From IMG/VR virus record IMGVR_UViG_3300030376_005041, positions 1 through 35,976 of that record: 35,976 bases of DNA; one strand, written 5' to 3'. The notes below the pieces were generated by a model. That model was given only the letters and a program-made list of their open reading frames with translations, did not search any database and was not told the origin of the DNA. This DNA is from a virus (Duplodnaviria > Caudoviricetes). The position numbers and the translations under genes are program-made. Shown piece by piece: positions 1-35,976 of this stretch (position 1 is the stretch's first letter; the number at the start of each line of letters is the position of its first letter).

Positions 1-1348
1 CGTTGATCTTGTTGCCAGATGTCGCTGCACCTAAAGCACCTGCGCCAATAGCAGTTAAATTTGTTTGGCTAATTGCAGCATCAGCAGCATTACTACCTAC
101 GGCAGTTGCGTTTGATCCTGTGAATACATTCAACGCTCTAGCACCAATAGCAGTATTTTCATTGACTGCTGCTGCACTTAATGCGGCGTAGCCAATCGCT
201 GTATTGCTTTGTGCGTTAACTGTAGATTCGTCTAAAGCGTATGCACCCACGGCAGTATTTTTGTCTCCCGTAGTAAGTGCTGTTGCTGCTGACTGTCCGA
301 TTGCAGTATTACTATCTGCACCCGCTGTTGTAGAATCTAGTGCGTCTGTTCCAACTGCGGTGTTAGCTGTTGAACCACCTGCACCGTGTCCGATGTCTAG
401 TGAACCAATTGTAATTGATCCACCTATTGTAGCTGAACCTCCGAGGTATAAATCTTTGTAAGCATTGCCATTCGCACCAAGATCAACGGTGTTATTGTTA
501 GTCGCACTTTGGGTTACTGGTAAAATTGCGTTCGTAGCAAAAGAGAATCCACAGTGGTTTGCTTGAATCCCGCTTATAGTGAGATTGTTACCATTTAGAT
601 TAGAAATTTCTCCGACATTTGCACCAGAACCATCCTGAAGAACATATTTACCTCCTGCTTGTATTACGTCACCACTCTCAAGCGTTAAAGTTGTTGTTTC
701 TGACCCAGCTTTGTATGTGTAAAATGTTAGCTTAGAATCTTCAGTGCCATCTGTTACATCAGTTACAGATCCTAAAATTGAACCGTAGTTAATTAAACTG
801 TCAGCACTGTTTTCGCCACGAAATTGAATTAAGCCAAGATTGTCAGAGTCAGCAGGTGAAGCTGAGTTGCGATAAAGAACTAAGTCAGGTGCAGAACTTG
901 AACTAGCATCTGCGTTCGTAATGACAAACTGATTGGTAACATCGTCTGAAGAAAACGTAACTGCACCTGCATTATCGATTGTAACTCTTGGACTGCCATT
1001 AGTAATAATGTTTAGCGAGTTGTTGCTTAATGTTCCAACTGCTGCCGCACCTCCTGTGCTACCAAGATAAAGTTGATCTGTTCCGTTACTTGTTCTTATT
1101 CCGTTGTTACCAGTAGTAGAGACATCCAAGACATAAGTAGGTGAAACGCCGATACCTAATTCAGCAGCACCACTACTTGCATCTTGAATAATAAATACAC
1201 CATCAGCACCACCGTCTGACGGTTGCCACTGCATTATCTCGCCAGATCCGTCTGACTTGATAATGGGTTCGTTTTCTATTGTGGTTCCAGATCTTTTTAA
1301 AGACCTCGTAAAACCTGAACCCCCAGCACTTGTAAATGATGCGCTCAT
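1..1348 (-). CDS. Tail fibre / receptor-binding protein, N-terminal part (runs off left edge; absent from ORF track)
   Basis: ATG at 1348 opens a stop-free frame to the window edge (MSASFTSAGGSG...GIGVSPTYVLDV...DLGANGNAYKDLYL...). It ends in tandem NTAVG/NTAIG-x-AL repeats typical of phage fibres and trimeric adhesins. Confidence 0.88.
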   Translation of the reverse strand, partial: MSASFTSAGGSGFTRSLKRSGTTIENEPIIKSDGSGEIMQWQPSDGGADGVFIIQDASSGAAELGIGVSPTYVLDVSTTGNNGIRTSNGTDQLYLGSTGGAAAVGTLSNNSLNIITNGSPRVTIDNAGAVTFSSDDVTNQFVITNADASSSSAPDLVLYRNSASPADSDNLGLIQFRGENSADSLINYGSILGSVTDVTDGTEDSKLTFYTYKAGSETTTLTLESGDVIQAGGKYVLQDGSGANVGEISNLNGNNLTISGIQANHCGFSFATNAILPVTQSATNNNTVDLGANGNAYKDLYLGGSATIGGSITIGSLDIGHGAGGSTANTAVGTDALDSTTAGADSNTAIGQSAATALTTGDKNTAVGAYALDESTVNAQSNTAIGYAALSAAAVNENTAIGARALNVFTGSNATAVGSNAADAAISQTNLTAIGAGALGAATSGNKIN

Positions 1349-1350
1349 TA

Positions 1351-1665
1351 TTAACCGTTACTTATAACGACATTTGAAGTGCCGCTTGCTGTTATAAAAC
1401 TAATTGTTCCAACGTACCCAGAGATGCTGACCATACCACCAGTCCCATCATTAGCTCCACCGCCACCACCTAAAATATAACTAAAACCACCACTACTTGT
1501 AGTAGCAGTTGCTCCTAATTTTACGTAAACTGGTTCAGTCCCTAAATTCTGCACCGTCAAATGGTGCGGAGAATTTGTAACCACGTCATCAGCACTTGTG
1601 TCACATGCTTGAATAACTTGCGTTACGCTGTCGAAACTTCTGAATCTCTCGTTTTGATAACTCAT
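1351..1665 (-). CDS. Small virion structural protein (putative decoration or fibre-base protein)
   Basis: 104 aa, Gly/Ser/Thr-rich, beta-rich (LTVQNLGTEPVYVKLG). Tightly packed between the capsid and fibre genes. Confidence 0.6.
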   Translation of the reverse strand: MSYQNERFRSFDSVTQVIQACDTSADDVVTNSPHHLTVQNLGTEPVYVKLGATATTSSGGFSYILGGGGGANDGTGGMVSISGYVGTISFITASGTSNVVISNG

Positions 1666-1666
1666 T

Positions 1667-1927
1667 TTATAAATCCCACGCTTTCTTAATTGATTTTACT
1701 GAATGCTTTGAACGCCACTTACTTCCCATTTTAATTTCCTGGTTATAGTAACCGCGACGTATCGACTCTTTGTTCATGCCTTTTTCATCCATTGCCCCAT
1801 TTGGAACACTTATTCTGCTTGGAAAATCCACGCGTTTAAAACCGTCTGGTGCGTCATCACGTTCTGTAATTGGACGCTCCAACTCGATCACTTCCCCCGT
1901 ATCAGATTGGTATTCGTAAACTGGCAC
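1667..1927 (-). CDS. FmdB-like small protein lacking the zinc-ribbon cysteines
   Basis: The MPVYEYQ start resembles FmdB MPxYxYxC, but the protein has no Cys. It follows the capsid terminator. Confidence 0.55.
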   Translation of the reverse strand: MPVYEYQSDTGEVIELERPITERDDAPDGFKRVDFPSRISVPNGAMDEKGMNKESIRRGYYNQEIKMGSKWRSKHSVKSIKKAWDL

Positions 1928-1932
1928 TTATT

Positions 1933-1975
1933 AAAAATAATTGGGATGGAGCAGCACGCAAGCCACTCCACCCCA
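1933..1975 (-). terminator. Intrinsic terminator after the major capsid gene
   Basis: Minus strand TGGGGTGGAGTGGC-TTGCGT-GCTGCTCCATCCCA forms a 14-bp stem (including G-U pairs), followed by ATTATTTTT. Confidence 0.75.
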
Positions 1976-1982
1976 TGATTAA

Positions 1983-3083
1983 TTACAGACCAGAGAAACC
2001 AGCAGTGCTAAACAAACGCATAAAATATGCATCAGTTAATCGTTTTGCTGTGTACATAGTCTTGAAACCGACTGTTACCACTTGGTTCAACGGATCTTTT
2101 TTGTCCGGAGTGTCTACAATTTGTATAGACGGACTCATTGGACTGTCACCGCTCAACGCTGGAACACCGAACGCTTCACCGCCTAAAAAGAACGTACAAA
2201 ACGCAACCCCTTCACTGTCTTCAGTGTCAATGTCATTGACGTTTCCAATAGCGCCATCACTACCACTTCCGCACCTGAACGGATTTGTGTCTTCCACGAA
2301 TCGCACCCCATACAGCGAACCAGCTTCACCGTTATACAATGCGCCTACGTTTGAACGTGTAGCAGCATTCAACCAATCACCGTCACGCATTATGTCGCGA
2401 AGCACTTGCGGTGCAGCGATAGAAACGTAACCACCGTTGATTTCCGGAGCGCGGTTAATACGCAACTGAGTAACAACGTCCAATACGTCGGATGCAGTTG
2501 TTACTGGTAAGGCGTTTGCACCCCCAGCATTGTGCGTCAAACTAATGTTTGACCCAGCGAACATGGTGCTACCACCTTCAGTGTCAGTGCCACCAGTTGG
2601 AACTGTCGAGTTACACAACTCGGCTTTAACGATGTTGTCGCATTTTAACGCAGCATCTTCACCGTTGGTTTTCGTTGCTTGAGCAAGCGAGTTTAAAAAC
2701 TCGGTATTGTTCAACACGTCCGAAATGACCACGACTTGTCCGATTTGCTGAAGCGTTGCTGTCACTTTGGCAAGAGACAGTTGACGAACACCAGAATCAG
2801 CGGACGATCCCCCAGACCCAAACACATCGATTGCGTTGTAAACGCCATTGCCGTCAACGGTTTCAGCAGCACTTGTGTTAGTCAAATCAGCGATTTGTGT
2901 GTCACTAGGTGCGCCATATTTAAAGAAGCTAATTTGCTTCGATCCTACTCCTTTGGGTAAAGGTGCTTTTTGGCCAAACTCCGCTTTGCGGGTGGCTTGA
3001 ACTGCGTATGTAAGCAGTTGCGACTCGAAGTGTTCACGATATTGTGAACTCAAGTCGCTTGAGAGTGTCATTGCATCTGCCAT
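1983..3083 (-). CDS. Major capsid protein (N4-gp56-like, HK97 fold)
   Basis: 366 aa with FGQKAPLPKG, VTATLQQIGQVVVISD, GEAGSLYGVRFVE and DPLNQVVTVGFK motifs. Lies downstream of the scaffold. Confidence 0.93.
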   Translation of the reverse strand: MADAMTLSSDLSSQYREHFESQLLTYAVQATRKAEFGQKAPLPKGVGSKQISFFKYGAPSDTQIADLTNTSAAETVDGNGVYNAIDVFGSGGSSADSGVRQLSLAKVTATLQQIGQVVVISDVLNNTEFLNSLAQATKTNGEDAALKCDNIVKAELCNSTVPTGGTDTEGGSTMFAGSNISLTHNAGGANALPVTTASDVLDVVTQLRINRAPEINGGYVSIAAPQVLRDIMRDGDWLNAATRSNVGALYNGEAGSLYGVRFVEDTNPFRCGSGSDGAIGNVNDIDTEDSEGVAFCTFFLGGEAFGVPALSGDSPMSPSIQIVDTPDKKDPLNQVVTVGFKTMYTAKRLTDAYFMRLFSTAGFSGL

Positions 3084-3138
3084 AACTTAATTTCCTATTT
3101 TAATAATTTATTATACTGTACTGTACTAATGCAAATTA

Positions 3139-4077
3139 TCATTGGTTGTCCATCTGTGCAGCTTGATCGGAAAGCATTTTAAATCGTGCTTCCGTATCCA
3201 TATCCATAAAGTCTTTGCTTGCTGGACGTGGTGCTGGTTGTGAACCACTAATCGATAACTTGGACTTGTACTCTTCCAACTCTTTTTCAAGAGCTTGATT
3301 CTTGTCCCGAAAAGACTCTGCTTGAGTTGCCAATATATCCCGTGATGCGACCCATGCAGCTTTACGCGGCCCATCTGGATCACCTAACAGTTCCGGATAG
3401 TACAAAAACACTTGCTCGGTTCGTTTAAACAAATCGCTGTTTTGATCTCCTAAATCTGGATATTTCTCTCTAGCTTCTGCGTAGTTACTTCTAAAATCTT
3501 TGCTAAACTTGTCTTGTTGCAGTTTTTTTGCGCTCAGACGTTCTTGTTCTCGCAAATTATTAGCTTTCTTCTCAGCATCTGCCGCTAGATCGCTCTCACC
3601 ATCTTCAAGAAATTCTTTAGCAGCTTTATCATAATCAGTTGCATTGTACCCATCTTCGTCACGAATCTCATTCGTTTCTTCCAATTGTTGTACACGCCAC
3701 TTTTCTTTTTGCTGTTCAAACTCTTCTTGCTGTTTTTGAAACTGTTCCTTTTCTTCGTTAAGTGACTTCCATGAACGCATTTTGCGCTCCATGTCTTTCG
3801 CTTCCCGTGAAATATCCGGTTTCTCTTGCTCAGTCTTTTCTGTCAAAGAACCATCCTCGTCACCCGACGAAGATTCTCCCGCTTTCGGCTGTTCTGTTTC
3901 CGGCGGTGGATCAGCTTGTTTTTCTTCCTCAACCTTTCCTGGTTCCTTGTCAGGTTCCGTTTCGGGTTCCGGTGGCGCTGGAACATAACTTTCCCGCGCT
4001 TCTTCCAAGCTCTTACCACTATCAAGTGCTTTCGCAACTGCGGTAAGCTCTTCCATCGTCGTCTCTTTCTCAGCCAT
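3139..4077 (-). CDS. Capsid scaffolding protein
   Basis: 312 aa, acidic, with a Pro/Glu-rich N-terminus and coiled coils. Immediately upstream of the capsid gene. Confidence 0.8.
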   Translation of the reverse strand: MAEKETTMEELTAVAKALDSGKSLEEARESYVPAPPEPETEPDKEPGKVEEEKQADPPPETEQPKAGESSSGDEDGSLTEKTEQEKPDISREAKDMERKMRSWKSLNEEKEQFQKQQEEFEQQKEKWRVQQLEETNEIRDEDGYNATDYDKAAKEFLEDGESDLAADAEKKANNLREQERLSAKKLQQDKFSKDFRSNYAEAREKYPDLGDQNSDLFKRTEQVFLYYPELLGDPDGPRKAAWVASRDILATQAESFRDKNQALEKELEEYKSKLSISGSQPAPRPASKDFMDMDTEARFKMLSDQAAQMDNQ

Positions 4078-4170
4078 TTTTTTGTATGCTTATTTTCAGC
4101 GAACATCGCATACGCTGCACGCTGTAGTGTGCTTTAGTTCAGCAAAAGTCGCACAGTCTTTTACTGTAAG

Positions 4171-4500
4171 TTATGGACGCAAATAGTCGAAATCATCGGA
4201 AGCGTCCGTGTCCGGTGATTCGGATGAAGCCATTAGCGCATCTAAAGTCGCAATCGCCCCACGAAATCCATTAGCATAACCAGCTTTCCACGCAAGCTCC
4301 CCACCGCACTCAGTTGCAGTGGCATTGTGTTGTAATGCAGCGTTAAGCATCCATGCTTTTAACTTTTTACCGCTTTTAGTTCGGAAAAAGTTTTGTAAAG
4401 TTTTTTCATCATCCGGCTCCCACTTGGGCTGGTTGACCCATTTGAGCGGCTTGACCATTTGCGTTAGCACCCGCTTGTGCGTCTCTTGAGTAAGCATCAT
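4171..4500 (-). CDS. Conserved small head-module protein (Bbp19-like position); start uncertain
   Basis: LQNFFRTKSGKKLKAWM...GYANGFRGAI helical pattern between portal and scaffold. Overlaps the portal 3' end. Confidence 0.6.
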   Translation of the reverse strand: MMLTQETHKRVLTQMVKPLKWVNQPKWEPDDEKTLQNFFRTKSGKKLKAWMLNAALQHNATATECGGELAWKAGYANGFRGAIATLDALMASSESPDTDASDDFDYLRP

Positions 4501-6271
4501 CTAATTGTTTCCGGAGTTGTCGCGCAGTGTTGGGATCAACTTGTTCTAATTGCTCCAGTAAAGTGTTAATACGACTTATAAACGCTTGCTGAACTTCTGG
4601 CGGGAACTGCTGCCCCTGTTGGCTCATGCGATTAATATATTCCATTAACAACGGCAAACGTTCAGCCGGATTGTCAGCTTGGTTTGGAACCGGAGTATAT
4701 CCGCGCTCCATGATCGGAATGTTATGCGCTTCGTCTTCTGCTTCGTCAGCAGCTTTAAATTGCGGATCGCGTACTAATCGTTTAACTAAACTTGGATCAT
4801 CCAGTTCAAGAATACTCTTATCTAATTCTATCTGGTCAATCCACGGTGATTGCGACATCAATTGTTTACGCATAATAGCCCGTTGCATCAACATGCTACG
4901 ATCAACTCCATCTACACCACCTTTTGGTTCTATAGTGTAATCATCATGCAACGCATCAGCTTGCAGACTTGTCGCATCTTCCAAATACCGGAACATCAAG
5001 TTCTGCGGTGAGTATTGCAAATAAAGCTGATACGCTTGACGATATACACGGGCTAATGCCAATCGAAATATTCTGGCACGTAAATCAACACTGCGTTCCA
5101 TCATTCCACCAATAGCATTAACTTCAGTAGCAGTACGTCTTTCGCTGGTGTTAATCATTTGGCCAACACCAAAATCTGGCATAGCTAAACGTTGTTCCGC
5201 GATCATGCGTGTTTGCACAATTTCTTGATCCCAACTGATTGGGGGTTGTGGCATCCCCACTGGCTGAAGTCCGTATGGTAATATCTGTCCCGGTTTAAAT
5301 CTTATATTACTACTGTTTGGAATATCTCTTTCGCTACGGAACATTGGCGAATTATAAAACGTAATTGAATCCGCTTTGCCGTTCATTAGCTTATTTAGAT
5401 ATGCTTCTTCGGGGGCAACTAATTCTGGTATCCCGCGACTGCTATACCATCCCTTATCTTTCATCTCGTAAGACGAATCAACAAACGGGGCATCTCCATG
5501 ACGATATGGAAGTTTCATTACCGGACGTAAATCATGTTCCGGCATTACGGGAGAGTATGTACACACGATCCACTTTCCGTCTTCGTCGCGTTTCCAGTGT
5601 TCCCATATAATGACCATGCTATCATCGTCACTGTATGTTAACCCCTCACGCATAAATTTCTCATTATCGCGATAAGTTGAGTTAGTGTTTTCGTCGCGAC
5701 CGTCTCCGCGAATCTTGTCTACAACAGAATGGTCGTAACGAGAATCACGCAAAAACGCACTTACACTCATCGGCATGACTTGAACCATCCAATCAGCTTC
5801 TTCGAGTCTAGTTGTATGATCTGGAACAATCCAATAAAGCGGATCAACTGCTTCAAACTTGCAGCTTTTATTCTTATCATCCCAAAATACTTTTATCACT
5901 GAATGACCAGTCATCAACATGTGGTCAATCCATGTCAGCGATTCTTCTTGGAAATTACTTTTCTCTTTTATGTGATAATCAAACCAACGTTCAACTGCTG
6001 TTGTTAGCGGTGCTAACTGTTGTCTCATTGGAACGAACGAACATAACGTGTCTCGCCCCGTAATCTGTTGGTAATAAAACGGTTTTAGCTTTGCTATTGC
6101 CGTGTCTATTAATGGGAAGTGTAAATCAGAAGCACCAGGAAATGGTTTGTTCTTACGTCGCAACCCATCATGGCGCATTTGGTAATATAACCCCTGTCTT
6201 CTTTCCCATTTAGATCGGTCATGGATGCTATCCAAAACCACCTCAAACATATCATTTCTGCTCTCTTGCAT
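4409..6271 (-). CDS. Portal protein (podovirus type)
   Basis: 620 aa with KPFPGASDLHFP, KVFWD, WYSSRGIPE and RRTATEV motifs plus a Gln-rich C-terminal barrel. Follows terL. Confidence 0.92.
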   Translation of the reverse strand: MQESRNDMFEVVLDSIHDRSKWERRQGLYYQMRHDGLRRKNKPFPGASDLHFPLIDTAIAKLKPFYYQQITGRDTLCSFVPMRQQLAPLTTAVERWFDYHIKEKSNFQEESLTWIDHMLMTGHSVIKVFWDDKNKSCKFEAVDPLYWIVPDHTTRLEEADWMVQVMPMSVSAFLRDSRYDHSVVDKIRGDGRDENTNSTYRDNEKFMREGLTYSDDDSMVIIWEHWKRDEDGKWIVCTYSPVMPEHDLRPVMKLPYRHGDAPFVDSSYEMKDKGWYSSRGIPELVAPEEAYLNKLMNGKADSITFYNSPMFRSERDIPNSSNIRFKPGQILPYGLQPVGMPQPPISWDQEIVQTRMIAEQRLAMPDFGVGQMINTSERRTATEVNAIGGMMERSVDLRARIFRLALARVYRQAYQLYLQYSPQNLMFRYLEDATSLQADALHDDYTIEPKGGVDGVDRSMLMQRAIMRKQLMSQSPWIDQIELDKSILELDDPSLVKRLVRDPQFKAADEAEDEAHNIPIMERGYTPVPNQADNPAERLPLLMEYINRMSQQGQQFPPEVQQAFISRINTLLEQLEQVDPNTARQLRKQLDDAYSRDAQAGANANGQAAQMGQPAQVGAG

Positions 6272-6536
6272 TTCGCAATTGGTATTCCAAGTCGTTTATT
6301 GTGTGCAGCGCCTCCCGCGCCCAGCGTTTTACCGTCTGGGTAGACTTCTGCACGTCCTTAAATTCCGGTTGTTCCATCAGTTTCTTGACGTTTCCGTCAG
6401 TTAACCGTGTAACCGGATGGTCAATCGTCCGGCATCCCATCGTCCAATGCAGCGTCAATAGCAGCAGCATTGTCGGAATGTATCTCAGCCGTCCGATCTG
6501 TTTTGTCGTCGTCACGTCTCTGTTGTCTGTCTCCAA
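6252..6536 (-). CDS. Putative outer-membrane lipoprotein (o-spanin-like); start could be ATG 6470
   Basis: Hydrophobic MLLLLTLHWTMG followed by Cys (lipobox-like TMG/C), then a helical C-terminus. Confidence 0.55.
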   Translation of the reverse strand: METDNRDVTTTKQIGRLRYIPTMLLLLTLHWTMGCRTIDHPVTRLTDGNVKKLMEQPEFKDVQKSTQTVKRWAREALHTINDLEYQLRNAREQK

Positions 6537-6591
6537 ACCAAGCAGCCATCATCTCGGCTACTTTTGCCAGTAAAACTAAAATCCAGTTCAT
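6421..6591 (-). CDS. Putative i-spanin-like small membrane protein (56 aa, not in ORF track)
   Basis: MNWILVLLAKVAEMMAAWFGDRQQRRDDDK...GMPDD*: N-terminal hydrophobic segment and polar tail, overlapping the lipoprotein gene in another frame. Confidence 0.5.
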   Translation of the reverse strand: MNWILVLLAKVAEMMAAWFGDRQQRRDDDKTDRTAEIHSDNAAAIDAALDDGMPDD

Positions 6592-6601
6592 ATAAAGCTA
6601 C

Positions 6602-6701
6602 AAGCGGACATGGCTACTGATTCATGCGGTCACAAACGTCCAGAGACTAAACGTAAAACCGTTGCAGCGATCTCCACTACCAACACAACACCAAGCCGCT
6701 T
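6602..6701 (-). ncRNA. Candidate structured RNA / cis-regulatory leader
   Basis: Closing stem AAGCGG...CCGCTT encloses two hairpins with several G-U pairs on the minus strand. Confidence 0.4.
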
Positions 6702-6705
6702 AACA

Positions 6706-8334
6706 TCAGTAACCCGCATTGAACCCGCTGTCTAACTCCATGCCGACTGGTTCCATTTCACTTAACGCTTCCATAAAGCTTGGTCGTGGTTCCAAATTAA
6801 GAGCGGAACCCGTGCCACCACACGATATAGCCCCAAGCACTGCATCAGCACGGTCAGGGGAGGGGAGTCCGCGACTTCGCATTTGATCTTTCGGTTCTAA
6901 TTGCAGCTTCCCCTTACTGTTGGGTTTGCTGCGTCGTGTTGTCATCTGCGAATGTAATAAATCATCATCGGGCAATATAATCTCACACAACTCAATCGAA
7001 CGTGCTGCTTTAAACCAAATCTCTGCGCCCCTATTAGCAAAATGTCGGTCATCATACGCTCTTTCGCCGTTATTTACTCGATGAACACCCCATCCAGCTT
7101 CAGCTAAAGCGTCACACATCGGAATACCCAAACCCCCAGCATCTGCATAAATCTCTTCCGGCTTTAGTCCATTACGTTGAAATTCCATAATAAACCGTCC
7201 CACCGCCGCCATCGTGTCTTTTTGAGTCCAGCAAAGTAGTTTATCAATCTTGTTGCCCACGCGTATCGCCAGCACGTTTTCGTCACCCCCTGCCGCGAAA
7301 TCACAAAACGCAGTCTTATCTTTACCAATATGTGTCGGGGGATTAGTCAAACAATGCTGCAAAGAGTTATATGGAACTACCACTGACTCTTCGCCAATGT
7401 CCATAAACTCCCCGAACACCATTGATCGGACTAATGGGTGGTCTTTACCATATCGATCAAATTGTTCATTTATCCAAGATTCGGGGATATGCGGACAATC
7501 GTATGACGTACATGTAAACGTTTCCCATAAACGCGCTTCTTTAGTAAATGCACGATAGAAAAACCCCTCCGTAGCTCCCGGCGATGACATCAATATCAAT
7601 CTGCTGGGCTGACAGCGACTTATTGCTTCAGCGATACCATCCGGCACAGTCTTCGCTTCGTCCACTATCATTAACAAATTAGAAGTCGGCCCCGTTCTAT
7701 GCCACCCCTCGAATCTACCACCTTCACTCGTACTAAACCCAATCGCTTTACTTCCGTTCTGAAACCGGATGTCAGTAGCATTCACGATCCACCCCTCGCC
7801 ACCGTTCAACCCACTCACGTACTTTCGTATATACGGAAATAACTGGTCTTTCACCTGACGGAACACACCCGCCGTCGTCACACATGTGCTTTCCGGAAAT
7901 CTCATGCAATGCCACAGAACAGCACATGCAGCTATTAAACTGGTTTTTCCGGAACCATTGGCCGCTTTAAGCGCAACTTTACTTTCTTTATCGTTAATTG
8001 CTTTAAGTACATCGTATTGCCACTTGTACGGTTTTATCCCCAAAAACATTTCCGGAAAGTTTTGTAGCTGTGCAGCATACTCAATTAACTCCGGTGTCGG
8101 TTTAGACGTGTCTGCTTCAAGTGGCTCAAATTTGTCTTCTAAAGACTTTTTGACTTTACGGGGTCTTCCCACCTTCTTCCCGCTTTGAAACGTCGCTTTA
8201 CCCCCTTCACGGGTCACCACGCGCTTCTTACGTGCGCCTACTTTAGTGTACTGTACTTCATCGCCCGACGACGCGATCTCTTCTGCCGTCCGGTTGCTGA
8301 TTCTAATTCCAGTCTTTTCTTTTTTGTCTTTCAT
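6706..8334 (-). CDS. terL: Terminase large subunit
   Basis: Walker A ANGSGKTS, Walker B LMIVDEAK, motif III LMSSP, nuclease CDFAAGGDENV and SPDRADA. Confidence 0.95.
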   Translation of the reverse strand: MKDKKEKTGIRISNRTAEEIASSGDEVQYTKVGARKKRVVTREGGKATFQSGKKVGRPRKVKKSLEDKFEPLEADTSKPTPELIEYAAQLQNFPEMFLGIKPYKWQYDVLKAINDKESKVALKAANGSGKTSLIAACAVLWHCMRFPESTCVTTAGVFRQVKDQLFPYIRKYVSGLNGGEGWIVNATDIRFQNGSKAIGFSTSEGGRFEGWHRTGPTSNLLMIVDEAKTVPDGIAEAISRCQPSRLILMSSPGATEGFFYRAFTKEARLWETFTCTSYDCPHIPESWINEQFDRYGKDHPLVRSMVFGEFMDIGEESVVVPYNSLQHCLTNPPTHIGKDKTAFCDFAAGGDENVLAIRVGNKIDKLLCWTQKDTMAAVGRFIMEFQRNGLKPEEIYADAGGLGIPMCDALAEAGWGVHRVNNGERAYDDRHFANRGAEIWFKAARSIELCEIILPDDDLLHSQMTTRRSKPNSKGKLQLEPKDQMRSRGLPSPDRADAVLGAISCGGTGSALNLEPRPSFMEALSEMEPVGMELDSGFNAGY

Positions 8335-8354
8335 GTCTAATGGTTAAATGGGGG

Positions 8355-8377
8355 TTATATATATACTTATATATATA
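8355..8377. other. AT-rich (TA)n tract, candidate DNA unwinding element
   Basis: TTATATATATACTTATATATATA directly adjacent to the iteron-like repeats. Confidence 0.6.
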
Positions 8378-8378
8378 G

Positions 8379-8444
8379 TGTCAGATTTTCTGACATTGAC
8401 TGTCTTAATTTCTGACATTGACTGTCTGATTTTCTGACATTGAC
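8379..8444. repeat. Three tandem 22-bp iteron-like repeats
   Basis: TGTCAGATTTTCTGACATTGAC / TGTCTTAATTTCTGACATTGAC / TGTCTGATTTTCTGACATTGAC, each with an internal dyad TGTC...GACA. Confidence 0.9.
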
Positions 8445-8451
8445 TTTGTTA

Positions 8452-8471
8452 GTATGCACAAGTTATTCACA
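8452..8471 (+). promoter_or_regulatory. Two tandem DnaA-box-like 9-mers
   Basis: GTATGCACA (8452-8460, one mismatch) and TTATTCACA (8463-8471, matches TTATNCACA), 2 bp apart. Confidence 0.65.
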
Positions 8472-8520
8472 TTGGCAAAAAATTAGGTCTGTGATTTTGG
8501 GGGGATATATAATACATGCA

Positions 8521-8595
8521 CCCGCCCGTGGGGGTGGTACGTACCCCGTGTCGTGGCCCCTATACACGATCGCGCGATCCTGGGCGCGCGCGCGG
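8521..8595. other. GC-rich palindrome cluster, candidate packaging/terminus site
   Basis: GGTACGTACC (8536-8545), GATCGCGCGATC (8568-8579) and GCGCGCGCGC (8584-8593) between terS and terL. Confidence 0.4.
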
Positions 8596-8607
8596 TAAAG
8601 ACAGGGA

Positions 8608-8635
8608 CTTTCGCACAATAGCTATTATATTTCGT
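8608..8635 (+). other. dif-like (XerC/XerD) 28-bp site
   Basis: CTTTCGCACAA-TAGCTA-TTATATTTCGT has an 11-6-11 layout resembling the TTCGCATAA-N6-TTATGTT core. Confidence 0.4.
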
Positions 8636-8643
8636 TGAGCAAA

Positions 8644-9048
8644 TCACTGTACATCAATGACATGCGCCTCTTTTGCGCTTGTTTCGGGCACATTACACAG
8701 CGCTATGACAAGTTGTGGAGCGATCGTATTCCGCTTATTTGCGGATTCTGTCGTTTGCGCGTCTTTATTCCATGACGAGCGCCGTCTTTCGAGTAGATCC
8801 ACGGCAAGCTTGGGCTGTTTAGCGATTCCGTCCGTAGCAGCTTCAATCATGCGAAGTTCCCAAGAGCTTTCAATTTGCTCCAATTTCGCCCCGAAAGTAG
8901 CATCTTTCTTTTCCCACCGTGAAAGCGTCTCACGTCCGATTCCAGCGTATTTACTAGCAGAATCGCGACTCATGCCGTTGCCAAGCGCTCTAAATATCTT
9001 CTCTTCAATCTCTTCAGTCCGTTTCGTCGGACGTCCAGTTTTCGCCAT
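8644..9048 (-). CDS. terS: Terminase small subunit
   Basis: N-terminal GRPTK plus an HTH (GMSRDSASKYAGIGRETLSRW); C-terminal VIDV; upstream of terL. Confidence 0.85.
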   Translation of the reverse strand: MAKTGRPTKRTEEIEEKIFRALGNGMSRDSASKYAGIGRETLSRWEKKDATFGAKLEQIESSWELRMIEAATDGIAKQPKLAVDLLERRRSSWNKDAQTTESANKRNTIAPQLVIALCNVPETSAKEAHVIDVQ

Positions 9049-9055
9049 GACAGCT

Positions 9056-9083
9056 ACTTTATATTAAAATTAAGTAAGACCAA
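9056..9083 (-). promoter_or_regulatory. Possible sigma70-like leaderless promoter for terS
   Basis: TTGGTC-N16-TAAAGT-N7-ATG on the minus strand. Confidence 0.3.
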
Positions 9084-9102
9084 GCCACTTTCCCCCGTAA
9101 TA
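9074..9102 (+). promoter_or_regulatory. ECF-like early promoter motif, copy 1
   Basis: GTAAG-N17-CGTAATA, intergenic, at the head of the plus-strand block. Confidence 0.55.
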
Positions 9103-9183
9103 GAAAACGCCGCTTGGCATTAATCAAATGAAAATAATTAAATCAATATTTCAAGGGATTGCTGTAATATTATATATTATCGC

Positions 9184-9582
9184 ATGTCTGTCATTACTAG
9201 CATTATGAAAGAAACAATAACATTACAGACGTTTATACGTGGTTTTGAAGAACTAAGACCAAATAACTTTAGTTATCAGGGATTGGAAATATTATTTAAT
9301 CACCTCGAATCTATGGAAAGCGACGAAAACGAAATAGAATACGACGTAATAGCTTTTTGCTGTGACTATTCGGAAATGTCTATTGCTGAAATTATGGATC
9401 AATACGACATTCAAATACCTGTCGACATAATGCTCTCAACAGACGAGACGACATGCAAATACTCAGAATCTGATTTAGACGATACTGAAAAGCTTGAATA
9501 CATCTTCGAGCATTTAGAAGAGAACGGAAACGGTTATTGTGGCGTAACGAGCGAAAACACTATTATTTTCCAGTGCTATTGA
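9184..9582 (+). CDS. Acidic early phage protein (start may be ATG 9205)
   Basis: FSYQGLEILFNHLE...EYDVIAFCCDYSE pattern familiar from phage early proteins. Strongly Asp/Glu-rich. Confidence 0.75.
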   Translation: MSVITSIMKETITLQTFIRGFEELRPNNFSYQGLEILFNHLESMESDENEIEYDVIAFCCDYSEMSIAEIMDQYDIQIPVDIMLSTDETTCKYSESDLDDTEKLEYIFEHLEENGNGYCGVTSENTIIFQCY

Positions 9583-9586
9583 TAGC

Positions 9587-9625
9587 ACGCGTTCAACGTC
9601 CTACGGGGCGTTGACTGCGTTTTAT
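9587..9625 (+). terminator. Hairpin with cUACGg tetraloop (terminator or processing site)
   Basis: TCAACGTCC-TACG-GGGCGTTGA extended by ACGC/GCGT, followed by TTTATT. Confidence 0.65.
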
Positions 9626-9626
9626 T

Positions 9627-9655
9627 GTAAGAAACGTTTCTACCAAACGTAATAA
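9627..9655 (+). promoter_or_regulatory. ECF-like early promoter motif, copy 2
   Basis: GTAAG-N16-CGTAATAA directly after the hairpin and 8 nt before ATG 9664. Confidence 0.6.
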
Positions 9656-9663
9656 AACAAACC

Positions 9664-9966
9664 ATGAAAACTTATAATTACAAACTCGGATCTAATCGCG
9701 GTATTCGCAATCGTGTTTGGATAGAAGGCAAGAGACTAAGCGCAAACGGTTTTAACCGTGGCACTAGATACCGCAAAATTACCAGTGAAAACAAAATAAT
9801 ACTAGTGATTGATTCTAATGGTTCTTTAGGTGTCGCGGGTACAGACACTAGACCTATTATAGACATGTGCGGTCAAAATGTTGCCGAAATCTTTAACGGA
9901 CACGAGCGCGTCAATGCTACATTTGAACCAAAAAAAATAACAATTATCGGAGGTGAAAAAGCATGA
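9664..9966 (+). CDS. AbrB/SymE-like fold DNA-binding protein
   Basis: KLGSNRG..RVWIEGKRLSANGFNRGTRY...RPIID resembles swapped-hairpin SymE-like domains. Confidence 0.55.
   Translation: MKTYNYKLGSNRGIRNRVWIEGKRLSANGFNRGTRYRKITSENKIILVIDSNGSLGVAGTDTRPIIDMCGQNVAEIFNGHERVNATFEPKKITIIGGEKA
9756..9780 (+). repeat. 25-bp dispersed direct repeat, copy 1
   Basis: CCGTGGCACTAGATACCGCAAAATT; 24/25 identical to 11517-11541. Confidence 0.9.
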
Positions 9967-10817
9967 AGCGTAAAGATTTAATGAAAATTGCGCGTTTAGT
10001 TGCTTCTGATTCAGAAGATTTATTAAGAGCCATAAGAGAAATTGAAACAAAAGGAGATTCTACAAAGCGTGGAACTTGGTCTTATTACGCAAAAAACTTT
10101 GCAAAATGGCTGGAAAATAACGACGAGTCAATAACTCCATTTACTATTTTTGCCCGTGGAAATAGCAAATTGCCTTTTTACGCGTTCTCAGCGCTTCCAT
10201 TAGTAACATGCCCCGGCGCTGGCGCTTGTGGTAAATATTGTTACAGCTTGAAAGCGTGGCGATATCCAGCCGCATTTTTTCGGCAATGCCAAAACACTTT
10301 ATTAATAAAGCGACAATCACAAATTTTAAAACAAGCTTTTGCGGAATTACCACAAAATATAACTCTTAGACTATATGTAGATGGCGATATTGACAGCGTG
10401 CAAACTCTTTGTTTCTGGTTTGACAGATTAAGAGAACGACAAGACGTATTTGCCTACGGTTATTCTAAATCGTGGCCAACATTTTTAAAGTATCAAAAAG
10501 CGTTTGGAGATGCGGCTTTTCCAGAAAATTACAAACTCAATTTATCTAGTGGTAGCAGACACGATGAAGCACTGGCAAAGCAATTAGCGGGTTTGCCATG
10601 CTATCGTGGTCAATTTATTGCTGTTAACAGTATTAAAGCTGATAAGAACGGTTTAAACCGCACGGAGTATGCAAAATCTGTTAGAGACAGCGCCAAAACG
10701 CTTGGACATGGTCGAGTGTTCGTTTGCCCCGGCAAATGTGGAGAATGTACAAGCGCTGGCCATGCATGTGGATTAAATAAATTTAAGAACGTTACAATAG
10801 CAATTGGAATACATTAA
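9963..10817 (+). CDS. GP88-like (radical-SAM-related) Cys-rich protein
   Basis: GNSKLP...TCPGAGACGKYCY, LRLYVDGD, YGYSK and C-terminal CPGKCGEC..HACG. Strong SD (GGAGGTG). Confidence 0.75.
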   Translation: MKRKDLMKIARLVASDSEDLLRAIREIETKGDSTKRGTWSYYAKNFAKWLENNDESITPFTIFARGNSKLPFYAFSALPLVTCPGAGACGKYCYSLKAWRYPAAFFRQCQNTLLIKRQSQILKQAFAELPQNITLRLYVDGDIDSVQTLCFWFDRLRERQDVFAYGYSKSWPTFLKYQKAFGDAAFPENYKLNLSSGSRHDEALAKQLAGLPCYRGQFIAVNSIKADKNGLNRTEYAKSVRDSAKTLGHGRVFVCPGKCGECTSAGHACGLNKFKNVTIAIGIH

Positions 10818-10819
10818 TA

Positions 10820-11119
10820 ATGAAGACAAAAATTATACCTCAAATCCAATTTAAGATGGAAGGCAAATTGGATTTAATTCTAGACGACACCAAAAACTAC
10901 TCTGGAGAAGATTTGGCTAATTATTTAATTAATTACATTTTACAAGACGACAAAACGTCTAACGAATTATTTAAACCATTGGCTTATTTAATGGGAGTCA
11001 AAATGGATCAAATCGATTACATGGGAGTTGATGAAATACTCATTGAACTACCAAAACAATTGGAAGAACTTAAAAACACCAGGAAGAATATTCGTAAAAT
11101 ACTTGGTAAGAAAAACTAA
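10820..11119 (+). CDS. Hypothetical protein
   Basis: 99-aa ORF packed 2 nt after the previous stop. Confidence 0.65.
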   Translation: MKTKIIPQIQFKMEGKLDLILDDTKNYSGEDLANYLINYILQDDKTSNELFKPLAYLMGVKMDQIDYMGVDEILIELPKQLEELKNTRKNIRKILGKKN

Positions 11120-11134
11120 AACTAAACGTAATAA
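11106..11134 (+). promoter_or_regulatory. ECF-like early promoter motif, copy 3
   Basis: GTAAG-N16-CGTAATAA, 5 nt before ATG 11140. Shares GTAAGAAA-N10-AAACGTAATAA with copy 2. Confidence 0.6.
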
Positions 11135-11139
11135 CTATT

Positions 11140-11544
11140 ATGGAGATCAATTATATTGATTCAGAGAGACGGGTCGTTACAAAAGTAATGACAGTATTTG
11201 TTGTCGAGCAATACTTTTTTGATACTTGTGGGGATCTTGATCCCTATAATACAGAATATGTATTCGCTACAAAGAGCTTTGCGGAATCAAAACGCGTTCG
11301 CAATCGCATTCTTAAAGACGCTAAAACAAGCGGTGTCAGGACGCATAGATACAATTATTCGTTTGACGAGTACGGAAACAAGATCGGACACCAACTCTTG
11401 GAGAGTGATTGTGGTGATGATTATTTCTGTGAAGCGTTTGATCCTGAGTATCAAGAAACGTCCGGTAACAGTTATTTAGATCATTTGGGGAGTGATATTT
11501 GGAGTTTCACTGGAACCCGTGGCACTAGATACTGCAAAATTTAA
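11140..11544 (+). CDS. Hypothetical protein (acidic, Tyr/Asp-rich)
   Basis: 134-aa ORF in the collinear plus-strand block. Confidence 0.65.
   Translation: MEINYIDSERRVVTKVMTVFVVEQYFFDTCGDLDPYNTEYVFATKSFAESKRVRNRILKDAKTSGVRTHRYNYSFDEYGNKIGHQLLESDCGDDYFCEAFDPEYQETSGNSYLDHLGSDIWSFTGTRGTRYCKI
11517..11541 (+). repeat. 25-bp dispersed direct repeat, copy 2
   Basis: CCGTGGCACTAGATACTGCAAAATT. Confidence 0.9.
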
Positions 11545-11571
11545 TGTAGTTTTTCACGAAAACGAAACTTT

Positions 11572-11814
11572 ATGAATAAAAACGCAAAAATCAAAACAAA
11601 CATTTCGGACGCAGAGTTAGCTCTTTGCGCTCCGGAATTGTTAGAGTCTTTATGCGAGTTAATTGCAGTTTTACATCACGTTTATGACGTGTTTGAAGAG
11701 CTTCGACTTACCAGTGATAATAATTTTAAAAACCCATTAGCTAACAAAAAGATTCAAGCTATAGCAGATAGAGCTAACGACATTTTAAGAAAATCAACCG
11801 GACATGATGACTGA
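11572..11814 (+). CDS. Hypothetical phage protein with an 'APELLE' motif
   Basis: DAELALCAPELLESL resembles the common phage A.LIAAAPELLEAL motif. Confidence 0.7.
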   Translation: MNKNAKIKTNISDAELALCAPELLESLCELIAVLHHVYDVFEELRLTSDNNFKNPLANKKIQAIADRANDILRKSTGHDD

Positions 11815-12199
11815 ATTAGAATCATTAACGAATGCGTTAAAAGCGATAAGCACTATCGTTAAATATAAAGAGAGAGTTGAGTCTAGTGATTATCTAGACT
11901 GCTTTCTTTATGAAGATATGTTTCCAAATGACAGATATTGTCACGACAGTCTTGGTCATTTGCATGAGACTATTGATCAATTTTATGGAAAAGCTGATAT
12001 ATCTGAATGGCAAGACACTGCTGGTCATTCAGTATTTGTCAGGTGCGGGGATTATCATTGTGTTGAGTTTTATGATAGTGATCTCACTTTGAGTGTTTAT
12101 AGATTGAATGACAAAAACCAGGATATATGCGAATCAATTAGCTACACACTTTATAGTAACGACAAAACCAAATTGCCAATAATAGTTGTTAAGTTATGA
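11804..12199 (+). CDS. Hypothetical protein
   Basis: 131 aa, overlapping and translationally coupled to its neighbours. Confidence 0.65.
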   Translation: MMTELESLTNALKAISTIVKYKERVESSDYLDCFLYEDMFPNDRYCHDSLGHLHETIDQFYGKADISEWQDTAGHSVFVRCGDYHCVEFYDSDLTLSVYRLNDKNQDICESISYTLYSNDKTKLPIIVVKL

Positions 12200-12471
12200 A
12201 ACTGAAAAACAAAACAAAAAAACATAGAGAAATGGACGTTTCTGAGTTGAAACGTGTTATTAACATTCAACAAAAACACATCAAATCAATGCTGGATAAC
12301 GCGCATGAAACGTTTGATATCAGTCTCCAAGAATTGAATAAATTGGATGACAGTTATTACGACGTAAAATATGCAATGTTAAGAATTGAGCAAGACAAGA
12401 TTAATTGCATTGAAAATACATACGTAGCTAACACAACTAACGAACAAAAATATAATGAGCAAACAAACTAA
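12196..12471 (+). CDS. Hypothetical protein
   Basis: ATGA overlap with the upstream gene; helical. Confidence 0.6.
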   Translation: MKLKNKTKKHREMDVSELKRVINIQQKHIKSMLDNAHETFDISLQELNKLDDSYYDVKYAMLRIEQDKINCIENTYVANTTNEQKYNEQTN

Positions 12472-12700
12472 AACGATATCAGCTACACAAGCAATAGCTG
12501 ATAGAGCTAAACTTGTTGGGTTAACCGAATTGTCTAGTGATTTGTGCAAGCACATCAAATGGTTAAGAGAGCAATCGAGTGAGTCATTGTATAGCGGAGC
12601 AGGGGTTTGCGATTCTTGGTGGCTATCTGACATTGATGAACTTTTTAGTAAGGGGAATAAACTACAAGAAAAATTAGAATCAAATGAAATTACAAACTAA
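12455..12700 (+). CDS. Hypothetical protein
   Basis: 81 aa, short overlaps on both sides. Confidence 0.6.
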   Translation: MSKQTKTISATQAIADRAKLVGLTELSSDLCKHIKWLREQSSESLYSGAGVCDSWWLSDIDELFSKGNKLQEKLESNEITN

Positions 12701-12914
12701 CGAATTATCAGAATTAAATGTGAACAATGTTATGAAAGGTGCAAGTAACATTGATTTATTGGACGATGAAGCTCTTTATGTTCATGTTGGTGGTTACGTC
12801 ATATACATTGATAATTCAACTGGTGAAATGATTGTGACAATGTTTAAAGACGGTGAAACTACAAACAATGACATAAAAGTTTTAAACATTTTTAGGAAAT
12901 ATGATGACAACTAA
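12684..12914 (+). CDS. Hypothetical protein
   Basis: 76 aa with a LYVHVGGYVIYIDNSTGE beta-hairpin pattern. Confidence 0.65.
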   Translation: MKLQTNELSELNVNNVMKGASNIDLLDDEALYVHVGGYVIYIDNSTGEMIVTMFKDGETTNNDIKVLNIFRKYDDN

Positions 12915-13116
12915 ACAAATACAAAAACAAATAGTAACATATCGCCAGTGGCTCTGTGATAACGGGTTAACTGGCAATTTGAAAGCGAAACACGTTAACA
13001 AGTTTATTAAATTAGCGACTTGGAAAAGCGACGAGCAATTGGCTAAGTTTAAAGCCAAGCCACGATGGAATCAGCATTGGATAATTCGTAATTGCAGGGA
13101 GTTTGTACAGCTATGA
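12901..13116 (+). CDS. Hypothetical basic protein
   Basis: 71 aa, coupled to the next gene by an ATGA overlap at 13113. Confidence 0.55.
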   Translation: MMTTKQIQKQIVTYRQWLCDNGLTGNLKAKHVNKFIKLATWKSDEQLAKFKAKPRWNQHWIIRNCREFVQL

Positions 13117-13490
13117 AAAAATTAATAATAACAATAGCATTAAGCTGTGTCGTGTTTGGATGGGTAGTATCTAGACCATATGCCGACAAACCTAATAATA
13201 CCAGGAAAGTTATAGCAAGCTGGTATGGGGATGAGTGCGCGGGAAAACCCACGGCATCTGGAGAGATCTATGATCCGAACCAACTTACCGCAGCGATGTG
13301 GGACGTTCCATTCGATACACTTGTCCGCGTCCAACTTGGCGCGGCTACCAATACAGTAACTGTGAGAATTAACGATCGCGGCCCAGCAAAACGCTTGAAA
13401 CGAGGGATTGATTTGTCACGTAAATCTTTTTCGCAGATCGCAGATCTGGATGCGGGTTTGATCACAGTTGAATTAACAGTCTTAAAGTGA
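13113..13490 (+). CDS. rlpA: RlpA-like double-psi beta-barrel lytic transglycosylase with signal sequence
   Basis: ASWYG, TASGEIYDPNQLTAA, VRINDRGP and IDLSRKSF motifs. N-terminal MKKLIITIALSCVVFGW. Confidence 0.9.
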   Translation: MKKLIITIALSCVVFGWVVSRPYADKPNNTRKVIASWYGDECAGKPTASGEIYDPNQLTAAMWDVPFDTLVRVQLGAATNTVTVRINDRGPAKRLKRGIDLSRKSFSQIADLDAGLITVELTVLK

Positions 13491-13729
13491 CCGACACTAT
13501 GCACGTAGTCCACACCATTCACGGTTCAAGCGCAACTGCTTGGATATTACATGAAGATCCTGACTTGGTTAGATCTGACGAATTGAACCACCATACGTTT
13601 GATACCAAAATGGAAGCAGACGCTTTTCGGTCTGGGATAGAGCTATCATACGAATATTTCCAGCAATACGGAAATTGCAGTCACCCCATGTTCGTGCTTG
13701 ACGAAGATGAGAATATTAAATTAGATTAA
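13487..13729 (+). CDS. Hypothetical protein
   Basis: 80 aa, GTGA overlap; TFDTKMEADAFRSGI motif. Confidence 0.65.
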   Translation: MTDTMHVVHTIHGSSATAWILHEDPDLVRSDELNHHTFDTKMEADAFRSGIELSYEYFQQYGNCSHPMFVLDEDENIKLD

Positions 13730-13735
13730 TGTTTT

Positions 13736-13757
13736 GCGGCGCAATGCTGCTTTTTTT
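13736..13757 (+). terminator. Short intrinsic terminator
   Basis: GCGGCG-CAA-TGCTGC followed by T7. Confidence 0.5.
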
Positions 13758-13792
13758 CTTCAAACATGGTTTTGTTTGGTTATAACAGAACA

Positions 13793-13829
13793 GACTCCAG
13801 TTGTTGGTAGCGGCTGGGGTCTTTTTTTT
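13793..13829 (+). terminator. Intrinsic terminator closing the early block
   Basis: GACTCCAGTTGT...GCGGCTGGGGTC stem followed by T8. Confidence 0.8.
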
Positions 13830-13836
13830 ACCCAGT

Positions 13837-13864
13837 TTGCGTTACCGTGTTGATAATCTACAAT
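13837..13864 (+). promoter_or_regulatory. sigma70-like leaderless promoter
   Basis: TTGCGT-N16-TACAAT-N7-ATG(13872), directly after the terminator. Confidence 0.45.
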
Positions 13865-13871
13865 ATACCAG

Positions 13872-14192
13872 ATGGGAGCGGATTATCCAAAGAACGTTAA
13901 AATCTTTAATTTAGATTACGAGATAATCTGGGTCGATAAAGCGATCGAGACAGCGACTGACGCTCACGGTTCATGCGATACTTGCACTCAGACTATTGTT
14001 ATCTGTCGTGAACAAAAACCAGGAGCGCTCACTGACACTGTGATGCATGAAATAATGCATGCGATATTTTACAGTATGAATATGTCCGGCAACGAGAGTG
14101 AAGAGAAAGTTGTAAGCTTGTTAAGTACCGGAATGTGTACAGTGCTGAGAGACAATCCCAAATTAAAAAAATGGATCGTAAAAAATCTCTAA
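13872..14192 (+). CDS. Small zincin-like metallopeptidase (HExxH)
   Basis: DTVMHEIMHAIF plus a downstream EEKVV third-ligand motif. Confidence 0.8.
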   Translation: MGADYPKNVKIFNLDYEIIWVDKAIETATDAHGSCDTCTQTIVICREQKPGALTDTVMHEIMHAIFYSMNMSGNESEEKVVSLLSTGMCTVLRDNPKLKKWIVKNL

Positions 14193-14395
14193 CCCCAAGC
14201 AACGAAATGTTGTTCGATCGTATGGCTGTTGAAGCGAGTAGGGCGGTGGTGTATCGCGATACAGTGCTTGAAGTTGATGCGTTGTTGAAAGATTTACTGG
14301 ATCTAAACGCAACTTATTATTCATCCCAGACTCTTGAGATTATTCGTCAACGTATCCGCGCTCAACTCGGTGACGCTGGTCTTATTATAGAATAA
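14171..14395 (+). CDS. Hypothetical protein (start uncertain: 14135 or 14171)
   Basis: Helical ORF overlapping the methyltransferase 3' end convergently. Confidence 0.45.
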   Translation: MDRKKSLTPSNEMLFDRMAVEASRAVVYRDTVLEVDALLKDLLDLNATYYSSQTLEIIRQRIRAQLGDAGLIIE

Positions 14396-15106
14396 ATTTT
14401 TTAAAATTTGAACAACAAGCGGCACGCAAACAGCGTTTCCAAGAGATCTTAATTTATCTACACGTTTGTCCACCCGTTTGGAAACCCCATCAACCATTCG
14501 CAAAATTTCGGGATCAAGTTTTGGCCAAACCGATTCTTGAAAACTCTTCCCAGCAAACCATTCTCCGGCACGTTTTTCAAATTCCCCGTGTCTTTCCAGT
14601 CTCTCGCTGTTGGGGTTGGCCACGATCCAGACTCTGTCCCGCTGGTGTGGAGCGCCAACGTGGGAAGCTGGTATGCAATGCCATTCCGCATCATACCCGA
14701 TCTCGGCCAAGTCTCGCAAAATACGTCCGAACCAAGCTCCATTGTCTCCGTTAAGCAGCATTGGGACGTTTTCCATGAGCGCGATTCTTGGTCTAGCTTC
14801 GCCAATAACTCGAACCAATTCGCTCCATAAACCCGTGCGTTCTCCATCCACTCCATTTCTTTCTCGTCTTGTTTGAGCAATCGATGCGTCTTGGCATGGG
14901 AACCCAGCGGTAAGAAGAGTTGGTCGTCTCCATTCTCGTCCGTTAAATTGTTTAACATCATCTATTATCGGAATAGTTGGCCAATGTTTTTTTAGAACAG
15001 TCTTGCAGAACGGGTCGCTTTCGCAAAAGCAAATAGTTTTCAGCCCGACTTCTCGACAAGCTAATGCGAACCCACCTATTCCACTGAAAAGATCTACGTG
15101 AGTCAT
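14321..15106 (-). CDS. DNA (cytosine-5) methyltransferase, alpha-like polypeptide
   Basis: Motif I DLFSGIGGF, IV GFPCQ, VI ENV, VIII QRDRVWIVA and X LGNAV. Motif IX is missing from this frame. Confidence 0.93.
   Translation of the reverse strand: MTHVDLFSGIGGFALACREVGLKTICFCESDPFCKTVLKKHWPTIPIIDDVKQFNGREWRRPTLLTAGFPCQDASIAQTRRERNGVDGERTGLWSELVRVIGEARPRIALMENVPMLLNGDNGAWFGRILRDLAEIGYDAEWHCIPASHVGAPHQRDRVWIVANPNSERLERHGEFEKRAGEWFAGKSFQESVWPKLDPEILRMVDGVSKRVDKRVDKLRSLGNAVCVPLVVQILKNLFYNKTSVTELSADTLTNNLKSLG
14458..14961 (-). CDS. Nested beta-like polypeptide of the C5-methyltransferase (TRD + motif IX)
   Basis: Alternative frame on the same strand encodes WPTPTARDWKD and LIPKFCEWLMGFPNGWT (motif IX-like). 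Confidence 0.75.
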   Translation of the reverse strand: MMLNNLTDENGDDQLFLPLGSHAKTHRLLKQDEKEMEWMENARVYGANWFELLAKLDQESRSWKTSQCCLTETMELGSDVFCETWPRSGMMRNGIAYQLPTLALHTSGTESGSWPTPTARDWKDTGNLKNVPENGLLGRVFKNRFGQNLIPKFCEWLMGFPNGWTNV

Positions 15107-15324
15107 TCATCAAAAAACCCCATCATGGACAACTCTTCAACGTACAGATAAAACCACATGTCCATAACCTCTTCTTGAGAAGCGCGAATGCGTTCAAGCG
15201 GTGTCATCTTTGCCATCCCCTTTCGCCCGTCTGGATTGTGTTCTTTAATTCCGGCGTTAAACTTTTTCAATGCACGCAGTTGAAACTGCTGCAACCCCTT
15301 GTCCCTAATTTGTTCGTCAGTCAT
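15103..15324 (-). CDS. Small MazG-like helical protein (putative nucleotide pyrophosphohydrolase)
   Basis: QEEVMDMWFYL resembles the EExxD metal-binding motif. Confidence 0.5.
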   Translation of the reverse strand: MTDEQIRDKGLQQFQLRALKKFNAGIKEHNPDGRKGMAKMTPLERIRASQEEVMDMWFYLYVEELSMMGFFDE

Positions 15325-15460
15325 TTAATTCTTCGTCTTCGTCGTAGTCTTCGTTCTCTTCAACATATCCATCACCGTTACAATCCGTGCATGTGTATTT
15401 TAATGATGAGTGTTTTTCTACGTTCAAGTATCCCCGCCCGTTACACCATTTACATTTCAT
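15317..15460 (-). CDS. DnaJ-type zinc-finger microprotein (47 aa, not in ORF track)
   Basis: MKCKWCNGRG...CTDCNGDG followed by an acidic tail; overlaps both neighbours by 4-8 nt. Confidence 0.75.
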   Translation of the reverse strand: MKCKWCNGRGYLNVEKHSSLKYTCTDCNGDGYVEENEDYDEDEELND

Positions 15461-15720
15461 TTGTATTTTTGATTAAATTTTATAGCTAACGCCCGTGCGC
15501 GTTTTGCTAGTTGCCTACTTAATTTAATGTCCAATCTCCTAACCCCGATACTTGCTGCTCTTAACTCTGATGCAGAAATGTTAGCTTCGTTAATCATTTT
15601 CCGGCCACGAATCAACCAGTATTTTAATCTAGCTTGAGATTCTAATCGGTACTCGCCATTCATTTGGCATGTTAGTTTTTGTATTAAATCAAATTCCATG
15701 CTTCGCAATACTGTGTCCAT
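15457..15720 (-). CDS. Hypothetical basic protein (start uncertain)
   Basis: 87-aa ORF filling the operon gap. Confidence 0.5.
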   Translation of the reverse strand: MDTVLRSMEFDLIQKLTCQMNGEYRLESQARLKYWLIRGRKMINEANISASELRAASIGVRRLDIKLSRQLAKRARALAIKFNQKYK

Positions 15721-16061
15721 CGGTTTTTTCTATCAGGATTAATATTTACCTTTGTTGAATTATTTAAATGTAAAAACGGAATAACCCAGCAAGTTTGTAT
15801 AGGTAATGCCACAAGAATGATAAAGTCTGTGTCTCCGTTTTTGTAAGCACAGTCGTGTCGCTTGACAACAAACTCAAATCTTTTTCCAGAATTATAACTA
15901 GTCGATTTAACTTGAACCAAATGGTACTCGCCGTCTTTAGAAGCAACCATGTCGTATGGTTCCGGCACACTGGGTAGCAATACAGTGTAGCCATGCGACA
16001 GTAAGCGCGATGCAACAAGTGCTTCCCCGCTGGCTCCAAGCATCGCCCGACTGTTCCCCAC
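15684..16061 (-). CDS. PD-(D/E)XK endonuclease (group I intron-associated / PDDEXK_5-like)
   Basis: GASGEALV...PYDMV...VQVKS catalytic pattern. Confidence 0.8.
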   Translation of the reverse strand: MGNSRAMLGASGEALVASRLLSHGYTVLLPSVPEPYDMVASKDGEYHLVQVKSTSYNSGKRFEFVVKRHDCAYKNGDTDFIILVALPIQTCWVIPFLHLNNSTKVNINPDRKNRWTQYCEAWNLI

Positions 16062-16096
16062 TTACTGATAGTGTATAAAATTATGAACATCGAAAG

Positions 16097-16702
16097 CTAC
16101 CGTAACGCGTAATCCGTTGTCACAACCTCAACGACTTGGTTGTGGTCGCGAACTAATCTGCTCGCAATGCGTCGATCAATTTCGGCGAAACGTTCCATCG
16201 TAAGGTTACTGGTGATGAACGTCCATTTACCCAAGCGCTTGTCCAACACTTCCAGCAACTTCTGCGTGCCGTAATCACTACCATGCTCCGCACCAATGTC
16301 ATCAATGACTAACAAGTGTTCGCGTGCTAATTCAGCCGCGTAACTGTGATGTCCCTCTCGCATGTAGTTCAATGCGTCAATCCATCGAACAAACTTTCCT
16401 GGTTTCTTTGCAATATTTTGATGGGTCTTTGCAACTGCTTTAGCTAGATGAGTTTTGCCGACACCACATGTGCCAGCCAGTGTCAGCCAGTATCGAGCGC
16501 GGTGATCATGGTGAATCATGTTGTTAATGAACGCTGACGTTCTCATTAACATGTCTTCCAGCACTGAGTCTTCGTGCGTATTAAACGACAAAAACTCTCT
16601 GTACCAATCAACCGTTTCCTGCTTTAACGACTGCGGACCCGTAGTCTGCCGCTCCGGCGAACGTCCCACTATTTCTGCCGCTAGTTTGCGTGGATCTGTC
16701 AT
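16097..16702 (-). CDS. DnaC/IstB-like AAA+ helicase loader
   Basis: Walker A GTCGVGKTHLA, Walker B LLVIDDIG, TFITSNL and RIASRL. Confidence 0.9.
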   Translation of the reverse strand: MTDPRKLAAEIVGRSPERQTTGPQSLKQETVDWYREFLSFNTHEDSVLEDMLMRTSAFINNMIHHDHRARYWLTLAGTCGVGKTHLAKAVAKTHQNIAKKPGKFVRWIDALNYMREGHHSYAAELAREHLLVIDDIGAEHGSDYGTQKLLEVLDKRLGKWTFITSNLTMERFAEIDRRIASRLVRDHNQVVEVVTTDYALR

Positions 16703-17171
16703 TATATTTTTCCCACGTTATAAATTTTTGCTTCCAGTTAATCACTTTATTGCCACGCGAATCGACCCAGTTACCAGTCGAAAAGTATTCGTAGAACTGA
16801 CTAGCGAGCGATTCAACGTTGCGACTTTTCGCATATTCACGCACTTCGTCAAGCGTTGGGGCAACTTGTTTTTTTGTTTTAGGTTTTGGTTTTGGTTTTG
16901 GTTTTTGTTTTGGTTTTTCATTAACAACGTTTAAATATGTCATATTACTAGTGTGTCTCCTGCTTTCTCGGTTAATTAATCCCTGCTTTTCAAGACTAGA
17001 CAATTTAATGTTGACTGTTTGTCTAGCTAGACCCGTTCGTTCTGCTAATGTTTCCTGTTTTGGCCAACATTTGTTTTCGTCATCTGCGTAATCAGCTAAC
17101 GTGAGCAACACCAGCTTTTCTGATGGTGTGAGCTTTTGACGAAACGCCCAAGTTATAGCTTCTAAACTCAA
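16608..17171 (-). CDS. Phage replication initiator (N-terminal winged HTH)
   Basis: EKLVLLTLADYADDENKCWPKQETLAERTGL HTH; KP linker; C-terminal PTLDEV...FYEYF..GNW....INWK domain. Confidence 0.85.
   Translation of the reverse strand: MSLEAITWAFRQKLTPSEKLVLLTLADYADDENKCWPKQETLAERTGLARQTVNIKLSSLEKQGLINRESRRHTSNMTYLNVVNEKPKQKPKPKPKPKTKKQVAPTLDEVREYAKSRNVESLASQFYEYFSTGNWVDSRGNKVINWKQKFITWEKYNDRSTQTSGRNSGTFAGAADYGSAVVKAGNG
16883..16918. repeat. GTTTTG-type hexamer repeats encoding the KPKQKPKPKPKP linker
   Basis: Direct reading of the sequence. Confidence 0.7.
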
Positions 17172-17500
17172 ATCTTCTCACTCACGTTCTTAAAAATTTC
17201 ACGTAAAATATCATGCGGTCTTTGTTTTAAATCAATTTGTAATTTTCTAATCCCCGATATTACCGTGCCGTGGTCATGCCCAGTGTAACCCCCAACCATA
17301 ACATAGTTCATTCCGAGCTTTCGCATAAAATGCCAAACAATCCATCTAGCCCAACAATTTTGTGGTGTTCTTGGAGCAGTCCACATCTCTGTTTCTGATT
17401 CATAATTAAATTCATCCAAAACAACCGAAATTATTTTCTTCACCTTCTGCTCGTACACGCGTGGTAATTTGTTCGTTGATCCATTCGTTTTGGTTTTCAT
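17168..17500 (-). CDS. Stand-alone DnaA C-terminal (domain IV)-like HTH protein
   Basis: ARWIVWHFMRKLGMNYVMVGGYTGHDHGTVISGIRK resembles the DnaA signature IG..F.RDHTTV.HA.RK. Confidence 0.75.
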   Translation of the reverse strand: MKTKTNGSTNKLPRVYEQKVKKIISVVLDEFNYESETEMWTAPRTPQNCWARWIVWHFMRKLGMNYVMVGGYTGHDHGTVISGIRKLQIDLKQRPHDILREIFKNVSEKI

Positions 17501-17804
17501 ATCCTAATATTTGTAAATAAATTTTTAATCCGTCTCTGTAAAATTCGTTATCAATGCAGATTGCATTCAACTTAGCTCGCGCTTTGTTGGGAGCCATAGT
17601 TCTAAAATTCCAACCCGCTCTTTGCTTTTTCCATTGCTTCCAGTACCGAACCCAATTTAGTGAACCGTCGTCGCGAATGTATCCGCATTTCCTCCAATGC
17701 AAATACGATTGAACACCAGTTCTAACAACAGCCATAGCGAGTTCGTGATAACAACTAGCGATGGAAAGTTGGGGTTGACTGGTTTGAGTCTCTGTGCCAG
17801 CCAA
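17412..17804 (-). CDS. Hypothetical protein (start uncertain; the TTG lies inside a hairpin)
   Basis: ELAMAVVRTGVQSY motif; Trp-rich. Confidence 0.55.
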   Translation of the reverse strand: MAGTETQTSQPQLSIASCYHELAMAVVRTGVQSYLHWRKCGYIRDDGSLNWVRYWKQWKKQRAGWNFRTMAPNKARAKLNAICIDNEFYRDGLKIYLQILGYENQNEWINEQITTRVRAEGEENNFGCFG

Positions 17805-17808
17805 CCCC
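17771..17808 (-). terminator. Strong hairpin after the SSB-like gene (terminator/attenuator or stabiliser)
   Basis: GGGGTTGGCTGG-N14-CCAGTCAACCCC 12-bp stem with only a weak U tract. Confidence 0.55.
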
Positions 17809-17815
17809 GAATCGA

Positions 17816-18046
17816 CTAGAACGCTTTGCCGCCTCCGGTCGATTGTTCCTCCTTTTTGGTAACAGCCAATTTCATATACTCAACGCCGCTGCTTTGCGCT
17901 GTGTTTTTCCATGCAGAAATCCAATACATAGTCCCGCCAACGTTTAATTGACCAGTCATGTGTGGTTGTGTTTCTGTCTCTTTGTTTTTGTTCGGAAACA
18001 ACGCCCCAGAATCGGGCTTGTCCGAATTTTTATAACTATCTGCCAT
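17816..18046 (-). CDS. Small putative ssDNA-binding protein (DUF736-like)
   Basis: GALFPNKNK....PHMTG..NVGG..YWISAW; ends in F; sits in the recombination module. Confidence 0.65.
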   Translation of the reverse strand: MADSYKNSDKPDSGALFPNKNKETETQPHMTGQLNVGGTMYWISAWKNTAQSSGVEYMKLAVTKKEEQSTGGGKAF

Positions 18047-18055
18047 TATTTTTTA

Positions 18056-18925
18056 TTATCTATTTTTACGCCAATATTGGCTGGTTCCCCCCGATTCCAA
18101 CAAACCACCCAGCAATTCGGAGAGAGATTGCTGCGCTTCTTCTTTGGAGCATTTGTTTTCATTTGAATACAACTCTACCAAATCATCATATTTAACATTG
18201 GCTATATTTAATATGTCATACGTACCAATATTCGATCCCGCCAGTTTTTGATAAGCGGATTTAACATTCTTTATTTTGGGAGAAGACTTGCGAACCACCT
18301 TCTTAAATCCTGGTAATTCCTCAAATTCCTCACATTTAGCTTTTAATGCTTTTACCCATGCTTCGATTGAAGGTACATATGCACGGAGTCGAGCAGCTAA
18401 TAGCGGGTTAGTAATTGTACTGGGGTCGCGAGCTTGGGATAACACTTCTTGCTGGTCCACCACTGTTAAAGCCGCGCCACTAACAGCAGTGCAATACAAT
18501 TGATGTCTGCACCATCCGCAATAATCACATGGTATTGGGGCGCGAGTGGGGTTCATCACAGCCGCACGCACTTTGCGAGCCATGTCTTCACACTCACTGC
18601 GTGTAACAACAAACACATCAACCGTGCGAGTTTTTGAGTACATGACATGGCATTCAATTTCCATGCAATCGTCTCGCTGCATTAAACCCAACGCATAACC
18701 CATCATCTGGATGCGGTCGTCGTATCTAGATCCGGTCTTTAGATCAAACATCTTTCGTTTAGCGCCACAATACATGTCAACGTAACCGAACGTAAAAAAC
18801 TCACCGTCAACGCTAATATCAAGTTTAGACTCAATTTCAACTGGAGAAACACCGCATTGCTGCATAGTGTATTCAGTAGTCCAGTCTATTTGTTGCCGGT
18901 CTTCTTCGTTGAGCTTGACGTGCAT
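18056..18925 (-). CDS. PD-(D/E)XK exonuclease (Cas4/DUF2800-like), C-terminal part
   Basis: EIESKL, FGYVD, FDLKTG, QMMGYA and PCDYCGWC..QLYC. Confidence 0.85.
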   Translation of the reverse strand: MHVKLNEEDRQQIDWTTEYTMQQCGVSPVEIESKLDISVDGEFFTFGYVDMYCGAKRKMFDLKTGSRYDDRIQMMGYALGLMQRDDCMEIECHVMYSKTRTVDVFVVTRSECEDMARKVRAAVMNPTRAPIPCDYCGWCRHQLYCTAVSGAALTVVDQQEVLSQARDPSTITNPLLAARLRAYVPSIEAWVKALKAKCEEFEELPGFKKVVRKSSPKIKNVKSAYQKLAGSNIGTYDILNIANVKYDDLVELYSNENKCSKEEAQQSLSELLGGLLESGGTSQYWRKNR

Positions 18926-19074
18926 TTTTTAAGATGTTGTTTCTGCCACTCGTCATGCATTGCTGTTCCACGAAAAGCCGCATAACCCACCTCGCCGCCA
19001 CGGAAAACTGCACACTTTAGCCACTTAGACCAATTACTTGGACTGTGTTCATGGTGTTCCCGCTCTTCGCTCAT
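18886..19074 (-). CDS. N-terminal part of the same exonuclease, separated by a -1 frameshift
   Basis: HSPSNWSKWLKC...AAFRGTAMH is the canonical N-terminus of this family. Confidence 0.75.
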   Translation of the reverse strand: MSEEREHHEHSPSNWSKWLKCAVFRGGEVGYAAFRGTAMHDEWQKQHLKKCTSSSTKKTGNK

Positions 19075-19688
19075 TATTTATTTATAGTTATTTGTGCTAA
19101 AAAATCGGCAGGTCTATCTAAAATTTCTTTAGCTCTAACGTCAGTTAAATCCCTAAACGTTTGTTTTTGATTTAGCCAATCAATTTGCACTAAAAACTCA
19201 TTTGCAGATTTTTCGTGTTTCTCTAAAATTTTCTCAAGTTCTTCAACTTTCTTAAACTTTTCTTTAGCTGGTTTTTTCTCCTCGCAATGCCCCTCACGCG
19301 GTTTATCGTTTCTCCAAACATGTGAACCAATCCCCAAATATGACCCGCATTTGATGAGAGCATCTGTACTCGCTCCTTTATAAGCATCGCCGCGATCACG
19401 ATTATCATTTCCCCCAAATTGAACAATACGCACATTTAGTGTAGGAACTGTTAAAACTCCTTTAATTATAATCATCTTTTCAGAATCACTTATAATTTCT
19501 GGTTCAAATTGCCATCCCCCAAGTCCGAACGCTTCATTAAGTCTGTCCGTAACATAAATCGGAGTGATCGCAGTCATTCCCTGCTTATGGGGCATTTTTT
19601 TCAATGCTTCATTTGGTAGTGGTCTATTCAATATTTCATCTACAGATGGTTTAGCTGTAGCCGTCGTTGTTTTCTTTTTTGCTGCCAT
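19074..19688 (-). CDS. Rad52/Rad22-like (Sak) single-strand annealing recombinase
   Basis: YVTDRLNEAFGLGGW...DAYKGASTDALIKCGSYLGIG. Confidence 0.88.
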   Translation of the reverse strand: MAAKKKTTTATAKPSVDEILNRPLPNEALKKMPHKQGMTAITPIYVTDRLNEAFGLGGWQFEPEIISDSEKMIIIKGVLTVPTLNVRIVQFGGNDNRDRGDAYKGASTDALIKCGSYLGIGSHVWRNDKPREGHCEEKKPAKEKFKKVEELEKILEKHEKSANEFLVQIDWLNQKQTFRDLTDVRAKEILDRPADFLAQITINK

Positions 19689-19689
19689 A

Positions 19690-20025
19690 TTATTTGGTTA
19701 TACAATCTGATTCTCTTACTAAATTTGCCCAATCGTCAACGTCCATAGCGATAATCCACGGACCTCCATTCCAACGAAACGCTAAAACACCAGTTTTTTC
19801 AGTAGCTTCAGAACGCAACTGCGACCACCAATCTCTAAATTGTAGTCTTTCACATCGCTTAACCTCGAAATGAAATGGTAAATTGCTGGTTATATCAGCA
19901 GACTGTGCAGTTCCCATGAATTGCTGCGATCTTCTTGCCTGAGTCGTTGGGCCAAATCTGTCGTTTAATAATTTAGCGAACTCCAATTCGCCCCTACTCC
20001 CCTTGCTTCTTGAGTTAACAGACAT
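19690..20025 (-). CDS. Holliday junction resolvase (Hjc-like PD-(D/E)XK)
   Basis: NSRSKGSRGELE, ARRSQQF, ADI and FEVKR. ATG 20025 is preferred over TTG 20037. Confidence 0.85.
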   Translation of the reverse strand: MSVNSRSKGSRGELEFAKLLNDRFGPTTQARRSQQFMGTAQSADITSNLPFHFEVKRCERLQFRDWWSQLRSEATEKTGVLAFRWNGGPWIIAMDVDDWANLVRESDCITK

Positions 20026-20080
20026 GTTTGACTGCAAGATATCTACAACTTATCGGCAGACTTGTCAAACACTTATTCAA

Positions 20081-23000
20081 TTACCTAGCGTATGTTGATG
20101 GATCAATTCCAGTTTGTTGGAATATCTGTTGGGATACTGATGGACTGATTATTTTCTTGTTACGCAGATCACGTAAATACTCTATTTTTCTCTCATACGG
20201 CATCTCGTCTAAACGCTGAATAATGAAACTAGCTCTTGCTTTACTTGCAACCCCTAGCCCCCTCACGCGCCTGTCTATCCGACCCACCAAATTAGCGTCG
20301 TCATCAATAGCTTTTTTGTATTTCCGGAACAGCACGGAATTGCCCTGACTAGCACTTCGAGCGCGGATCATTCTGTCCATGACTGACATCCCCTTCGTGT
20401 CCGTGACAAATTTCTGAATTGCTCTTTTTTCTATTAGTTGCCGATCAGCTTCTGTTCGTTCTATTACTTTTAATTGTTCTTCTGTTTCCGATTCGTTGAC
20501 ATACGGACTGCGAATAAAACGCCTAAAAAGTGGTGATTGGTCACTAAATATGCCCAGTGGTTTTCTCCCTGTTTCACGGGGCGGCATAAACTGAGTAAAT
20601 AATCCAGCAGTCATTGTGCTGGTTAGCTGCTTTAACATTAACGGAGAACGAAACTGTTCCGGTAAAGCGTCTGGCATAAGTTCAGCCATGCCACGAAAAA
20701 ACTTGGGAGTGCTTTGAAAATATTGCTGTTCTGGTGAAGCTGCTCTCATGTATTCCGGCACAGTATCACGATGCAACCAAGTGTTTCTGTTTAAACCAAA
20801 TTCTATTGGCGATTTAAATAATGGATTTAAACTGCTAACTACAGATTCTACCCGTTCACCTAAATTTTCACCACTAACACTCACTGGCATTATGTTTTCT
20901 AAAAACACAACTGCCATTTTTTTCAATTCTTTTGAGTTGCGTGTTTCTAAAAACTCCATCGACGATTCAACAACATTAGAGAACAACTTTGAAATTTCAC
21001 GTTTTGGAATCCGATAATATTCTCTGACTCTTTTCCCCTCATCATTCACAAAAAATTGATCTGTTGGGATATGCCAATAATTTTCTTTGTCACGATCCAA
21101 AATATCTTCGTAATCATCTTTGTATTCATCGCTGTTGTTCAGCGCCCATAACGCGACAGTTGGAACTCCAACAGCAGTAGCTAAACGTAATTGCATTATA
21201 GCAGCATTTTTCCCACCGTCTTTTCCAGCAAGTCTTCCCAAGTCCGCAGCAACACCTTGTACGCGTGCGTTAAAATACATAAACACCAAGTTAAGTTGCG
21301 CTGATCTTGTTATTGCTCCTTGTCTTCCAAAATCTGGCGATCCAGCAAAGTTCCGAACTTCAGCTACAATTTCACCCATACGCTCACGCTGTTGTTCGGG
21401 AGTCATTTTAGCTAAATTCTCAATACGCATACCGCGCTTTAAACCGACCAACTTGCTAGTTTCTTCAACGCTACTAGCTAATTGAACTATTGCACTTAAC
21501 AAACCTCTTGCAGATAATTTAAATTCACGTTCAGTTGGTTTTACTTTAAATAATTCTGGTGTTAATTCACGTTGAAGTGTTGATCGTGCTGCTCCGCTGT
21601 TTAAAAAATCTTTGTATAGTGCATTTGGTTTGCCGAAATTCCCAGTAACGGAACTATATAATGCATGAACATAATCTAATGGTAATCTAATTAAATCAGC
21701 GGGACTACGGAACCCGTATTTGCTAACCATTGCTAGACGCGGCATGTCAGCAGCAAATAAATTAACAAACTGAAACGCCATGTTAAATGTTGTTGCCCCA
21801 GCTTTCATTGGAATTGATGCCGCAGCCATAGCTTTTGAAATCAAACCAGTTGCTTGAGCATTCAACCCCTCTATAGAACGTGCGACTTCACGGTTAACAG
21901 CTAAATGTTTTTGCTCCCCATCAACAAACACCGTAACTTCGTGGTCAGCTTTTTCTCTAACTTTCTTTTTCTTGCCAACTTTAGTTTCTTTTAACTCTCG
22001 AACTAAACCAGTCTCGTCAATTTGAGATAACGCATACAACTCTTGCATTTTCAGATTCTTGTCAGCCAACATGTAGCTCGTGAGAATCTTGTCATACGCA
22101 GCGTCGATAAAATCACCTAACCGGAAATCAGTATTGTCGATTCCGGTAATCATTTTAGCTAATTGTTTAGTTGTATCTATTCGATCACCAGTTGCTGAAG
22201 CGGTTTCTGAATCTTGCAAATGTTGCAACACGACGAACGGGGCATAAAAATCATTTGAGTTAACAATGTTGTTTAATGTCTCTTGAGAAATACGCCCACT
22301 GTCCATCTGCATACGCAGCATTGCCGACATAAATTCCTGGTATTGTTCAACAGCGCTCTCAAGCTGCTTCATTTGCTCTGGCGTAATATCAGCTTCGAGT
22401 TCTTTAAGAAGTCTGTTTGCGTCATCGAGCGTGTAGTCCGCAACACGTTTGCGAGTTGGATCGTCTTCAAGACGCTGCTTTGTTCGACGCAAAAACATTA
22501 ACCGATTAAATTGTTTTTCAAGTCCCTTAATTGGTTTCACCACTGCGTCGTGGAAATCCAGCATTAACTTTTCTGCACGGGCTGGCGATCCGGCTAACTG
22601 TTCAAACTTGCGTGCTAGATCAAAGCGTGGCGCTTTTTTGCCCATGACTTTAAACACTTTAGACTCTAAATGTTTTAGTGGTTTAAATCGGCTCAAGAAA
22701 TTCGTAGAAAAACCTTCAATGACCGAACGTAATTTTGACCCAAACGATTCGGGTTCTGTTTCTAGTGGTGAAAAGATTCGGTCAACATCGATCATCGACT
22801 TTGGCTTAACCCCAAGCTCAGTGTCTAAATTTTCAGAACGGTTTTTAAATTCAGCTATTTGCTCGTCTGCTTGTTCTTGAGTAAGTTCTTTTTTATTAAC
22901 TTTTTTACGAAGTTCTTTTTCAAAAGTTTTTAAATCGCTTTCAAACACTTCGGACTCTGGATCTCGTTTAGCAAGCACAGCACGAACAGCGTCTTCGACA

Positions 23001-25909
23001 GATAAGTTGTGTGTTTTAGCTTGTTCAGTGCCTAGCAGTTCTTTTATTTCGTTTAAAACATTCCGCAGTTCACTTTTAGTTTCAACTGGGTCAGCTTTCT
23101 TTTTACGCCCCTTCTTTGATGCTTCCAGTTTTAAGTCGGGTTGTTTATTTAAAGTGTTTCTAGCGCGTGACAATGCAGTATCGACTGCTTGGCGTTTCTT
23201 GCCAGTTGTTTCAACAATCTCAGCAGGGGTTAACCCGTCCATTGTTAACTGCATTACTTCGCGTTGTGCTTTTGGCAGCTTATCGATAGCTTTTGCTACT
23301 CTCTGTAAGCGTTCACTTTTACGTAATGTTTCTTCCGGTGACGGTGCTAAATCAGCTTCTTGATCGATCACAGTTTGACCAGTTTCTTCGTCCGGAGTAA
23401 CTGTCGTTTCTTTTTTGTTAATGTTTTGCTGATCTCGTCCAAGATCATTAATTTTATTGGCAGCAATTGTGCGTGCCATTTGTTCAAACTTATTGCGATC
23501 CAACGTTCCTTTTTTAAGCATGTCGAGAAGCGCAAGTTTTGTATCTGTCGTAGCGCTTACAGCAGCGTCTGCTTTTTTTGTTTTGCCGAAAAATCTTCTA
23601 CCCGCATAGTTTTCAGAAACTTGGTCTACAAATTTATTTTCGTCTTCAGTCAGTTCTTGTTCCTGCTGAGTCGGTTGCTGTTGCGTTTTAGTTACCGGTT
23701 CAGCAGTCGTTTGCGCTTCTTCAAATGCGCCTTCCGGTGGTTGTAATGGCTCCGGTTGTACCCGTTCAGCTTCACCTCGTTGTTCTTGCTGTTCGGTAAA
23801 TCGCTTTTGTTCAAGCTCAGCAGACTGTTCTGCTGTGCGTAAAAATCCTTGTTGATCTAACTTACCACCTTCAACTTGTTTGGTGCGGCGCTGGTCAATA
23901 ACCTCGCTGCTGGGTATCACTTTTGGCGATCCGGTAACAACCAGCGGTTCGTTTAAAATGTCCTCCAACGACTGCCACTGCAATATTACCGGTGGACGAG
24001 TCGGCCCAATTGGGTCTTTTGTTTGGCGCACACCAGTAACGTCACGACGTTTGGCGCGTTCCATTTCAATTTGCTCTTGCTGCTCCATTGACTCAGCAGT
24101 TGCAATTTGTTCAGCGCGTGCCATCTCAACGTCGCTCATGTCATTTGAGCGATCTTCAATGTCTTGAAGCAACCCGACAAGATTCTCTACTTCAGATTCA
24201 ATAGTCTTCGGATCAAGCTCGTCGTTCTTAACTTTGCGTCGGATATAATCAAATGCTCTCCGGAAATAATTCCTGGTAGCTGGTGCTGGAGTTAACCCAA
24301 GTTCGTTCCACAGCAAGCTTTCAGTAACACTCCCGTGCCGACGTTCTTGCACTAACATGCGGACATATTCTGCGCCCATAGTGCCATCAGAAATGTCTTC
24401 CCCATAAACATCTGTTACATGCTTTTTCTGGGCTTCAGTCATTTCAGACGCTATTTTTTCAAAACGTTCTTTAGCGTATTCTCCAAATGATAGTTCTGAA
24501 TTTGATGCGTCCCATTCACCTAGCAGAGTTTTTAAATGAGCGTCATGTATAGACTCTTCTTGAATGAGTTTTTTAATATACTCATTAGCATCGAGTCCGT
24601 TATCTTTTATGTGTTTCTTTAAATTTTTTAAATTAACAGTTAATCGGCCAATTCCCGTTACATGAGCGATATGCGGATCGTCATTGTCAGTAAAAATTAC
24701 TTCATCAAAATTGCTGTATTTAGATGAGTCTAATTCGTTAACAACTTGATTTGGAACAGAACCTTCTTGAAGAATTTCACCAGCATTAGCATCGATGTTA
24801 GTTACATGAACCCCGTCTGTTTCTGTAGCTGGGCCAAGTTCTGGGTCAACTGTTTGTTGTTCTTCAATTGATTCTAAATATTTTTTTAAGACTTCTTGTT
24901 CACGATTGTTTTTGACGTTATCAACTTTGTCTTGTGTCGCTTTTAAATCTTTTTGAACTTGTTTGTCTTTCAGCATGTTAATGCCGGATATACCAGATTG
25001 CTGTAAAGCACCGGGGCCAACTCCTGCAACACCTTCTATAAACACTTCTGACGGTGACGTGATTTCCCCCTCCGAAGCTAATTGACCAGCAGCTTCACCA
25101 ACCGAACCCCCCGCACCTTCAATTCCTAGCTTCTTAACTGGACCACTAACAAGTCCACCGAGTTTCATTGTCATTAAATCGACAAGTGCAATCGGGACTC
25201 CGTATTTTAAACTCTTGTTTCTTAAATTAGAAACTGTGTCTGGATCGGTAAATGACGAACGAATTGCATCAGCGTTAGTAACGTCAATTCCCTCTTCAAC
25301 TAACATTTCGTTAAATTTTGCTCCGTAAGAAACTCCAAGAGTTGTTACTGCTTGTCCACTAACAAAACCAACACCAGCACCAGCTATTGTTCCAACACCG
25401 GGAACTACCGACCCAGCAGCAGCGCCAGCAGCCACTCCAACTGCGGTTCTACTAGCACCGTAATTAACTTGTGCAGACAATGATTCGATAATGATTTGCC
25501 CCCCGATCTCAAACGGGTCTTTTATAAATCTGCTAATTTTGTCTTCTTCTGGTGCTTCTGAAAATTCGATGTACGCTTTGCTTCCGCGTAACGCTTGCGA
25601 ACGACGATTGGCTAAAGCCATTTCTTCAAAACGGTCTTCGTCAGAAAATGTTCCGAAACTTTCTCCAACTAAAACATCTGCGGTAGTCGCTTGGTTAGCC
25701 CCACGAAGCCAAGCGTTTCTGAAAGTGTTAAAGAACTCACTATCTTCGTTGCGATCCCATGTTAATGAACTAAAATCTTCGTTAAAATCTTCAAATTGAC
25801 CAAGTAACTTGGGGTAATTTTTACCAATTGATATAACAAGTTCTTCATCTGAAAAATCTTTAAACTTTTCTCCGTAATTTCTACGTGCTGACTCGACGAC
25901 ACTGTTCAT
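20081..25909 (-). CDS. Large internal virion/ejection polyvalent protein: hydrophobic Gly/Ala N-region, degenerate zincin-like domain, embedded ECF sigma module, LPD38-like C-terminus
   Basis: 1942 aa, last gene of the virion module. GAAAGSVVPGVGT membrane-insertion motif; QEESIHDAH; sigma2/sigma4 motifs near aa 755-925; KENYWHIP...YYRIPK and LNPLFKSPIE..LNRN. Confidence 0.85.
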   Translation of the reverse strand: MNSVVESARRNYGEKFKDFSDEELVISIGKNYPKLLGQFEDFNEDFSSLTWDRNEDSEFFNTFRNAWLRGANQATTADVLVGESFGTFSDEDRFEEMALANRRSQALRGSKAYIEFSEAPEEDKISRFIKDPFEIGGQIIIESLSAQVNYGASRTAVGVAAGAAAGSVVPGVGTIAGAGVGFVSGQAVTTLGVSYGAKFNEMLVEEGIDVTNADAIRSSFTDPDTVSNLRNKSLKYGVPIALVDLMTMKLGGLVSGPVKKLGIEGAGGSVGEAAGQLASEGEITSPSEVFIEGVAGVGPGALQQSGISGINMLKDKQVQKDLKATQDKVDNVKNNREQEVLKKYLESIEEQQTVDPELGPATETDGVHVTNIDANAGEILQEGSVPNQVVNELDSSKYSNFDEVIFTDNDDPHIAHVTGIGRLTVNLKNLKKHIKDNGLDANEYIKKLIQEESIHDAHLKTLLGEWDASNSELSFGEYAKERFEKIASEMTEAQKKHVTDVYGEDISDGTMGAEYVRMLVQERRHGSVTESLLWNELGLTPAPATRNYFRRAFDYIRRKVKNDELDPKTIESEVENLVGLLQDIEDRSNDMSDVEMARAEQIATAESMEQQEQIEMERAKRRDVTGVRQTKDPIGPTRPPVILQWQSLEDILNEPLVVTGSPKVIPSSEVIDQRRTKQVEGGKLDQQGFLRTAEQSAELEQKRFTEQQEQRGEAERVQPEPLQPPEGAFEEAQTTAEPVTKTQQQPTQQEQELTEDENKFVDQVSENYAGRRFFGKTKKADAAVSATTDTKLALLDMLKKGTLDRNKFEQMARTIAANKINDLGRDQQNINKKETTVTPDEETGQTVIDQEADLAPSPEETLRKSERLQRVAKAIDKLPKAQREVMQLTMDGLTPAEIVETTGKKRQAVDTALSRARNTLNKQPDLKLEASKKGRKKKADPVETKSELRNVLNEIKELLGTEQAKTHNLSVEDAVRAVLAKRDPESEVFESDLKTFEKELRKKVNKKELTQEQADEQIAEFKNRSENLDTELGVKPKSMIDVDRIFSPLETEPESFGSKLRSVIEGFSTNFLSRFKPLKHLESKVFKVMGKKAPRFDLARKFEQLAGSPARAEKLMLDFHDAVVKPIKGLEKQFNRLMFLRRTKQRLEDDPTRKRVADYTLDDANRLLKELEADITPEQMKQLESAVEQYQEFMSAMLRMQMDSGRISQETLNNIVNSNDFYAPFVVLQHLQDSETASATGDRIDTTKQLAKMITGIDNTDFRLGDFIDAAYDKILTSYMLADKNLKMQELYALSQIDETGLVRELKETKVGKKKKVREKADHEVTVFVDGEQKHLAVNREVARSIEGLNAQATGLISKAMAAASIPMKAGATTFNMAFQFVNLFAADMPRLAMVSKYGFRSPADLIRLPLDYVHALYSSVTGNFGKPNALYKDFLNSGAARSTLQRELTPELFKVKPTEREFKLSARGLLSAIVQLASSVEETSKLVGLKRGMRIENLAKMTPEQQRERMGEIVAEVRNFAGSPDFGRQGAITRSAQLNLVFMYFNARVQGVAADLGRLAGKDGGKNAAIMQLRLATAVGVPTVALWALNNSDEYKDDYEDILDRDKENYWHIPTDQFFVNDEGKRVREYYRIPKREISKLFSNVVESSMEFLETRNSKELKKMAVVFLENIMPVSVSGENLGERVESVVSSLNPLFKSPIEFGLNRNTWLHRDTVPEYMRAASPEQQYFQSTPKFFRGMAELMPDALPEQFRSPLMLKQLTSTMTAGLFTQFMPPRETGRKPLGIFSDQSPLFRRFIRSPYVNESETEEQLKVIERTEADRQLIEKRAIQKFVTDTKGMSVMDRMIRARSASQGNSVLFRKYKKAIDDDANLVGRIDRRVRGLGVASKARASFIIQRLDEMPYERKIEYLRDLRNKKIISPSVSQQIFQQTGIDPSTYAR

Positions 25910-26820
25910 TGATTACGTTGATTTCTAATATCATCAGCTATTACATCACCAAAGTCCGCAGCGCCGCCCATGCCGCCGCCCATGCCGCCGCCCATGCCGC
26001 CTCCGCCCATGCCGCCGCCAGTATTAATCCCCATTGATTGTATTTTTTTATAAAATGCTTCTGCGTCAGTTACCGAAGCGCCATCTAATTTAAAATTATA
26101 TGCTGTTTGCCCTGTCAACGTACTGGTGTACGGAACAATTGAAACTTGCCCAGTGTGTGGCTGGTTGCTTGAAGCCATGAACGCTTGTTCTAAACCAGAT
26201 AAAAAATCTTTGTGCGTATTAACCATACTGTCTCGCACTGCCATTAAATCGAGAAGTTCTGGAGTATCTGAACGAGCAAAATTTTCTATCTTGCCCGTAT
26301 CTGGATTTCTTACTTCTCGCGGAGTTTGCAGTTCATTAATTCTGTTTAAGATCGGGCCAATTTCTGAAGCATGTCTAGCTCCTGCTGCACCAACTGTTTT
26401 TTTGTAATGATCTAACAACGCTGCTTTTTCTTTAAAAACACCTATCAACGGATTTGTTGCATTTTCTGCTTTTGCTTGAGCTAATTTTGCTTCTGCATTT
26501 GCTTTAGTTATTTCAGACGAACGTAATTCTTTTTTGTGTTTTTTTTCGTCTTTAGCATCCCGCATACCTCTTTTTAAAGACTTAGTTCGCAGATCACTTT
26601 CTTTTTTATCGCGTTTTGATTTTCTCTTCGCACGTTTTTCAGCACTTTCTGCACGATCTTCTGCACTATCTGCGCGATCTTCTGCTCTATCAGCACGTTT
26701 ATCTGCTTTTTTGCGATACTTGCTTCGTTCTTTTCTTTCTGCTGACGCTAGATTTGACGCACGAATATCACGCGCCATGTCCATGCCCATCGAAAGTCCT
26801 GTTGAAAATGATCTAGCCAT
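25906..26820 (-). CDS. Internal virion (ejection) protein
   Basis: SFSTGLSMGMDMA start, charged coiled coil with ADRAEDR heptads, GGGM tail. Lies between the other ejection genes. Confidence 0.7.
   Translation of the reverse strand: MARSFSTGLSMGMDMARDIRASNLASAERKERSKYRKKADKRADRAEDRADSAEDRAESAEKRAKRKSKRDKKESDLRTKSLKRGMRDAKDEKKHKKELRSSEITKANAEAKLAQAKAENATNPLIGVFKEKAALLDHYKKTVGAAGARHASEIGPILNRINELQTPREVRNPDTGKIENFARSDTPELLDLMAVRDSMVNTHKDFLSGLEQAFMASSNQPHTGQVSIVPYTSTLTGQTAYNFKLDGASVTDAEAFYKKIQSMGINTGGGMGGGGMGGGMGGGMGGAADFGDVIADDIRNQRNQ
25963..26019. repeat. GCCGCCGCCCAT 12-bp tandem repeats encoding (GGGM)n
   Basis: Direct reading; very GC-rich relative to its surroundings. Confidence 0.85.
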
Positions 26821-26821
26821 A

Positions 26822-27652
26822 TTATGCGTTTAGTCCAAATATTCCACTAACCCCTTTACCAAATGATTGTCCACCAGCCATTCCAGCCATACCCCCAGTT
26901 AATGCAGTTAAACCAAGCCCAGCGCCCATTCCAGCTATTTGACTTAATGGGCCACCTTCTTGCGCCATTCGCATTTGTTGGTTGTATATATTGCCAGTAC
27001 CTTGTGCAAATTGGCTATTGTTCATCACCCCGACTCCGCTATTCATTATGTTTTGCCCCTGAAACGCAGATGCCCCTTGTTGCGCTCCGCTTAATTGAGA
27101 AAATTGAGCCACTGGAGAAACACCAGCGCCAAATGCTGCTTTGTTAGCTATGTCTTGTTGATACATTCTAAAACCAACATCGCCAACTGCCATTGCTTCT
27201 TGAATGCTAGGTGCGTTTCCAAATAAATTACCACGCGCTGCTTGCGATCCGCGTGCGCCTCTAACAGCACCTTCTGCTGCTTGTGTAAAATATTTTTCTG
27301 GGCCACCTTCAGAAATTTGACGACCCAATTCTTGGCGCATTTTAAAACCTTCTGGATCGGCTGCTGCCATTTCTTTGCGACGTTGTTTAACAACATCAAC
27401 GCCGTATGTTTCAGCAGTTTCTAATGAACCCGCAGCCAATTTATCTGCTGCTTCTATCCAAAAATCTAAATTTGCACGGGATAAATCAATGTCACCAATG
27501 CCCCTAAAATCATATTCTTTCCCCTCGACAGTTCCTTTTTCGCCAAGTCTAGCTAAACGATCAAGCTGCTTGCGCGGCCCGACAGTTGCCATCTCAGCAT
27601 TTATTTGCTCTCTTGCCGCACCCCCGTAATCTGGTTCATCTCTACATCCCAT
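26822..27652 (-). CDS. Internal virion / DNA pilot protein
   Basis: PDY start, RGSQAARGNLFG, Gln/Gly/Ala-rich, hydrophobic Gly-rich C-terminus. Confidence 0.7.
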   Translation of the reverse strand: MGCRDEPDYGGAAREQINAEMATVGPRKQLDRLARLGEKGTVEGKEYDFRGIGDIDLSRANLDFWIEAADKLAAGSLETAETYGVDVVKQRRKEMAAADPEGFKMRQELGRQISEGGPEKYFTQAAEGAVRGARGSQAARGNLFGNAPSIQEAMAVGDVGFRMYQQDIANKAAFGAGVSPVAQFSQLSGAQQGASAFQGQNIMNSGVGVMNNSQFAQGTGNIYNQQMRMAQEGGPLSQIAGMGAGLGLTALTGGMAGMAGGQSFGKGVSGIFGLNA

Positions 27653-27653
27653 T

Positions 27654-28025
27654 TTAAAATACTTTCGCCATCATGTTTGCTTTACCCAAATTGGTGTAAC
27701 CCAATCTCGACATCACTGGTAAAAAAGGTGATTTATCGGACAATGGAACTAAAGTCCCACCCGAACCACTCAATCTAATTTGATTTTCTAACACGCTAAT
27801 CACGTTAATACTGTCTTTCGCTTTCATTCTTTCACTATGAAACCATGTGTTTACAGCAGTCAATGCTCCTACACTTGCATATCCGGACAATTTCCCGTCC
27901 TTGTCGAACACATGCGTCGGCAAAACTGGTGAGTGATCGTCCCAACCAGCTTCTGTGTTCAGTGCAACTAATTCGTCTCTGTCTCTCAACGGTCTTACAA
28001 TGACCATTTTGTTGATTAAGTCCAT
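27654..28025 (-). CDS. Small tail-module protein, possibly GNAT-like fold
   Basis: VRPL start, VFDKDGKLSGY, MSRLGY; occupies the position between nozzle and ejection genes. Confidence 0.5.
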   Translation of the reverse strand: MDLINKMVIVRPLRDRDELVALNTEAGWDDHSPVLPTHVFDKDGKLSGYASVGALTAVNTWFHSERMKAKDSINVISVLENQIRLSGSGGTLVPLSDKSPFLPVMSRLGYTNLGKANMMAKVF

Positions 28026-28063
28026 AACTCCAAATCTTACACATCATCTTACACTCCCTCTAG

Positions 28064-29644
28064 CTACCGTTTTTCAGCGTCTAATCCCATAACAATGGCA
28101 CTAGCTTTAACACCTCTTAATTGTATCTTATTTTCTTCAGCTTCTATTCTAAACTGTATTTGATTGAATGTGCCTTTACTAATGTTTGAATACGCTTTTT
28201 TAACAACTTCAGTTCTACCGAACATAAATGGCAATGCTTTTGGAAGCACTACACCACTGCCAGCAGCAGTGTCTATTTTCGATGTGTTTAAACGTTGTTC
28301 AGTTAGAACGTCATCTCGGATTTGGTAAACATCAACGAGAGCGCGACTGTTGTTCCATTCAAATTCAGCGTTCCGACCAATCTTGTCGTTCATCTGCTCA
28401 CGAAAAACAAAACCGCGAGTAGTAATTGACGATGGGTAGAACACTCCGTCATCTTTAAAAGTGCTATCTGTCTCGTCGTTTTGCGCTACGTATTCTAACC
28501 AAGTTAAAACCTTACCGTCTGGTTGGCCAAAATTTAAACGCAACTGACCAGCAAAAGCACTTTCTGCAAAAACAGATGGAGTCCAGTTCGTCCAATAACC
28601 AGACCAGGATTGTGTAACTGTATTATAAACTAATGTGTAATTGTTTGTAGTCGCTCCATCTATTGGAACTGACAGCAAATAACGGTTGTTCCAGAATTTA
28701 GCACATGCTTTATCTGCAACGTTCCAATTAATTCGTTCTATAAAATTTCCAATCGCAGTGCTTATTGGTTGTGGTTCAACAATAGTCTGTGCGCCGTTTA
28801 AAACCTGACCAATAGACATTACTCCGAACCTACTTAAATAAAACACATCACCACCAACTTCAGCTACAGATCGTTTTGCAGCACAACCAAAACGGTCACT
28901 TATTTGTTTAACTTCCCAAAAAGAAGAAACTAATAATTGCGGGTTAGTGTTAACTAAAAATACGCTACGTTCTTTAAATACAATAAGATTAAAATTAGCC
29001 CAACTTTGCAGCGCAATAATTGGATCGCCACTGTGTCCACCAATTCTTATCTGATCGTTTGTGGTATCCCACGTAGTTCCGTCAATAATTGCAGATGCAT
29101 ATATTGCGTCTTGCGGTTGATTCGGAACACCAAACCCAAATAAACGATTTGTATGTAATGTAATTCCGCTAAACTCTAAACCATGTTCGCTAGGAACAGT
29201 GCTAGTAGCGTCGCTTGTAATCATCCGCATTTTGTTTGCGCCATCTGCAACAAACATTTTATCAACCATTTGAACCAAATCTACTTGGTTGGTTGCGTGA
29301 ACGGTGTTTTTAGCTCCTGTTAATTGCGTCCAACTGCTTTCGTCAGAATCACACCTCCACAATTTGCCGTCAGAAGCGCATATTAAACGCTCTCTAGCAC
29401 CTACTGGATCGTCATAATACGCTAACCCCTGTATAGCAGTTGAATGTGCAGTGCTGGGAAATTTTGTCGTTCCCTTGCGAGTAACAACAGTTCCGAACGT
29501 GTTAACATCTACGTTCTTCCCGTCAGTAAATTGATTCTTGTTTAAAAGATTGGGTCTAACGTCACTAACCTGACCACCTAAAAACGAAATAGTATCGTCA
29601 AAAACGAGTGGTTCATCTAACAAGTTTGATGCATACCGTGGCAT
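28064..29644 (-). CDS. Tail nozzle / tail tubular protein B (P22 gp10-like beta-propeller)
   Basis: SFLGG start, NVD...VVTRKG, LIVFKERSV, FGCAAKRSV..VGGDVFYLSRFGV and NRYLLSVP. Confidence 0.85.
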   Translation of the reverse strand: MPRYASNLLDEPLVFDDTISFLGGQVSDVRPNLLNKNQFTDGKNVDVNTFGTVVTRKGTTKFPSTAHSTAIQGLAYYDDPVGARERLICASDGKLWRCDSDESSWTQLTGAKNTVHATNQVDLVQMVDKMFVADGANKMRMITSDATSTVPSEHGLEFSGITLHTNRLFGFGVPNQPQDAIYASAIIDGTTWDTTNDQIRIGGHSGDPIIALQSWANFNLIVFKERSVFLVNTNPQLLVSSFWEVKQISDRFGCAAKRSVAEVGGDVFYLSRFGVMSIGQVLNGAQTIVEPQPISTAIGNFIERINWNVADKACAKFWNNRYLLSVPIDGATTNNYTLVYNTVTQSWSGYWTNWTPSVFAESAFAGQLRLNFGQPDGKVLTWLEYVAQNDETDSTFKDDGVFYPSSITTRGFVFREQMNDKIGRNAEFEWNNSRALVDVYQIRDDVLTEQRLNTSKIDTAAGSGVVLPKALPFMFGRTEVVKKAYSNISKGTFNQIQFRIEAEENKIQLRGVKASAIVMGLDAEKR

Positions 29645-30300
29645 TATCTAAAATCATTTTGTGTCCAAGCGACTTCAACGTCCGGCACTATCTGAATTTG
29701 ACGTGCTGATTGATTTTTTTCCATGTCACGCATTAGCTGCATGTGCGCCCCAGCTTCTTGCATTTTCAATTGAGCTTTTGCGTATTGTTGCAAATACTCC
29801 AGAGCATCAGCTTCTACATACGTAACCAAAGCGTTATCAATCCCACTCAAAACTGCTTCGTCCGAATCACCAAGCGGACTAATAATTAGCTTGCCCAAAA
29901 CCAATAAAGTTTTTGTTTCGTTTGGAATGCGTATTAATTTTATTCTAGGACGAGTGCCGCTTGCGCTTACGCTTTTTGGAAGAACAATAAAATCAGTTGG
30001 CGTGCCGTTTTCATCAAGCAGTGCTGGATTGATTTGAAATACACGCTGATAATCAACTGGAGTTATTTCTTTTTCATCCCAATACGCAGAAACTGGGAAA
30101 TCCATTTCAAGCGTAAGATCAACAATTTCTGTTCCACTTGGCACAGTAGTTGAATACGTTCCCAGACTTTCGCGCCACAACTCAGCATTCCAAATCATGT
30201 CATAACGACGATCAACAAATGTCTTAAACACGGAGATACTATCATCATCAGTGCTATGCACTTTTTGACCAACGTATGTTGCTATATCAGATTTTGTCAT
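29644..30300 (-). CDS. Head-tail adaptor / tail tubular protein A
   Basis: 218 aa; MTKSDI start, W..LW, GTPTDF, IKLIRIP; directly upstream of the nozzle. Confidence 0.78.
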   Translation of the reverse strand: MTKSDIATYVGQKVHSTDDDSISVFKTFVDRRYDMIWNAELWRESLGTYSTTVPSGTEIVDLTLEMDFPVSAYWDEKEITPVDYQRVFQINPALLDENGTPTDFIVLPKSVSASGTRPRIKLIRIPNETKTLLVLGKLIISPLGDSDEAVLSGIDNALVTYVEADALEYLQQYAKAQLKMQEAGAHMQLMRDMEKNQSARQIQIVPDVEVAWTQNDFR

Positions 30301-33300
30301 TCCATTATTATCCAGTGTCCGTCACCGGCAGATGTATTATCTAGAACAATGCGTTTAAATATTTTTATCACTACGGCATTTGTGCCGAAATATAAAGTTA
30401 CAGTATCTCGCAGCCCAACTCCGTTAGTAAGGGACGTGTCGTCTGACGCTGCACCTGCATTTGTTCCATAATAAGCAGCATTAAGCCCATGAGCCTCAAC
30501 CATTTTTTGAGGTAAATAAATGTAACCCCATCCACCAACTGTAGTTACACTAATCGTTCCCGGACTGCTTGTTGTGGTTGTAGTAAATTCAGTTGATGAG
30601 TGAATAGTTTCAACAACATGTATTTTATTAAAATTACTATCGTTTCCGGAAGTTGTGTCAACATTTGCCATAACAATTCTGTCACCAGCTTCCAGCCCGT
30701 GATCTAACGAAGTTGTCATTTTTAGCTTACCCCCAGAAACCACAATCCCATTTTCAGCTATTGTTGCCCCAGCTTTAATTCTTATTGCGCTACTGCCTCC
30801 AGAAGTTTTGTTTTTGTATAAACTTAAATAAAATTCATTTCCACTTAACATCGGAGATACATCTGCTGTGTTCAATTTCGGATTTGGCAAAAGAATAATA
30901 TTCTCACCATCAACACTACTGAAAGTGCCTCTAGCTATGCCGTACATATCTTTTATTTGTAAACTAGCATATTGACCGCCTCCACTACCCCAGTCTGAAA
31001 TACCTACATTAGTAAACGCAGTATGAATTTTATTTTTTTCATTCGGATCGTCTAACCAGAAACGGAAGTTTTGATTTACTGTAGTTCCACCATTAATTTT
31101 TATTAACAATGTTTCAACCGTTGGGCTTTTCGGCCAACTTCCATTACCAGAAGCTAATCCAAATACCATTTTGTCGTTCGCATCTTCATCAATGCATAAC
31201 GGTGATTTTGCTGTGTTTGTAAAATTGTTGTATGTCCAATTATTGCCATTAATTAACAACCCAGCGTTGTGTTTAAACGAATCTCCTTCACCAGCGTCAG
31301 TATAAGTATATGTAGCGCCAGTGGCATAAACAACAAACCCATGCCCTAAAGTATAATCGTGTGTCGCATTTCTTCCGGTCGGGTCAGGAACTGTAATGGA
31401 ATTGCCATTAATATTAACATTAGTCGTTCCGTATAATTCAAATGCTCTTTGATGATGTTCTACACTGTTTCCAGTAATTATGTTGCCCACCGGATAACGC
31501 ATGTAAACAGCAGTTTCACCAATTCTATGTGGCACTTCACTCTGACTATCAGTGCTAAATCCGTCGAAACGATTAGTTGATACAGTGTGGTGTAACCCGT
31601 CTAAACGAACTCCAAAACGATTGTATTTTAAATGGTTTCCACTAAACAAAATACCATCTGAAGTTCCAGCAGTTATCAATCCAGCATAACACGCTTCAAA
31701 CGTATTTCCGGTAAAACTCAAATCAACACCTTTTACTCTAGCTCGATCTTTGCTCCCGTTGTTTAACATGATCCCAAACATTCCCTTACTAGAATTGTTT
31801 GGTGTCCCGCTTATATCTGAGCTTTGAAAAGATTTGTAACCCCGAAACAATAAATCACTGTAACGATTGTTGCGATGGGTGAATCCCGGCAGCCATAATC
31901 CAATTGTGTCATCTTCAACATAACCACTAAAATGAATGCCAGTAATGTGAGCATCCATATCTTGAATGCGGTTTTTGTTACCAGCTAAACTCTCATCACC
32001 AGCTTGCTCACCTCCAGTGGGGTTGTAACCAGACGAATAAACATCGATCGTTCCAACTTCGTTGTTAGCAATTGATCCCGATTCTAGATACCCAACTAAC
32101 GCAATCGAGCCAGCAGCTTCATTGTCTGTCACAACAAACACTGCGCCACTTGTGAAATTAATTTTAGTACCAGGATATATCCGTTGGTTAGTTCCTCCTG
32201 TAGCGACTGTTAAACTTTGTTGTGCATAAAACTTTTCATTGTCATCAACTCCGTCTTCAAAATAACCATTACTAAATGGATTTGTTAATGTTCCTCCAGT
32301 TAATGTTCCGCTTGAAGATAATGCATTTGTAGATGTGTAAAAACTTCCACCTTCTGCATGAAAAGTTGTCGCAGATTGTGTTGATCCATTATCATATACA
32401 ATTGACGTTGCCCCATTAGCATATCCGCTTCCGTTGTTAACTAAAAAACTTGCTCCAGTAGAAAGTGTTCCCCCAGCAGTAACAGTTCCAACAGCGTGAT
32501 AAATTCCAGTAGTAACGTTTGCTGTGGTGTATTTCAATTCGTCACGAACCATCATCACAGCGTGCATTCCATTAATTCTCAACGGAACTTTGTAATCTGT
32601 TTTATCGCTGTAATATTTCCACTTACGCTTGTTAATTTTACGAGCTAAATTTGTTGTTGCTCCCCCAACAGTTACATCGTCTGTGTAATCATTTGTTTGT
32701 CTAGTTCCGTCATCACTGAAACGATCACCAGTATAACGAATAACTGTACTGCCAGAACCACTGCCACGAACAGAACATGACGGTGGAACAATTAAAGTTT
32801 TGTTAATCTTAAAAAATCCAGCGGGGAACAATACTTCAACAGATCGTGCAAAGCGTGATTTATCTAATTCGCTTTCACTGTTTGTTTGAGCTAATAAAGC
32901 ACCTGACGAAGTTATGTCTTCAGACAGTCCGTAAGTTGCTTTAATTTTTGACCAAGCAACATCTAATGCTTTTTGGCACGCAGCAAAATCAATAGTATCA
33001 AACAACGACTCGACCCACGGGTAATCAGTTTGTATTGCTGCTAAATTTGCATAACCCCTAGATTTTGTGCCGCCAGTTAACCATTGTGCAACTACAGTGC
33101 CAGTATTGTCACCAAGCGCACCATACGCCATTACATCGATAACCGGATGTTCTGACGTTGCTGCTTTTGAAATTGGAAGAAAACCGTCCGATACCAGATT
33201 GGTTTTCGCTGTGTTTGGGGTATCCCAGTTCTCGTAGAAATCAGACTTACCCTCGTCAACACTACTTGTTTGCAAAGAAAAATCAGCAGCAACTTCTGAT

Positions 33301-33512
33301 GCAACGTTTGACCATTGTATTTTCTTCAACCCGCCTCCGCTGTTTTCTTTAAATATAAGTTCATCAGCAGATGCTAGTGTTTCTGATTCAGTCTTGTCTC
33401 CAATAACACCGGACTGAACCGTTGCGTTGTTTACTAAATTATGGAAATCCGCTGGTTGAAGCGAAACCCCAGTTTGTAATTCATCGCTACTTTTAATTTG
33501 TATGTCCGGCAT
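30297..33512 (-). CDS. Tailspike with pectate-lyase-like beta-helix (putative depolymerase)
   Basis: IDVMAYGALGD, DFAACQKALD, VLFPAGFFKINKTL, VRGSG..STVI and repeated ITGN/FSGN/INGN helix rungs. Confidence 0.85.
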   Translation of the reverse strand: MPDIQIKSSDELQTGVSLQPADFHNLVNNATVQSGVIGDKTESETLASADELIFKENSGGGLKKIQWSNVASEVAADFSLQTSSVDEGKSDFYENWDTPNTAKTNLVSDGFLPISKAATSEHPVIDVMAYGALGDNTGTVVAQWLTGGTKSRGYANLAAIQTDYPWVESLFDTIDFAACQKALDVAWSKIKATYGLSEDITSSGALLAQTNSESELDKSRFARSVEVLFPAGFFKINKTLIVPPSCSVRGSGSGSTVIRYTGDRFSDDGTRQTNDYTDDVTVGGATTNLARKINKRKWKYYSDKTDYKVPLRINGMHAVMMVRDELKYTTANVTTGIYHAVGTVTAGGTLSTGASFLVNNGSGYANGATSIVYDNGSTQSATTFHAEGGSFYTSTNALSSSGTLTGGTLTNPFSNGYFEDGVDDNEKFYAQQSLTVATGGTNQRIYPGTKINFTSGAVFVVTDNEAAGSIALVGYLESGSIANNEVGTIDVYSSGYNPTGGEQAGDESLAGNKNRIQDMDAHITGIHFSGYVEDDTIGLWLPGFTHRNNRYSDLLFRGYKSFQSSDISGTPNNSSKGMFGIMLNNGSKDRARVKGVDLSFTGNTFEACYAGLITAGTSDGILFSGNHLKYNRFGVRLDGLHHTVSTNRFDGFSTDSQSEVPHRIGETAVYMRYPVGNIITGNSVEHHQRAFELYGTTNVNINGNSITVPDPTGRNATHDYTLGHGFVVYATGATYTYTDAGEGDSFKHNAGLLINGNNWTYNNFTNTAKSPLCIDEDANDKMVFGLASGNGSWPKSPTVETLLIKINGGTTVNQNFRFWLDDPNEKNKIHTAFTNVGISDWGSGGGQYASLQIKDMYGIARGTFSSVDGENIILLPNPKLNTADVSPMLSGNEFYLSLYKNKTSGGSSAIRIKAGATIAENGIVVSGGKLKMTTSLDHGLEAGDRIVMANVDTTSGNDSNFNKIHVVETIHSSTEFTTTTTSSPGTISVTTVGGWGYIYLPQKMVEAHGLNAAYYGTNAGAASDDTSLTNGVGLRDTVTLYFGTNAVVIKIFKRIVLDNTSAGDGHWIIME

Positions 33513-33520
33513 TGTGTTTT

Positions 33521-33691
33521 CTATTTAGCTGCTTCAGCAGATTTGTGTACTCCGTGGCGAACAAATATTGCGAGCAAACTTGTAATGCCCACGTTTATTG
33601 CTGCGCCTATTTCAAGATCACCAGTTAAATAACCAGCTATAGCGCCAATTACTCCAGTAATCCCAGTCCAGAACGTTTTTGATTTTAACAT
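33521..33691 (-). CDS. Holin-like two-TM membrane protein (56 aa, not in ORF track)
   Basis: MLKSKTFWTGITGVIGAIAGYLTGDLEIGAAINVGITSLLAIFVRHG... Confidence 0.65.
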   Translation of the reverse strand: MLKSKTFWTGITGVIGAIAGYLTGDLEIGAAINVGITSLLAIFVRHGVHKSAEAAK

Positions 33692-33693
33692 AA

Positions 33694-33813
33694 TTATTTC
33701 GTGTTTCGTTTATTAGACATTTTTAATTTTTGTCCAGTTTTAGCAGCAGCTTTTTTAGCTTTAGCCATTCCCTTTTTACCGTACCCGTATTTAGTTTTTC
33801 CAACAGTTGGCAT
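33694..33813 (-). CDS. Highly basic microprotein (39 aa)
   Basis: MPTVGKTKYGYGKKGMAKAKKAAAKTGQKLKMSNKRNTK; fills the operon gap exactly. Confidence 0.65.
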   Translation of the reverse strand: MPTVGKTKYGYGKKGMAKAKKAAAKTGQKLKMSNKRNTK

Positions 33814-33817
33814 AATT

Positions 33818-33952
33818 TTATTTTGTATTTCGTTTTTTCTTTGGAAAACCAGCTTTCATATTTGCGTAAGATTTTGCAGATATAGTTGATTTTTTCTTGG
33901 AACGACTTGTCCCTGCTCGTTTTCTTTTATTTATATTTTCGTATAAACTCAT
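33818..33952 (-). CDS. Highly basic microprotein (44 aa)
   Basis: MSLYENINKRKRAGTSRSKKKSTISAKSYANMKAGFPKKKRNTK. Confidence 0.65.
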   Translation of the reverse strand: MSLYENINKRKRAGTSRSKKKSTISAKSYANMKAGFPKKKRNTK

Positions 33953-33953
33953 A

Positions 33954-34226
33954 TTACCAGTTTTTACAAGACCAATAACGACTTGTTAATTTACTAGGCT
34001 TAGAATCGCATTTGTGTCTAGCTCGAAAACTTTTTCTTCTATCTGGATTGCTTTTTTTAATAGTCATATTAGCGTCACCATATCTAAGAGTTTTTTTCAC
34101 ACCGCCTTCTTGAGCCAAAACTACAAACTTTTTAACACCATAAGCTGGTTCACCTTTTTTAATTCTTTGAGGCGAATTTACTTTACTGGGTATCCCGGCT
34201 CTTTTTGGTGTTTTAACTTTAGCCAT
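33954..34226 (-). CDS. Conserved basic phage protein
   Basis: RYGDANM....NPDRRKSFRARHKC....TSRYWSCKNW, a pattern common in aquatic phages. Confidence 0.75.
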   Translation of the reverse strand: MAKVKTPKRAGIPSKVNSPQRIKKGEPAYGVKKFVVLAQEGGVKKTLRYGDANMTIKKSNPDRRKSFRARHKCDSKPSKLTSRYWSCKNW

Positions 34227-34374
34227 TGTTTTTTAACTTCATCGTTTTAATTATAATGTACACAAGAGTGGCAACAGATATTGCAACTTTTAATATCACA
34301 TCTATATCTAGTAACCATGAACTAAGCCCAGTTCCTGACGCTAGTGCCACTTTTATGTCATCGAAACCAATCAT
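34219..34374 (-). CDS. Holin-like small membrane protein (51 aa, not in ORF track)
   Basis: ...IDVILKVAISVATLVYIIIKTMKLKNNG: TM helix plus basic tail; overlaps both neighbours. Confidence 0.6.
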   Translation of the reverse strand: MIGFDDIKVALASGTGLSSWLLDIDVILKVAISVATLVYIIIKTMKLKNNG

Positions 34375-34610
34375 TTTTTATCTTTAGATTCTTTTGGTTT
34401 TTCTTCAAAAGAACTTTCCAATAAACTCATAAAGTGATTTCTCGCTCCAAGAGTTTGTTCCAAATTGAAGTTGATTGAACGTGCTTTATTGTCCAAATCA
34501 GCTACATGATTCACAAGCGTAACTTGCTCTGAGTTCAAGTCCGCTAAGTTATGTTCTTTCCCATTTATAGAAATGGTTTCCGTTTTTTTTGTCTCTGTTT
34601 TTGAGTCCAT
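34371..34610 (-). CDS. Small coiled-coil phage protein typically found after fibre genes
   Basis: ISINGKEHNLADLNSEQ...NHVADLDNK. ATG 34610 is preferred (4 nt after the upstream stop). Confidence 0.7.
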   Translation of the reverse strand: MDSKTETKKTETISINGKEHNLADLNSEQVTLVNHVADLDNKARSINFNLEQTLGARNHFMSLLESSFEEKPKESKDKK

Positions 34611-34614
34611 AAAA

Positions 34615-35232
34615 TTATTTAGCTGCTGTATTAACTGGTTCCATTGCACTTGCTAACATCTGTGTAAACTTAGCCATTCCCTCCGCTGGTTGGTTCTGTT
34701 TAGCACTAACTGACACATCATATTTTGCAGAAAAATCTGTGCTTCTAGTATTTGTAGATTTGCTTGATACAACTCCTGTGTGCGATTTTTCATGTGAAAA
34801 ACCAGCGCTTGCAGACACTCCCCAAAAACTACCACTAACATCTGCGTGTGCTTCTGTTTTGCTTGTGTCTGTTTGCGTATTCCCTTTTTCATCCACTTGA
34901 GATGTATGGGATTTTATTTCCATAGTAAAATCTATATCAACATCCTGGATAGATAAATTTGGAATCGTAACCATTGAAATTAATGGCATTTTTAACATTT
35001 GTTTTTGCGGTGATGTACGCCCCTCTATAAGACGTTCTACTTCCACATCAACAGTTCTTGCTTTTAATTTTTTTGTATCCGGATCAGTTTCAAAACCGAA
35101 CTCATTTATAAAATCCATCGTCACCATAGCTAAATCACGTTGTCCACGTGCGCTACTAACGAGCGGGTCGATTATCAAATTTTTCAAGGGAAGTCCCTGA
35201 AAATCTGCCAACTGTTCTGAATCTGCTGCCAT
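34615..35232 (-). CDS. DUF2589-like protein, long form
   Basis: FQGLPLKNLIIDPL...Q..LA..T.DFI..FGF, MPLISMVTIPNLSI..VDIDFTMEI, SAKYDVSVSA and PAEGMAK. Confidence 0.82.
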   Translation of the reverse strand: MAADSEQLADFQGLPLKNLIIDPLVSSARGQRDLAMVTMDFINEFGFETDPDTKKLKARTVDVEVERLIEGRTSPQKQMLKMPLISMVTIPNLSIQDVDIDFTMEIKSHTSQVDEKGNTQTDTSKTEAHADVSGSFWGVSASAGFSHEKSHTGVVSSKSTNTRSTDFSAKYDVSVSAKQNQPAEGMAKFTQMLASAMEPVNTAAK

Positions 35233-35606
35233 TACGGTATTATTTTTGTTAGTCCATCACCAATTCGCGCAAGTCCTTCAGCTTGATCGCAACCAGTAAA
35301 TTTTATTTTAACATTAGCCATTTTATTTTTTCTTAGTTTCCCAAAACATCCAGTAGCTTCTTTGTTAAAATTTAAATCTATTTCAAAATCTATTTCACAC
35401 TCCGCAATCTTGAGCGCGTTGTGTGGCACAAGTGAAAAAATAGGTACTTCAACGGACTTACCCCCCAACACAACTCCGATGGTCTTGGGTTTTCCATCTT
35501 CAAAATAAGTTTGCTGTATGTTTTCAATGTATTTCCCTTCAACTTCTTTTTGCGCTTGTACAACTGCTGAATACAACGAGTTAAATACGTCTGTTACCTT
35601 ATCCAT
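35232..35606 (-). CDS. DUF2589-like protein, short form
   Basis: AVVQAQ..V, YFEDGKP, VEVPIFSLVP..ALKI....IDFEI, IKF and AEGLARI; a paralogous pattern to its neighbour. Confidence 0.75.
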   Translation of the reverse strand: MDKVTDVFNSLYSAVVQAQKEVEGKYIENIQQTYFEDGKPKTIGVVLGGKSVEVPIFSLVPHNALKIAECEIDFEIDLNFNKEATGCFGKLRKNKMANVKIKFTGCDQAEGLARIGDGLTKIIP

Positions 35607-35976
35607 TCTTCAGTGCTTTAACTTCTGCACTTAGTTCTTGTACTGCTTTTAGTAGTGGAATGACAAGATTAGAATACTTAACTGCCAACTTCCCGTTCGC
35701 ACCTTCAGTAACCAGATCAAAGTCAACACCAGCTTCTGTCATAGCTGTCTGAACATCCTGTGCGATCAGACCAACATAGTTGGTGTCGTTGTCTTCTGGT
35801 CGTTCATCGGCTGGAACAGTCACAGTTTCATAAACAGCTTCTTGTGCTTCAACCGCTGGTGAAACTAATCTGCGTTCACTCGCAGGAGTTACTACAACTG
35901 TTTCAGTCCAAGCTTCTTTAGCTTTCTTAATAACAACTGTCTCAGTGCGTTCTTCTTCAGCGTGTTGAACAATTCT
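35599..35976 (-). CDS. Tail fibre C-terminus with intramolecular chaperone (peptidase S74-like); truncated at right edge
   Basis: Open from 35976; GLIAQDV...LAVKYSNLVIPLLKAVQELSAEVKALK. Confidence 0.88.
   Translation of the reverse strand, partial: RIVQHAEEERTETVVIKKAKEAWTETVVVTPASERRLVSPAVEAQEAVYETVTVPADERPEDNDTNYVGLIAQDVQTAMTEAGVDFDLVTEGANGKLAVKYSNLVIPLLKAVQELSAEVKALKNG

Follow-up and report, generated by a model that had tools for sequence, protein, structure and literature searches.

Small phages without a polymerase must begin transcription even in starved or slow-growing hosts, and the usual answer is a set of strong promoters read by host sigma factors. Phage-encoded sigma factors that redirect the host core RNA polymerase (RNAP), such as T4 gp55 and SPO1 gp28, are stand-alone proteins. 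The DNA analysed here, a 35,976-nt stretch of a Caudoviricetes virus (IMG/VR record IMGVR_UViG_3300030376_005041; hereafter the window), raises the question of what an ECF-like sigma module does when it is embedded in a giant protein whose gene lies among those for the virion. An initial annotation, made from the letters alone, had proposed that this module is injected with the phage DNA and redirects host core RNAP before any phage protein is made.

Results

A divergent ECF-like sigma module lies within a giant polyvalent protein

With 1942 aa and an LPD38 domain, P0001 is a large, multidomain, LPD-bearing protein of the phage-type polyvalent kind, and its gene is placed with the late/virion genes, after the tail/head-closure gene block (Table 1). 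The 526-aa neighbour resembles tail/head-closure proteins (phrog_3287, E = 6e-15; phrog_578, E = 4e-11). The 276- and 304-aa ORFs gave no significant family match and are, from their position, probably small ejection-type proteins. Eleven homologues of P0001 (1922–2048 aa) were found, all of which carry Sigma70_r4_2 and LPD38. In a Cerasicoccus relative, the gene has a terminase-like ORF on one side and the portal gene on the other. No RNAP gene was detected among the 38 ORFs scanned (Pfam), and P0001 itself gave no RNAP family match in Pfam, PHROGs or NCBIfam, where the best 25 of 45 matches were all sigma factors.

Table 1. Features of the window discussed in the text.
Feature	Position	Strand	Details
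Giant phage-type polyvalent protein P0001	20081..25909	(-)	1942 aa; last gene, closing the tail/ejection block
LPD38 domain	20594..21118	(-)	aa 1598-1772; Pfam PF18857, E 9e-17
Module-border peptide L-x-A-S-[TK]	23114..23128	(-)	aa 928-932, directly after sigma4
Sigma4 helix-turn-helix domain	23144..23338	(-)	aa 858-922; Pfam PF08281; recognition helix KRQAVDTALSRAR
Acidic disordered sigma2-sigma4 linker	23339..23404	(-)	aa 836-857; pLDDT < 50
Sigma2-like domain	23405..23656	(-)	aa 752-835; regions 2.1-2.4, three-helix model
Q/E/P-rich variable linker before sigma2	23657..24109	(-)	aa 601-751, ~150 aa; length varies in alignment
Zincin-like metallopeptidase-type domain	24110..24817	(-)	aa ~365-560; E451-E-S-I-H455 + E513
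Upstream neighbours of P0001	25906..29644	(-)	526-aa protein, 123-aa ORF, 276- and 304-aa ORFs
Candidate promoter 1, GTAAGA-N16-CGTAA	9074..9100	(+)	83 nt before ORF 9184-9582
Candidate promoter 2, GTAAGA-N15-CGTAA	9627..9652	(+)	11 nt before ORF 9664-9966
Candidate promoter 3, GTAAGA-N15-CGTAA	11106..11131	(+)	8 nt before ORF 11140-11544
Likely early block	9184..13822	(+)	small ORFs, strand opposite virion genes; ends at terminator-like hairpin 13792-13822

The sigma module occupies aa 752–922 of P0001 (window 23144–23656, minus strand); the residues quoted in the initial annotation, which had recognized a real module, correspond to aa ~807–922 (window ~23140–23490). NCBIfam TIGR02937, searched with the whole protein, matched aa 794–923 with 51.3 bits (cut-off 42.9), Pfam Sigma70_r4_2 (PF08281) matched aa 869–920 with 37.9 bits (cut-off 25.7; E = 1.4e-9), and the PHROG 1740 sigma factor family matched with E = 2.7e-10. 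Pfam Sigma70_r2 (PF04542) matched neither P0001 nor the excised module; of the two Pfam domains that the annotation had suggested searching, therefore, only that of sigma4 was recovered.

The sigma2 domain was supported by its fold instead. The AlphaFold model, built on an alignment of 6 phage sequences only, showed three helices at aa 755–834 (block pLDDT 74–89), joined by a disordered stretch to a domain of four helices. All PDB matches listed by Foldseek for the module were sigma factors or sigma-containing complexes (best E = 7e-4). VIA-align placed model residues 1–87 on sigma2 of ShbA (9m84_F; Z 8.6, rmsd 3.6 Å, 82 aligned) and matched the same residues to 1sig_A (Z 7.5), although such a match alone is no proof because three-helix bundles are common. 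Together, AlphaFold, Foldseek and VIA indicated a sigma2 fold and not only the generic helix-turn-helix that the annotation had named as a refuting outcome. Moreover, a profile search with the module retrieved mostly stand-alone proteins of 170–230 aa, many matched across both domains; the six that were scanned all matched both Sigma70_r2 and r4_2, although in one of them the r2 score fell below cut-off. An hhalign alignment of the module to a stand-alone ECF sigma spanned 141 columns (97.9%), and aligned identity to the nearest stand-alone sigmas was 20–27%.

The model, VIA and hhalign agreed on sigma2 N-terminal to sigma4, joined by a short linker with no sigma3, which is the order first proposed; the Q/E/P-rich stretch before the module and the basic stretch after it were likewise as described. 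The ETG core of the sigma2–sigma4 linker was invariant in 7/7 aligned modules. The D/Q/E positions of region 2.2 in ordinary sigmas are S/T/D in P0001, and the region 2.3 Trp is Met, bearing out the divergence and the missing Trp already remarked upon. These results confirmed that aa 752–922 form a divergent ECF-like sigma2–sigma4 module, which is filed as ECF-like and not as a member of the ECF group because it is an internal domain of a 1942-aa frame.

The module is conserved, with purifying selection on sigma2

A survey of homologues, as the annotation had advised, found the module in 11/11, with 49–96% identity over the module. It is an internal domain in all 12 proteins of this set and is fused in frame in every full-length relative. 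Two close pairs (83–84 codons) indicated purifying selection on sigma2 (dN/dS 0.15 and 0.08), and between distant pairs sigma2 drifts faster than sigma4 (pN 0.49 vs. 0.19). Orthologues without the module also exist, three of eight with weak ART-PolyVal matches below cut-off, and the LPD38 protein is retained in 5 of 7 near-complete relatives that lack the sigma.

Sigma modules were also found in other giant proteins with different architectures. The G006 sigma is only 23% identical and belongs to a different giant protein; it keeps TIAxNKxxDxGR and KRxAVD and reads D/Q/D in region 2.2, with a Trp close by. PF04542 matches the Cerasicoccus module (E = 3.8e-12), and a search for viral relatives of this type yielded three candidate stretches, none confirmed. 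The idea that a host ECF gene was captured and is now decaying as a passenger, with no relation to the motif described below, would account for the missing Sigma70_r2 match and for the dispensability of the module in some orthologues, but it is already largely refuted by the recurrence of sigma modules in other giant proteins and by a frame that stays open, with the module kept, in all relatives despite saturated synonymous distance.

A bipartite motif precedes the likely early genes

The window contains three copies of GTAAGA-N15/16-CGTAA even when one mismatch is allowed, all on one strand and in one block; the 3-versus-0.34 count is post hoc. All three precede the small-ORF block, and none lies before structural or replication genes. 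Candidate promoter 2 starts just past a hairpin (9593–9614). The layout of the block suggests early expression, and its GC content is low (0.356 vs. 0.421). CGTAA resembles ECF -10 elements; it is probably the -10 read by sigma2, with GTAAGA as the -35 read by sigma4. Sigma70-type sites in 8300–14400 were at chance level (23 vs. 18.9 ± 4.3), and the invariant bases of the motif misfit the sigma70 consensus, which ruled it out as a sigma70 promoter. A de novo 5+5 motif search in the single genome was discarded as too noisy, with gapped words of 3–4 copies abounding by chance.

The motif was then found out of sample in 3/5 relatives; the copy numbers were 2, 2 and 4, as against 0 for the reversed control, and the relatives without it were 48% and 42% complete. 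In total there were 22 sites, 21 of them distinct. Their spacers are unrelated, they stand ahead of at least five gene families with no relation to one another, and 19 of the 21 lie 6–108 nt upstream of an ATG. An unbiased survey of all 6+5 gapped words gave five words common to four sigma-bearing genomes; this motif had the most copies (11), and each of the other four had a poly-T or poly-A half. Among nine records at least 90% complete, two (G004 and G006, the latter with two motif copies) had both sigma and motif, and seven (G009, G011, G013, G016, G018, G019 and G026) had neither. The three candidate promoters nominated in the initial annotation thus share a motif that sigma-bearing relatives conserve and sigma-lacking ones do not have. 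This co-occurrence covers one terminase clade (82–99% identity); therefore, shared ancestry alone could yield it.

Two types of sigma4 helix were distinguished, KRxAVD and an N-x-V-Y type (L157, L158 and L168, on contigs that lack the early block). No motif match was found in two relatives of the latter type, G434 and G435 (36% and 23% complete), and inspection by eye of 38 of 80 terminase loci revealed no other recurrent -35 upstream of CGTAA.

A genuine sigma might instead derive from newly made protein, through an internal start or late synthesis, and read the same sites later in infection. In-frame Met codons at aa 608 and 616, ahead of sigma2, would permit this, middle and late genes are the targets of characterised phage sigmas such as phiEco32 gp36 (PMC12276001), and the timing of the plus-strand block is taken from its layout. 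This reading is nevertheless improbable: the sites precede the small-ORF block only, no enrichment of sigma70-type sites was seen that could start this block, and the fusion is in frame in every full-length relative.

Sigma2 is predicted to contact the beta' clamp

The initial annotation had called for modelling with the RNAP core. A complex of aa 752–841 with an alignment of beta' residues 8–340 from Cerasicoccus scored 0.64, against 0.00 for the best of three controls; the mark of the complex was reached by 116/157 solved and 2/215 mismatched pairs. Runs shared at least 77% of contacts, with a partner pLDDT of at least 82, and the modelled interface sets region 2.2 (aa 781–795) against the beta' clamp helices. 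As the pair is a textbook one, which the predictor may have memorised, and the host a stand-in, the model speaks for likeness and not for binding. The module is predicted to bind host core RNAP.

Sigma4, with or without sigma2, could also grip the motif only to pilot the genome on entry, anchor it or protect it, and take no part in initiation. Over long distances sigma4 is the better conserved of the two halves, and DNA-binding domains occur in polyvalent proteins (PMC5512222). Such a role is very unlikely, as the motif is bipartite with a free 15–16-nt spacer just upstream of start codons, close pairs show purifying selection on sigma2, and the clamp-facing helix is modelled confidently.

The motif is not a host-wide promoter

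The host probably belongs to the Verrucomicrobiota. Across 201 genomes of the Cerasicoccus phylum, the likely phylum of the host, the motif showed no enrichment (75 sites, at most 4 per genome); the reversed control gave at least 72 sites in its first 60 rows (hand tally). The motif is therefore not a host-wide promoter, although a small host ECF regulon would escape a 201-genome count. No close prophage was found in 401 genomes of this phylum, where a terminase search gave 9 matches (best 43% identity).

These counts bear on a decoy function, in which the injected module blocks host sigmas on core RNAP without initiating and a host ECF sigma reads the motif. Such a decoy would fit the diverged regions 2.2 and 2.3, the likeness of CGTAA to ECF -10 elements and the Verrucomicrobia/Planctomycete-type ECF models among the NCBIfam matches of P0001. 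We consider it unlikely, because the module has kept its two DNA-binding domains and the distance between them, module and motif are concordant in 9/9 near-complete records, the motif is not enriched in the likely host phylum, and a core block would also halt transcription of a phage without its own polymerase.

A zincin-like domain and a border peptide flank the module

The initial reading of the giant protein stood for the sigma module and had missed three elements: LPD38, a zincin-like domain and a peptide bordering sigma4. In the zincin-like motif, Glu replaces the first His (EExxH plus a distal Glu); E451, E452, H455 and E513 are invariant in 12/12 proteins, and the HExxH form occurs in 2/15 aligned relatives. 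Its top VIA matches were mostly zincin-fold proteins with weak scores (Z 5–6.8); Foldseek gave no match at E ≤ 0.001, and neither Pfam nor PHROGs matched the domain. The border peptide was present in 9/9 full-length family proteins scanned and in fragment P0015; in P0010 and P0015, duplicate copies bracket inserted modules. P0001 showed no copy N-terminal to sigma2. The peptide is a candidate cleavage or recombination joint.

Discussion

The sigma2 fold, the clamp model and the conserved motif support the initial proposal, and we assign a probability of roughly 0.7 to the reading that a virion-delivered sigma fires phage-specific early promoters through host core RNAP. The 1942-aa protein would be part of the virion and enter the cell along with the DNA. 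Packaging is suggested by gene position and by analogy with phi24B gp47, an LPD38 and metallopeptidase protein of 2811 aa detected by virion proteomics (bioRxiv 10.64898/2026.04.10.717836). The module would then bind host core RNAP, with sigma2 on the beta' clamp helices, and start transcription at GTAAGA-N15/16-CGTAA before the likely early genes, ahead of any phage protein synthesis. In the least certain step, the zincin domain would cut at L-x-A-S and release the module from the C-terminal half; alternatively, the module may work tethered by the 150-aa linker.

More tentatively, at somewhat less than even odds, this would be a third route to early transcription: a sigma cassette in an ejected polyvalent protein, acquired on more than one occasion by phages of Verrucomicrobiota, excised at the border peptide, with a swappable sigma4 that resets the -35. 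If so, each phage would own an orthogonal sigma–promoter pair, active from second zero and independent of the host sigma state, and a module tethered to the ejection conduit could enable host RNAP to draw the genome into the cell. For one such candidate pair both halves are available: a domain of 170 aa and a bipartite motif of 11 bases, which is rare in the likely host phylum. Such phages would be a source of orthogonal pairs.

Comparison with known systems

Like the ECF (group 4) sigmas SigW, CnrH, ShbA and SigL, the module consists of sigma2, a short linker and sigma4, with no sigma3; it scores above the TIGR02937 cut-off, and its motif is bipartite with a 15–16-nt spacer. Unlike them, it sits within a 1942-aa protein and not in a small stand-alone one, and its region 2.2 triad and region 2.3 Trp are replaced. 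Redirection of host core RNAP to phage promoters would be shared with phiEco32 gp36 (PMC12276001), whose complex 9m7y was among the VIA matches of the module (Z 7.0), and with the group 2 sigmas of jumbo phages (PMC7824862). In contrast to the P0001 module, these are stand-alone and are not described, in the available text of those papers, as virion cargo or ejection-protein domains; gp36 acts after sigma70-driven early transcription (PMC12276001). T4 Alt, an ADP-ribosyltransferase injected with the DNA, turns host RNAP to phage promoters (PMC5512222) as a covalent modifier, whereas the P0001 module is of the promoter-recognition type.

We found no description of a virion-borne sigma factor in the literature searched, which included few subscription papers. 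P0001 resembles the phage-type polyvalent proteins of Iyer, Burroughs, Anand, de Souza and Aravind (2017, PMC5512222) in its size, its many domains, its place among virion genes and its LPD38, which is listed there as phage-only. In that account, a zincin-like MPTase is proposed to free domains of polyvalent proteins, and jump-starting transcription is a purpose of such proteins, as it would be here; the transcription cargo it describes comprises an N4-like RNAP and RNAP-modifying enzymes, whereas P0001 carries a sigma. The word "sigma" does not occur in its main text, although a sigma fusion could appear among the architectures listed in its supplement. If true, a virion-borne sigma would be a new cargo class of polyvalent proteins. 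A further parallel is the virion RNA polymerase of coliphage N4, a giant, ejected, MPTase-bearing beads-on-a-string protein that serves phage-specific early promoters (PMC13434306; PMC5512222). N4 brings a whole catalytic polymerase of 3500 residues, whereas P0001 would bring a compact alternative, a 170-aa specificity module that borrows the host core.

Genome context of the giant protein

Family profile searches characterized the window as a podovirus-like phage record, encoding a capsid protein of the N4-gp56 family, an SU10-type portal, a terminase and DnaC-like replication genes. The gene for the giant protein P0001 closes a block that opens with tail genes and holds a 526-aa head-closure/virion protein.

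Features of the window and of related giant proteins
Feature	Position	Strand	Description
P0001, giant protein	window 20081-25909	-	1942 aa
LPD38 domain of P0001	aa 1598-1772		Pfam match
Three tandem 22-nt repeats	window 8379-8451		inverted repeat inside; located between terS and terL; candidate pac site, operator or origin
GP88-family protein	window 9963-10817	+	within likely early block; E 2e-13
DPBB_1 lytic-transglycosylase-like protein	window 13092-13490	+	hydrophobic N-terminus
Small SprT-like HExxH protein	window 13872-14192	+	beyond terminator-like hairpin
Two adjacent DUF2589 genes	window 34615-35606	-	near tail region; E 6e-30 and 1e-11
Cerasicoccus frondis polyvalent protein	L008:5918-17869		3983 aa; IQEEAIH motif as in window protein, LPD3, polyvalent kinase (Kinase-PolyVal), intact Sigma70_r2 + r4
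G006 giant protein	L098:5266-11664		2133 aa; queuine tRNA-ribosyltransferase-like stretch, aa 699-771, upstream of sigma (phrog_887, E 4e-5); C-terminal half non-LPD38
P0165			4951 aa; helicase + sigma domain
P0166			3454 aa; ART-PolyVal + sigma domain; internal-virion-protein PHROG E 1e-14
P0167, P0168, P0169			3172-6018 aa; sigma domains

P0001 carries a diverged ECF-like sigma module

The initial annotation had placed an ECF sigma module inside P0001, and both domains were recovered in order (sigma2, linker, sigma4), with a TIGR02937 match above its cut-off at aa 794-923. The profile check it proposed held for Sigma70_r4_2 (aa 869-920) but failed for Sigma70_r2, which had no Pfam match in P0001. 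The AlphaFold model, built from an alignment of only six phage sequences (mean pLDDT 75, pTM 0.42), showed three helices in the N-terminal domain and four in the C-terminal one, joined by a disordered linker. All Foldseek matches listed were sigma factors or sigma complexes, two with E ≤ 0.001. VIA-align superposed model residues 1-87 on ShbA sigma2 (Z 8.6, rmsd 3.6 Å) and on an E. coli sigma70 region-2 fragment (Z 7.5), a match that must stand beside the sequence evidence because unrelated helical bundles reached Z 7.9. These results bore out a sigma2 fold over a generic HTH. In addition, a search of 1.84 billion representatives with the module profile yielded 3431 proteins, those listed being mostly stand-alone (170-230 aa) and many aligned over both domains. 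Therefore, the profile, fold and homology evidence identified the module as a whole but diverged ECF-like sigma.

Conservation and predicted docking

In the initially proposed survey of homologues, the module recurred: all 11 other proteins found, from 2661 candidates of similar length, had both it and LPD38. For two close pairs, sigma2 dN/dS was 0.15 and 0.08; the sigma4 values of these pairs, 0.89 and 0.59, come from very few changes, and in the distant pairs they were 0.10 and 0.09. That the module is a mere passenger is highly improbable. At positions that we take to be the D/Q/E sites of ordinary sigmas, the residues are S/T/D in P0001, D/L/Q in P0014 and D/Q/D in G006, in agreement with the diverged region 2.2 described initially. 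A decoy role is an unlikely alternative.

Modelling with core RNAP, also proposed initially, paired P0001 aa 752-841 with residues 8-340 of verrucomicrobial beta', the latter supplied as an alignment. The score was 0.64 versus 0.00 for the best of three controls; among benchmark pairs, 116 out of 157 solved ones reach this mark, against 2 out of 215 that were mismatched. Contact agreement between runs was at least 77% and partner pLDDT at least 82. Sigma2 is thus predicted to sit on the beta' clamp helices through D781, V784, S785, T788, K791, L792 and L795, although the model conveys likeness only, since sigma2-clamp structures are numerous and the beta' comes from a stand-in host. A module that simply grips DNA is very unlikely.

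A two-part motif accompanies the module

The window has three GTAAG-N-CGTAA sites versus 0.34 expected; as this pattern was picked after the sites were seen, the out-of-sample tests carry the weight. The motif was found in 3/5 relatives (reversed control, 0). Among 80 terminase loci, strict GTAAGA-N15/16-CGTAA was present in 10 of the 16 whose terminases are 82-99% identical, the other six having just 233-1123 nt upstream of terL, and in none of the remaining 64, one of which had GTAAGA-N17-CGTAA; looser matches with GTAAGT or GTAAGC numbered 16. The 22 sites from ten sources (21 distinct) have unrelated spacers, and 19 of the distinct sites lie 6-108 nt upstream of an ATG, the other two being at contig ends; the downstream proteins form at least five unrelated groups. 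The distance is just 6-11 nt at window 9627-9666 and 11106-11142 and at the L011, L009 and L012 sites, which would imply leaderless or nearly leaderless transcripts.

When 6+5 gapped words with spacers 14-18 were surveyed exhaustively across the window, G001, G004 and G006, five passed. GTAAGA/CGTAA was the commonest of these (11 copies; runner-up, 10), and each of the other four includes a poly-T or poly-A half; no word passed in ten equivalent tests on sigma-lacking genomes. Even at one mismatch, the window sites stayed at three, all on the + strand in the low-GC small-ORF block, where sigma70-type sites were at chance level. The motif halves would correspond to -35 and -10 elements, and the genes they lead would be early; a sigma made late or started internally is a less favoured option, with a low probability.

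Moreover, among nine related records at least 90% complete, motif and sigma occurred together in G004 and G006 and both were absent from the other seven, five of which keep an LPD38 protein (30-35% identical). Eight LPD38 orthologues were scanned directly, four of them complete, three truncated at the 5' end and one a 1367-aa piece from G018; none had a Pfam or NCBIfam sigma match, nor did a six-frame module-profile search find a sigma in the sigma-lacking relatives' fetched stretches. In the sigma-lacking clade, L061 and L092 share a different element upstream of terL, in which tandem CGTAAC copies follow a conserved GC-rich stretch. The most informative record is G006: its sigma is only 23% identical, belongs to another giant protein, which has a TGT-like domain, and keeps the region-2.4 and recognition-helix words of P0001, and the genome has two motif copies. 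The TGT-like stretch could be an injected base-exchange enzyme. Every positive belongs to one clade, which counts against the co-occurrence argument. Furthermore, L157, L158 and L168 (L168:3209-3757), from both sub-clades, have an N-x-V-Y type sigma4 helix instead of KRxAVD, with near-identical sigma2 and linker; their loci lack the early regions, and this helix may eventually prove a counter-example, or else point to -35 specificity switching.

Likely host

The host is likely a member of Verrucomicrobiota: the best cultured terminase matches were to three Akkermansia phages, at 34-38% with E values from 1e-59 to 2e-75 (the next match had 3e-42), the only match among prokaryote genomes was a Cerasicoccus frondis contig, and P0167 takes its name from an Opitutaceae bin. 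The motif occurred in 58/201 Verrucomicrobiota genomes, with at most 4 copies each and 75 in total, below the reversed control. Within this sample it is no common host promoter; the actual host may still use it in a small regulon.

Other giant proteins and a protease-like domain

The Cerasicoccus frondis gene is flanked by a terminase-like ORF and an SU10-type portal, with a resolvase nearby; the strain is cultured, and the element may be inducible. P0015 fuses a sigma4 of P0001's family with PBECR3 and ART-PolyVal. Because the modules of the other giant proteins are only 15-23% identical to that of P0001, sigma was likely captured more than once.

P0001 aa 365-560 holds invariant E451-E-x-I-H455 and E513, with the first His of the motif replaced, and its model weakly resembles zincin-fold proteins (VIA Z ≤ 6.8; Foldseek match not significant). 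This predicted zincin-like domain is in line with the MPTase proposed to release polyvalent domains in the part of Iyer et al. available (PMC5512222). An L-x-A-S-[TK] peptide directly follows sigma4 in 9/9 full-length family members scanned, and in P0010 and P0015 two copies of it enclose inserted modules; L-x-A-R-[TG]-D flanks the Cerasicoccus sigma on both sides. In P0010, a 230-aa insert without a Pfam match (aa 758-988) lies right after sigma4 between two L-x-A-S-T-Q copies. Since P0001 has no such peptide upstream of sigma2, a cut at the one after sigma4 would leave sigma ending the N-terminal half, with a flexible linker of 150 aa ahead of it. Self-cleavage is speculative.

Comparison with known systems

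The module, its fold model, its conservation, the motif and their co-occurrence are observations. We consider it about two-thirds probable that P0001 is packaged, injected with the DNA, docks host core RNAP and fires phage early promoters. Packaging is suggested by gene position and by analogy with phi24B gp47, an LPD38 and metallopeptidase protein detected by virion proteomics according to the portion available (bioRxiv 10.64898/2026.04.10.717836); injection would follow. The locus contributes a complete two-domain sigma module with its cognate motif, which held up in the out-of-sample, presence/absence and host-background tests. A virion-borne sigma was not described in the literature searched: the available main text of Iyer 2017 on polyvalent proteins does not mention sigma, the available text of a jumbo-phage review keeps sigmas and polyvalent proteins apart (PMC7824862), and in that of an N4 ejection paper 'sigma' appears solely as software (PMC13434306).

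By size, LPD38 and gene context, P0001 is a phage-type polyvalent protein, and it is not an N4-type virion polymerase. Its sigma module is real and combines known kinds in a new form: it is proposed to work like an ECF sigma, yet it is embedded and has replaced region 2.2/2.3 residues, making it non-canonical. Whereas known phage sigmas such as phiEco32 gp36 act after sigma70-driven early transcription, according to the part of the source available (PMC12276001), the P0001 module is proposed to act at the early start.
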